From contig OZ024743.1 of the NCBI GenBank assembly GCA_964016885.1, positions 33,852,001 through 33,916,000 on the forward strand: a stretch of DNA of 64,000 bases. Reading direction: 5' to 3'. Numbering within the stretch: position 1 is the stretch's first letter; the number at the start of each line of letters is the position of its first letter. Source of the DNA: Eledone cirrhosa. Taxonomy: Eukaryota. Made by a program: the position numbers and the translations under genes. The notes under the pieces are model-generated. The model worked only from the letters and a program-made list of their open reading frames with translations. It was not told the origin of the DNA and made no database searches. Shown here piece by piece: positions 1 to 64,000 of the stretch.

Positions 1-234
1 AAATTAGGCAGCTTCTGTCTGTGTTAGGGTGGCCAAAAATGTTGAACCACAAGTAGCAGTCATAGGTGACCATAGTGTGTTTGTGTTAGATGAAGGAGAG
101 GGAAGGAATTGCCAGGGTCTGTCATGCCATATATACTTTTAGATGACGTCATGGCTATTTTTGTCAGTGTCGTCATAGTTATTTTAGTCTGCATTTTCAT
201 ACCAGCCAATTTAACCCAGGGATAATTTTGCTGC

Positions 235-275
<41 letters not shown>

Positions 276-979
276 TATATGCAACCCCCCCCCCCCCCTC
301 CCTATACACATACATTTTCCTCATTCATTGCATTTTTTTCCTATTCAAATTTTATTGCTGTCTAGGTAGGAAACACAAAAGCTATATTTTCAATATAATG
401 AATAAGATAGATGATGTCTTTTTTTTTAAAATATCAATGTCATTATAATTATAGAACTCACATTATTCAATATATATGCTTTTAGAACTGCTATTATTTA
501 ACTAGAACATATAAATCAACACCTTATTGAAACCACCCAAACCTAGAACTAAAACTGATACATTCTAGAATAAATGAAAATTAGAACAGACATTTGAGCT
601 AGTAATAAATGTTTTAAAGCCTGCGTCTTACAGATCCATAAGCTAACAGCAGTAGTATTCACAGTGTGATTGTAGGAATTCATATCTTTTCTTAGTGTTC
701 TTACCACACACATTATAAATATGTATGTATTTATGTATCTGAATATGTACATCAAGCGATTACATGCTATATATTTTTAAAAAATAGATCTCTTTAGAGA
801 TTTACCATCATGCATGCACAGTAATATGCAAATGCATAGCTGGACTGTTTTTGATCAATGTCATTTCAGCCACGACCACCCTTTCCTTTTAAACATGTGT
901 CTTGGATAACATTATTCAACAAATCTTTAAGAGTGTGGTTACTGCTATTTCTAGCAGGTTCAGCGATTATGTAGAAAAT

Positions 980-1200
980 GAAAAGAAAATGTATTATGCT
1001 CCGATACTATGGGCATGTGGTTAGAATGTCTCAGAAAAGAATTGCTGGACAGATTTTACGAGCAAAACCAACCGGCAGGGGACAAAGGTTTAGATCCCAA
1101 GCAAAATGGTTGGGGATCCAACCAGATCAGCTGGTAGGAGTGTTTAAAGACACTTCCCCCACGGCCTTCTTAAGAATAAGTGGGTGAAGAAGGGGAAGAC
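980..1200 (+). mobile_element. Degenerate 3' fragment of an Expander/Rex3-like RTE LINE
   Basis: ORF 978-1187 LRYYGHVVRM...RAKPTGRGQR resembles the RTE C-terminal LRWxGHxxRM...GRP motif. Confidence 0.55.
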
Positions 1201-2109
1201 AATTAAGAAATGTTCTAAATCTGGTGCATGCATGTACTTGATGGAAATAAATCCTCCATTCAATTTCTGTTGTGATAATGGACAGGTGCTATAACCACCC
1301 CCTCCTGAGATTATTGAACTGTTAAATTAAACTACTGACAAGTGTATCTAATTTAGATATAATATTAGGGCTTATAGCTCATACTTCAGCTATCACACTC
1401 AACAACTGGTACTAATTAAATGTATTGTAATTAATTAGACAATAGATGGTGAAGTCTTCCATCGATTACCCTTATATTGAATTGCCTCCACATAAGAACC
1501 ATGACCATTGGCAGTTTCCATTGCTATTTCCATCTAAACTCACACACACTTATATAAGATAAAGGGCCTTTAATTCATGATTGTGTCATATATGAAGCCT
1601 TAATGGAACAAAGGATGGTAGCATGAGAAACAAAAATTATGGTTTTGCTGCATGTAGTTTGAACTATAATGTTAAAAACACAATAAAAACCAAGAACTTA
1701 GTATTGTTTTATGCTAGGGGTGAAGTGTTCTAATATTGTTATATACCACCATCTCCTCAAGGAAGAATTTAGCCAGTTTATCAGTGTCTCTATAAATTAG
1801 TTTTTCCAAAATTCAGTGTCTCTCAGTGGGTGTCTACCATATTGATTTCTTGGGATAACAGAAATATAACATTCTTTGCAGTAGGCAGGTTGATGTTGAG
1901 AATATTATTGACAGAAAAGTAAGGAAAATAAAGGATAGAACATTTAAATCCTGATGGAATTGTAGAGATACCATCCTGATACAAGACATATCTAGGGCAT
2001 TTTAAACTTGGCTGAGCCTATCCTTCTCCAGGTGAGAATATAGCCACTTCCAGTGAAGGAGAAAGATAGTGAGAGAAAATCATAAAGAGAGATAAAGAAA
2101 AAACAGACC

Positions 2110-2250
2110 ATAGTACTGGATTGGCACTTCATTTACCAATCTTGAATGAATGAAAGGCAAAGTTGATTTTGATGGGATTTTAACTGAGGGTGCAATGAGC
2201 CAGAACAAATTGATTCCAATGTCCTACCATTTCTGACAATTCACCATTCT
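2110..2250 (-). mobile_element. Degenerate tRNA-derived SINE (family A)
   Basis: tgaaaggcaaagttgattttgatgggattttaact is the reverse complement of the family A core seen at 40033-40215. Confidence 0.55.
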
Positions 2251-2968
2251 GAAATGAGTCAAGTAGAAATATTAATACCAAACCATACTTGTCACAGACT
2301 AAGTATAAACTCAAAATCTCCTCATTACTAGTTTACTATATATTTGTTGGTTGCTTAAATTTGGTCATCTAACATTAATTCTTTCATTTTTCTAGATATT
2401 AATACTTATTTAGATCTTCACTGCAATTTCACTTTTGCTGTAGAGATTAGATTAGTATCACAAATCTCAATATATTTTCCTTTTGCTGTTTCAGAGCAAC
2501 AGCAGCTTATATTTTAGACAGTTATATTTTATTGTTTCATAAACTACAAAGTTCGAAACAGACTTTCCAATAAAAGTTTACTTAATCAACTGGATGAGAT
2601 CAGGCTTCAATTGTCTTTCATGTCTTCATTAGAATAATGGTTTCATGCAGCTGGGGATTTCTTTTTTTTTTCTTTTCTCCAATCTTGCTGTCAAATCTAT
2701 ATTTTATTCATAATCAGCTTGGTTGATTTCTGCTTTGGGATTATATCCCTGCTGTGATTTAGCTTTATTGCCAGATATTTGTTCTACACATTTGAAATTA
2801 GCATGTTTATAGTGTACATATTCCTTAGGGCAAAGCCCTACCATTGGGCCTGAGGTATTCTTGATTATTATCGTTGTTGTTACTATTATCTATGCTGTAT
2901 AAGATAGTAACCAACTAAATGTATTGACCTTGACACAGTTAAAATAATGAAACAGAAAATTATAATGT

Positions 2969-3173
2969 TTAACCCTTTAACATTTACATTACTCTATATT
3001 TACTATTGTAATCTTGTGGTAAAGGCTTTACCTGACATAATTATCTCACATAATATCAAAATTACGAGAACAATACCTTAATGTCAGTATCAGTGGCCAT
3101 TTACAGCCAGTTTGAACAGAAAGAGGGGAGATAATTCTGGCCGGATATGACCATTTAAATGCTAAAGGGTTAA
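2969..3173 (+). mobile_element. piggyBac-type MITE family 1
   Basis: TTAA-CCCTTTAACATTTA...TAAATGCTAAAGGG-TTAA terminal inverted repeats with TTAA target duplication; 8 copies in the window. Confidence 0.85.
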
Positions 3174-5171
3174 CCCTGGCTTTTTTTAGTTGAGTTTAGT
3201 TGGTGCCATGATCACCAGTAAATGTTATAGTGGTTTATGTCCCATCTTGAATACTGGCTTTGTCAGTTGCTTAATACAGATACACTGTTGAGAAGCAATG
3301 TTTTCAGTGCTAGTTATTATAGTAGTTTCTAATATTATCATCATGATCATCAAATCTTTATTGAATATTTAGAACTTCTTGAACTAAACCTCTTGTCAGA
3401 TTTTCATTTCGTATATTGACATAATTTCTGTCATGGAATTCTCTTGGGAAGACTGTCAGAATCAATAGATAAAAATGTTTCAAATATAATAATGGTCAAG
3501 TATTGAGAACATTAAATAAAACAAAAAAAAATGTACATTTTCTCTCAAATCAGTGGAGAATTTAGCTTATTTGAATATTGTACTGAAAGTATTAAATAAT
3601 GGTTTTATATTAAGAAGAAAAAAAAACTATGCCCTAGGCTTTGATTTTACTGACATATCTACAGTAAATAATTACATTCTCTATCTTGTATTTGTAAAAA
3701 AACAAAAACAAAAAAAAGGTAATATTTTAGAACTATGGGAGCTATCCATTTCAACTGTTTTGTTGTAATTTTAAGGTATGACCCTATCAATTGACTATAT
3801 TTTATTTTACATTATTCTTTAGATATTTTTTTAACCTTTAACCTGCTGAATTGTTTTATGAATTGCTTCCCTTGGCACTACATTATGTATTAAGGAGAGA
3901 TTGCTCTATTAGTGACATAAGGTGCCTAGAGCATGCTGAAGGTTAAATGTTATTTCATAACATGTCTTAAAATAACTGCCAACTGTCACTTTAAAGAATA
4001 CAGAGGTATATGACATAGGCTGCTACAGAAGAGGCTGTTATCTACATAATGTAATTATGGAGTGTAGGACTTGGCATTTAATGTAAAGCTGAGAAACAGT
4101 TGATTGAAAGACTAAGGTTTTAGAAAGTTAATGTACACAAAGTAGAGGACAAGAATTGAGAACTACTTCTATGATACATATGCTGTAAGAAAACAAAGGT
4201 ATACACATGATAGATTATTTCTGACTTCTTACAGCTTTAAGTATCACTAAAGTAGTCTGTATTTTTTAAATAAATAAAAGAACTAGATAATGATTAAAGT
4301 AACAATATCAAAGTAGAATTCATACATACATCCATACCTATATTCAATCACAACATGCATACAAAAATACATACATACACGTTCCACACACATACACATA
4401 CACACACATACATACATACATACATTCATATGCATATACCTTCTTAACTTGCATATTTTTCCTACTTTATTTAATTTTAATATTCCTTACCAGAAATGTA
4501 ATATTTGAATCAGAGTGTCTGTAGTTTCTAACAATAAAGGAACTGTATTATTATTATTTTTTTAATTCTTTTACTGGGTTCAATCTTTGGATTGTGGTCA
4601 TACTTTACTTTAAAAACAAATACCAAGGAATATTTTGAAAAATATAATCGCTATACATATCCAAAAATAGTTCAAATAATACTTGTTCCTATGTTAAAAA
4701 TATTTATGTTGTATTTTTAATCAAACATCAAAGAAAACCAACCTTGCAAATACAGACACACACGTATTAGGTGTATTTGAATGTGTGTGTGTGTGTGGTG
4801 TATTTGTGTAGCCATACACTTAATGTACATTAAGGAGTGCAAGGGGGAGATATAGAGATTGAAAGTTTATGTTTGTAATATTTTTATGTTCATAGCATAT
4901 TTTACCTTTGATGTAAGAAAACAGTGTGGGTGCAAATATACTTTTTAATATGAACGATATGTCCTTTTTATACTCATAAATATGCAATAACACTAATGTT
5001 ATGTATGTGTAGGGGAAAAGTATGAATATATTTTATTGATAACAATATACAACAAAATATAAAAACCTGAAGTCGAATAATTTAGAATTAATGTTAATTA
5101 ATTTCTTTATACATTTCTAAGTCTGTGATATATCCTTATATATCATTAGTGAAAGCAAGTTTATAAGAATA

Positions 5172-5880
5172 TAATAATGAAATTATTGTGTACAGTGCTC
5201 AGGTGCACCACAACTCATCAAAGGTGCATGTATAGTACATAGAATAAGGTACAAATGTCAGGAAAGTGAACAGTGTATGAGTCATGATATACATGTGTAC
5301 ATGTGTATGGAGGAGGGGTATCAGGTGTAGTGTTGGTGAATTTCAGGAAGCATGGAGGTTTTAAAGGATGCAGTGTCTCAGCAGCTAACAACTGATGCAG
5401 GTAGTTTGTTCCATGCTTCAGCAACTCTGAGTGTGAAAAATGTTTCCGAAAGTCATGGGAGCTGTACTGTTTTTTTACTTTGTTGGCATGCCCACGGGTG
5501 TTAGACACATGGAATTCAAAAAGGTGCTCAGGGTTGTTGTTGGCAAGATGGTTAATAATTTTGTGGGTGTTTACCAAATCAGTTGCAAGACCTCGGAGCT
5601 TCATTGTATCCATGCCCAGGGAAGCATGGCGTTCAGAGTATGACAGATGCCCAATGGAGGGTATTCACTTGGTTGCATGTCTCTGAACAGTTTCCAGGAG
5701 GTCAATGTTCTGAGCAAGATGGGGGTTCCAGACTGGTGATGCAAATTTTAAGTGTGGCCAGACCATAGCTATATACAGCTTTAAATAGATAGCTGGAGAG
5801 TGGCAACAAAACTTTTGTTGAGTGAGGCCAAGACACCCTTGGCCTTCTTGACAATTTTAGAGATGTGCTTCGTCCAATGA
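5172..5880 (-). mobile_element. CR1-like LINE 3' fragment
   Basis: Minus-strand translation gives VWPHLKFASPVWNPH, ETVQR, DLVNTHKII and NTRGH...FRKHF, typical of the CR1/L2 ORF2 C-terminus; short (TTA)n-like tail at the left end. Confidence 0.75.
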
Positions 5881-6504
5881 TTTAATTGACTCCTCCCCCC
5901 AAATGTAGAAATAATTACACTACATACATGAAACGCTGCTGTATTTATATTTAGTATGTTGAATGCTTACCTGTGATAAATTTCTTGGGCCATATTATCA
6001 TATCTAACCTTGATTCGAACAATACAGACAATCAAATTCTTTAATGCAAACCAATATTAACAAAACTTTGAAAATAGCTAGCTATGCTATATATCTATGA
6101 GTTAGGTTATTGGAATGTTTCAAACCAAATTTGATTTTCTAATTCATAAGGATTATTGAGTTTCAAAACTATGTGAAAGTTTCAGAAATTTAATAACTAT
6201 AACCACAGAATGTATTTCCTGAAACTTAGAATATCATAAATAAGAAATTAGTGAATAAATTAGAGCTACAAAGGATATAGAAAATGAGTTGATGCAGAAA
6301 TTTGCCTTCTTTGCTTAATATTTGTTTCATCATATATCAGCCTTTTTCTTGCTTATCAAGTATTGGCATTTTAAAAACTAGTTACTTTCTTTCTGGGATC
6401 AGATTATTAGAGACAGGAAAGTATTATCTTTGTTAACTCCCTCTATCTTACACACACACACACATGCACACATGCACACACACAGGTCTTAAGTAGGAAA
6501 GATG

Positions 6505-7280
6505 ACAAGAGGCCGATACCATCAAGAAAATGGCATTGTTCAATTTGTCAGAAAGGGGTAGGCAGAAAATTTATAAGATGCACACAGTGTAATCTATGGA
6601 CATATAAGAAATGTAGTGGAATTTCAGACAGGCTAATGGAAAATATGGACTTTGTAAGTGGCAGATGCAAAGGAGAAGTAAACACTAAGAACACATGTAA
6701 AATAGATTCTTTCTGTTGCCTGGCAGACTCTTTGAAATTGTTGAATGCATTTGTTACCTAGACTATCTAATTAGCAGTGGGGTGGAGATGCATTGAAACT
6801 GTGATAGCTAGGATAAGAACAGGCTGGAATAAGTTTAGAGGGCTGGTACCTTTGCTGACAACAAAGGGCTTCTCTCAGAGTGAAGGATAGACTGTATGAT
6901 GCCTGCATGTGAAATGCAATGCTTTATGGCAGTAAAACATAGGCTTTGACTGCAGAAGACCTGAAAAGGCTGGAAGAAATGCAGTATGCTCTGATGTGTA
7001 ATGTTAGTGTATCTAAATGATGTTGCATAAGTGAACTGAGAGAAAAACTCAGCAGAAGAGGAATTGGGTGTTATGTGCAAGAGAGATTGTGTTGGTATCG
7101 ACATGTGTTGCATATGGAAGATAGCAGCTTCATAAAGAAATGCAGAGAAACCCCAGTGGGTGGGACTTGTGGAAGAGGCAGATCTAGTATCATTTGGGAT
7201 GAGGCATTGAAGACTAACCTTAGAGATGACAAAGGGTTGTGAAAGATGGGGCTGTGCTGCGCTGATGAAGCCATACAATG
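6505..7280 (+). mobile_element. Old degenerate RTE LINE fragment (PHD region to C-terminus)
   Basis: Decayed homology to the RTE copies: aagggcttctctc...ctgtatgatgcctgc, tggtatcgacatgtgttgcatatgg. Confidence 0.75.
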
Positions 7281-8268
7281 TGAACTAACGCATCCTTGTG
7301 TACCCTACATCCACTAGCACTTCCCTGTAGCTATCCTCACCACCATTAGTTACCCACCTCTAAAGCTCTTAGATACCTTCACAATGACACCCTTGTAACT
7401 GCTCTCTTCATTCCTGTGAACCTACTCCACTCTTAGTTATTTTCTCCATCATTAATTACAACCCCCTACTTTTGACCACACATTCCACACACCCCACCAC
7501 TATGCTCTCAGTCAATCCTTCCCCCTACTCATCAGCCTGTGGAATCACCACACTGGCTATACACCCATCTTCCTTCTCCTCTTCTCCCCCCCCCCCTCTT
7601 CCCAGCAGTGAGAAAATGGGATGTGTGTATGTTTATGTGTATGTATGTCTGTAGAGATTGTGAGTTCAATTCCTCTGCTGGGCGATGTGTTATGTCTTTC
7701 AGCAAGAAACTTTATATCACATTGCTCCTTCTACCTTCAGTTGCAACCGATAGATAGTATTGGCAATTGGAAAGACCAATGGAAACATTGTTTCCTCGGT
7801 CCAATTAGATGAAAGTCAATCAACTCTCTCTCTCTATCTATACATATATATAGTCTGCAGTGCAAAGACCAGGACGACTACAAATAAGTGTAATATTCTA
7901 TGCATGATGCAATGCAGAGTGGGTATGTCAAGAAGTTAAATCCTGGGCACAAACCTTTTTGTTCTCTTAATTTTTCTCAAGTGTCTGTGTATATATATGT
8001 TTATGTATTACAATCATTGCTATAACTATTTTAGCATAGCTATGCAGCTTCTTTGCAATCATTGTTGTTTTGCACCCATATCATTATTATGTTCAGCTTC
8101 GAAGTAAGTATTACTGTGCACTTGATTTCAAAGCTTAATTATGAAATATCTATATAATCAATGCAATGTCTCATCTGTACAAGCAATATATTATCTTCAA
8201 TTTCCATTAGTCAAACCAGCTTACCAACTATGAATGCATATACCTAACTACTTCATATTTTCTTACAG

Positions 8269-8427
8269 ACAATATTGGTTGGAGTGGACGAAAAGTCAAC
8301 AGTTCAAGATCTCCTGGAATTTGTATGCTCTAAACGAGGTCTTAGTACAGCAGATCATTTTGTGCGGTTACAAGTATCTCAGGGCAATTACAGCATCCCA
8401 CATAGATGTGAACTAATAAAAAAGCTG
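8269..8427 (+). CDS. sif: sif/TIAM exon: Ras-binding (RBD)-like domain
   Basis: tcttacag|ACA...AAGCTG|gtaagc; [35 protein letters not shown]; phase 0-0. Confidence 0.85.
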
Positions 8428-11400
8428 GTAAGCCCCTTAACAATTATAATTATTTTTCATTTGGAAATTTCGAAACAAGAATGAAAATAATTATGTTAAT
8501 GCTAATATAAAGAATTGTATGCTCATGCACGAGATGATAAAATAGGGTGAAGACTCTTAAAGGCGGGAAAAGGAAGTTGTCATTGGTCCCTATGAAGAAT
8601 CAAACCCCATATCTCCCAGATATTTGCTAGAGGATATAAACCTTTAATGTTCTCTTATACTAATTGAAGTACAGGTACTTCTTGAGATATGAGCTATATG
8701 ACTTAGGACCTCTCGAACTATTTATATTTCCACATGCACATGCATTTTCTCTTGTCTATTATGCTTCATCAGTTATATTCAAATATTCCTATGTCAAAAC
8801 ATGCATACAGGTGGTGAATTGGCAGAATCTTTAGGGCATCAGATTAAAAATACCTCAGTATTTGTTCTGGCTTACTGGGCTCTGTGTTCAAATTTCACTG
8901 AGGTCAACTTTGCCTTTCATCCTTATGGGGAGTGTACTTGATTCTCTCTTTCTCTTGGTTTAAGAATGCCTAAGCCATGCCATGTTACATCCATATTGAC
9001 TTATGACTGGTTAGGTGGAATGGAATCAGGTTGTAAGTCAGGGAATACCTGTTGTTAGATTCCTTTTAACTAGAAGATATTTGGAATTACTTGTGTTATA
9101 TTTATGATAGCAATATCTGTATATTTTCTTCTCATCTTCCTTTAACCCTTTAGCATTTACATTACTCTATATTTACTATTGTATTTTCACAGTAAAGGCT
9201 TTATCTCACAAAATTATCTCACATAATATCGAAACTGAGATTTTGATGTTATTTATTTTGAGAACAATATCTTATCATTGGTATGAATGGCCAGTTTGAA
9301 CAGAAAGAGGTAAAAGAATTCTAGCTGGATATGACCGGTTTAAATGCTAAATGGTTAACAACACAACTAAGGTATAAAAATGACCATTCAAATGGGTGGT
9401 GTCAGCTATTTCATTTTAACATACAAACCATATAAAGCAAGTTAATACGTGGAACAACTATTTTCTGAAGTTTTTCAACATATGAAAGTTCATAATTGTA
9501 AACATTTGTTCTGGGGTTATATCAGTTATGGGTTTTTTTTTAAATCCCATGTTTAAAATTGTTTGGAAGACAAGTGGGGAGGACTAATATAACCCTTTCA
9601 TTCCCAAATTTCTAATAAAAGACATTATGTATGATTTACCTGTGATTTCAAAATTAATCAAGAATTTGAAGGATTTTAGTAATATAGCTAAATTTCTCAT
9701 TATTAAGCTGATGTTTGAAGCATAACTTAAAGCTTCCTACATGCAATAATGATGTAAGGTTTCAGATAAATATAAACACTTCAAAATAAGCAGCTTAGTA
9801 TCATAGAAACAGGTGTGATTTCAGGAAATCTAATAAAAAAAAATTCAAATATCAACAATGTCAAGTTACCTGTCTTTATCTCATATAGAACTTTCTTGGG
9901 GTCGGTTTTCTTTATGGGTCAGTTAACTGGCGTGGGATGTGAGACATACATTATTCTCATGCTACATTGTATTCACTAACGTTCAATACACTAACATATT
10001 TAGCACTTCAGCATTTACATTATTCTATATTTACTATTATATTTTCACAGTAAACACTGTACCTCACATAATAATACTAATGAAATTATTGTGTACAGTG
10101 CACTACAACTAATCAAAGGTGCATATATAGTTCATAGAATAATATACAAATGTCAGAGAAGTGAATATACATGTGTGCGTGTGTATGGAGGGGGAATATT
10201 AGGTGTAGTGTTGGTGAATCTCAGGAAGCATGGAGATACTCCATTGATATTATTTATTTTGAGAACAATACTTTAACATAAGCTGGTTTGAACAGAAAGA
10301 GGTGAGAGAATTTTTGGCCGGGTATGGCTGGTTTAAATGCTAAAGGGTTAATTCTCTTTTTCAATGGTATAAGGTTTTTTTTTTTATCACAAAAGGTTAA
10401 GTTTTACGCTCCAACCTTTTGTAATAATTCTATTCATGTATGTATATGTTTCAATTTTTAACTGATGCTCTTGGTATTGTTATTTATATTCTAATCACTT
10501 TGTTTATATTGGTTCTGTTCTACAATTCATTTTGTTCCTGTTTGTGTGTATCCCTTCAGAAATATGAAGCCATTGAAGTCTGCCAGAAAAGTTTGTTTCA
10601 CATTGAACTAACAAAGTCAGTGGCAGATCCTGAATTTGGCTTCCGAGTGGAGGCAGAATTATCAGATCACTATGATAAGGATGATGAATTACAAGTTTAT
10701 GTATGTGAGATCAAGCCGGGAGGTTTAGCTCATCGAAAAGGTGATTAAATTTTCTTATTTTATAACTTATACTTACGTATATATATATATATATTATATA
10801 TGTTGTGCTGGTATTTTCTTTTTGTTCAAACAACACCTCGTGGACGAGAATGCAAGCACTCCTTTTCTGTGGCTAACATAATTTATGTGGGCAGATAAGA
10901 TAATAGACGTAAATAGAGTGAACGACAGAATAATTAAAATAAGACTTGTCCTCAATAGAACTACGGTGACAGTAATATCTGCGTACGCACCCCAATCCGG
11001 ACAGCCCGGCACTATAAAAGACAGATTCTATGAGACACTGATGCTCACTACCTCCCAAATAACCAACAGTGACTATATAATTATTGCAGGCGACCTAAAT
11101 GTCACGTTGGACAACATTGTGACGGCTACGACGGAATCCATGGAGGCTATGGGTTTGGTACTAGAAATGAGGAAGGCTCCAGAATCCTGGAATTCTGTGA
11201 CGCAAATAACCTAACTATCTGTAACACTAACTTAAAAAAACGAGACAATCACCTGATCACCTATAGATCGGGGGAACACACAAGCCAGGTAGATTATATC
11301 CTTACCAGAAGACGTGACAGAGTGTCTGTGGTAAACACTAAATCCCTCCCTCATGAAGAATGCACCTCCCAACATAGACTGATAATTAGCGACCTCATAG

Positions 11401-14400
11401 TCAGGACGAGACGTACTCGACAGCAGAAGAGGACTATCCTCAGGAGAAAAATATGGAAGCTAAAGGACCCCACAGCCAGAAATAAATTTCAAAGCATATT
11501 ACTTGATGCTTTCGACAGTAAGGAAGAGCATTTAGAGTCGGACAATATAGAGGGACAGTGGGAATTCCTGAAAGCAAACCTGCTGATGGCGGCAGACAAA
11601 GTCTGTGGCTGGAGCAGACCTGTAGGCAGGAGGAGAGTAACATGGTGGTGGAACAGTAAGGTGGAGGGGTCAATTAAGGCCAAAAAGCAGGCTTGGAAAG
11701 TATGGCGGGATGGGGGAAGTAGAGAAGACTATCAAGTGGCCAGGAGGGAAGCTAGGAGACAAGTGTACTTCGCAAGAAGGGAAGCAGAGGAAAGAAAGTT
11801 CAAGCATGTTCTACAACGCAAGGACCAAAAACGTGAGGTGTTCAGGATTGCTAGGCAATGTGTCAAGGAAAACCGTGATATGTCGGGGAGAAGTGTGTAC
11901 TTAATGATGACGGCGTACTTGCCATCACCGACGCTGATAAGAAGGTAGCTTGGAAGTGTCACTATGAAAGGCTACTAAATGAGGAGAATAAATGGGAGAA
12001 AGACAGTCTCCCCCACATCGACCCAATAGAGGGACCAGCAGTGTTAGTCGAGGGTAGTATAATAAGTAAGGCAATCAAGGATATGAAGACGGGTAAGGCG
12101 GCTGGGCCTTCGGAAATAGTTGCTGAGATGCTGAAGGCATCTGGCACGGTGGGACACACATTGGTCACCCGGATAGTTAACCAAGTCGTACAGAATGGAG
12201 TTGTTCCGAAGGACTGGCATAGCAGCATCATCGTTAACTGTTATAAGGGTAAAGGAGATGCCCTAGATAGTAGTAACAATAGAGGCATTAAATTAATCGA
12301 CCAGGTCATGAAGGTCACGGAAAAAGTAATAGCGCAACTAATCAGAGAGAGAATTGACCTAGATGAAATGCAGTTCGGGTTTGTGTCAGGCAAAAGTACC
12401 ACAGACGCTCTTTTCATTGTACGACAACTACAGGAGAAGTACCTAGCTAAAAGTAAACCCCTCTACTTAGCTTTTGTCGACTTGGAGAAAGCCTTCGACA
12501 GAGTCCCCCGTTCCATTATCTGGTAGGCCCTTAGAAAACTAGGTGTCGACGAATGGCTTGTGAGAGCTATACAAGCCATGTATAAAGAAACAGTCAGTAA
12601 GGTTAGAATTAACAATGAATATAGTGAAGAGTTTAGCGTAAAAGTTGGCGTCCATCAGGGCTCTGTTCTTAGCCGCCTACTATTTATTATTGCCCTTCAG
12701 GCTATAACAGAGGAGTTCAAGACCGGCTACCCATGGGAACTCCTATACGCAGACGACCTAACACTCATAGCTGAATCAACGGCCGAGCTAGAGAATAAAT
12801 TCCAAACATGGAAGCACGGCCTAGAATCAAAAGGCCTTAAAATTAATCTGGCTAAGACCAAAGTTCTAGTTTGTAGGAAAGAAAATAAGGCGGCTGTCCC
12901 TTCCGCGAAGTGGCCATGCTCAGTGTGTAGGAAAGGCGTAGGTAGAAACTCCATTTTGTGTCAGAAATGCAAAGTATGGGTGCATAAAAGATGTAGTGGG
13001 ATCACAGGTAAGCTAACTAAGAACATAGATTTCACATGTGGCCGGTGCTCTGGTGCAATAAGTAGCAGCAAGTGCCCACAAAATACTAGCTCTTTCAACT
13101 ACGCAGAGGGCTCTATAGAAATAGTGGACAGCTTCCGTTACCTGGGTGACAAAATCAGCAGTGGGGGAGGGTGCTCTGAAAGTACAGTAGCTAGAGTCAG
13201 AACTGGATAGAAAAAGTTCAGAGAGCTTATACCACTATTAGCCGCTAAAGGGTTCTCCCTAAAAACGGAAGGCAGGTTGTATGATGCCTGCATACGAACA
13301 GCAATGTTGCATGGCAGTGAGACCTGGGCATTGTGTGCAGAGGATATACGCAGACTAGAGAGGAACGAAGCTTGCATGCTCCGCTGGATGTGTAATAGTA
13401 ATATACGTGAACGGCAAAGCATAAACGAACTAAGGAAAAAAAAATTAGAAATAAGAGTGATCAGATGTTGTTTACTCGAGAGAAGGCTACTTTGGTATGG
13501 ACACGTGATGCGCATGAAAGCCGATAGCTGTATAACAAAGTGCAGGGCAATAAAGATAGACGGTAGCCACGGAATAGGCAGACCCAGAAAAACCTGGGAC
13601 GAACTGATAAACTCCGACCTCACACACTTACACCTCTCCAAGACAATGTCACTGGACCGAGACCTTTGGCGGTACTCAGTAATAGAGAAGACTCGCCTTA
13701 CCTAAATACATAGTAAAACCTACTACAGTCAGTAGGCATCTCTAACAAAATACACCCCATCCCACCACCACCACCCCCACCCCATCCACACCGCCCCCTT
13801 CTATGTAAAGTTATGTTGGTGCCACACCATCCAGGCCGAAACAAATGAGATCGTGTAGGTGTCACGACAAAAAAACACACAGTCCACGCTGTAATGTGGC
13901 CGTGTAGGCAACACGGTAAAAACCTCCCAGACCCACACTGTAAATGTGGTTGGTGTTAGGAAGGGCATCCAACTGTAGAAAACCTGCCAGAAAGTCCTAT
14001 GCGAGCAAGACAATCACTCCATGCAAGCGTGGAACACGGACGTTAAACGTTGATGATGATGATGATGATGAACTAAGGGTTTGTTTTATGTAATGTTTTC
14101 ATGTCATTCTTTGCAACAAAATGATGTTAATAAAAGATAATTATCAATAAAACCTTGTAATTAGGTTCTTTAAAACAAAGGCAGGAGCATCTACTACGAA
14201 ACAACTTTTTTTAGACCAATTTCATTTAACTGTAGACATAAGCTCATGATTAAACATTGTATACTTCAGTACTTGTGGATAATTTAATGCAGAAAATTAC
14301 TGCTGTTGTAAATATCCAATAGATAAATAGATTTGTGTGTGTGTGTGATCATTTAACATCTATTTTTCACACTAGCATGGGTAGGATGGCCAGTCTCTTT

Positions 14401-17400
14401 GTGAGAGATCAGGTCAGAGGACTTCATATACACGGAACTGATTTCGGCTTTTATATATCGTCATCTCATCATCATCATCATTGTTTAACGTCCATCTTCC
14501 ATGCTAGCATGGGTTAGATGGGAGTTGTCCCACTTGAGGCAAGGCTGGTTGGGTGACCGTGTCTCGCTCATATAGGACTATCTGGCAGGTTTTCTATGGC
14601 TGGATGCCCTTCCTAACACCAACCACATTTACAGTGTGGAACTGGGAACTTTTTACCGTGTTACCTACACGGCCACATTACAGCGTGGACTGTGTGTGTT
14701 TTTTGTCATGACACCTACACAATTTCGATCTCATTATCTCATTTATTTGGACTGGATGTTGTGGTACCAACTTTACAGAGAGAGGGTGGTGTTAGTGGGA
14801 GGATAGGGTAGGGGTAGTGGATTGGGTGTATATTTGGTTAAGAGGTGCCTATTGACTGTAGGTTTCGCTTTGTACATAGGCAAGGTGGGGTTCTGTATTA
14901 CTGCATAGCGCCAAAGATCTCGGTCCAGTGACATTGTCTTAGAGAGTGTGTAAGGTCGGAATTTATCAAATCGTCCCAGATTTTTCTGGATCTACCTACT
15001 CCGTAACTACCATCAATTTTGATCGCCCTGCACGTTTTTATACAGCTGTCGTCTTTCATGCGCATCACGTGACCATACCAACATAGTCTTCTCTCAAGGA
15101 AACAGCGTCTGATCCCTCTTATTCCTAATTTCTCACTTAGTTCATTTATGCTTTGCCGTTCATGTATATTACTATTACACATCCAATGGAGTATGCATGC
15201 TTCGTTCCTTTCCAGTCTGCACAGGTCCTCTGCACGCAATACCCATGTCTCACTGCCATGTCGCATTGCTGTTCGTATACAAGCATCATACAATCTGCCT
15301 TTCATTTTTAGAGAGAAACCTTTTGTGGCCAACAGCGGTATAAGCTCTCTGAACTTTTTCCATCCCATTCTGACTCTGGCTACTGTACTTTCAGAACACC
15401 CTCCACCACTACTGATTTCGTCACCCAGGTAACGGAAAGTGTCCACTATTTCTATAGAACCATCTGGGCAATAGAAGGAGCTAGTAACCTGTGGGCACTT
15501 GCTACTTATTGCACCTGAGCATCGGCCACATATAAAATCTACGTTCTTAGATAGTTTACCTGTGATCCCATTACATCTTTTATGTACCCATAGTTTGCAT
15601 TTGGGACATAAAATGGAATTTCTGCCTACTCCTTTCCTACACACCAAGCATGGCCATTTCCCTGATGGCACCTGTGCCCTATTTTCCTTTCTACAAACTA
15701 GAACTTTAGTCTTAGACAAGTTAACTTTAAGGCCTTTTGATTCTAGGCCATGCTTCCATGTTTCGAATTTCTTCTCTAGTTCAGCCATAGATTCAGCTAT
15801 GAGAGTTAGATCATCTGCGTATAGGAGTTCCCATGGGCAGCCGGTCTTGAACTCTCCTGTTATATCCTGAAGGGCAATAATAAATAGGAGGGGGCTAAGG
15901 ACAGAGCCTTGATGAACACCAACCTTTATACTAAATTCTTCACAATATTCATTGTTAATTCTAACCTTACTGACTGTTTCTTTATACATAGCTTGTATAG
16001 CTCTCACAAGCCATTCATCTACACCTAGTTTTCTAAGAGCCCACCAGATAATGGAGCATGGGACTCTGTCAAAGGCTTTTTCCAAGTCTACAAAAACTAA
16101 GTAGAGGGGTTTACTTTTAGCTAGGTACTTCTCCTGTAGTTGTCGTACAAGGAAAAGAGCGTCTGTGGTACTTTTACCTGACACAAACCCAAACTGCATT
16201 TCATCTAGATCAATTCGCTCTCTGTTTAGTTGCGCTATAACTCTTTCTGTGACCTTCATGACCTGGTCAACTAACTTAATGCCTCTATAGTTTCCCCTAT
16301 CTAGAGCATCCCCTTTACCCTTGTTGCAGTTAATGATGATGCTGCTACGCCAGTATTTTGGTATGACCCCATTCTGTATTACTTGGTTGACTATACGGGT
16401 GACCATAGTATGTCCCACCATTCCAGATGCCTTCAACATCTCAGCAACTATCTCCAAAGGCCCAGCTGCCTTTCCTGTCTTCATATCTTTGATTGCCTTA
16501 CTTATTATACTACCTTTAACTTGCACCGCTGGTCCTTCTATTGGATCAAAACTCCTCATTTAATAGTCTCTCGTAGTGACACTTCCAGGCTATCTTCTTA
16601 TCAGCATCAGTGAGGGCAAGTACACCGTTATCATTACGGACACACTACTCCCCGACAATATCACAGTTTTCCTTGACACATTGTCTAGCAATCCTTGAAC
16701 ACCTCACGTTTTTGGTCCTCACGTTGTAGAACATGCTTGAACTTTCTATCCTCTGCTTCCCTTTTTGCAAGGTACACTTGTCTCCTAGCTTCTCTCCTGG
16801 CCACTTGATAGTGTTCTCTACATCCCCCATCCTGCCATACTTTCTAAGCCTGCTTTTTTGCCTTGATTGTCTCTTCCACCTTACTGTTCCACCACCAAGT
16901 TACTCTCCTCCTGCCAATAGGTCTGCTCCAGCCACAGATTTCATCTGTTGCTTTCAGCAGGTTCACTTTCAAGATTTCCCACTGTTCCTCTATATTGCAC
17001 GTCTCTAATTTTTGCTCTTCCTTATTGTCAAAGGCATCAAGTAATAAGCTTTTAAATTTGTCACGGGCTATGGGGTCCTTCAACTTCCATATTCTTCTCC
17101 TCAAGGTAGGCCTCTTCTGTCATCGAGTACGTCTATTCCTGACTATGAGGTCACTAACTACTAGGCTATGTTGGGAGGTGCATTCTTCATGGGGGAGGGA
17201 TTTAGTGTTTACAACAGACACTTTGTCACGTCTTCTAGTAAGGATATAATCTATCTGGCTTGCGTGTTCCCCTGATCTATAGGTGATCAAGTGGTTTTCT
17301 CGTTTTTTGAAGTTTGTGTTACAGATAGTTAGATTATTAGTGTCACAGAATCCCAGTATTCTGAAGCCCTCCTCATTTCTATTTCCAACCCCATAGCCTC

Positions 17401-20400
17401 CATGGATTCCATCATAGCCATCACTATGTTGTCCAATGTGACCGTTTAGGTCGCCAGCAATAATTAAGTAGTCGCTGTCAGTTATTTGGGAGGTAGTGTG
17501 CATTAGCATCTCATAAAACCTATCCTTTATAACGTCAGGTAGACCAGATTGGGGTGCATAAGCGGATATTATTGTCACAGTAGTTCTATTTAGAACTAGT
17601 CTTATTTTAATTATTCTGTCATTCACTCTATTTACGTCAATTACCTTATCAGCCATTTTTCAGCTTACATAATTCCTACACCACCCACTCCGTTGTCATT
17701 TCCCACCCAGAAAAGTTTATAGCATCGTTTTTTACCCACAATGACTCTGGCAGACCCACCTCTCCACCTAGTCTCTTGAACACAACAGACATCAACTTCT
17801 TTATGTTCAAGCATCTCTACAACCTCATTTGAGCGACTTTTCAATATGCCTACGTTCATAGTACCAACTCTGAAGTTGGGAGGGTGGGATGGATGGGGGT
17901 GGAATTATGTTGGTCATCCGTGTCTGAAATAAAGATGCGTCCTTGTATTCTCATCCTGCGGTTGGAGGTGAATTTATCTTTATCTGTGACATTGTCATTG
18001 AGTTTCCAAATTCCGCAGCCCACCCATGAAACAGGTCTAAACTTAAGTAGTAGTAACTGAAGTGGTAGCTTTGTTATACTGATTTGTAAGAGAACTTATT
18101 ATAAACCGCTGAGTTATGATTGGACCATATAGCCATGGTGGTGGTGTGTGGGGGTGTGAGGGCGGGAAATGGGTAACTTTAGAAGAAGTTTAGTTTTTAT
18201 GAAGGATCCAACAGAATGAGGCATATTATTAAATACATGTAAAATATTAATTGAAAATCCGAGAGAAAAACAAAGAATTTGAATTCTAGACTGGCATAAA
18301 TAGAAGTTTAAAACACTGCTCATCGAGTGAACTACGGGTAAAAGGAAAGACAAGTGTTTTGCTTACATTCTCAAACTTGACAGATCGTCCGTAAGATAGA
18401 TATCATCATCACCATTCTTCCATGCTAGCATGGGTTAGACGGGTTGTCCTGTTGTGGGCAGTGTCTGGTCGGCTGACCATGCCTTGCTCATACAGGAACT
18501 GATTTTGGCTTGATTTCTACAGCTGGATGCCCTTCCTAACACCAACCTCATTTACAGTGAGTGCTGGGTACTTTTTTTCCATGGTGCCTACACGTCCACT
18601 TTACAGAGTGGGCTGGGTGCTTTTTTGCCGTGGCACCTCTACAACCACTTTGCAGTGGGAGGGTGTGGGGGCATATTGTCTATATGCTTCAGCTTGTACC
18701 CATGGGCGGTCGGGTACTCTGTATTATTGCGTGACGCCAGAGGTCACGGTCGTGTGTCATCACCTTTGAGAGGTGTAATTGGGTAAGGTCGGCTTTTATC
18801 ACCTCATCCCAGGTCTTCTTGGGTCTCCCCACTCCGCGATTTCCATTGACTTTTAGTGCTCTGCACCTTTTTATGCAGCTGTCATCCTTCATACGCATCA
18901 CATGTCCATACCAACACAACCGCCTCTCCTGCACACAGCATTTGATTCCTCTTATGCTCAGTCTCTCTCTCAATTCATTTATGCTTTGCCGTTCGCGTAT
19001 ATTACTATTACACATCCATCGGAGCATGCAGGCTTCGTTTCTTTCTAATCTACATAAGTCTTCCACCTTCAGCGCCCAGGTCTCATTACCATGTAACATT
19101 GCTGTTCGTACACATGCATCCTACAGTCTGGCTTTCTTTTTGAGGGAAAAGCCTTTTGCAGCTAGCAGTGGCAGTAGTTCCCTGAACTTCTTCCATCCCG
19201 TTCCTACCCTAGTTATTGTACTTTCTGAACACCCACCTCCGCTGCTAATTCGGTCACCTATGTAGCAACAAAAGCTGTCTACTGTTTCTACAGAGCCCTC
19301 CCAGATATTGGTGGTGCTTGTTTCCTGTGGCTGTTTGCTGCTTGCTGTCCTAGCACAGCTGCTACATGTGAAGCCTACATTCTTAATTAAGCTTCCTGAG
19401 ATCCCGCTACATCTCTTGTGTACCCATTGTTTCCATTTGGAGCAGAGAATGGAGTTCCTACCTACACCTTTCCTACATACTGAGCAAGGCCATTTCCCTG
19501 AGGGGATCTGGGTTCTGTTTTCTAGTCTACTTACAAGGACCTTAGTCTTTGTCAGGTTGACTTTGAGACCCTTTCTTTCTAGTCCCTGCTTCCATGTTTG
19601 GAATTTCTTCTCTAGTTCTACCATAGATTCAGCTATAAGTGCGAGGTCATCTGCATACAGGAGTTCCTATAGGCATCCGGTCTTAAACTCCTCCATTATT
19701 GCCTGCAGGACTATGATGAACAGGAGAGGGCTAAGAACAGAGCCCTGGTGGACACCAACCTGTACGCTAAATTCCTCGCTATACTCATTGCTAATCCTAA
19801 CTTTGCTGACTGCTCCCCTATACATGGCTTGTACAGCTTTCACAAGCCATTCATCTACTCCTAGTTTTCTAAGAGCCCACCAGATTATAGCACGTGGAAC
19901 TCTGTCAAAGGCTTTCTCGAGATCGACGAATGCCAGGTAGAGTGGCTTACTTTTAGCTAGGTACTTTTCCTGTAACTGCCTCACAAGGAAGAGGGCATCA
20001 GTGGTGCCTCTTCCTGGTACAAACCCAAATTGCATCTCATCTAGTTTCACCTGGTTCCTAATCAACTGTGCTATAATACAAAGGAATTGTACTAAATCTA
20101 TAAATACATTCATGTTGATGATAATGGCACATGCAATTCAATTTCAATGCAATTCAATATTTCAATGTGTAGAAACAGGATATACTAAAATTGTTTAAAC
20201 ACTTACATCGCACATTAACAGGATGTCTGAAATCACAATAGAAAACAAATACATCACAGTTCGATGCTCTGTGCAGATATTAAAATACAAATAGTCATCG
20301 AAAATGAATAAATAAAAATAATTCAGCTGAAAATGAGTACCAGCAGTAACTGGGAGCTGTAATAGACTGGTATCCTGTCTTGTAGGGGAATATTATATTC

Positions 20401-23400
20401 TTAGTTGCTTAATACCGATAAAATAGGACAAGTACCGATCTGAGGAGTCTCCAGAATTAGGGGAGACTTTAAGTTTTTGACTGTATTATACATAAACCAT
20501 CGCATAATACTGTATATAAACATGTCTAATTTTTGCTCTTCCTTATTGTCAAAGGCATCAAGTAATAAGCTTTTAAATTTGTCACGGGCTATGGGGTCCT
20601 TCAACTTCCATATTCTTCTCCTCAAGGTAGGCCTCTTCTGTCATCGAGTACGTCTATTCCTGACTATGAGGTCACTAACTACTAGGCTATGTTGGGAGGT
20701 GCATTCTTCATGGGGGAGGGATTTAGTGTTTACAACAGACACTTTGTCACGTCTTCTAGTAAGGATATAATCTATCTGGCTTGCGTGTTCCCCTGATCTA
20801 TAGGTGATCAAGTGGTTTTCTCGTTTTTTGAAGTTTGTGTTACAGATAGTTAGATTATTAGTGTCACAGAATCCCAGTATTCTGAAGCCCTCCTCATTTC
20901 TATTTCCAACCCCATAGCCTCCATGGATTCCATCATAGCCATCACTATGTTGTCCAATGTGACCGTTTAGGTCGCCAGCAATAATTAAGTAGTCGCTGTC
21001 AGTTATTTGGGAGGTAGTGTGCATTAGCATCTCATAAAACCTATCCTTTATAACGTCAGGTAGACCAGATTGGGGTGCATAAGCGGATATTATTGTCACA
21101 GTAGTTCTATTTAGAACTAGTCTTATTTTAATTATTCTGTCATTCACTCTATTTACGTCAATTACCTTATCAGCCATTTTTCAGCTTACATAATTCCTAC
21201 ACCACCCACTCCGTTGTCATTTCCCACCCAGAAAAGTTTATAGCATCGTTTTTTACCCACAATGACTCTGGCAGACCCACCTCTCCACCTAGTCTCTTGA
21301 ACACAACAGACATCAACTTCTTTATGTTCAAGCATCTCTACAACCTCATTTGAGCGACTTTTCAATATGCCTACGTTCATAGTACCAACTCTGAAGTTGG
21401 GAGGGTGGGATGGATGGGGGTGGAATTATGTTGGTCATCCGTGTCTGAAATAAAGATGCGTCCTTGTATTCTCATCCTGCGGTTGGAGGTGAATTTATCT
21501 TTATCTGTGACATTGTCATTGAGTTTCCAAATTCCGCAGCCCACCCATTAAACAGGTCTAAACTTAAGTAGTAGTAACTGAAGTGGTAGCTTTGCTATAC
21601 TGATTTGTAAGAGAACTTATTATAAACCGCTGAGTTATGATTGGACCATATAGCCATGGTGGTGGTGTGTGGGGGTGTGAGGGCGGGAAATGGGTAACTT
21701 TAGAAGAAGTTTAGTTTTTATGAAGGGTCCAACAGAATGAGGCATATTATTAAATACATGTAAAATATTAATTGAAAATCCGAGAGAAAAACAAAGAATT
21801 TGAATTCTAGACTGGCATAAATAGAAGTTTAAAACACTGCTCATCGAGTGAACTACGGGTAAAAGGAAAGACAAGTGTTTTGCTTACATTCTCAAACTTG
21901 ACAGATCGTCCGTAAGATAGATATCATCATCACCATTCTTCCATGCTAGCATGGGTTAGACGGGTTGTCCTGTTGTGGGCAGTGTCTGGTCGGCTGACCA
22001 TGCCTTGCTCATACAGGAACTGATTTTGGCTTGATTTCTACAGCTGGATGCCCTTCCTAACACCAACCTCATTTACAGTGAGTGCTGGGTACTTTTTTTC
22101 CATGGTGCCTACACGTCCACTTTACAGAGTGGGCTGGGTGCTTTTTTGCCGTGGCACCTCTACAACCACTTTGCAGTGGGAGGGTGTGGTACAAACCTGG
22201 TACAAACCCAAATTGCATCTCATCTAGTTTCACCTGGTTCCTAATCAACTGTGCTATAATACAAAGGAATTGTACTAAATCTATAAATACATTCATGTTG
22301 ATGATAATGGCACATGCAATTCAATTTCAATGCAATTCAATATTTCAATGTGTAGAAACAGGATATACTAAAATTGTTTAAACACTTACATCGCACATTA
22401 ACAGGATGTCTGAAATCACAATAGAAAACAAATACATCACAGTTCGATGCTCTGTGCAGATATTAAAATACAAATAGTCATCGAAAATGAATAAATAAAA
22501 ATAATTTGGTTGTAGATTATAATGTGAAGACATGTGACTAGAAGTTACAGTGTTGGACTTAGGATCATAATGTAGTGGGTTCAATTGCTGGATCAGTTGG
22601 CATGTTGTGTTTTTGAGCAAAAAACTTAATTTCATGTTGCTCCAGTACACTCAGCTGAAAATGAGTACCAGCAGTAACTGGGAGCTGTAATAGACTGGTA
22701 TCCTGTCTTGTAGGGGAATATTATATTCTTAGTATTCAAATCCCGCCGAGGTTGACTTTGCCTTTCATCCTTACGGGGTCGATAAAATAAAGTACCAGTA
22801 ATGCACTGGGTAATTACTGGCCTTGTGCCTAAAGTAGAAACAATTATATTCTTAGTTGCTTAATACCGATAAAATAGGACAAGTACCGATCTGAGGAGTC
22901 TCCAGAATTAGGGGAGACTTTAAGTTTTTGACTGTATTATACATAAACCATCGCATAATACTGTATATAAACATGTCTATGAACATAAAGCTGTTTTAAA
23001 ATCAAAATCTAATGCTATAACAAAACAACACATCTCAACATTATATGATATGCACATATATGAGGGGGTTCAAAAAGTTCCAGGGCTAGTTATGTTTTAA
23101 AAAAAACTAATATATTTACCTAAGTTTTAACATCATCTCCTTGGAAATAGTCACCTTGCACAGCAATACACCAGTCCCAGCATTCCTCTCACTTTTGGAA
23201 TCCGGCCTGGAAATCGTTTTCCATAAGTGAGTTGAGGACCTTCTGTAATTCCTTCTGAATCTCAGCGACCTTTGAGCTGCATTTTCAGCTTGGAGATGAG
23301 ATGGAAGTTAGAAGGTGATAAATCTGGCGAATAGGGTGTCGAAGTGATACAATTTTGTTTTTGGTGAGAAACTCATGAGTGAGGAGAGTTTGGTTACAGG

Positions 23401-25329
23401 GTGCATTGTCATTGTGAAGAATCCAATTCTTTGCGCTCCACAGATCTGGTTGCTTTCATCGAACGTCCTCTCTCAAACACCTCAAAACATTGCAGTAGAA
23501 CTCTTGATTGACAGTCTGGCCCTGGTGGATGAATTTTCGATGCACATTATCACAGATGTCGAAAAACAAACAACGAGCATGTTCTTGATTGAGCTGTGGC
23601 TCTGTCGTGCCTTCTTGTACCTGTAGACCCAACTCCTCTTATTGGATGGGTCATCAGCAACATGCTGACGGAGATCTTGACAGACTTTGATGCGATGTTC
23701 TTTCTGTTCAGTGGTCAGCAGGTGGGGGACCAACATGGCAGCAGCATGTGACATTAGAATTGTCTGCACGGGCCCATACAACAGACCAACATCAGTAATA
23801 TCGTTGATTGTCCTTCGATGATCATCATGCACAGGCTGATTAATTTTCACCACATTTCCGAGAATGGCACCCATGGAAGGTCTTCCAGATTGCTCATCAT
23901 CTTCTAGGGACGTTCTTCCGCCTTTGAAGCACCCATGCCTCTTGAAACATTGTGTGCTACCCTCGTCTCCGTAAGCTTGCCGAAGCATGCTCAATGTCTC
24001 TGTAGCTGACTTCCCAAGTTGAACGCAGAATTTCATATTAGCTCTTTGTTCCAACTTCCTGTTCATGACAAGATCACAGGCTACAGCTTACACATGATCT
24101 CAAAAACACAAATTTCACAACTTGCGAAGTGAACACAGTGATGTCACTCGACACACTGGCACATGAAAGTCACTACTCATGCAACTCTGTGTCACCATCT
24201 GTTGGCACACTACAGAACTAGCCTGGAAACTTTTTGATAACACCTTGTATGTACATATTCACACACAGAAAAGCCTCATACACGCACATATATATGTACA
24301 TACACATGCATACATATATTAAATATATATGAACACATGCAGATCATGTGTTCAGCTGCAGTTTTGTTATAGTATACATATGTATACGTAAAAATACTGT
24401 TTTCAAATAAATTTTTTAGATAATATATAATTTGGAAAGATTTCACAATATAACTAATTTTATCATTATTCATCCAGCGTTTTGAACATAACCAAGGTTC
24501 TTACATAAAATTACCATGTAAGGTTTTTATATATATATATATATATAAACACTTTAAAACAAACAGTTGTATATTATAGAATCCTTTTAATATCAATCAA
24601 AACTATTTTGATAATAACTTGTCCAAAACCCATCCTGGTTCTTTCTATGAACCAAAATCACCCATTGTTACACGTTCCTATTTAAATTAAATTCATCCAG
24701 CATTATTTGGTATAAGAACCATTTGTTAAGTTATGTTACAAATACCATCTTCAGTTGAGCAAATGGATATGTGAATGTTCTTTCATCATTGTAGCTTAAA
24801 CATTTTTATTTTCTAACAGGGCTGATTCCTGGAGATGAAATTTTAATCATCAATGGAAAGATAGTCTCAGAGCTTGATATGGTATTCATAGAAGCTTTGC
24901 TTCATGAATCCCATTCTTTATGTATGACGGTTCAAACCTGCCGTGTTCAGGTTCCAACTGTGGTCAATGCAGGAGGGCCGTCAGCAGATACCAATGACAG
25001 CATTATCCAAAACACAATGGGCACTCCCCCGCAGCCTAGAGACAAAGCCTTAGCTGATTTGTCTGTAAGCTCTCCAGGTAATGTTTACTTTCATTTTTTT
25101 TCTTAGTATTTTTTTTCTGTATTCGTCTTGTTTTCTTTCCCCAATGCTTCCTCAATGGATAAGCAGAGATATGAAACTGAAATTATTCAATGTCGCACTC
25201 ATTACATTACTACAAGCTACAGCTGTCAATCACATTTAAGTATGACTTGCAAGTATGTACCATGCATTTGCTAAGGGTTTGAGATACCTATGCAGTCATA
25301 AGCAGATACCTCCTTGACACACGCACACA

Positions 25330-25373
<44 letters not shown>

Positions 25374-28300
25374 AAACATCCAGGATATGACAGCTAAAAG
25401 AAGAGAAAGCTATTACTTTCTGTATTGATCACAAAAGGATGAAAGACAGAATAGACCTAAGTGAGATTTCAACTCAGAACGCTGGAGATCTCAAACAAAA
25501 ACTCAATGCTCTAACATGTCTGCCAAATCAACCACCTTACTCATTATAACACACAACTAATAATTAACAATTGAAAAAAGTAATTACACTGACAAAATGT
25601 GAAGAAAGTGTTGATGATGTAGATATAGGCTATATTCACATGATAAAATTAAGATATATATAATAGGAAAAATACTTGTAGAAACAGACTTAACCCATTA
25701 GCATTTAGAACATTGCCCCCATCTATAATTTAGATACTCATGAAGACTTTTAAATCCCAGGATTAATGGCAATATTCCACATTTTCACATTGCCAATCAT
25801 AGAACTGCTGAGTTAACCCTTTTACATTACTCTATATTTACTATTATATTTTCATGGTAAACACTTTACCTCACATAATTATCTCACATAATATCAAATC
25901 TATGAGATTTTGATATTATTTATTTTGAGAACATCTGTATGAGTGGCCAGTTATGACCAGTTTGAACAGAAAGGGGTGAGAGAATTCTGGCCAGATATGG
26001 CTGGTTTAAATGCTAAAGAGTTAATAAATTTTGACTATAGTAAATAAAAAAACTAAAACAAAACTCAGTTGATTCTAAACATTTAAGGATTTCAATATTT
26101 AAAAGTTAAAAAAATAATTACACTCTACTTTGGTTTGAAGTAAGTATAAAAATACTGCAGAACTTTATTTCATCATCATCCTTTTACGTCCGCTTTTCCC
26201 TGCTTGGAAGCGTGGGACGGGTCCTATTCAGCACAGCATCTCTCCACTTGTCACGGTTCTTTGTCATCTCCTCTGTGAGCTTCAGCGATCTGATGTCTGC
26301 TCTCACCACCTCCGCCCATATTTTTCGTGGTCTTCCTCTACTGGGATTTCTTGGCACTTCTTTATCCAGCGGTCATCCTCCATGCACATCACATGTCCAT
26401 ACCATCGCAGTCTTCTCTCCCACACACTACAACTTATTCCTCTTATACACAGTTTCTCTCTCAACTCATCCATGCTTGGTCATTCACGCACATTGATATT
26501 GCATGTCCAACGGAGCATGCTTGCTTCATTTCTCTTCAGCCATCGCATATCCTCTGCAGTTACTGCCCATGTCTCACTACCATGCAGCATTGCGCTCCTC
26601 ACACAGGCATCATATAACCGGCCTTTCGTATGCATGGAGAAACCCTTCTTTGTCAACAGAGGAAGCAGCTCCCTAAACTTTTTCAAACCCATCCTTATTC
26701 TAGATACTATGGCCTCGGAACACCCGCCTCCCATGCTAATCTGATCACCTAGGTACCGGAAGCTATCAACCACTTCTATAGAACCCACCTGCATTTGAAA
26801 AATGAGTCTATCACTGTGACTTCTACTGTCAAATTTCCCTGTACATCTACTGCATACATAGTTTTCTCATACATAGTTTGCCTGCTATTCTACTACATCT
26901 CTTGTGTACCCAAGATCTGCATTGTGTACATTTTATAGAATTTATGCCAGTTCCTTTTCTACATATTGAACATGGCCATTTCTCTGATGGAATCAGAGTT
27001 TTGTCTTCTTTTCTACTTATTGACACTTTTGTCTTAGCTAGGTTCACTCTCAGTCCTCTTGATTCCAACTGCTGTTTCCATAGCCAGAATTTATTCTCTA
27101 GCTCCTCTACTGATTCTGCTATAAGAACCAAATTTTCAGCATAGAGAAGTTCCCATGGGCAGCCAGTCTTAAACTCCTCTGTTATGGTTTGGAGGACTAT
27201 AATGAACAAGAGCGGGCTGAGGACCGAACCCTGATGTACTCCTACTTGTATCTGAAATTCCTCACTAAACTCCATTCCTACTATCCTTTTACTGACAGCA
27301 CCTCTGTACATAGCTTGCACTGTCCTCACAAGCCATTCTTCTACACCTAGTTTCCTTAGGGACCACCAGATGACAGATTGGGGTAACTTATCAAAGGCCT
27401 TCTCTAGGTCAACAAAAGCTAAGTATAGTGGCTTATTCTTCTCTGAGAACCTCTCTTGTAGTTGTCTCACTAAGAAGAGGGCATATGTTGTACTTTTCCC
27501 AGGCAGAAAACCAAACTGCATCTCATCTAATTTGACCCTTTCTCTAATTAATTGCGCCAATATTCTCTCTGCCACTTTCATAACCTGATCCATCAGTTTT
27601 ATGCCCCTATAATTGCTCCTCTCCAGAGCATCTCCTTTACCTTTGTAGCAATTTATGAGAATACTTCTGCACCAGTCTTTGGGTATGACACTGCCATATA
27701 TAGCTTGATTGATGATGCGTGCAACCTGTTTAGTGCCTACTTCTCCTGCTGCCTTCAGCATCTCAACAACTATCCCCAACGGTCCAGTGGTCTAACCATT
27801 TTTCATTTCCTTAATTGCCTCTTGGACCCTATATTCGTCAATCTCAATAGCTGGTCCCTCTGTCGGGTCTACTGGAGGTAATTTCTCTCTCTCCCATTTG
27901 TTCTCCACATTCATTAGTCTCTCATAATGACATTTCCAGGCCTCCTTCTTCTGATCATTCGTGACACTAAGTACACCAGCATCATTTTGGACATACTTAT
28001 CTCCAACAACATGTTGATTTACACCGACACACTGCCTCGCAATGCGGAACACCGCGTGTCTCTGATCTTGCTGTCGCAGAACATTGGCAAACCTACTCTC
28101 AGCCTCCCTGCGTGCTAAGTACACCTGATGTCTTGCTTCTCTCTTAGCGGCTGTGTATCAGTCTCTACTCCCACCATTTTTCCAAGTATTCCATGCTAGT
28201 CTTTTGTCTCTAATGGCACTATCTACCATGCTGTTCCACCACCAGGTCACTTTCTGTCTAGTCGGAGCTCTGCTCCAGCCATAAGTTTCTTTAGTAGCCT

Positions 28301-31300
28301 GCAGTAAGTTGTCACATAAGAAATTCCAGTTATCATTTATGTCATATGATTCTAAATCGTCTTCTTTTTCGTCATACACATTTTGAAGGGCCTTCCTAAA
28401 TTTGTATTTTAATGAAATGTCTTTTAGCTTCCAGACCTTCCTTTTCCACACCTTCCTATATGTCTCATTTTGTCTCTTGCTTACTGAGATGTCACTAATG
28501 ACTAACCAATGCTGTGGGGTACATTCTTCCCCGAGATATGCCTTAGTATTTGACACCATATGTTTGTCTCGCTGCCTAACTAGCAAGAAATCAATCTGGC
28601 TTATGTGCTCACCTGATTTGTAGGTTATTAAGTTGTTGGTAGGTTGCTTTAAGGTAGTGTTGCAAATGGTTAGTGCACTTGCATTGCATCACAAAATTCA
28701 AGAAGCCTCACTCCTTCTTCATTTTTTTTAGCCATAACCGTGCCCACCATGTACCCCAGTGTATCCATCCTGGAGCTGTCCAACATGACCATTGAAGTCC
28801 CCTGCTAGCATAACGATGCCTCTGTTCTCTGTCATTGTGGCTGTTTCTAAAAGTTGTCCATAAAAGCAGTCTTTCTCTTCTTTACCTAGGCCTGCGTGGG
28901 GAGCATAGGCAGAAATGATTGTCAGCAGTCTCTCGCCTACAACAATCTAAGCTTAATTATTCTATTATTAACTCGACCTACCTCTATTGTTTTATCGATC
29001 CATCTCTCAGCCAGTAAAATGCCTACCCACTTAACCTATCATTACCCACCCAGAAAAGCTTGTAACTAAGATATTTGCCTGCGATTAGTCTCACTGAGGC
29101 ACCTCTCCATTTCACCACTTGCACGCAGCACCCATCCACATGCTTTCTCTCTAGCATCTCCCCTATCTCACCAGATCTACCTGTTAGAGTGCCAACATTA
29201 AGTGTGGCAACTCTGAGATGCGACGTCTCAGTGTTTTATCTGTCTAGTGTACCAACTATAAGCTAGCCGGTTGGTAAACAAGTGACTTCATTCAGTTGAA
29301 AACATGTAATTCATTCAGTGTAACATATCATGTAACCTATTATAAGCTAAGGAATTTATTGACATTTGAATACAACAATTGACTTTCATAATTTTAGCTT
29401 CTTTGTGAATCAGTTACTGCTAGATATATGACATGAAATGTCAAGTTCTATCAAACAAGGTGAGAAATACCAACAGACAAAATTGGATACAAATTTTGTT
29501 TTCTTCATAATATGCAGCAAATATACTTTATCATCTTAACATACAGTCAAAATATTTTTCAGCTACTTTGATTCTCCTTTTCTTTGTTATCATAGGTCGG
29601 GATTCCAGACAGGGCACTTTGTCACCACGAAAATCACCATTACCACCAAAGCTCTCTCCAAAAGAGATTGATGTTCTTCTGAAGGTAGATTATACTTTTG
29701 TTTTTACAATTTCTACTTACTCATATCTTCTAATTTCTATTTATAATAGTATTTCTCTCAGGTTTTGTCAAACCTGTACAATCATCATCATCATCATCGT
29801 CTAACGTCCACTTTCCACGCTAGCATGGGTTAGACAATCTAAATTATTATTAAATATACATATAATAGCTACTACTATAGGTAAAGGTGTATGTTATGAT
29901 TGTGCTGCTTCGATAATCATAAAAATTCAAACATATAAATACCATTATAACAAATTTTTCAGTATAACAACATTTTTTTCAATCCCTGGACAAACGCTCA
30001 ATGTGTTGGGTCGATCTCGTTATAAAGAATTTTTCGTTACAACAAATTTTTTTTTTATACCCTGTGAATTTTGTTATAATGGAATCTCACTGTTTTCAAA
30101 GAATATATATTCTTAGGAAAGTGCTTGTACCTGAATATATGAATGTACAGGTGTTTATGTTGAGGTATCTTGTCGTGTTTTGTAGACTACAAACTTTGCT
30201 CGTACCTCCAAAATAAAGCCTTTGGAATACTTCCTTTCTGTCAGTTATATTAAATGCTTATAATATAAAAAATACATTTTTGCATACACAGAAAGTTTTT
30301 ATTTATTTATTTATCTTATTCTTATAACCATGTGTATCCAGTTTTGAATAGGTACAACATGTCACTGCATGTTGTAAGAAATGACTAAAAGAGTTGGTGT
30401 CTGGAAGGGCATTACCTCAAATGTCCTTTTCAACCAATTGCAATCGATGCTAGCATGGAAAAATTGATGTAAAAATGATGAGGATATATTTTTAATAAAA
30501 ATATAACTTAAATACATTTAGTTATATTTAGAATTAAAAGGTCTGAAAGTAAACTTAGTCGAAACTAAAGTTCTAGTGAGTAGGAAAAATAAGACCCTTA
30601 TCCTTCAGGGAAGTGGACCTGCTCCATATGTAGAAAAGGAGTATGCATAAACTCCATATTGATGTACACAATGTAAATCTTGGGGAGACAAGAGGTGTAG
30701 TAGGATAACAGGTAGTCTAACAGGAAAGGAAAACTTTGTATGTAGAAGATGCACAGGAGGAATCAAAGACAAGATAGGCAGTGATATAAACCTCTTCAAT
30801 TCACAAGAAGGGTCCATAGATGTGGTTGATAGCTTCTGTTATCTAGGTGACTTCATTAGCTGTGGAGAAGGGTACTTTCAGGTCATAATAGCAAGAATAA
30901 GCATAGGATGGAAGAAATTTAGAGAGCTACTCCCACTGTTTACAACAAAGGGTTTCTCCCTACGTACAAAAGGACAAATGTACGCTTGCTAAAAGTATTT
31001 TTCTTTTATTTATACTAAAATATTAATATGCTACAATTGAGGTATTTAGCATTTCAAACAACTTATTTTTATGTAATATAAGCTCTGTTCAATTTACTCT
31101 ATGTATTATACACTTCACAATTCTAAGACATGAATTTTACCCAAAATGTTACTGACCCTGTATAGTGTAACTATTTGGAAAACAGAAGACTGCTTTATAT
31201 TATTCACAGACAGCAAACATTGGAATTCCCTATTCTTAGTTTATGTACAAAGAGTGATGCTAAGTTTCTGCTCAGATTGGCTATATATTAGAGAGGAGTA

Positions 31301-34300
31301 GAAACATACTCTCTAATACTGATGGCACAATAAGATGTACCCAGTACTCTTTGTAAAGTGGTTGATATTAGAAAGGACATCCAATCATAGAAACCTAGAT
31401 AGATATGGAACCTATTAGTAATACATTGTTCACCAACCAGTCTAGTTTTGGATTACTCCAATCTATCTAACTCATGCCAGCCAGATTTATTGCCAGGTTT
31501 TGGTAATCTGGGGACTTCAGTACATTGTAGGTGGGCACTCTAAATCAAGGAATGTATTTCAGGATGTGTTTTATAAACTCTGCTTACTAAATCTGTGCGT
31601 ACACCTTTAAGAAGTGTGTGTGTGTGTGTAGAATGGGGTGAGGGTAATGTGATCCAGTGCCCCCTCATCCCTTTTGCAATAGGCCATGACAGCCTGGGAA
31701 ATGATGCTAATGATTTTTTAACATTTCTTAAATACTCTTTCATGTATTTGTTCTGAAAGTGGTTATGATATTCCTTACTAAACTTGATTATACTACAATA
31801 CAGTTGCTTGTTATTATTTCATTAATTTTATTCAGAATACTGAGCAGGTGACAGCAATGTGTCGTCTTCCTAATGACCCTTACCAGTTTGGAGATACTCC
31901 TGCCAGACCCTTATCTGAAGCCCAGAAATTAAGGAAGGTCATCATGGAACTTCTGGAAACAGAGCGTGCCTATGTGAAGGTAAAATTATTTATCCTTTGA
32001 TGACCATATTTTGAATGAAATACATTCTATTTCAACTAATTAACAAAAACGTTTAAAGGATTTACTAAAATTATTAATTATTTCATTACTCAAATAGTAA
32101 CTTAACATATGATTCTTATATATGAAATTATATTGGATGGTTTCATTTCATAAAACTCAGTTTTAGCCAGGATGGTATCAAAATATTTAATATATTTTCA
32201 TGTTGTTTCAAATTTCGTAACTTGTTAAGCCTCAAATATAATCAGTTCTAACAAAGTATATACAAACGCTCCTCATCCAGCACAGAATCAAAGAGATTAG
32301 AGACAATAACAAAATTAATTATTCTCTGTCCCAATTCCCCTTATACCATATATATTTATGGATGTCTTTGTACTAGAAGAAATTGTTCATAATAGAGCCC
32401 ATTGCTAGAAAACAAATTTAATAAGACCTCTCCATTTGTATTTTCATGCCTGGTGGTCAGCGCCAACATGTGCATTGAAGTCTCCCACTAAGATATATGA
32501 CTCAGTCTTAACTACATCTAACACTGCAATGACTTCATCAAAGAAGGATTTGTATTTAGACTCCTTGTTTGGTGCATAAACTTGCACTACCCTCAGAGCT
32601 CTATCTTTCAGCCTAAGCTTCAAGGGGCAAATCCTCCCTCCTAATGGTATCCAGTCTGTAACACATTCTGACAGCCAGATGCTTGTGACTATCTCCATTC
32701 CTGCCTGTGCAGTCATTTCTGGCACCATTCTAGAATAATGGAGTTTCCATCCTCCATCCAAATCTACAGTACCAGAGCCATGGAATTATGTTGAAGAAAC
32801 TCAGACTATATCTAGCTGGTAGCATCTAGCCTCCTCCACTATTTCCTGCTCCTTATCTGTAAGGGTTGTGATATTCCAGGTCCCAATGGTTATGGTTTGC
32901 TCTTCTACTTGAGGTCTCAGAATATGCAATCTTTGTGCATCCGTCTCATGCCTCCCAGGACATGTCATAGGCCCATCACCAGTTCTTACTGCATGAGATG
33001 CCTGGTGGTGGATCAACAGAAGTCTCAAACTAGATGCTTTGTGGTATCTGTTTCAGATCTGTACATTCTGAATTGAAATTCTAACTCCTGCCACTGAAAA
33101 TACAATGTTGTTTCTTCTAAGATAATATGCCCTTTTCTCAGCAGGCTGGCCTCTTATGGGAAGAAGAAATTGGCCAAAATCATAATCATGAATATTCTCA
33201 AATATCTTTTGGCATATGTTCATGATATATTGTACCTGGCTGTAAGCAAAATTAATGATTAGAAAGGTGAATGGTTAAAAAATATATAAAGTCAATCCTT
33301 ATTGAAAGCCCCATTTTTCTGTCATTTTAACTATATACTATTTATATCTCTTTTGTGCAGGACCTCAATGTATTGATAGAGCGATATTTAAATCCTCTGA
33401 AGGCAGAGACACTCTTGACATCGGATGAGATAATGCAGTTGTTTGGTAATATCCAGGAGATTGTTCAATTTCAGGAACAGTTTCTACAAAGTTTAGAAGA
33501 AGCCGTAGAGCTAGGGGGTGACTTCTTCACCCTTGATGACCCAAAGAAATTTCGGGTAAGTAAACATAAATCACAACTTGTCAGCAAAACTAAATGTGTT
33601 AATATTTTCAGCATTGTTTTTCTTTTGGGATTTTTTTTTTTTTTACATATTTAAAAAAAAAAATTTTTTTTACTGCAACAAAGAGCAGCAATTTGTTAAA
33701 GTTATCATAACTTTCAGAAATATTGTTCATGCCGCACTCAATTCGCTTTTTGCTACTGTTTATTTTTCAGTTTTACTATTTGTTTAATAACATTTTTCAA
33801 CAAATTCACCAATCTGGGTAGACATATGTGACATAAAATAGTCAACATGGGCATTTACTGAAGAACTTAAGTGAAAAAAAAATTACAAAATATATTAGTT
33901 ATTGATTTAGTGGTTAGTGTGTTTGACTCACAATCATTAGGTCATGAGTTTGATTCCCAGTCGTATGTTGTGACCTTGAGCAAGAAACTTTATTTTATGT
34001 TGTTCCAGTTCACTCAACTGGAGAAAATTAGTTGTACCTGTAATTCAAAAGGGCCAGCCTTATAACACCCTGTGTCATGTTGAATTGTCCTTAATTTCAT
34101 GAGCAGGCTGCTCCATTGATTCTTTTCTGTGATGGGTGGGACTTACATACTTTCTGATATCTTAGACAAATTGACACAGAATTTGTGAGCAGTGTTTAAG
34201 CTCCACAAACAATTTTAGTAAGTAAACCTTTATGATAATTCCATCTTTTATGTATTATGCTACTGGAACAGGAGTCCGTAACAGCTTTTAGAAAAATCTA

Positions 34301-37300
34301 TATAGATATTTTTAATTGAAGGTTAGTGAAAAAAATTCATCAAAATCTTCTCCATCTGAGTCTAGCTTGTTAAATGGTGATCTCAGTTGACTCATCTGAT
34401 TAGTCATAGTTCTATATTTGCAGTGTTCATAGCGATTACTTAAATATATTATAGACTGTTAAAATGTGAACATTGTTTATGGTTCATACTTCTACAAAAT
34501 ATGAATACTTCAGAAAAATATAAATAAAATGATTCAAGTTTCAAAGATTGTTGCTATTATTATAATATAATTTAGTCTATACTTTATCATAAGTAGGTTT
34601 ATGTTTATTCTTTTAATTTTGGCATTAAATCTCCTAAATTTCTCTTTTCCTGTTCCTCTTACTTGATAGTTTTTTCTTCCCCTTTTTTAAGACATAATTT
34701 TAATTTGGCCTAACCAGTGTGCTTAAAAAGACGAATTCATTAATAATTTGTTACCAGAGTATTATATTATTTAATCTACAACATCAACAAGCATTTTAAG
34801 GACATTTTCCTCATTGAAGCAGGATTTAGCCTTGTGCATCCCATGACATGGGATCCTCTTTGAGACAATATTTTACAGCTAGAAGTTTTTCCTGACCAAA
34901 CCTTTTAGTTACCTCTTACAACATGGTGTACCTATTGAAAACTGAATACACATATAATATCACTTTAATCTATTTGAATAAAAAATGTCTACAAAAAACA
35001 TTCTATTTATTCAATAACTGAAAAGTATTTTTAAAAAAGTAAAAGGTACAGCCAATCTTACAAAGAACGATAATTTAATTATAGACAATATTGAATTGTC
35101 TACCTTGAAAGACTATCTACTGTAGACATATCTGCTAACATCAATTATGTGATTATGTTAGTATTTGTTATTTTCCAAAACTTATTATAGTCACTGAACT
35201 GACTAAAAGGTATTTTATGTGGCTGAAAATGCTATTTTCTTTCCAAGCTAAAGAGTAAGAGATCTTTATATGATTTCAGAACTTGCATATAATAATTGTT
35301 TCTACTTTTGGCACAAAGCCAGTAATTACCCAGTACATTACTGGTACTTTATTTTATCGATTCCGTAAGGATGAAAGGCAAAGTTGACCTCAGCGAGATT
35401 TGAACTCAGAATGGAAAGGGCCATAACTCTATGCGTCAAAGCATGGTGTCTGACCCTCTACCCATACTGCCAATCCACCACCCATATAATAATGAATAAC
35501 TCCTCTTTCACCAATAATGTTTTAACCAGGTAAACTTCAATATATTATATAAAGAGACAACACACTGCAGAAGTGGAAGCTATTTTCAACTCTTAATACT
35601 ACCATGTTTATAAATAAGATTAAATTTTAGATCTTTCAAAATGCTATCTGTAGATAATAAGAGGTCTTCTCTCATAATATGTTCACTTAGTAAATGATTA
35701 GTTTTTAAAATGAAGATTGCTTTAATTTTTCCATTTTGCTATTTTCATTCATATCTCACCAAATCTCTTAATTCTTCATCATAATGGCTGTATGACCTTA
35801 TTTTAAAAGCTATGAGCTGTTTTTATACGCATAGTATTGTAATTTTCAATTTTAAAAAAGAAATATCTAGACCAATTTCTATATAGAATAAGAAAGTTCC
35901 ATAGGATGTAGTAAAGTTCACTCTCAACAGAAGTGAATAATTTTTATTGAGTAAAAGTTGATTATTGTTTAAGAACTAAATGTGTTCTAAGTGTAATCTC
36001 CACATATACTTACCTAAAGACTTAAAAAGATATCTGTCAAATGTTACTGATAACTATCACAATTCTCCAAATGAACACAAAAATACTTATATGTAGGGTA
36101 ATGTTTTTCAAACTGGAGAGAATAACATAAGAAAGTTATTTCAGCTCTAATTAAAGTAAGATATGTTACACACTCTAATCAGAAATACTATTATTGTTGA
36201 TCAATGAGCTGCGAAATAAGTTAGTCAACCTCGTAATTTATTTATCTGCTGTTCTTAGCTACTTCTTTCTAATCAACAAAAAACATAAATCACGGATCTT
36301 AAAATATTTCAGACCATTTGACCTTTCATGTAATCCTTGACCCTCATAGACCCTAGACATATACAAAAATAAACAAGTAAATAAATAAACCAGTAAACAG
36401 GGTATAAAGTAAATAGACAATAAAACTAATTATTTATAAATCAGAAACTTTTATAAATAAGTTGCATTTTATTGTATTATTTTATGTATTTTTGTTTCTT
36501 ATACAAATGTCAAGCTTTTGTCCAAAAGTTCAGTCAACACTCTTGGTAGTCATATCAAACTCTCGGGGTCAATATCATCAATGTTAGGGACTAGTGACTT
36601 AAATGATCCCTAATATTAGCTGTTTAAATTATTAATGAATAATTATTAAATAATACTGGAAAAGGTATTTTATTTTTATAAGGTTCTATACTTTTTTAAA
36701 AGCAGTAGTCCTGGTGTCACGACAAAGAACATCCTGTCCACTCTGTAAGGTAGTAGTGCCAGAGTCAATATAAAATGTTCGCAGTGCATGTTGTAAAGTA
36801 GTTTTTGTTTGGAAGGGCATCCAGCCATAGAAACCAAGCTAGAAGCATATGTGAGCAAGATGTAGTCACCCGATCCATCTTGCCTCAGTATGTGATAGCC
36901 TGCCTAACACATGCGAGCATGAAAAATAGACATTAAATAGTGATGATGATAATATCTACATTGTACACTAATAAGATCAATATCTTTATCTTCATAATTT
37001 TGGACATTCTAGAATAGTACTTTAATTTGGTGTATAATATAGTAGATTTATATTTTTTAAGACTGCATCAGATATGTAGACATCTTTTAAAATATGTAAC
37101 AATTAAAATGAAATGATTCAAAGGCATTTATTGTGTATAGTTTTTTTTTTTTTATTAATAATTTGGGGAGTGGGTGGGGGAAAGGCAATTACCATGAAAT
37201 TTTATTTTTTCAAGGTCTCTGATACTGGTGGGAGGGAGTAAGTTATCTTGGCCACAATACTTGCCAAGTGGTCTTGTTAAACTGAGCAGCAGATTAAGTC

Positions 37301-40300
37301 TACCATCCAAAAGAACATAGCAAATAATATTTATGTGCTCAAAAGAATGCAATAAATAACATTACTACAGCAAACACATGGATTCTCAGTGGAATGAGTT
37401 TATCTGTCACACTAAATGTTCTTAATGAGCAATTCCTCTCATTCTATTCACTAATATTTAAGTTTTGCCTATGTTGATGCCGAAATGAAAGAAAGTCATT
37501 TTCATTTTTGCTCTTTATTTGCTTTTTTCATTTATATTCTGGGTTGATTTAGTCTGTGTTTCCTTCATTCTTAATTTTACCTCATTGATCAAATTGTTTT
37601 TATTTTTAAAAAGATAAAACTGTTCTACATTGTTCATTCATTATTTTTTTTCTGCTGTGTGTTTGTCCTACTAGGATGAAGAACTCAGGGTATGTACTAA
37701 CATTATTAACTGTTGCGTGAAAACAGTGACATTCGCATGGATTTTATTCTTTGTTTATCATTTTATTCTTTACCTCACTTATTAACCTCATGTGAAACCC
37801 ATCATTGACAGATTATTTTTCTCTGCTTGTTTGCGGCTACATTTTTAAGAACTGTCTTTCTAGCAATGTACTGCGCTGAGATTGTTTTTTTACTGCTGTG
37901 ACTACTGTTGTGGCTGCCATGTTTAGTGTACTACTATTAACATATATTATCAACAATTAGTTAGAACACTTCTTATTTTGAAGTATCTTCTATATTAAAT
38001 ATGTACGTATACAGAGAGAAATATTCACCTTTTTATCTCTTCTCACCTCTCTGATTGTACATATTTTTTTCATATATCAACCAGATTTCTTTTCATCAAA
38101 ATGCTTTGTATTTGTTAGAAATATGTTTGTGTGTCTTTTTTTTTATCATAAAAAATTATAGAATAGTTGTTTTCATTTTATCATTGTGGTGTCTAAGCAT
38201 TTTTTATTAAGATTTTTTTTCCTAAATAATAACTTTAAGATTTTGCCCTTAAAGTTAGTTTTCATTTATAATTTTTGCCTTTTTAATGCTAAATGTTTAC
38301 CATTTATAGATGCCATTTATATCCATTAATTAATGTAATAGATTCAGCTTCGAAAATTATAGAAATTAACCAATAGAAGATGAGATTATATTTTTGGCTG
38401 ACCATATAAACAATAGTCACTTGTATTAAATTTTGTCTTTAGTCTAGAGGCTTATTAGATTGAAGCTTATCCCATCATGTTCATGATTGTAGGTTTGTAG
38501 GTTTCATTCTTAGACTGGGTGGTGTGTTGCGTCCTTAAGCATGGCACTTCATTTCACTTTTCTCCAGTCCATTCAGTTGAGACAATGAGCCCTGGCAGCA
38601 GATGGGGATTAACCTTGTGATGGACTGGCATTCTATCCAAGAGTGTGTCTTGTACTCTCAGTTACTTAATATCAATAAACTGAGATAAACTGATAAATAT
38701 TTGGCCTAGTCAGCCTCTAGGCTTGAGACAAACTTTAAAAGATAATTTATGTAGTACTTCAAATCTTAAGCTACTGCTTTTAGAAAACTAACATTTAGAA
38801 AACTAACATTTAATAGTTATAAATAATAATTGAGTTTTTAATATTTTCAATTACAGTTTAAAGCACAATTATTGCTACAGTGTTGGTCTTAATAACATAG
38901 CATTAACAAAGTCTTATATTAGTTTTTAGTTTTTTCCATAAAATTTAACCATTTCTTTTAAAATCATTTTGACAAAAATATCAAAAATTTGGATGGATTT
39001 AGTAATATTGTTTGGAAAATTATTTAATAATTATTCTTAAATATAATTATGATGGAAAGTTTTTAGTCAAAGATAAATATTTTAAAACAAACAGTTTTGT
39101 ATCATAGAACTGGGGGCAGTTTCAGGAAGTATGGTATCAAAACGGTTAAATTATAGTAAATTTACATTTTCAGCTATTTAACTGAACAAGAAAAAAATTT
39201 CTCATCTAGAGAAAGTCATTCTGAAGAAACAGTTTCTAGTTTGCTACATGCTTAGTATGTTATTGTATTAAACAACTGAATTAATTACAAATATAGGTAA
39301 TCGTTTTAGATGTATAAATATATTGACAAGCATGGGCATTTGATGAAATTTATAGTTAGTAAATTTCTTACAACAATAAAAAGCTTTTCTATAACATAGA
39401 ATTAATGTGAAAGGATTAACACTAACTAAAATATTAGAACTACTAATCTCAAACTAATAATGTTTTTATTTTTTTACCAGGAAATATTAATGTTGCATTA
39501 GATTCTTAAGATTATTCTTTTTCTTGATCATTTCATTTAATATCATGCAGTCTTTATTTTATAGGACCATCAAGGTGTGTTGTTACAGTGTTTAACATAG
39601 TATTTATAAATTAAAAAGACAGTTATAAGGCTAGATGACATTTCTACTACAATATTATTAAAAAAATAGAACATCAAAGTTTCAAAGGTGCTGCTACTGG
39701 GAAGTGTCATAAGGAGATGAATTCAACAATCTGCAGCAAAGCCTGAGGCTTGTAGTAACTAAGTAGCAGAATAGTCATTAGACAAAATAAAAAAAAACGT
39801 CTATTTGTTTTCATTAGATCACCTGCCAATATTGTTTAAAAAATTGATCAACTAAGTTTGTTGGAGTTATCTCCCTTGTTTGTGTGATTATTTTTTGATT
39901 TTTAAAAAAATGCTTAACATTCCTAGGAGGAGATTTTGTCTACTACTTGCTTTCACAATCTCAGTTAATCAAAGTGTATCAAGTCACTATATTACATATG
40001 TGAGACCCTATCATTATTGGTTCTCTACTATGGCGGTGGATTGGCAGTATCGGTGGAGGGTCGGACGCCATGCTTTCCAGCATAGTTACGTCCCTTTACG
40101 ATCTGAGTTCAAATCCCGCCGAGGTTGACTTTGCCTTTCATCCTTATGGGGTCGATAAAATAAAGTACCAGTAATGCACTGGGTAATTGCTGGCCTTGTG
40201 CCTAAAGTAGAAACAATTATTGGTTCTCTACTATGTGAGAGACAGGATATACATTGCTAAAATTTTAAAAGTCTATGATTTGGATTCTATTCCTTGTCAG

Positions 40301-43300
40301 AATTAGTTTGTTTAATTCAGTATTGCTTTTAAAGAATACATAGTTGCCACAGATTCCAACTCCTCACATGATATCATTATATAATTATCACTATCATTAT
40401 TCATATACTGATGAATTCAGAATTTGTTTTCAGAATTCTCATACTATAAAACATTTTCTGAAGAAGTTTCCATTAGCTCTCATCTTCATATGACTGAGTG
40501 ACCACCACGTGTTTCATTATGATAGTGTATTTAAGGGACCAAATATAGCATTACTGATAATGAAAACAATATGAAATGATGGAGTATTCGTCAAAATAAA
40601 GCTTGATTCGCATTTAAGAATCACCTGATGATAATACAATTCACACTAAAGAAAACAAATTGTCATCATTTATTACCCTAACTGTAAATATATATATATC
40701 ACTTTATCAAAGTTTCAGTTCCTTTCATATTTAATACATGCGGTGCTATTCTGTAAAATTATGTATTATACATAAAAGGAGTTGTTTAACAGTGACATAA
40801 GGAACCTCAATTACTTTGCAAAAGTGTTAACGATGACAAACATACATACACACACTCACTCGCACATTGAAAGTCTATTATGTAATCTACATGTTTTATA
40901 GGCCAGAGAAATTTATGAAATTAAGTGAACCATAACAGGTTGAACATTACTTATGAAGGGGATATTTCAGGGTGACAAACTCATCAAGAACATTAGAGCT
41001 ATTTATACTCTGAGCTTGTTTTATATTTTAAACAAACGTTTATAGTGATTATACATTTGAGTTACCCTGTACCAGGCAACATAATGTCATAGCAGTATAC
41101 TTGCTATATTCAAATGGTTTTGTGGTTGATATATTAAAGTCATTATATACTATTTCAATGCATTAACACCCTTGGCTCATTTTTGTTAAGTTTCCACAAC
41201 TAGGAATGAATTTTATGTCTTCTTAAACACAAGTTTACATCTACATAGAGATTTAATGTATATTCTTCCTGTGGCTGAAAATTGGATGATCTCTTTAAGA
41301 TCATGAACTTTTTGTTTCATCAAGATCATAATCCATGAACCTCATAACCATTATTTTGCCAATATACCAGATTGATACCAAAAGGATTAAACTTTTTATA
41401 TTTCTGTATGTGGTATATAAGTTGATTCCCGAATGTGACTATAAATTCTTGAGACTATATGTATTTATACTTAAATATTTATGTAGTTCTAAAATTAACT
41501 ATCAATAAACAGTTACACACATTTACACACAAACAGTTATAATTCACATATCTACATCAAAGAATATAAACGACATGAACATTGTCTCTTCAGTAAAATA
41601 TCATTTTTACAGAAGATGAGCATTTATATTAACATATCTCATCTAAACAACATTGAGGAAGTCTAGTAAGTTAAAACTCTCATTACCATATTTCTAATAA
41701 AATACATTCTATTTCAATTAATTAATTACAAATATTGAGGAATTTACTAAAATTATTAATTATTTCCTGTTTAAGATATTAACTTAACACACGGTTCAGA
41801 TTACCATATATACTTGAATATAAACTGAGAAATGTGTACCAGAAAAAAAAAAAAAATCAATTGTAAAATGGAGGTCAGCTTATATATATCGGTCAATAGT
41901 TTACCGATTTTCACCAACTTCAAACTCTACTTAAATGAGGTGCTAGAATTTCTGAAGTGATTATTTTTACAAAGAAATTGAAAATAATGTGTTTTTAATT
42001 AGTCTGTGAATTTTTTTGCACAAGCTTCTATTAACCTATTGTACAATATATGTGTATTAAGTTCACTGTATAAAACTTGATACACTTTTACTATTACACT
42101 TGTTTCACATTCGAAGTGAAATTATTTTTCTATGGTTTTTTGATGTGTCTTGAACAAGTCTAGGAACCAAAACTATTGAAAATTATTCATTTGTTAGTTA
42201 ACTGTGGTGTTGGGGGAACCCATAGAGTTCTCTGGTTTGGAGATGAATATTGCACCAGCTTCACTCACTTTGGAGGTGAATATTACACCGGTTTCACTTT
42301 GGAGGTGAATATTATACCGGGTTTCACTTTGGAGGTGAATATTACACCGATTTCACTTTGGAGGTGAATATTATACCGGTTTCACTTTGGAGGTGAATAT
42401 TACACCAGTTTCACTTTGAAGGTGAATATTACACCGGTTTCACTTTGGAGGTGAATATTACATTGGTTTCACTTTGGAGGTGAATATTACACCGGTTTCA
42501 CTTTGAAGGTGAATATTACACCTGTTTCACTTTGAAGGTGAATAATACACCGGTTTCACTTCATGCTGGCACGAGACGGATGCCATTGTAAAAATCTATG
42601 TAAAGTTTTAATACTTGTATGATGTTAAATGGTTTCCGGGTTTTTTAAGGCACACATTTCATATGATATGTTAAATCATGTCTTGCATTTCAAAGATGGC
42701 ATTATTATTGTCTGTTAAAAGTAAAAGGCAAAGTACTCCCAGCATGTGAGTGTCTAGAAATAAACAAAAATTCAAGAAATTCAAGAAACTTGTTGAAATT
42801 TTATAAAACAGGTGAAATGTTAAAAACCATTATGTAATGGAGTTGTGAAACAAAAACTATACTCTAAATGATACTTAAAACATTCGAAATATCAAAATAT
42901 TAAAACTTCATAAATATATTCTCTATTCATGAGGATTTCAAAACCTCACTGTCCAAGCATATTGTGTTGATTAGCTGCCTCAGCTTATACATGGGGTTTG
43001 GATTTTGCCCATTTCTCAGACATAAAATAGGGTCTGCTTATATTCGAGTATATATTGTATTTTGGAAGATTTTAATTTCAATAGGAACCCTTTAACCCTT
43101 TAGTATTTAAACCGGCCATATCCGGCCAGAACTCTCACCTCTTTCAGTTCAAACTGGCCATTCATACTGATGTTAAGGTATTGTTCTCAAAATAAACAAT
43201 ATCAAAATCTCATAGATTCAATATTATGTGAGATAATATGCAAGATAAAGCCTTTACCACAAAAATAGAGTAATGTAAATGCTAAAGGTTAAATTGGTGG

Positions 43301-44006
43301 TTTTATTTCATAGAATCAGAGCCAATTTGGGCCAGCTTTGTATCAAAAGGGTTAACTGATAATAATAAGGTTAAAAGCTATTTAATTGTAGAACCTAAGT
43401 ATAAGAACTGCAGGAATATAAATTCTTTGGAATATAAATTCTGCAATGAGAAATCCTTGGACTTGCAAAACAGCAAGATCTAAAGCCTGCAAAAAACTAC
43501 TAATCATATGCATTCACACATATGCACGCTCGCTTACGCGCGCGTACACACTCACATATACAGAGGAAGACAGAACTATATATTTTGATAATTCTCTAAT
43601 TAAGTTTATATCTGGAAATTTTTTAACAATTAATGATATCTTCAGAATAATTCAGCAGTTTTCTTTCCTCTTCATTTTCCTCCCTATGGATATCAATAAT
43701 GAATCTGTCTTTCTTTTTGCACACAGCACTATTTTACTCACTTGGGCTTCATAATCTGGGTTAAATAAAATCACATGCTTTTGCAAAAATTCACTTTACA
43801 CCCAAACTTTTGTTAAATTCAAATTCACTTTTTCCAAATTTTTTTTTTTCACCTACTTTTCACTTTTACATTTAAAATAATGGACGAATCGTCTAGGTTC
43901 TTGTTATTACATTAAACTCTTTTATTGCAATTATTATTCACTTAATTGTCTTGTGTTGAAATAGCCAATAGAAATATGCAATATATATATATATATTATA
44001 TCACAC

Positions 44007-44077
<71 letters not shown>

Positions 44078-44171
44078 GGAGAGAGAGTTCCACAACAAAT
44101 TAGCAAACCATACCCTAGGACACTTGTTTCACCTAGCAGATTTCCAACCCATGTATGGCTGTGCTGGGAAC

Positions 44172-44217
<46 letters not shown>

Positions 44218-47200
44218 GTATATATATATATATCATATAGAAATGACATTTACAGGACTTGAACAATGTCATTTATTTGAAATGATCAAGAAAGTCTTTT
44301 CTAATGATTTCAAAAAAATGAAACAATTCTAGCCCCGTAGAAATCATTTTTTTATGAAATAAATCTGTATACTCTCTACTAAGGTATTGAGTACCTTATT
44401 TAACTGTGGTCTTTTTCCATTCCTCTTGGGAGTACTATTCTTGATCACACACTCACATCTATATCTATTCTCTTAGATACAATGATTGAAATGTAGGAAG
44501 AAATTTTAAATTCTGTTTATAATTTAGAAAACTGATAAACATTTGTTTAATATTTCAGAGAAATTACATACAGTTCTGTTGAATTAATTTAGGCTGTAGC
44601 AAAATATATGCATGACTAAACATACTATGTGATGGTATTTCGGGCTTGGTAGCAACTAGAAGATGCTTGCAATTAATTTTAAAACCATAAAAATAGGTTT
44701 ATACAAAGGTTTCTGCTAAACTGGTTACTAATACTTACAAATATAAAATTTTCTTTGAAATGTATCAACATATTAAAAATGTATTTTGTATGTATGTGTA
44801 TGCACTAGCATGTGTATATGTCTGTCTGTGTATATGTCTGTCTGTGTATATGTGTGTGTGATCAGTTCATACAGCAGTACCTATATTTGAAATTGACTCA
44901 ATTCAAAACATCTCTTGAAAAAAAATTAAGATTATTTCAGTAAAATATTACACATTCATTGTAAAAAAATATATATTTTTTATTTTTCATGCTTATTGTC
45001 TAGAAAATTATCAGTTAATTTGAAGATAATATGAAATAGATTTAAGTAGAATATCCTAAAGATTTATGTATTGCAAACATAAATAACAATTCTTTGTTTT
45101 TTTTTTATTTGTAAGTTTCCTGAACTCTTGTAACATATATTTTTTATAATCTGATAAAGCTTATGTAATGTATTTGGCAGTATGTCCATAAACACACTCT
45201 TACATATACTTGCATTTAACATTATTATTATCTAATATAATAACAAATTTAAAAAAGTATTTTGGGTGGAAAATTCAATCCATTTGAAATATTGACATTT
45301 CAATTATAGAGGAGAATGTTTAAGAGAAATATTAAGTATATTTTTATGGTCACCTAACATTTGGACAGAAACAATTTGATTATCTATATTTTTAATGTAT
45401 TTGAATGAATTTATGAAGAATTTGGAAGTATTTACTAAAATTATTAACTATTTCATAATATTTGAAGGTTTAAATAGAATTTCTTTAAAATGGGTGGTTT
45501 TGTTTCATAGAAACAGGGACAATTTCAGGTAGTTTGATACCAAAAGGATTACATCTCTAAAAATAACTCTGAAAGTGAATCCTTAAATAATGATATTAGA
45601 GGAAAGTTTATCACTGTTCACTGATCAAAATGTATTGATCTCCAAACTGACTAATTACTCCAAACGACTAAACATTATATTAAGGACATGTGGACATAGC
45701 CTGGACAAATGATTAAGAAGTTCACTTTACAATTATATGGCCTTGAGTTCAATCCCACTGCATAGCATTTTGGGCAAATGTCATTTACCATAGCCTCAGG
45801 CTGACCCAAGCCTTGTGAGTAATATTGGGTAGGTGGAGGTTGTTTGGAAGCCTTTTAGATGGACTGTACCTGTAATTCAGAGGGTTAGCCTTGTTACATA
45901 CTGTATCATACTGAATCTTAATTTAAGGGTACACATGACTGCGGAATGCTTGGTCACTTGAATGTTAATTCCTTGAGCAGGTTATCCCATTGATCAAACA
46001 ACTCATTGTCAAAATAAAGATCCATTCCATTACTGAGATAGTGTGTTTATAAGGAACAGTATCAATACGGACTTTCTAAATATTCCTCTCACATGTTTAA
46101 CTATCTCATTGTTCAATCTCATTTTCTTTTCTCTCTGTCCTCTACTTCTCTTTTTTTTCCCTCCTCTCTTTTTCCACAACTGTTATTCTTTTAGTTTCAA
46201 AATAGCATACTAAAAATAAAAATAAAAATCAATATGGTCAGTATAATAACTTCCTCTAAATTAATTAACTACTATTTAGAACTTCAGACATTGCAGTATT
46301 TTGCTCTAAGAATTAGAAAAAAATTACCTTTGGTTTTCAGATCACAAGGCAAGTTTTGAAAACCCATCAATTTACTGTCCATCAATTATATTGTATGATT
46401 GAAAAAAATATTGACAATGCAACAAAGGCTATTTGATTAGCAGAAAGGAACTGATGTCAAAGTTTTTCCATAATCACGATCTATTGTCTATATTGAATTG
46501 ATGATTATTTACACCTTAACTACATTTTCATAAGCTGTGGAAAAGATAGGTCTCTGCTAACTACTTTAAAACTCCCTATCATGTCTTCAAAGAGGATTCA
46601 TTTGGATTTCATATTTTCATTTGAATGTTAGTTAATTAATTACTGTTTATACTTGAATATAAGCTGAGGAGTAAGTGACTCTAAAAAAATAGTTGGAGAA
46701 AAAAAAAGAATTCAGATCAACTTATTTTTGAACATATTTGGTTATTGATTATTCATGATTATGATAAAGGCAGGAAAATGCCTGCTTAGGATTCTAGGTA
46801 TCTCCAAGTGAGTTGCATTCATTTTCTGGTGTCATCACCATCATCAATTGTTATAGAATCATAAACAAATAGTTTTCTCTCATGAGTCATATTGAGTGTA
46901 ACATCATCAGGTACCTTTTCTCACCCAAAACTCACACTTGCACAATATATATATAAGTACTTACACACAATTCAATTACACAAAATATGTCATGCACATA
47001 AACATCAGTTTGGTGTTAGTCATTTGTCATTTCATTTATCTAAAACATATATCAAACAATATTCTACAAAATTGAGAAACATTTTGAAATGTATGACCTT
47101 TGTTTTTGTATTACAGCGTGTTCTGTTTTCTCTGGGTGGCTCTTTTCTGTATTATGCCAACCATTTCAAGGTGTACAGTTCCTTCTGTGCTAGTCATTCA

Positions 47201-48176
47201 AGGTCGCAAAAGATCCTCAACCCAGGTAAGTGATAGAAAATGTGAGGTAATAGGCTCTGTGTGTTTGTCCATTTTATATACATACACACATATATATATA
47301 TGTATATAAAGATTACAAACACATAGACACACACATACTCACACACACATGCATACACACACACACACCCACACATAAGAACAACATTAAAAAAGATGCT
47401 GATATTACATAAATTGTTTATTCATTATGATTATTTCAACGGTTCCTTTATGAAATTCACAATGTAACGTATTCATTTGTTATTGGTATGGGAATGGTAT
47501 CTTCAGATGAAAATCCAATTACATGATATGTCGCAGGCAAAAAAATAATTTTTCTTCTTGCTTGCCTGGCAGATATATGTATATATATATATCCACACTG
47601 TAAACGTGGTTGGTGTTAGGAAGGGCATCCAGCCATAGAAAACCCGCCAGACAGTCCTATACGAGCAAGATAACCAATCTTGCCTCAAGTGGGAAAACTC
47701 CCGTCCAAACCCATGCAAGCGTGGAAGATGGACGTTAAACGATGATGATGATATATAATTAGGTTTGTTGGTTCACCACTGGATAGAACTGGTCATTCCG
47801 TATAGTCAACCTCGATGTAATATTATGGAGAGCACTCGACGTAATGCAACTCACCCATCTTCGTTTGTGTTGTTGGTGGTGCAAGTACGGAGTTAATTAT
47901 TATAAAATAAAAGGAGATTGGACTGGTGTAATAATTCCTTACAGGTTTATTATACTATGAACATTTCAATGACCGAGTTCAGTATAAATCCGGTGACATC
48001 ATCAGGTATTCGAAATTTAACAAAGGAATATAATAGACAAAATCCATGGAGCTGAAAAGCAGAGACAGGAAGGCGGCCGAATAATTAGCAGCTTCTAGCC
48101 CGGTCAGCCAGCCGGTCACTGAAATGATCATAGTATAATAAACCTTTTAAGGAATTACACCAGTCCAGCCTCCTGT

Positions 48177-48208
<32 letters not shown>

Positions 48209-48505
48209 CATCATCGTTTAACGTCTATCTTCCACGCTAGCATGTGTTTAGATGGGAATTGTCCCACTTGAGGCAAGATTGGTTGTCTTGCTCGTATACG
48301 ACTGTCTGGCAAGTTTTCTGCGGTTGGATACCCTTCCTAACACCAACCACGTTTACAGTGTGGACTGGGAAGTTTTTACCGTGTTACCTACACAGCCACA
48401 TTACAGCGTGGACTGTGTTTTTTTTTTTTGTCGTGACACGTACACGACCTCATTTAGGATGGATGTTGTGGTACCAACATAACTTTACAGAGAAAGGGGT
48501 GGTGT

Positions 48506-48544
<39 letters not shown>

Positions 48545-51500
48545 ATGTGTAACTCTTTAAATTTATACACACATACATACAATGCATTTCCTATATCAGT
48601 CATATTGCTACAATAACAATTTTGCTTCTAATCACAAGGCCTTGAGCTCTAATGTTACACTTTCCCCTCTGAAAATAGTTATTTCTCTAAAGTTATTCAT
48701 ACATATAATCATGTATGTCATTTGTACATATATGCCAAACATTTATGTTATTATATTATAGATATGAGTTATTAAGATATCATTTATATCTTTAATCACT
48801 TCCACATGTCAGTAATCTTCATAAATTCTAGGCTTTCTTTTATATAAATTCATTTATCAAAACACAAATTTCCCAGTTTGTTCAATTGTTCATATATTCG
48901 GTAATCCTGATATATTTGACATACTAATCCTGGATTTCCAAAATTAAACATGTTCAATGCTATTGCCATCATTGATGATGGTACAAGGTCATTAGTTTTA
49001 AAGATTACTTCGACAGAGTCCCCCGCTCCATTATCTGGTGGGCTCTTAGAAAACTAGGCGTTGACGAATGGCTTGTGAGGGCTATACAAGCCATGTATAA
49101 AGAAACAGTCAGCAAGGTTAGAATTAACAACGAATATAGTGAAGAGTTTAGCGTAAAAGTTGGCGTCCATCAGGGCTCTGTTCTCAGCCCCCTACTATTT
49201 ATTATTGCCCTTCAGGCTATAACAGAGGAGTTCAAGACAGGCTGCCCATGGGAACTCCTATACGCAGACGACCTGACACTCATAGCGGAATCAATGGCCG
49301 AGCTAGAGAAGAAATTCCAAACATGGAAGCACGGCCTAGAGTCAAAAGGACTTAAAATTAACCTGGCTAAGACCAAAGTTCTAGTTTGTAGGAAAGAAAA
49401 CAAGGCGGCGGTCCCTTCTGGGAAATGGTCGTGCTCGGTGTGTAGGAAAGGCGTAGGTAGAAACTCCATTTTATGTCCTAAATGCAAAGTATGGGTGCAT
49501 AAAAGATGTAGTGGGATCACAGGTAAGCTAACTAAGAACATAGATTTTACATGTGGCCTGTGTTCTGGTGCAATAAGTAGCAGCAAGTGCCCACAAAATA
49601 CTAGCTCTTTCAATTGCGCAGAGGGTTCTATAGAAATAGTGGACAGCTTCCGTTACCTGGGCGATAAAATCAGCAGTGGGGGAGGGTGCTCTGAAAGTAC
49701 TGTAGCTAGAGTCAGAACTGGTTGGAAAAAGTTCAGAGAGCTTATACCACTATTAGCTGCTAAAGGGTTCTCCCTAAAAATGAAAGGCAGGTTGTACGAT
49801 GCCTGCATACGAACAGCAATGTTGCATGGCAGTGAGACCTGGGCATTGTGTGCAGAGGATATACGCAGACTAGAGAGGAACGAAGCTTGCATGCTCCGCT
49901 GGATGTGTAACAGTAATATACGTGAACGGCAAAGCATAAACGAACTAAGGAAAAAATTAGAGATAAGAGGGATCAGATGTTGTTTACTCGAGAGAAGGCT
50001 ACGTTGGTATGGACACGTGATGCGCATGAAAGTCGATAGCTGCATAACAAAGTGCAGGGCAATAAAGATAGACGGTAGCCACGGAATAGGCAGACCTAGA
50101 AAAACCTGGGATGAGCTGATAAACTCCGACCTCACACACTTACACCTCTCCAAGACAATGTCACTGGACCGAGACCTTTGGCGGTACTCAGTAACAGAGA
50201 AGACCCGCCTTGCCAGTAGGCATCTCTAACAAAATACACCCTGTCCCGCCACAACCCCCACCCCATCCACACCACCCCGTTCTATGTAAAGTTATGTTGG
50301 TGCCGCGCCATCCAGGCCGAAACAAATGAGATCGTGTAGGTGTCACGGCAAAAAAACACACAGTCCACGCTGTAATGTGGCCGTGTAGGCAACACGGTAA
50401 AAACCTCCCAGACCCACACTGTAAATGTGGTTGGTGTTAGGAAGGGCATCCAGCTGTAGAAAACCTGCCAGACAGTCCTATGCGAGCAAGACAATCACTC
50501 TTGCCTCAAGTGGGACTACCCCCGTCTAAACCCATGCAAGCGTGGAACACGGACGTTAAACGTTGATGATGATGATGATTACTGTAACACATTTACACAT
50601 TTAACCCTTTAGTATTTACATTGCTCTATATTTACTATTGTATTTTCGCAGTAAAGGATTTATCTCACATAATATTAAATCTAAGAGATTTTAATATTAT
50701 TTATTTTGAAAATAATACCTTAACATCAGTATGAGGGGGCCTGATATGGCTGGTTTAAATGCTAAAAGGTTAACACATATATATTCCAAACACACTTTTA
50801 TATAATTACATTTAACATACATAAAAAGGAAATGAGTCCATCATCAGATCAGACCAAGAAAACAATGTTTCCATTGGTTTTTCCATTGCTGATACTATCT
50901 ACTTGTGGCATCTCCTGACCGAAGGAGGTGAGATTTGAACTCAGAATACACAGAACTGAATCATACACTACAGAACATTCCTCTCTCTCTCTTGTAAGAC
51001 TGTGGATATACACTTAGGTGTTGCCTTAGTCAGTGTTGTGGTTGTCGAGTCTCACACAGGAGTGACAATCTTGGCTGCAATAAATGTATTTGAAGGTGCT
51101 GCCAGTTTTGTCTTGGTGCTGTTTATTTTCAATAATCCACCTTCCTTCCTATCACTCTATCCTTGTATCACACCATCTGTGTTAGGAGGGATGGCATTGG
51201 AACTATTTGTATTCAGCCCTGCAGCACACACTACAATTATCTCCACTCTCACACTACAATTATCTCCACTCTCACACTACTTCTTTATCTAACACTCAAA
51301 TTTCTATCTCTGGGGCATCTGATTGACACTGGATATAGCAAGGCTACAAAAATGTTCATTTACATGAACATTTCATATATGATTCAATATATAACCCCAG
51401 TCTGTTATGTATATATATATAGATATGTTTCTTGTATCTATCTATCACCATGTGTGTGTGCGTGTGTGTAGTGTATATATATATATATATATATATACAT

Positions 51501-54500
51501 ACACACACACGCACACACGCACACACACACACGGTGATAGATATAGATACAAGAAACATAGGGAGACAGATACACGACACCATTAGCAGAGAATATTTTC
51601 AAACATATGCTCCCTTGCTTGTACTTTACATTTGTGTTGCATGAATTCTACATTGAAAAATGTTTGAATATTTTTGACAGAGTATAACTTTTGTGTGTGA
51701 CAGACCAGACAGAGACAACCCCCCCCCCCCAAAAAAAAAAGAATTGCACAGTATATTATACATTTTGGTTGTTTTTTTTAGACGCTAATGCAGCCTTGAA
51801 GGAATTCCTATTGGCAAGAAACCCGAAACAACAACACTCTTGCACTTTAGAGTCATTTTTAATTAAACCGATCCAGCGAATTTTGAAATATCCACTTTTA
51901 TTACAACAGCTGTGCCAACTGACTGATCCAGAGACAGACGAACATTACCATCTCTCAGGTAATTATAACATTTACACTCTTTCTTTACCATATTTCTATT
52001 GGAAAACATTAGTTTTGAATTACCATATTCTATTATAAAACACTGTATCAATTTTGAAAACAATCAAGAATCTGGAGGAATTTAACCCTTTCTTTACCAT
52101 ATTTCTTATTAAATATTTATTTCAATTAATTACTGAAGAATTTTAAGTGATTCACTCAAATTAATTATTTCATTACTTAACATATGGTTCTGATATAAAA
52201 TTATGTTGGAAGATTTTAATATAAATAGGAACACTTTAAAATGAGTGTTTTGTTTTCTAGAACCAGAGTTGTTTTGGGGTGGGTTGGTATCAAAAGTGTT
52301 AATAAAATAACTAACCTTTTCATTATCAAACCAATGTTTATAACATAACAAGTAGAACACTTCTTACATATATATTGATGCCTGAAGGTTTTGATTTAAA
52401 TATGAACACTTTATGTATCATTGGGATTGTATTTAGAAAGAGGTTAAAGCACTCTTTAGCTGAATTCATTTACAAAGCTAGAATTATGCAGTCATATAAT
52501 AATGAAATAATGAAAATTATTGTGTACAGTGCTCAGGTGCACTACACCTCATCAAAGGTACATGTATAGTACAAAGGTGCAAATAATGTACAAATTTCAA
52601 TATCTATTTCTTTATGTTGCCACATTAGATATTTTGTTTCTTGAAATGCTTTATACTGAATAGTAAGATTGAAATATCAGAACAGTATAGTAAAATAGCT
52701 TTGTATATATATTTTACAACAGAGGCCCTTCGTGGAATGGAAGCTGTAGCAGAACATATCAATGAGATGCAGAAAATTTATGAGGAGTATGGTTACTCTT
52801 TCGATGAACTATCTCGTATGTACAAAGAACATCATCCACACAATAAAGTAAGTTGTTAAAATTATGAAAGTACATGTTTTAACATTTAGTGATTCATATT
52901 TCTAACAAAGGATATACTATCATTGTGTATTAATTATAAAAACTGTTCAGAATTATGAGGTGTTTAATGAAATAACATCAACCTAATAATGGTTCCTAAA
53001 TTAGGAGCAAGCCCAGAAATCTTTGGAGGCGGAATGAGTTAATTACATCATCCCAGTACTTGACTGTTAATTTATTTTATTGAGCTCTGGAAATGTGAAT
53101 GTCAACTGTGGTGGGATTTGAACACACAATGTAAAGGGCTGTAACTGAATGCTGTGTGGCATTTTGTTTGACGTGCTAATGATTCTGCTAATCTACCACT
53201 CTAATTTCTAATTTGGTAATAAAAAAAAAAGCAAGTATTTAATTCTTGAAATCTAATATCTCTCATGTAATAAGATATCAGCCCAAGATTTAAATTGAAG
53301 TTTTGACAGTTTATTAAAGGTGGTTTCCAATGGGATGATTTTTAACCCTTTAGCATATAAATTGGCTATATCCGGCCAGAATTCTCTCACCTTCTTCTGT
53401 TCAAACCAGCTGTAACCAGCCACTCATACTGATGTTAAGGTATTGTTCTCAAAATAATTAATATCAAAATCTAATAGATTCAATATTATGTGAGATTATT
53501 ATGTGAGATAAAGTGTTTAGTGTGAAAATATAATAGTAAATATAGAGTAATGTTAATACTAAAGAGTTAAAGTGTTAATTACCATTAACTGTATAAAAGT
53601 TGCATTTAAAGCAATTATCTTTCTGGCCACTTGATAGTGCTCTCTACTTCTCCCATCCTTGGAAAGTATGGCAGGATGGGGGAAGTAGAGAGCACTATCA
53701 AGTGGCCAGGAGAGATGATAGGCGACAAGTGTACCTTGCAAAAATGGTAGCAGAGGATAGAAAGTTCAAGCATGTTCTGCAACGTGAGGACCAAAAACGT
53801 GAGGTGTTCAGGATTGCTAGACAATGTGTCAAGGAAAACCGTGATATTGTCGGAGAGAAGTGTGTCCGTAATGATAACAGTGTACTTGCGCTCACTGATA
53901 CTGATAAGAAGATAGCCTGGAAGTGTCACTACGAGAGACTATTAAATGAGGAGAATAAATGGGAAAAAGATAGTCTGCCCCAAATCGATCCAATAGAAGG
54001 ACCAGCAGTGCAAGTTAAAGGTAGTATAATAAGTAAGACAATCAAAGATATGAAGACAGGCAAGGCAGCTGGGCCTTCGGAGATAGTTGCTGAGATGTTG
54101 AAGGCATCTGGTATGGTGGGACACACTATGGTCACCCGTATAGTTAACCAAGTAATACAGAATGGGATCATATCGAAAGACTGACATGGCAGCATCATCA
54201 TTAACTGCTACAAGGGTAAAGGGGATGCTCTATAGAGGTATTAAGTTAGTTGACCAGGTAATGAAGGTCACAGAAAGAGTTATAGCGCAACTAATCAGAG
54301 AGCGAATTGATCTAGATGAAATGCAGTTTGGTTTTGTGTCAGGTAAAAGTACCACAGACGCTCTTTTCCTTGTACGACAACTACAGGAGAAGTACCTAGC
54401 TAAAAGTAAACCCCCTCTACTTAGCTTTTGTAGACCTGGAGAAAGCTTTTGACAGAGTCACCTGCTCCATTATCTGGTGGGCTCTTAGAAAACTAGGTGT

Positions 54501-57500
54501 AGCTGAATGGCTTGTGAGAGCTATACAAGCTATGTGAAGAATTTAGTGTAGAAGTTGGCGTTCATCAAGGCTCTGTCCTTAGCCCCCTCTTATTTATTAT
54601 TGCCCCTCAGGCTATAACAGAGGAGTTCAAGACTGGCTGCCCATGGGAACTCCTATACGCAGATGATCTAACTCTCATAGCTGAATCTATAGCTGAACTA
54701 GAGAAGAAATTCGAAACATGGAAGCATGGCCTAGAATCAAAAGGCCTTAAAGTTAACTTGTCTAAGACTAAAGTTCTAGTTTGTAGAAAGGAAAATAGGA
54801 CACATGTGCACTCAGGGAAATGGCCATGCTCAGTGTGTAGGAAAGGAGTAGGCAGAAATTCCATTTTATGTCCCAAGTGCAAAGTATGGGTACATAAAAG
54901 ATGTAGTGGGATCACAGGTAAACTATCTAAGAACGTAGACTTTATATGTGGCCAATGCTCAGGTGCAATAAGTAGCAAGTGTCCAAAGGATACTAGCTCC
55001 TTCCATTGCCCAGATGGTTCTATAGAAATAGTAGACACTTTCCGTTACCTGGGTGACAAGATCAGCAGTGGTGGAGGGTGCTCTGAAAGTACAATAGCCA
55101 GAGTCAGAACGGGATGGAAAAAGTTCAGAGAGCTTATACCGCTGTTGGCCACAAAAGCTTTCTCTCTAAAAATGAAAAGCAGATTGTATGATGCCTGTAT
55201 ACAAACAGCAATGCTACATGGCAGTGAGACATGGGCATTATGTGCAGAGGACCTGCGTAGACTGGAAAGGAACGAAGCATGCATGCTCCGTTGGATGTGT
55301 AATAGTAATATACGTGAACGGCAAAGCATAAATGAACTAAGTGAGAAATTAGGAATAAGAGGGATCAGATGCTGTTTACTTGAGAGAAGACTACGTTGGT
55401 ATGGTCACGTGATGCGCATGAAAGACGACAGCTGTATAAAAAAGTGCAGGGCGATCAAAATTGATGGTAGTTACGGAGTAGGTAGACCCAGAAAAACCTG
55501 GGATGATCTGATAAATTCCGACCTCACACACTTACATCTCTCTAAGACAAGGTCACTGGACCGAGAGCTTTGGCGCTACGCAGTAATACAGAAGACCCGC
55601 CTTGCCTATGTACAAAGCGAAACCTACAGTCAATAGGCACCTCTTAACCAAATATACACACCAATCTACTACCCCCTACCCTATCCTCTCACTCCCACCA
55701 ACAGCACGAGAAAATGAGATCGAGTTCGTGTAGGTGTCACGACAAAAAACACACACAGTCCACGCTGTAATGTGGTCGTGTAGGTAACACAGTAAAAAGT
55801 TCCCAGTTCTACACTGTAAATGTGGTTGGTGTTAGGAAGGGCATCCAGCCGTAGAAAACCTGCCAGATAGTCCTATATGAGCGAGACACGGTCACCCGAC
55901 CAGCCTTGCCTCAAGTGGGACAACTCCCGTCTAACCCATGCTAGCGTGGAAAACGGACGTTAAACGAAGATGATGATGATAATGTTATTCCATACCTGCC
56001 CTGGCTAACTGAACAATATTAACTAATGAGAGAGCCACTACACAGTTGTTCTATTTGCTAGGAATAGCAGTCAAGTCTGTCTACATTTACATCTTACTAT
56101 CATCATCATTTCCTTTTAGCATCAATTCTTCCATGCTTGCATGGGTTAGACAGGTCGTCCATGCCAGGGAACAATTCTGGCCATAGTTGGCCATGTCACA
56201 CTTTGCTCCAGCAAAGTGTGACATGGTTTGGTAAGGTATTTTACAGCTGGATGCCCTTCCTAACACCTACCACATTTACAGCGTGGGACTTTCTATCTTT
56301 AAATAAAAAAAAGAAAGAAGTATTGGATTATGTAGACTGAGATAAAATATATTAAATGCCAAAATGACCATGGTCAGAATGCTTTTGATCAAAAGTCTGC
56401 TAGGTTGGGGCTGATCTAGAGCTAAACAACAGGATTTTAACAGTAGAATGGAAAGACATGTAAGCTGTAGTTATAACTGGATTTCTTTCTTTCTTTTTTT
56501 TTTTTTTTTTTGGTTCTTCATTCATTCATACTTATATACATATGTATTTGTATTCATCCTGTCACATTCACTGTGCTGTACCTGGGGCTAAAACTTACAT
56601 TGGTTGAGCCCACCTCATTAAAGTAGTTTACCACTGTAAGCAACACTAGCAGTCTAAAAATTTACAACAGTTTTAAAGCTTTCGGTGCTGAATTTAGTCC
56701 CGCCAGTGGGTTTGTATAAGATAAGGGGAAACCACTCTAGGGTCTCCCTTCATTAACCCTTAAGCATTTACATTACTCTATATTTACTATTATATTTTCA
56801 GAGTAAGGCTTTTACCTCACGTAATATTGAATCTATGAGATTTTGAAATTATTTATTTTGAGAACAATACCTTAATACCAGTATGAGTGGTCAGTTACAG
56901 CTGGTTTGAACAGAAAGAAGTGAGAGAATTCTGGTTGGATACGGTTAGTTTAAATGCTGCAGGGTTAAAGTACTTCATTCCAGGATCAATAGAATTTGGG
57001 GATAAACCACTACAATTTACTGTTGTATGGTGAATACAATATATATGTAAAAATATATCCTTTAAAGAAATATAAACAAAGCTTAACTATGTTATATTAT
57101 GTGTTATAATAATTATTTCAAGTATTTTCCTGTGGTACTTTCAATGTATACACTTTTAATTGAACTTAATACTCTAGCAACATTATTTCTTTTTACTAAA
57201 GTATAATTCGGGATGAAATCTTCATATAATATATTCTATTTTCAGCCGGTAGACTTGAGTGTTGGAGAACTGCAAATGTATGGGACAGTGCAATGGTGCA
57301 ATGCTATAGACTTCCTTGGGAAGATCAAGAAAGGGACAGACCTGGAGAATGTTGTGTTCGTTTTTAAAACTGGGATTGTCTTTCTGTGCCGTGAGAGGGT
57401 GAAGAGAAAATTAAAGAAGGTAAATAATCGACTATGATTTATTAAAAATATCTATTAAAATGTTCTGGAAGTCATAGATAACAAGGGATTCTTCTCATTT

Positions 57501-59914
57501 CTTCTTACAGAATAATAACAACAGGAATGCTCCAATGTCTGAGGGCTATGACGCCATACCCCGTTTCCGCACCCTCATTCCAGTACATGAGGTGCAAGTT
57601 GTGAGCGGCTCACGGGCAGATTGTGAGAGGCACTATTGGTGGCAGCTAATCCATTCCAAGTCTGAGGTAGAAGGCCGGCCAGAGAGGCTGTACCAATTTT
57701 GCAACTGGTAAGTTGATACCAATAATATAAATTTGTTTATATGCACTAGAATGAACTAGAGTGTTAGTAATGACAACAAATTTAAGTTTATTTTAAATAT
57801 GAAAGTCAATTAATTACACTGGGGAGAATAAATGGAAATTTGCTATTGTATATACAACTTAGAATACAATGGTATTCTATGATCTTTATGGTACTTCTTA
57901 CTACTTTCTTTGCTTGATTCATTGACTTGAAACCCCTTAATTTCTATAATTGTGTATCTTAATTAACTGACAATGGCGCTACTGACAGTTGCCTGCAATG
58001 ACACTCTTCCTAGATGCTTTGACTAAGAAGACAACATGTATGAGACCAACCAAATCCAATGCTTTCAACATCTCAGTATCTATTGCTGAAGGTCATATTC
58101 CTTACCCTGTCTTTGTGTTCTCAACGCTTCACTTCAACCTGTCTGAAACAACTCTTGAAACAACAGATATAAGATAATCTGTTTTAAAATGTTCATATAT
58201 AAATTTAAAATATTACCTCATAATTTTATGTGAAAACCCTTCATTAAATCATACGACAAATTCTAGCTTGGTATACCAATTAATTTGAATCCCTTAAATT
58301 TTTTGATTATCTTAAAGATTAACTGACATCTATTTCATTTAAAATAAGGTTATGAAAGGGTTAAGTTGCTTTACACTAATTTGTTGTCAACAACTGATCA
58401 CTGTTTTCTTTCATACAAATTAGATTCTCTCTCCACCTCATTTATAATCTTTGTTCAATACCTTTTAACTGTAAACTCAGAAAATATATTTTTCTGTTTA
58501 ATACTAAAGTATAGTATTTATTTTGGTGATTTCTGGAATATCTTGGAATTGTTAAATTTTTACTTACCATAAATGCGAAATACTTAATTGAGTAATTAAT
58601 TAAATGATCTGAATTCATTAAGAAATGTAATACAGGGAACATGTTACAAGTATGGTATCATCTGTATATAAATTTGAGTGACTTCCGTCTGTCACGCAAT
58701 GCGTGTGAATGTATGTGTGTGTAAAAGGAAGGAAGGGGATGGTGAAAAAATATAGAGCAAAATAGCGACTGGCGTTCCATTTGCTACGCTGTGTATGTGT
58801 ATGAATGTATGTGTGTATTTGTTTGTGTGCATGTATGTGTATTTGTGTGAATGTATGTCTGTGAATATGCATTTTTTAAAGTGTGTCTATGTTTGTGCGT
58901 TTATATTTATATACTCATACATATAAATGTATGCATATGTATATACATATACACGTTGAAAAAATCCTAGTATATTTATATTTTCTAGGCAATAGGTATT
59001 ATTTTAAATGAACCTGCTCACTAGAATTACAAAATATTGTAAAAAAATAATATCAAAATGATTGTGAAACATTACATATATTATTAATTCTTATGTTATT
59101 GGTGCCATATTTCTTTAAATATACTTTTATTTTTTGTGTGATACTATTTAAAATGTTTTCACTTATATTTCATCTTTTGATTTTCTTTAGCACATCTGAG
59201 GCTAAAACGGATTTCATGAAAGTTATCAGACAGACTATTAGAGACAGTGTTCGAAAAATGGCTGTGCCATCTGCACGCCAGACTGCCAAAACCAAATACA
59301 TTCCATTTGGTGGTAAGCGACTTGAGTGTCTAGGGTCAAACCCACGCACTCTCAGTAAGATGCGTGGTGGGTTAAAGGCTCCAGAGACGGAAAGACACTC
59401 TGTGGATTTTGAGGAAAACTTCAACAACTGCGAGTACGACAGCATGTTTAGGACAAGAAGCAAGACAATAGGCAACCTAAATGAGGTGGCACAAGGAGAA
59501 GACAAGAATGAGAAAATAGCTGACCAGGTACCAGCCCGACCAGCTTCATCTATTGCTAACCCTTATAGCACGGCGCCTCATGGAATGTCCAGTCGGCATT
59601 TAAGAGCCGCTGGACGAGAGCAGTCTAGTTCTAGGCCAACCTCGCCAAGGCCCACCAGTGGGTCCCCAGTTTGGAAACCACGCCAGGACCCCAGTGGCTT
59701 TGGCATTTCAGGTACAAACAAACCGGGGACGCCAACACAAGTTCTGCCCTCACATGCTGTTGCCAGTGCACTAAGCAGCTCTGAGGCTTCAACACCAACC
59801 ACATCGTCAGCATACGGAGATTACTCTGATGTTGTCTACCGGGCTGATACCCCTAGTCGGGTAATCACGCACCAGCCCTCCCATTGCATCGCCTACAAGG
59901 ACACTGAGTGCTGA
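8269..59914 (+). CDS. sif: Still life/TIAM1-TIAM2-like Rac guanine nucleotide exchange factor, 5'-partial, 12 coding exons (RBD-PDZ-DH-PH-C-tail), about 843 aa in window
   Basis: Exons 8269-8427, 10560-10740, 24820-25077, 29596-29684, 31836-31979, 33361-33555, 47117-47225, 51782-51958, 52723-52847, 57246-57419, 57511-57707, 59191-59914 all have AG/GT boundaries with matching phases (total 2532 nt, open frame). Peptides [74 protein letters not shown] and [11 protein letters not shown] match the TIAM1/sif DH domain as I recall it. Confidence 0.93.
8811..8935 (+). mobile_element. tRNA-derived SINE (family A), partial
   Basis: ggtggtgaattggcagaatc...gttcaaatttcactgaggtcaactttgcctttcatcc. Confidence 0.7.
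9142..9358 (+). mobile_element. piggyBac-type MITE family 1
   Basis: TTAACCCTTTAGCATTTA...TAAATGCTAAATGGTTAA. Confidence 0.85.
9590..9830 (+). mobile_element. MITE family 2, degenerate copy
   Basis: aaccctttcattcccaaatttct...tatcatagaaacagg resembles the 52082-52302 copy. Confidence 0.5.
10007..10351 (+). mobile_element. MITE family 1 copy interrupted by a CR1-like 3' end (about 10070-10235)
   Basis: MITE halves flank tgaaattattgtgtacagtg...tcaggaagcatgg, which matches 5178-5357. Confidence 0.75.
10560..10740 (+). CDS. sif: sif/TIAM exon: end of RBD and N-terminal half of PDZ
   Basis: cccttcag|AAA...AAAG|gtgatt; [10 protein letters not shown]...EFGFRVEAE...[15 protein letters not shown]; phase 0-1. 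Confidence 0.9.
10890..14070 (+). mobile_element. RTE-clade LINE, 5'-truncated (APE endonuclease, RT with internal PHD finger), frameshifted, (GAT)n tail
   Basis: ORFs with [40 protein letters not shown] and WYGHVMRM; tail tgatgatgatgatgatgatg at about 14051-14070. Confidence 0.95.
14466..18399 (-). mobile_element. Near-full-length RTE-clade LINE (about 3.9 kb including about 0.5 kb putative 5' UTR), disrupted by a few frameshifts and stops
   Basis: GTMNVG...CCVQETRW endonuclease start at about 17860, 553-aa RT ORF 14898-16559, (CAT)n tail at left end, probable TSD ATATCRTCATC at 14455-14465 and 18400-18410. Confidence 0.92.
18401..20075 (-). mobile_element. RTE-clade LINE, 5'-truncated, second subfamily
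   Basis: ORFs 19667-20113, 19121-19624 and 18689-19099 ([24 protein letters not shown]); catcatcacc tail at about 18403. Confidence 0.92.
20525..22979. repeat. Tandem segmental duplicate of 17004-20528 (RTE 5' part, RTE tail and flank) with indel differences
   Basis: Identical ORFs offset by 3521 nt (17120/20641, 17665/21186, 18114/21635); only a few substitutions seen. Confidence 0.95.
22735..22846 (+). mobile_element. 5'-truncated family A SINE inserted into a family B SINE, with TSD attatattcttagt
   Basis: ttcaaatcccgccgaggttgactttgcc...tagaaacaatt; the empty site is present in the duplicate copy at about 20392-20405. Confidence 0.8.
23059..24249 (-). mobile_element. Decayed mariner (Tc1/mariner) DNA transposon, about 1.2 kb
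   Basis: TA-flanked imperfect TIRs (tatgagggggttcaaaaagttccagggctagtt / aactagcctggaaactttttgataacaccttgta); ORF 23482-24066 [19 protein letters not shown]...SGRP; out-of-frame [11 protein letters not shown] near 23300-23340. Confidence 0.9.
24820..25077 (+). CDS. sif: sif/TIAM exon: C-terminal half of PDZ
   Basis: ctaacag|GG...CCAG|gtaatg; [28 protein letters not shown] (PDZ GD-x-I-x-x-NG motif); phase 1-1. Confidence 0.9.
25813..26024 (+). mobile_element. piggyBac-type MITE family 1
   Basis: TTAACCCTTTTACATTAC...TAAATGCTAAAGAGTTAA. Confidence 0.85.
26171..29290 (-). mobile_element. Near-full-length, older RTE-clade LINE (third subfamily), many disablements
   Basis: ORFs 28158-28586, 27792-28124, 26847-27779 and 26480-26794; endonuclease start ([11 protein letters not shown]) at about 29180-29220; (CAT)n tail at 26171. 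Confidence 0.9.
29596..29684 (+). CDS. sif: sif/TIAM exon: Pro/Ser-rich linker
   Basis: catag|GT...CTGAAG|gtagat; [30 protein letters not shown]; phase 1-0 bridges the neighbouring exons. Confidence 0.8.
30530..30985 (+). mobile_element. RTE LINE internal fragment (PHD region to FRELLPLF)
   Basis: aaggtctgaaagtaaacttagtcgaaactaaag...ggatggaagaaatttagagagctactccc. Confidence 0.8.
31836..31979 (+). CDS. sif: sif/TIAM exon: start of DH domain
   Basis: ttcag|AAT...GTGAAG|gtaaaa; [10 protein letters not shown]...[23 protein letters not shown]. Confidence 0.93.
32420..33040 (-). mobile_element. Expander/Rex3-like RTE LINE endonuclease fragment
   Basis: [22 protein letters not shown] and [13 protein letters not shown] motifs in ORFs 32801-33028 and 32444-32761. 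Confidence 0.8.
33361..33555 (+). CDS. sif: sif/TIAM exon: DH domain
   Basis: tgtgcag|GAC...TTTCGG|gtaagt; [14 protein letters not shown]...[20 protein letters not shown]. Confidence 0.95.
33905..34120 (+). mobile_element. tRNA-derived SINE family B (related copies at about 7650-7780, 22520-22920, 38480-38730, 45690-46010)
   Basis: A-box-like tagtggttag, B-box-like gagtttgattccc, then tgtgaccttgagcaagaaacttta core. Confidence 0.65.
35292..35482 (-). mobile_element. tRNA-derived SINE family A, full length
   Basis: Reverse complement aligns end to end with 40033-40215. Confidence 0.85.
36700..36950 (+). mobile_element. RTE 3' UTR-derived fragment with GAT tail
   Basis: ggtgtcacgacaaa...ggaagggcatccagccatagaaacc...gatgatgat. 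Confidence 0.7.
37675..37689 (+). CDS. Candidate alternative 15-nt microexon (DEELR) in the DH domain
   Basis: Polypyrimidine tract with TGC, then ctag|GATGAAGAACTCAGG|gtatgt; phase 0-0 fits the intron 33556-47116. Confidence 0.55.
38945..39150 (+). mobile_element. MITE family 2, degenerate copy
   Basis: ttaaccatttc...tggtatcaaaacggttaa termini. Confidence 0.55.
40033..40215 (+). mobile_element. Young full-length tRNA-derived SINE (family A) with 20-bp TSD
   Basis: TSD attattggttctctactatg at 40013-40032 and 40216-40235; B box gagttcaaatccc; core gttgactttgcctttcatcc...gtcgataaaataaagtacc. Confidence 0.9.
41802..43059. mobile_element. Non-autonomous pogo/Tc1-type DNA element with an internal minisatellite
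   Basis: TA-flanked TIRs taccatatatacttgaatataaactgag / ctgcttatattcgagtatatattgta; subterminal tcagcttata repeats. Confidence 0.75.
42236..42560. repeat. 29-bp minisatellite, about 11 copies (TTTGGAGGTGAATATTACACCGGTTTCAC)
   Basis: Head-to-tail units read directly, no spacers. Confidence 0.95.
43092..43292 (-). mobile_element. piggyBac-type MITE family 1 (reverse orientation)
   Basis: TTAACCCTTTAGTATTTAAACCGGCCATATCCGGCC...TAAATGCTAAAGGTTAA. Confidence 0.85.
43981..44088. repeat. (TA)n/(GA)n microsatellite (others at about 236-300, 4365-4430, 25330-25370, 44170-44232, 48182-48207, 48508-48545, 60598-60652)
   Basis: Direct reading. Confidence 0.95.
47117..47225 (+). CDS. sif: sif/TIAM exon: DH domain
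   Basis: ttacag|CGT...CCAG|gtaagt; [36 protein letters not shown]. Confidence 0.95.
47593..47752 (+). mobile_element. RTE 3' end fragment inserted at (TA)n
   Basis: ccacactgtaaacgtggttggtgttaggaagggcatcc...gatgatgatgat. Confidence 0.85.
47753..48184 (-). mobile_element. Penelope-like pseudo-LTR remnant with about 72-bp inverted arms (47902-47975 / 48113-48184)
   Basis: Inverted repeat read directly; hammerhead-like core and AATAAA on the minus strand; no coding remnant seen. Confidence 0.45.
47952..48009 (-). ncRNA. Candidate minimal type I hammerhead ribozyme (degenerate)
   Basis: Minus strand: atac-CTGATGA-tgtcaccgg...tcggtcatt-GAAA-tgttca-TA-gtat. Confidence 0.45.
48207..48507 (-). mobile_element. 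RTE 3' UTR fragment inserted in (TA)n
   Basis: atcatcatcgtttaacgtc...cccttcctaacaccaaccac...; flanked by (TA)n on both sides. Confidence 0.85.
49010..50576 (+). mobile_element. Young 5'-truncated RTE LINE with an uninterrupted RT-PHD-C-terminal frame and TSD GATTACT
   Basis: 384-aa ORF 49075-50229; TSD at 49003-49009 and 50577-50583; (GAT)n tail. Confidence 0.95.
50601..50773 (+). mobile_element. piggyBac-type MITE family 1 (internally deleted)
   Basis: TTAACCCTTTAGTATTTA...TAAATGCTAAAAGGTTAA. Confidence 0.8.
51424..51560. repeat. Near-perfect palindrome centred on (TA)n
   Basis: tatgtttcttgtatctatctatcaccatgtgtg...(TA)n...cacacacggtgatagatatagatacaagaaacata. Confidence 0.85.
51782..51958 (+). 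CDS. sif: sif/TIAM exon: DH domain
   Basis: ttttag|AC...TCAG|gtaatt; [43 protein letters not shown]. Confidence 0.95.
52082..52302 (+). mobile_element. MITE family 2 (TTAA-flanked), intact reference copy
   Basis: TTAACCCTTTCTTTACC...TGGTATCAAAAGTGTTAA; related fragments at about 32015-32185 and 45390-45550. Confidence 0.7.
52496..52595 (-). mobile_element. CR1-like LINE extreme 3' end
   Basis: tgaaaattattgtgtacagtgctcaggtgcac matches 5178-5240. Confidence 0.65.
52723..52847 (+). CDS. sif: sif/TIAM exon: end of DH domain
   Basis: caacag|AG...AATAAA|gtaagt; [24 protein letters not shown]. Confidence 0.93.
52990..53200 (-). mobile_element. Degenerate SINE family A
   Basis: cccagtacttgactg...tgggatttgaac...gattctgctaatctaccac. 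Confidence 0.55.
53342..53570 (-). mobile_element. piggyBac-type MITE family 1 (reverse orientation)
   Basis: TTAACCCTTTAGCATATAAATTGGCTATATCCGGCC...TACTAAAGAGTTAA. Confidence 0.85.
53623..55980 (+). mobile_element. 5'-truncated RTE LINE with a fold-back inversion at its 5' end (same subfamily as 14466-18399)
   Basis: ORFs 53600-54184, 54162-54452 and 54758-55636; (GAT)n tail at about 55968-55980; 37-bp inverted copy at 53623-53659. Confidence 0.93.
56100..56290 (-). mobile_element. RTE 3' UTR-derived fragment
   Basis: catcatcat...ccatgcttgcatgggttagac...gctggatgcccttcctaacacc. Confidence 0.65.
56753..56968 (+). mobile_element. piggyBac-type MITE family 1
   Basis: TTAACCCTTAAGCATTTACATTAC...TAAATGCTGCAGGGTTAA. 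Confidence 0.85.
57246..57419 (+). CDS. sif: sif/TIAM exon: C-terminal PH domain, first part
   Basis: tttcag|CCG...AAGAAG|gtaaat; [16 protein letters not shown]...[13 protein letters not shown]. Confidence 0.92.
57511..57707 (+). CDS. sif: sif/TIAM exon: C-terminal PH domain, second part
   Basis: cttacag|AAT...AACTG|gtaagt after a 91-nt intron; [13 protein letters not shown]...[21 protein letters not shown]. Confidence 0.92.
59191..59914 (+). CDS. sif: sif/TIAM terminal coding exon: PH end and low-complexity tail ending KDTEC*
   Basis: ctttag|C ACA TCT GAG GCT AAA ACG GAT TTC ATG AAA GTT ATC AGA; phase 2 matches the previous exon; YIPFGGKRL motif; TGA at 59912-59914. Confidence 0.9.
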
Positions 59915-60595
59915 GCCAGAAGAATGGGAATTGATAAATATATTAATTAACCATAGTAACACATCTTTAACATCATTGGGAAATTAAAACAAGTAAAAGT
60001 AATTAATTTCCCTAGAATAATGCGGGGTTTTTTCAGTATTTGTAGGAAAGAGATGAAAAATGGACAACAAAATCTGAGAAGCAAAAAAACAAAAACAAAA
60101 AAAAGAATGAAAAAACCCCCAAAGACTGTGTGTTTCTTCTGAGTCATGTTTTCAATGTACTCCACGACTGATGAACACTGGGAGTTGCTGGAGCAAAGTA
60201 TTCTCTCTCTCTATATATATCTCTCATCTGCCATCACATAAATGTACATACACACATTCACATGTGAGTATATGTGTGTGTTAACAAGATGAGCCATCAT
60301 TGTAAAGATATTTATTTATCTATTTATCTATTTATTTATTACTGTTAACTCTGTTATAATTTTCAGTGAAAGATCCCAATGAGATTAGTGATATTGTATC
60401 AATGGTGATAAAAAGTGTGTTAACCCACATGTTCTGTGATGCTAAATGCACAGATACAGATACATGCAAGGTGAACAACTCTTTTAAAATATACTTCATT
60501 CATTTAGTTTGTGGACTTTTTTTTCTTAATATAATATAATATACATAATGAAAAAGAATGTAAAATCTACTAAGTAATAAATTTAGCTAAGGTAT

Positions 60596-60653
<58 letters not shown>

Positions 60654-61609
60654 AGGCATTGTTCTTGTTTTAGAGGACTGTTTTGTATTATATAAGGAGG
60701 AGTTGAACTAAAACTATGAATCACATAAAAACATAAAAATACACATTTTGTATGAGGCAGTGTGGAACTAATAAGAGACAAAAAAAAAAAACTATCTCAA
60801 ATGAAGATTAGATTTTAACAGACTAATTTAATCCTTTCCAGGAAATAGGGAATCTGGAAGGTAGTTTCCTTTCTATCTCTAATAAGACAAATTCTTTTCT
60901 AATCAACAAAAGAATAAAATGGAATTGGGATAATTTTTCAAATAGTGATCATATTCTAAAAATATCCATAATTTCTTCATTTTTTTTTTCACCTTGGCAG
61001 CAAAATGAATGATATATATCATTATATTCCCCATAATCCCCTCAAAATAAAATTAAAATGAATTAATAATATTTTGAAGGCTAATCATTAGAAAACCATT
61101 TTGATGGTTAACAAAAATTTCTTGTTTTTTCATTATTAGTGGGAACAATCCCTAGTTTTTCATTAATACGAATGAAACCTACTTGTTTACATTTATTCAT
61201 ATTTCTATGATACCCTACGTTAAGCTTAATCATTCTTTTAAAATCATATACCAGTGATTCTTAAAAACTAATCCCTCTCTCTAGATATATGAGCCACCTC
61301 ATCTCACCAAATTTATTACATTAAAAAAGATGTTAAGTTGTACAGATAAGATTTAACAAATTTTTATGTATCAGATTTTGAATCAAAAATAGCTATTTAT
61401 TAAATTTTTTTAATAGATGTATTTAATAGTAAGAAAACTTTGTTTCCTATATGTTCTTATGTTAGTTTTTTAACTGATAGACTTAATTTACATTAGTATT
61501 AACATTTAATAGTTATATAACTTATCAGTACTAAAGATTCGTCACCGCTATCTCATTATTCAAATGCCACTAACATCAGAATATCTCCGTGAGTTTCTTA
61601 AAGTACGAG

Positions 61610-61850
61610 TAATCTTTAGGAAGGGGTTGCTATCCATTTCTATACACTACTATGAAGGAGTGTCAAAAATGTGGCTTAACCTGCTAGAAATAGCAGCCAA
61701 ATTCTATCAATTCTCACCCGGTTGTCTTTAAAAAGAAAGAACTGATTGACCAAAGTAATCCTAGATATACAAAAAGACAGGATGTTCTCAGTTGGAACAC
61801 CTTTGTTCATAGGTCTGATGAATATGATCTGACATTGGGCTAAATATAAC
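61610..61850 (+). repeat. Unclassified interspersed repeat (related pieces at about 870-970 on the minus strand and 56030-56430)
   Basis: aacctgctagaaatagcagccaa shared with 56055-56075 and, as reverse complement, with about 940-960. Confidence 0.5.
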
Positions 61851-62034
61851 TCCTGAATAAAAGCTATTTAGACTTTGTTTTATAAAATTATAACTGCATT
61901 AACTTTAAAACTAATCCGGATGTAAGGTTTGGAAAATGTTATGAATATATCTATGCATTTGATAATTTTATGAATGTTCTATTATTTACTATTGAAAATG
62001 ACTGATAGAATTACTTTTTACACTTCATTATTTC

Positions 62035-62220
62035 ATACTTTGCCTTTCATCTTTACGGGGTCGATAAAATAAAGTACCAGTAACGTACTGGGTAATTGCT
62101 GGCCTTGTGCCAAATGTAGAAACAATTATTTCATATAGCATATAAAATAAAGTACCAGTAATACACTGGGAAATTGCTGGCCTTGTGCCAAAAGTAGAAA
62201 CAATTATTTCATATAGCATA
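62035..62220 (+). mobile_element. Family A SINE 3' half with a 78-bp tandem duplication of its tail
   Basis: Units 62065-62142 and 62143-62220 (taaaataaagtaccagta...aattatttcatatagcata). Confidence 0.8.
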
Positions 62221-64000
62221 TATCTGGCAGAGGGTAAGACATGTGAGAAGTGTGTGTGTGTGTGTGTGTGCACGCCTATTGAAATATTTCATAGAAACAT
62301 TGGATTACTGCTAATATAAATTTCTGCGAGAAAAAATTATTTTATGTATTGGACATTAGTCTGTGAAAAGGATGGAATTCGTTATAATTAAAAACAAACT
62401 GCTGTTTCTTTCTTTTTTGTGTGACTAACAGCATAGCAATGAATACCAAACTACTTAAACTAACCTAGAAAAGACTGGTTAGGAGGAGCTGTTCCACATT
62501 TCTAGTGATATGTTGCCTGGGTTTGTTAAAATATGAAGAAATATTGATTTCGAAAAGGAAGAGAAACTAAAGGGAGATAACGTTTTAAATTTCTCTTCAA
62601 GTCATTTTGAAGCTAACATTAATAATTCATTTACTACAATAAAAAACATATAGAAATATAGTAATGATGTGCGTTGTTTAAGAAGCCCTGTGACTTTGAA
62701 ACTATTTGAATGCTAATAGGATTTTTTTTTCACAAGGGACGTAACTTAGCATGTTTCTCATGAGATTATATTATAAATTTTTACTTGCTAAGTTGCTATC
62801 AAATGTGAAAATCTTAGAATAACAAAACTTTCTTTACACAGTTTTATGTGCCTCAGCGTAAAAAAAATGTTTTAATTTAAATTTTTCATAGCATTATTGA
62901 AAAGTAATGCAATTATTTTGGTTTTTAAAAAAATGATCATACATTGATGATAGTTGTTGTTAGTCTGTTATTGTAGTTTCTAATCGGGAATGTAACTTAT
63001 GGATTATCTTGGTAGGTTATCTAGATATTTAAATTCCATAAATTCGTATGGAATAAGTATTATGAATACTAAGCCAGGAAACCATTTTTGAAGATCGTAT
63101 TATTATTTTTTGCTTTTTTGTTTGTTTTATTTTTATTTTTAAATCAACGCTGATTAATAAAAACCAGGAGAAAATACTGCTGTTACAAAACCAGGTAACA
63201 AAATTATAATTTCAAGGAAACTCAATGCAAAAAAAAAAACGAACAATAGTCAGATTTAACGTCAATTTGAAAATGCAACAAATTGTAACATATGTCTTCA
63301 TTAGATATTTTAATCCAGTGCAAGATTAACAATTTTACACATTACAACCAAAGTCTCCCTAACTTTAGATTACTCTTGTTGGTTACAACCAGTTGTCTGT
63401 GACCATTCTAGAAACATTACTGGATTGGTAATAAATTCATGATATTTTAATTTATTCTTACATTCTCAGAATATTACCAAAATCAAGGAAAATGTTTTCT
63501 ATAGTATAATTCCAATTGGTTAAAAACTAAAATAATTTTGGTATGCATTTTAAAAATATAAACCCTTTAGAATATAAGTCATGCCAAATAACGAAAAAAT
63601 ATCTATATATATATATATAAACATTTTTACTTTACTTAAATTGTTTCATGATCTCATTTACATTTAAGATGTTTTAAGGGATTTCTCAAAATATTTTGAA
63701 TTTATAAAATCTAGAAAAAAAACTTGCAGCCAAAGCATTTCATGCAATAATTCAATCAAAAATAAGATGTAAAGTCAAACATTTCGGACAATTTGTTTCA
63801 GAAGCAATTAAAATAAAAAAATAAAATGTTATTTAAGATAGTCAGTCAGAAATTAATTAAAAATGATGTTGTATGCTTATGTATTTTTATTGTGTTGGTG
63901 AGTAACTTATTGATTTCATTTGTACTTCTTTCTTGCTATTTGGATAAATAATAATAATATTTATAATTATTACTCAATTAACTTAAAAAAAATAATGAAT

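What the first reader, a model, noticed from the sequence alone, without database searches (positions are those of the whole stretch)
37614..37740. Hidden 15-nt microexon (DEELR) in the DH domain with neural-microexon-type cis elements
Seen: in the 13.5-kb intron between DH exons, an AG-free stretch of about 59 nt with a polypyrimidine tract and TGC at 37653-37655 ends in CTAG. It is followed by GATGAAGAACTCAGG and a strong GTATGT donor, then ACTAAC (37696-37701) and GCATG (37735-37739). The phase is 0-0, so inclusion gives ...[20 protein letters not shown] with no frameshift. I recognise no TE in the surrounding 1 kb or so, unlike the rest of the intron. Established: UGC just upstream of the 3' splice site marks SRRM3/4 (eMIC)-dependent neural microexons; ACUAAC and GCAUG are QKI/How and Rbfox motifs; GEFs are frequent microexon targets. 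Inference: a neuron-specific 5-aa insert that may tune Rac GEF activity and would be missed by standard annotation.
Basis: partly seen in the sequence, partly recalled or inferred. Interest (0 to 1): 0.75.

Follow-up and report, generated by a model that had tools for sequence, protein, structure and literature searches.

The report
Ancient microexon in octopus Rac activator
A 15-letter optional exon in an octopus still life/TIAM gene adds five amino acids at the same spot where mussels, chitons and annelid worms also carry a short insert; relatives' gene annotations already list it, and it likely retunes the protein in nerve or muscle cells from outside the catalytic surface.

Summary
Confirmed: an AG/GT-bounded, in-frame 15-nt exon (37675-37689, DEELR) in the DH domain of an octopod still life (sif/TIAM) gene. 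It is not hidden. RefSeq isoforms of Octopus sinensis (12 of 13 seen) and O. bimaculoides (2 of 2) include it, and one O. sinensis isoform skips it. A 370-nt block around it is as conserved across related species as coding sequence. None was seen in 131 arthropod-type rows or in named deuterostomes. AlphaFold models suggest the insert replaces the first turn of DH helix 3 (PKKFR to DEELR), beside the back face rather than the Rac surface. Neuron specificity is unproven. The genome encodes an eMIC-type domain and the UGC is present, but UGC is common by chance, and the downstream QKI-plus-Rbfox motifs fit muscle microexons equally well. No junction read was seen for this species, and no paper on this exon was found. 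Verdict: a real, old, annotated but apparently unstudied microexon of a known kind.

The parts
33361..33555 (+). Upstream constitutive DH exon (195 nt, ends ...KKFR, phase 0)
   Evidence: Pfam RhoGEF; 100% match to cephalopod sif proteins
37565..37932 (+). Conserved intronic block around the microexon, single copy in the genome
   Evidence: 9-10 substitutions in 368-384 nt in four runs of other organisms, 15 in 421 nt in two more; single match in G000; no stable RNA fold, z 0.52
37614..37672 (+). AG-free zone (59 nt) with T-rich pyrimidine tract
   Evidence: constitutive acceptors of the gene range 22-164 nt
37653..37655 (+). TGC (UGC) at -22 to -20, candidate eMIC/SRRM element
   Evidence: unchanged in four other organisms; 20% background rate
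37675..37689 (+). 15-nt microexon, DEELR, AG/GT bounded, phase 0-0
   Evidence: included in 21 and skipped in 5 cephalopod proteins spanning the junction; no substitution in four other organisms
37690..37695 (+). 5' splice site GTATGT
   Evidence: strength not scored
37695..37710 (+). TACTAAC plus TAAC half-site: bipartite QKI/STAR-type element next to the donor
   Evidence: consensus ACTAAY-N1-20-TAAY as given in bioRxiv 2025.09.04.674271; bipartite form in 3 of 226 60-nt intron windows; ACTAAY at 0 of 10 constitutive donors
37735..37739 (+). GCATG, Rbfox-type core (preceded by C, not T)
   Evidence: unchanged in four other organisms
47117..47225 (+). Downstream constitutive DH exon (starts RVLFSLGG)

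Best explanation
This is an in-frame, optional 15-nt microexon in the DH domain of the octopod still life/TIAM Rac-GEF gene, with an insert at the same junction in other molluscs and in annelids, and it is likely a tissue-regulated (nerve and/or muscle) switch that is predicted to replace the first turn of DH helix 3 outside the Rac-binding surface. Shown: the exon, both forms in annotated isoforms of relatives, coding-level conservation of 370 nt around it, and the same-site inserts. Predicted: DEELR takes the register of PKKFR, with D capping the helix, L in place of F and two acids in place of two lysines, which pushes five residues into the preceding loop. Inferred: one origin before molluscs and annelids split, with loss or non-annotation in some groups; inclusion promoted by eMIC-type SRRM234 at the UGC together with QKI/How and Rbfox downstream; an indirect effect on activity through the back face (dimer, autoinhibition or partner contacts), leaving exchange chemistry intact.
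For: Exon and motifs. Both forms within a species or genus (included of spanning rows): O. sinensis 12 of 13, Pecten maximus 9 of 12, Ostrea 4 of 7, Saccostrea 5 of 7, Mytilus 6 of 14, Haliotis 12 of 15, Patella 6 of 12, Liolophura 1 of 2, Owenia 2 of 5. Inserts DEELR, DLELR, DTCLA, DEDVR, ENLPDVR, EDRLR, plus DEDLR in Helobdella and DEGLA in an unnamed sister record; all begin with D/E and have L/V at the second-last place, where skipped forms mostly have F/Y. Flank conservation: 9 of 368 versus 5 of 203 in the coding exon (P=1.0) and 40 of 271 in the next intron block (P=1e-8) for run X15. Models: skipped form helix 87-106 starts at the P of PKKFR; included form has short helix 87-90, a break at R91-D92, then helix 93-111; skipped model matches 1FOE TIAM1-Rac1, TM 0.85. 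PMC2892021 (passages): alpha1, alpha5, parts of alpha3 and alpha6 bind the GTPase; alpha2 is the opposite side and forms the Tiam dimer interface. SRRM_C exon above cut-off in this genome.
Against: No tissue-labelled RNA was available, and no junction read of the included form was seen in this window's species. The one long contig of the best holders' species label stops matching at 33555, as a skipped form would. UGC has a 20% background; no CUAAY branch point or UCUC tract upstream, though PMC8797185 lists both for fly eMIC exons. Motif positions are not significantly more conserved than the block (0 of 16 variable sites in 42 nt, P=0.14). Local model confidence is modest (pLDDT 58 and 80 around the insert) and no coordinates or distances to Rac were available. 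No insert in listed isoforms of Aplysia (0 of 3), Biomphalaria/Bulinus (0 of 12), Pomacea (0 of 5), Littorina (0 of 3), Gigantopelta (0 of 3), Mercenaria (0 of 5), Ruditapes (0 of 2), Lineus (0 of 8) or Tubulanus (0 of 3), so a single origin needs several losses or missed annotations. Non-cephalopod inserts were seen only as proteins, not as exons in DNA. Isoform counts are not inclusion levels.
Confidence: 0.6

Rival explanations
1. Strictly neuron-specific, eMIC (SRRM234)-dependent microexon.
For: UGC at -22 to -20 and a 59-nt AG-free zone; SRRM_C exon in the genome; PMC8797185 (passages) states that eMIC drives neural microexons across bilaterians; deeply conserved short exons tend to be neural (bioRxiv 2026.09.05.749416, passages).
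Against: UGC in 92 of 452 background windows; no upstream CUAAY. Insert absent from the 3 Aplysia isoforms seen but present in pteriomorph bivalves; that Aplysia RNA data are nerve-rich and bivalve data are not is recalled, not checked.
Confidence: 0.4
2. Mainly a muscle (or muscle plus glia) exon switched on by QKI/How and Rbfox binding downstream; the UGC is incidental.
For: Bipartite QKI element at donor +6 to +21, TACTAAC only twice in 184 kb, and GCATG at +46. The same pair downstream promotes the striated-muscle Snap23 microexon (PMC12064062, passages); QKI binds near weak donors in heart (bioRxiv 2025.09.04.674271, passages).
Against: The same paper says QKI and RBFOX2 also control brain microexons. 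MBNL-type YGCY is not enriched (109 of 755 windows). No tissue data.
Confidence: 0.25
3. The inserts arose several times independently in one permissive intron (recurrent exon gain) and are not one ancestral exon.
For: Patchy presence; Haliotis DTCLA and the 7-residue Patella insert differ; divergent unnamed relatives carry 15-28 extra residues in this loop; recurrent neural exon gain is reported as common.
Against: Same length in most lineages and close sequences across phyla: octopus DEELR, leech DEDLR, chiton DEDVR, bivalve DLELR.
Confidence: 0.2
4. The insert changes Rac binding or GTPase choice directly.
For: It lies inside the catalytic DH domain, and parts of alpha3 are described as touching the GTPase.
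Against: It sits at the N-terminal start of helix 3, 1FOE chain position 93|94, about 70 residues before the QxxxK stretch that I match by spacing to the catalytic Q1191/K1195 of PMC2989435. In the intersectin dimer surface, said to overlap the Cdc42 surface highly, it is the C-terminal part of alpha3 that is named.
Confidence: 0.12
5. Chance splice-like sequence or non-functional splicing noise.
For: No included-form junction seen in this species; each motif alone is common.
Against: Included in annotated and transcript-assembled proteins of several cephalopods 84-96% apart in identity; block conserved like coding DNA.
Confidence: 0.02

Closest known systems
RefSeq Octopus still life isoforms (O. 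sinensis XP_036357052.1 X1 includes, XP_036357071.1 X18 skips; O. bimaculoides XP_052822162.1)
   Same: Identical DEELR insert at the identical junction.
   Different: Automatic annotation only; no description of the exon, its regulation or conservation was found in the library searches.
eMIC (SRRM3/4, Srrm234)-dependent neural microexons (PMC8797185; bioRxiv 2024.09.17.613571; passages and one section read)
   Same: Short, frame-preserving, long AG-free zone, UGC between pyrimidine tract and AG; regulator domain present in the genome.
   Different: No CUAAY branch point or UCUC tract upstream; tissue pattern and dependence untested; none of the 4 fly sif and 2 mouse Tiam2 rows in that paper's supplement is a microexon.
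spg/DOCK3/4 microexons in a GEF catalytic domain (bioRxiv 2026.09.05.749416, passages)
   Same: Small insert within the catalytic domain of a GEF; the mouse form is reported to change partner binding.
   Different: DHR-2 fold, convergent between insects and vertebrates; here a DH domain and inserts shared by molluscs and annelids.
Snap23 striated-muscle microexon (PMC12064062, passages)
   Same: QKI and Rbfox motifs downstream of a frame-preserving microexon.
   Different: Mammalian, 33 nt, weak GC donor, binding tested; here motifs only, with an upstream UGC in addition.
TIAM1 DH-PH, PDB 1FOE
   Same: Orthologous domain, 61% identity, TM 0.85; gap-free alignment across the junction.
   Different: The solved TIAM1 chain and the vertebrate-like representatives show the short form only.

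Membership tests
Alternatively spliced microexon | 3-27 nt with AG/GT boundaries, frame preserved | tested here: met
   15 nt, phase 0-0, no stop
Alternatively spliced microexon | Both included and skipped transcripts exist | tested here: met
   O. sinensis 12 included and 1 skipped of 13 rows; both forms in eight further genera tallied. In this window's species only a skip-like contig was seen.
Alternatively spliced microexon | Conserved flanking intron | tested here: met
eMIC/SRRM3/4-dependent neural microexon | UGC near the 3' splice site | tested here: met
   37653-37655; 20% chance rate, 1 of 12 constitutive acceptors
eMIC/SRRM3/4-dependent neural microexon | Long AG-exclusion zone and pyrimidine tract | tested here: met
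   59 nt versus median 34.5 of 12 constitutive acceptors, 2 of which are longer
eMIC/SRRM3/4-dependent neural microexon | Strong CUAAY branch point and UCUC-rich tract upstream (enriched, not obligatory) | tested here: not met
   Only CTAAY in the block is downstream at 37697; no UCUC run in 37600-37674
eMIC/SRRM3/4-dependent neural microexon | Host genome encodes an eMIC (SRRM_C) domain | tested here: met
   One exon, 29.3 and 31.8 bits versus cut-off 27; equating PF15230 with eMIC is recalled
eMIC/SRRM3/4-dependent neural microexon | Neural-specific inclusion and loss on eMIC removal | not testable with these tools
   Runs carry no tissue labels and are contigs
QKI/Rbfox-activated exon | Bipartite ACUAAY-N1-20-UAAY and (U)GCAUG downstream | tested here: met
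   37696-37710 and 37735-37739; GCAUG lacks the leading U
QKI/Rbfox-activated exon | Binding and dependence on the proteins | not testable with these tools
   Needs CLIP or knockdown
TIAM/Sif Rac-GEF | PH-CC-Ex, RBD, PDZ, DH-PH architecture | tested here: met
   Pfam on P0201; the window's exons map to its RBD-to-C-terminal part

The most novel reading that the evidence does not exclude
One of the few microexons kept across two animal phyla: a splicing switch older than the mollusc-annelid split that swaps the first helical turn of TIAM/Sif DH helix 3 from basic to acidic, resetting dimer or autoinhibitory contacts of the Rac activator in neurons, under a joint eMIC plus QKI/Rbfox code held in a near-invariant 370-nt element in octopods.
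Probability: 0.3. Interest if true: 0.62.

Novelty: new member of a known kind. Interest (0 to 1): 0.4.

Why it matters
Published comparisons find that microexon programmes are almost fully rewired between phyla (PMC8797185; only two neural exons called bilaterian-ancestral in bioRxiv 2026.09.05.749416), and they sample spiralians thinly. An optional insert shared by molluscs and annelids inside a RhoGEF catalytic domain would be a rare old target and a simple reporter for testing eMIC versus QKI/Rbfox control in cephalopods. The predicted helix-turn swap gives a concrete biochemical test. The exon itself is already in public annotation, which caps the surprise.

Tried and rejected
RNA structure in the conserved block: none beyond shuffles (z 0.52, 71 of 100 shuffles fold as well). 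Nova-type YCAY cluster downstream: looked dense in 50-nt windows but 169 of 755 243-nt windows match it, and one copy is changed in all four other organisms; dropped. MBNL-type YGCY: 109 of 755; dropped. Motif-specific conservation: not separable from the block (P=0.14). Sequencing runs: no RNA holder on record; no evidence either way. Junction letters: the lay on 33300-42200 was swamped by repeats and the loose-end rows at the exon were not shown; the stretch did not include the downstream exon. Contigs of X15, X16 and X18 match one base past the exon (G, fits inclusion) and X5 stops at the exon end (fits skipping); this is inference only. Other candidate microexons in this intron (39965-39999, 46195-46236): no insert of matching length among cephalopod proteins. 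Tree was the quick tree, not the careful one; used only to place one unnamed record beside Helobdella. No complex prediction was run: one job cannot compare both forms and would echo 1FOE. Literature: microexon+octopus+eMIC 0 papers; microexon+octopus 3 listed (13); microexon/still life/sif/Srrm234 1 fly paper, listing only (21); microexon/TIAM1/DH domain, 20 of 139 listed, none on a TIAM microexon by title or abstract start (28); microexon+mollus 25, none relevant by title (83); one search was uninformative. Two key papers recalled from memory (the 2019 eMIC origin paper, the 2014 neural microexon paper) were not held. Supplements of the 2026 preprint, which includes Octopus bimaculoides, are closed and may list this exon and its tissue pattern. 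Earlier scan findings: none.

Full report
OBSERVATION. The element is as described: 59 AG-free bases, TGC at 37653-37655, acceptor ending 37674, the 15-nt exon 37675-37689 (DEELR), donor GTATGT, ACTAAC at 37696 and GCATG at 37735. It lies in the 13.5-kb phase-0 intron between exons 33361-33555 and 47117-47225. The gene is an octopod still life/TIAM Rac-GEF: the upstream exon is 98-100% identical to cephalopod sif proteins, and the Octopus sinensis protein has the PH-CC-Ex, RBD, PDZ, DH-PH architecture. The region is single-copy in the genome. A filter for in-frame candidates with all motifs finds only this one in 184 kb of sense strand, none antisense, and 0.005 per shuffled intron; the filter was fitted after the fact. 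Singly the motifs are weak (TGC in 92 of 452 windows), except TACTAAC, found twice in 184 kb, once at donor +6.

IT IS A REAL EXON AND IT IS ANNOTATED. DEELR stands at this junction in O. bimaculoides (2 of 2 rows), O. sinensis (12 of 13; X18 skips) and seven unnamed transcript-assembled proteins about 86% identical to Octopus; two other unnamed proteins, an Argonauta model and one further model skip it. The seven and the two differ from each other by 3-6%, so they probably come from different species. Cluster listings show at most 15 members (for example 15 of 26 in the O. sinensis cluster), and isoform counts are not inclusion levels. So 'hidden from annotation' fails for relatives. For this window's species no included-form junction was seen; a contig of run X5 stops matching at the exon end, as skipping would give.

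CONSERVED DNA. Many other organisms hold part of the stretch. Contigs of four of them cover about 37565-37932 with 9-15 substitutions, none in the exon, splice sites, TGC, ACTAAC or GCATG. In run X15 the block differs at 9 of 368 places, the coding exon at 5 of 203 (P=1.0) and the next alignable intron block at 40 of 271 (P=1e-8). The whole block is conserved, so the motifs cannot be singled out (P=0.14). It has no stable fold.

DEPTH IN THE TREE. Of 515 proteins held, 362 span the junction at 50% identity or more; 63 have +5 and 6 have +7 residues. Both forms occur in Pecten, Ostrea, Saccostrea and Mytilus (DLELR), Haliotis (DTCLA), Patella (ENLPDVR), the chiton Liolophura (DEDVR) and the annelid Owenia (EDRLR). 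Helobdella has DEDLR and an unnamed sister record DEGLA. No insert was seen in 131 arthropod-type rows (nearly all named), in Branchiostoma (3), Strongylocentrotus (4), Asterias (8), Antedon (4), Glandiceps (1), vertebrate-like representatives, nemerteans (11), heterobranch and caenogastropod snails or heterodont clams. These are annotated proteins: absence may be missed annotation, and I could not inspect the non-cephalopod DNA. One origin with losses is the simpler reading given the sequence likeness; recurrent gain is not excluded.

WHAT IT DOES TO THE PROTEIN. The junction maps to 1FOE chain A 93|94 without gaps. In the model of the skipped DH domain, helix 3 starts at the P of PKKFR, five residues before the junction (mean pLDDT 86; matches 1FOE at TM 0.85). 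In the included model PKKF forms a short helix, the chain breaks at R-D, and the long helix starts at the first E of DEELR (mean pLDDT 77, locally 58-80). All inserts start with D or E and have L or V where skipped forms mostly have F or Y. I read this as a replacement first turn that keeps the hydrophobic anchor, lengthens the loop by five and, in octopus, swaps two lysines for two glutamates. PMC2892021 (passages) places the GTPase surface on alpha1, alpha5 and parts of alpha3 and alpha6, and the Tiam dimer interface on alpha2 on the opposite side. The insert follows alpha2 and lies about 70 residues before the stretch I match to the catalytic Q1191/K1195 (PMC2989435, one passage). An indirect effect through back-face contacts is therefore the likelier mechanism; no distance could be measured.

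REGULATION. The genome has one SRRM_C exon above the Pfam cut-off. The UGC and long AG-free zone fit eMIC targets as described in PMC8797185 (passages) and bioRxiv 2024.09.17.613571 (passages and section 10), but the strong upstream branch point and UCUC tract are missing. Downstream, a bipartite QKI element (consensus in bioRxiv 2025.09.04.674271, passages) and GCAUG repeat the arrangement that activates the muscle Snap23 microexon, and that paper notes both factors also act in brain (PMC12064062, passages). None of 10 constitutive donors has ACTAAY or GCATG within 60 nt. Tissue-regulated inclusion is likely; neurons versus muscle is open.

PRIOR KNOWLEDGE. No paper on this exon was found in searches (listings only). 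The fly and mouse table of PMC8797185 has 4 sif and 2 Tiam2 rows, none under 100 nt (supplement search). The 2026 preprint (passages) includes octopus, does not name sif or TIAM in its main text, and its supplements could not be seen. GEF-domain microexons are a known kind (spg/DOCK).

VERDICT. Real (about 0.97), optional and already annotated in relatives; a new member of a known kind. The added value is the mollusc-annelid spread, the near-invariant flank and a testable helix-turn swap. Interest 0.4.

Noticed in passing
L003:145-156 (upstream of the window, same gene): A second microexon, 12 nt (HAPG), AG/GTATGT bounded, optional in cephalopod isoforms; no TGC in the 80 nt upstream.
   Followed up: partly
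intron after 47225: Pecten, Lineus and Aplysia isoforms carry optional 3-5-residue inserts after ...LNP at the next junction; none seen in cephalopod proteins.
   Followed up: no
L002:1499-1645 (- strand): Exon encoding the SRRM_C domain, flanked by AG and GTATGT; the likely eMIC exon of Srrm234.
   Followed up: partly
window 35291-35482 and 40032-40221: Inverted pair of a high-copy repeat (85-88% complementary) bracketing the microexon about 4.6 kb apart; very deep in contigs. Could pair in pre-mRNA; untested.
   Followed up: no
window 42236-42561: Tandem array of a 29-nt unit, 11 copies.
   Followed up: no
proteins P0322, P0337, P0343, P0344, P0349, P0350, P0352, P0354, P0355, P0379, P0430: Divergent unnamed representatives show 15-28 extra residues in the same loop; the loop tolerates insertion.
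   Followed up: no
L011:8559-8564, L006:1103-1120, L005:5260-5289: Further in-frame microexon-like candidates from the scan; no matching insert was looked for or noticed in proteins.
   Followed up: no

Follow-up and report, generated by a model that had tools for sequence, protein, structure and literature searches.

A PHD zinc finger inside the reverse transcriptase of an apparently undescribed branch of RTE-type LINEs

The RTE clade of LINEs is defined by a single ORF that combines an APE endonuclease with a reverse transcriptase (RT). In other LINEs, those of CR1 and L2, PHD fingers have been described in ORF1 or N-terminally in ORF2, and the ORF2 proteins of LINEs have been characterized as structurally constrained (PMC4120745). 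Within the RT of R2, contact with the target is made by loop 6a: H673 and K675 of R2Bm read an upstream target motif, deletion of 6a blocks nicking (PMC10499050), and in vertebrate R2 the loop also wedges into the target DNA (PMC11601368). The PHD finger of Pygo holds H3K4me in a cage made of W366, Y341, D352, V350 and A356, presents an acidic histone face and binds a partner protein via its back (PMC2726290). DNA binding has been described for the basic PHD of BAZ1A, in which a basic pair is insufficient for it (PMC5636791), and for a cross-brace finger of piggyBac (PMC5861402). For octopus RTEs, PMC9115989 mentions the single ORF and reports a 'potentially active' element in Octopus bimaculoides.

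We show here that an RTE element of Eledone cirrhosa carries a PHD finger within its RT. The window, that is, the whole 64-kb stretch of DNA that was analysed, holds at 49008-50579 (+) a 5'-truncated copy of the youngest PHD-bearing subfamily, which comprises RT, PHD, thumb, C-terminus, 3' UTR and tail and is 98.9% identical over 1572 bases to a full-length copy, L011. A 7-base target-site duplication lies on its left (49003-49009, +, with two bases overlapping the element's start), and the same seven bases recur at 50577-50583, into which the (GAT)n tail runs (50562-50583, +; sequence and L011 comparison). The frame that contains the finger spans 416 codons. The original prediction had worked from an ORF start at 49075; this is not the start of the element, which is truncated at about 49008. 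On the plus strand, the RT catalytic motif YADD (49261-49272; Pfam RVT_1, 71 bits) is followed by the motif 6 strand KTKVL (49369-49383; strand E133-135 in the model), which is the final RT element ahead of the insert, by a variable linker 1 (49384-49425), by the finger itself, which runs from residue 150, an aromatic, through the last of its eight zinc ligands (49426-49563), by a variable linker 2 that returns into the RT hairpin (49564-49629), and by motif 7, FRYLG (49648-49662; sequence, alignment and model), after which the thumb and C-terminal region extend to the stop at 50229. The finger thus lies between YADD/KTKVL and FRYLG, as had been predicted.

The module of 46 residues that separates motif 6 from motif 7 is a zinc finger of the PHD type. 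Its ligands (C152, C155, C166, C169, H174, C177, C192 and C195) have the Cys4-His-Cys3 spacing that was originally recognized, and Pfam PHD (PF00628) gives the finger alone 31.5 bits, above the curated cut-off of 24 and above rival zinc fingers, the next-best profile being C1_2, which covers just the first 31 residues with 27.1 bits (cut-off 26). Searched as whole RT frames, the sequences yield both RVT_1 and PHD; five of the six RT-bearing frames that reach the finger score above 24 bits (25.7-30.7), and the frameshifted one scores 19.9. The AlphaFold2 model of the RT frame has a mean pLDDT of 88.8, with 87-95 over the finger. Modelled on its own, the finger is weak (pLDDT 72), and its structural matches are mostly PHDs but likewise weak (Foldseek best E 0.26; VIA, Z 2.5, rmsd 3.5, 38 residues aligned). 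The best PHD match in the PDB is the Pygo PHD (E 7e-7). A chance pattern, a C1 or RING identity, capture of a host gene at one locus and an assembly artefact are excluded by the Pfam scores, by the invariance of the ligands in 104 sequences and by the copies found genome-wide.

Relative to PHD-less RTE RTs the protein has 64 extra residues, so that the finger is indeed an insertion. In 117 of 120 sites the spacing from YADD to YLG falls within 124-135 residues, and in 67 it is exactly 128, as against 64 in the PHD-less protein; in the alignment the whole difference in length falls between KTK and the next hairpin, with RT and thumb aligning gap-free on either side of the insert. The RT-PHD model superimposes across the insert on L1 ORF2p (Z 13.6, rmsd 3.7, 333 residues aligned) as well as on R2 (Z 13.2, rmsd 4.4, 307 aligned). 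Since residue 135 of the query, at the end of the KTKVL strand, pairs in the alignment with R2Bm residue 666, the finger begins about 15 residues past the start point of 6a, and linker 1 occupies by sequence the place of H673 and K675 (PMC10499050). We infer from this correspondence that the finger, like loop 6a of R2, is turned towards the upstream target DNA.

Conservation was assessed in an alignment of the query with 103 of its best 120 matches (104 rows, 43-70% identity), the 17 left out being near-duplicates, fragments or broken rows, including two that fail the pattern. The eight zinc ligands are invariant (104/104). Averaged over columns, identity reaches 0.75 in the RT core, 0.68 in the finger and 0.66 in the thumb, as against 0.36 in each of the linkers. 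Among four subfamilies, represented by the majority codons of 29, 11, 7 and 7 copies of this genome, dN/dS is about 0.13 in the finger, 0.06 in the RT, 0.05 in the thumb and 0.43 in linker 2, values that are rough because synonymous sites are near saturation. The suggestion that the finger is under selection, for which a comparison of dN/dS between subfamilies had been proposed, is borne out by these values and by the invariant ligands, the selection being purifying. Within the finger, P151 (103 of 104 elsewhere) has become Ser in the youngest subfamily, and V159 is Thr in one subfamily.

A Pygo-like pocket can be traced in the finger at positions 150, 159, 163, 164 and 172, which match Y341, V350, A356, I357 and W366 of Pygo by a pairing taken from the Pygo2 alignment (PMC2726290). 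Among the 104 rows, an aromatic residue (Y/W/F) is found at 150 in 96, V159 in 103, N162 in 103, Ser or Ala at 163 in 104, I164 in 96 and W172 in 103, and four of the five K4me pocket positions of Pygo have like residues in 96-104 rows. D352, which forms the acidic lip in Pygo, has no counterpart in the RTE finger, and no column of 148-185 holds more than 15 acidic residues in the 104 rows. The net charge is +1 to +12, with a mean of +6.3, in all 237 fingers from 240 proteins, and of the 104 rows 89 have a basic residue at 175 and 96 have one at 176. Given that the histone face of Pygo is acidic, the basic finger without an acidic lip disfavours binding of a basic tail. A complex prediction of the finger with the unmodified H3 tail of this genome and two zinc ions scored 0.10 against a mark of 0.34; the alignment was unused in it, and it counts neither way.

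According to the original prediction, the finger pattern is present in every RTE copy that covers this region. In a six-frame scan of the 64 kb, the C4HC3 pattern (C-x2-C-x10-C-x2-C-x4-H-x2-C-x14-C-x2-C) gave four matches and no more, at 49432-49563 (+), 12917-13048 (+), 54827-54958 (+) and 15519-15650 (-); in these four copies the claim holds, whereas the remaining listed copies are decayed. The finger at 12917-13048 lies in a near-full-length copy (10887-14071, +; 93.8% identical to L011), and those at 15519-15650 and 54827-54958 lie in copies of an older subfamily (14461-17996, -, 82%; 53658-55984, +, 82.5%). A copy of a third subfamily (18711-20044, -; 76.5%) has one finger Cys changed to Trp at about 19.4 kb. 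Frameshifts interrupt the finger of a fourth-subfamily copy (26381-29216, -; 66.6%) at about 26.9 kb and of a decayed fragment (30529-30962, +) at about 30.6 kb. An eighth copy at about 6.5 kb, a fragment with a decayed finger (6493-7120, +), was missing from the original list; both fragments were delimited by the pattern scan and the comparison with L011. Usable copies in the window fall into four sequence subfamilies, not three as first counted.

Other parts of the window were also noted. A local duplication with a spacing of about 3.5 kb joins 17120-18638 and 20534-22159, a 179-codon endonuclease frame and a 160-base tail fragment both occurring twice. Short fragments at 36713-36953, 47593-47752 and 48207-48505 match the 3' end of the element only; they may represent SINEs, or else truncated copies, with the tail in common. 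The remnant at 23482-24087 (-) is like the N-terminus of a mariner transposase (HTH_48, E 0.003, below the cut-off). A 287-codon open frame at 59051-59914 (+) has no Pfam match and is possibly a host exon; another frame without a Pfam match, at 5218-5664 (-), presumably resembles the C-terminal tail of another LINE type.

Searching the 3.0-Gb genome with the RT-PHD segment gave 66,247 candidate places, of which 150 were scored, namely the copy in the window plus 149 that are 99% identical. Full-length copies have one ORF of 1103-1182 codons (20 of 20 copies chosen for long frames), in which Pfam finds the endonuclease (Exo_endo_phos), RVT_1 and PHD; no separate RNA-binding ORF1 was found among these 20, and no C2H2 finger was found by Pfam in the element. 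Because the finger sits in intact single-ORF copies that are nearly identical, it belongs to a recently amplifying element. The element has the traits of the RTE type: a single ORF with APE endonuclease and RT, a short tandem-repeat tail, which is (GAT)n in the copies examined, and a short target-site duplication, of 7 bases at the window copy. In four copies (L065, L067, L068 and L072) the finger is mostly or wholly deleted, with end points that differ among the four; in L065 the frame is still open and the deletion extends from one short repeat to another. These look like single decayed copies rather than an amplified PHD-less branch. At least three PHD-less RTE-like families are present in this genome (L066-L079), two of which served as controls. 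Since PHD-less families have also amplified here, the finger is dispensable for RTE mobility in general.

The finger extends well beyond this genome. A first protein search returned 2618 matches; among the best 120, the finger pattern fits 115 of the 117 with a recognizable YADD. Among 120 further matches listed by a search among longer proteins, 112 of 120 YADD sites fit the pattern, seven (P0173, P0193, P0220, P0223, P0236, P0239 and P0240) have a slightly longer spacing from His to the next Cys with every ligand kept, and the catfish protein P0168 is the sole one without a finger. With a looser pattern the finger is present in 237 of the 240 homologues listed by both searches. Named carriers are Hydractinia, Branchiostoma, Octopus bimaculoides, whose protein is 66% identical to the query, and the catfish Neoarius; Atlas clusters that combine RVT_1 with PHD come from Cnidaria and Mollusca, with very few records. 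Four proteins of the family (P0012, P0186, P0614 and P0615) are labelled bacterial, from Herbaspirillum and Thiodiazotropha genome bins, and are most likely animal DNA in those bins. A quick IQ-TREE analysis of 51 rows, with the insert excluded, one short row dropped, the carriers gathered by likeness to the query and no named Repbase references, separated the 44 carriers sampled from the other rows by a single branch (SH-aLRT 100, stem 1.0). Outgroups in this tree are few because searches with the PHD-less catfish RTE filled with copies of that one family. Nearest to the carriers are three PHD-less fish-like rows, which we take from their motifs to be RTE. A single gain of the finger would be the simplest reading of these sequences, in which it appears as the mark of an old, animal-wide RTE branch and not as a peculiarity of this genome.

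The original prediction further raised the possibility that the finger steers target-primed reverse transcription. We compared the CpG observed/expected ratio of masked 6-kb 3' flanks, using a low threshold of 0.45 and dropping 22 of 160 windows as almost all repeat; among the evenly spaced 6-kb windows (L180-L219), 8 of 40 are almost entirely tandem repeat. The masked ratios split into a low and a high group. Values below 0.45 were found for 24 of the 34 flanks of young PHD copies and 20 of the 35 of older ones (44/69 together), compared with 6 of 20 and 8 of 18 in the two PHD-less RTE families (14/38) and 13 of 31 evenly spaced controls. PHD and PHD-less flanks differ (Fisher 0.009, rank 0.002; with a second masking 0.006 and 0.001). 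Against evenly spaced controls, with several tests run, the two maskings gave Fisher 0.05 and 0.09 and rank 0.17 and 0.09; young copies against the first 15 controls, 14 of them on the same chromosome, gave p 0.19-0.80; and PHD-less flanks showed no significant difference from controls. The flanks thus reveal a modest bias that is not robust against control windows. Steering by the finger is weak at most, and unlikely in a strict form; survival after insertion or a preference for TA repeats could yield the same CpG tilt. Methylation in octopus lies on the bodies of expressed genes and not on transposons (PMC9476566), so that CpG-poor flanks make a tilt to gene-body domains possible. A TA repeat directly follows the tail in 21 of 30 young copies, compared with 5% of control positions, and a TA repeat follows a TGA repeat at 6 of 140 control positions; this adjacency may be a target preference or tail slippage.

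The reading we would favour, with somewhat less than an even chance in our estimate, is that the finger tethers the enzyme to the target nucleosome while target-primed reverse transcription proceeds. Pointing to the upstream target DNA in the manner of loop 6a, the finger would grip the DNA backbone with its basic face, and its pocket would accommodate a methyl-lysine from a histone tail, with H3K4me as the best guess. Such a tether would raise the efficiency of insertion with at most a mild tilt to active, methylated gene-body domains, and the local site, often a TA repeat, would likely be picked by the endonuclease together with the (GAT)n tail. A two-point grip on the nucleosome would best fit the combination of a conserved groove and a basic face. 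If the finger held nothing but target DNA, using its basic face in the way of the BAZ1A PHD or of loop 6a in R2, its pocket would be a relic or structural. Such a role would sit well with the net positive charge of 237/237 fingers, the basic residues at 175 and 176, the missing acidic lip and the place of the insert at loop 6a, but 159, 162, 163 and 172 in the groove are conserved like the zinc ligands, needlessly so for backbone binding alone, and the basic pair is not sufficient in BAZ1A (PMC5636791); we consider this reading unlikely. We also give a rather low probability to a role on the element's own side, in which the partner of the finger would be the RNA template, a region of the element's own protein or a protein of the host, and its task RNP assembly or processivity rather than target capture. 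The basic charge and the single ORF without a separate RNA-binding ORF1 in 20 full-length copies would suit this role, as would the partner-binding back of the Pygo PHD (PMC2726290) and an insert length so tightly fixed (128 in 67/120 sites, 124-135 in 117) as if it were packed on the enzyme. However, both linkers are variable (0.36 column identity), and R2 uses the stretch from motif 6 to motif 7 to contact its target DNA (PMC10499050, PMC11601368).

A palm-embedded reader of methyl-lysine on the target nucleosome, biasing insertion to active gene-body chromatin throughout an animal-wide LINE branch, seems to us doubtful though conceivable. That the finger directs insertions to a single chromatin mark as a true targeting reader is improbable: such a reader would agree with the Pygo-like pocket and with the CpG-poor flanks of 24/34 young copies compared with 14/38 PHD-less RTEs, but 10/34 young and 15/35 older flanks are not CpG-poor, there is no robust excess over control windows, candidate places number about 66,000 across the genome, and promoter H3K4me3 would predict flanks rich in CpG, the opposite of the observed tilt. 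That the finger is a neutral passenger tolerated in a surface loop might be suggested by the mobility of PHD-less RTEs and by the finger-deleted single copies (4/15 loci). Nevertheless, this is effectively refuted by a dN/dS of 0.13 and by eight ligands invariant in 104 sequences, and the finger has been kept from cnidarian to fish.

Kept inside the RT from cnidarians to fish, the 46-residue finger offers a direct handle for testing how nucleosomal DNA is engaged by LINEs that lack a fixed target. With tens of thousands of candidate copies, many of them with intact ORFs, the site choice of this family shapes the genome. The loop between motifs 6 and 7 accommodates a whole folded domain, as predicted by the model, which is relevant to the engineering of retrotransposon RTs. 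Should the finger read a histone mark and bias insertion by it, it would be a non-LTR counterpart of chromodomain-bearing integrases, and its position would lend itself naturally to grafts that retarget LINE-based gene-writing enzymes. As to novelty, which the original prediction had left unsettled, we found no description of a PHD finger inside an RTE RT in the full-text literature searched, where 'PHD' in PMC3849965, PMC9004415 and PMC3747384 proved to be a grant number, a thesis and a reference title; an earlier mention elsewhere, as in Repbase Reports, is possible. Automatic Pfam annotation of public proteins, on the other hand, already shows RVT_1 with PHD. The RTE LINE with a PHD finger in its RT is real, old and selected, and apparently undescribed.

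Like other RTEs, the PHD-bearing element has one ORF with APE endonuclease and RT, a short-repeat tail and a short target-site duplication, and the nearest PHD-less relatives sampled are the catfish family P0299/P0258 and P0420. Octopus RTE-2_OV differs in being described with a C2H2 finger and no PHD (PMC9115989). The Pygopus PHD (PMC2726290; PDB 4up0, 2vpe) is the best PHD match, with a K4me pocket alike at four of five positions; in contrast to it, the RTE finger has a shorter loop 1 without the Asp lip, lacks the long loop 2 and is net basic instead of acidic. The PHDs of CR1 and L2 are likewise carried by LINEs, and several match Pygo structures best (Table 1 of PMC4120745), but their place is ORF1 or the N-terminal end of ORF2, whereas the RTE finger lies inside the RT. 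Loop 6a, described as unique to R2, is short and belongs to a site-specific RLE element, in which it recognizes specific bases, whereas the RTE insert is a predicted folded two-zinc domain of a non-site-specific APE element. Without any claim that the inserts are homologous, both are insertions in the motif 6-7 interval of a non-LTR RT, and the finger is proposed to make a target-side contact there as 6a does.
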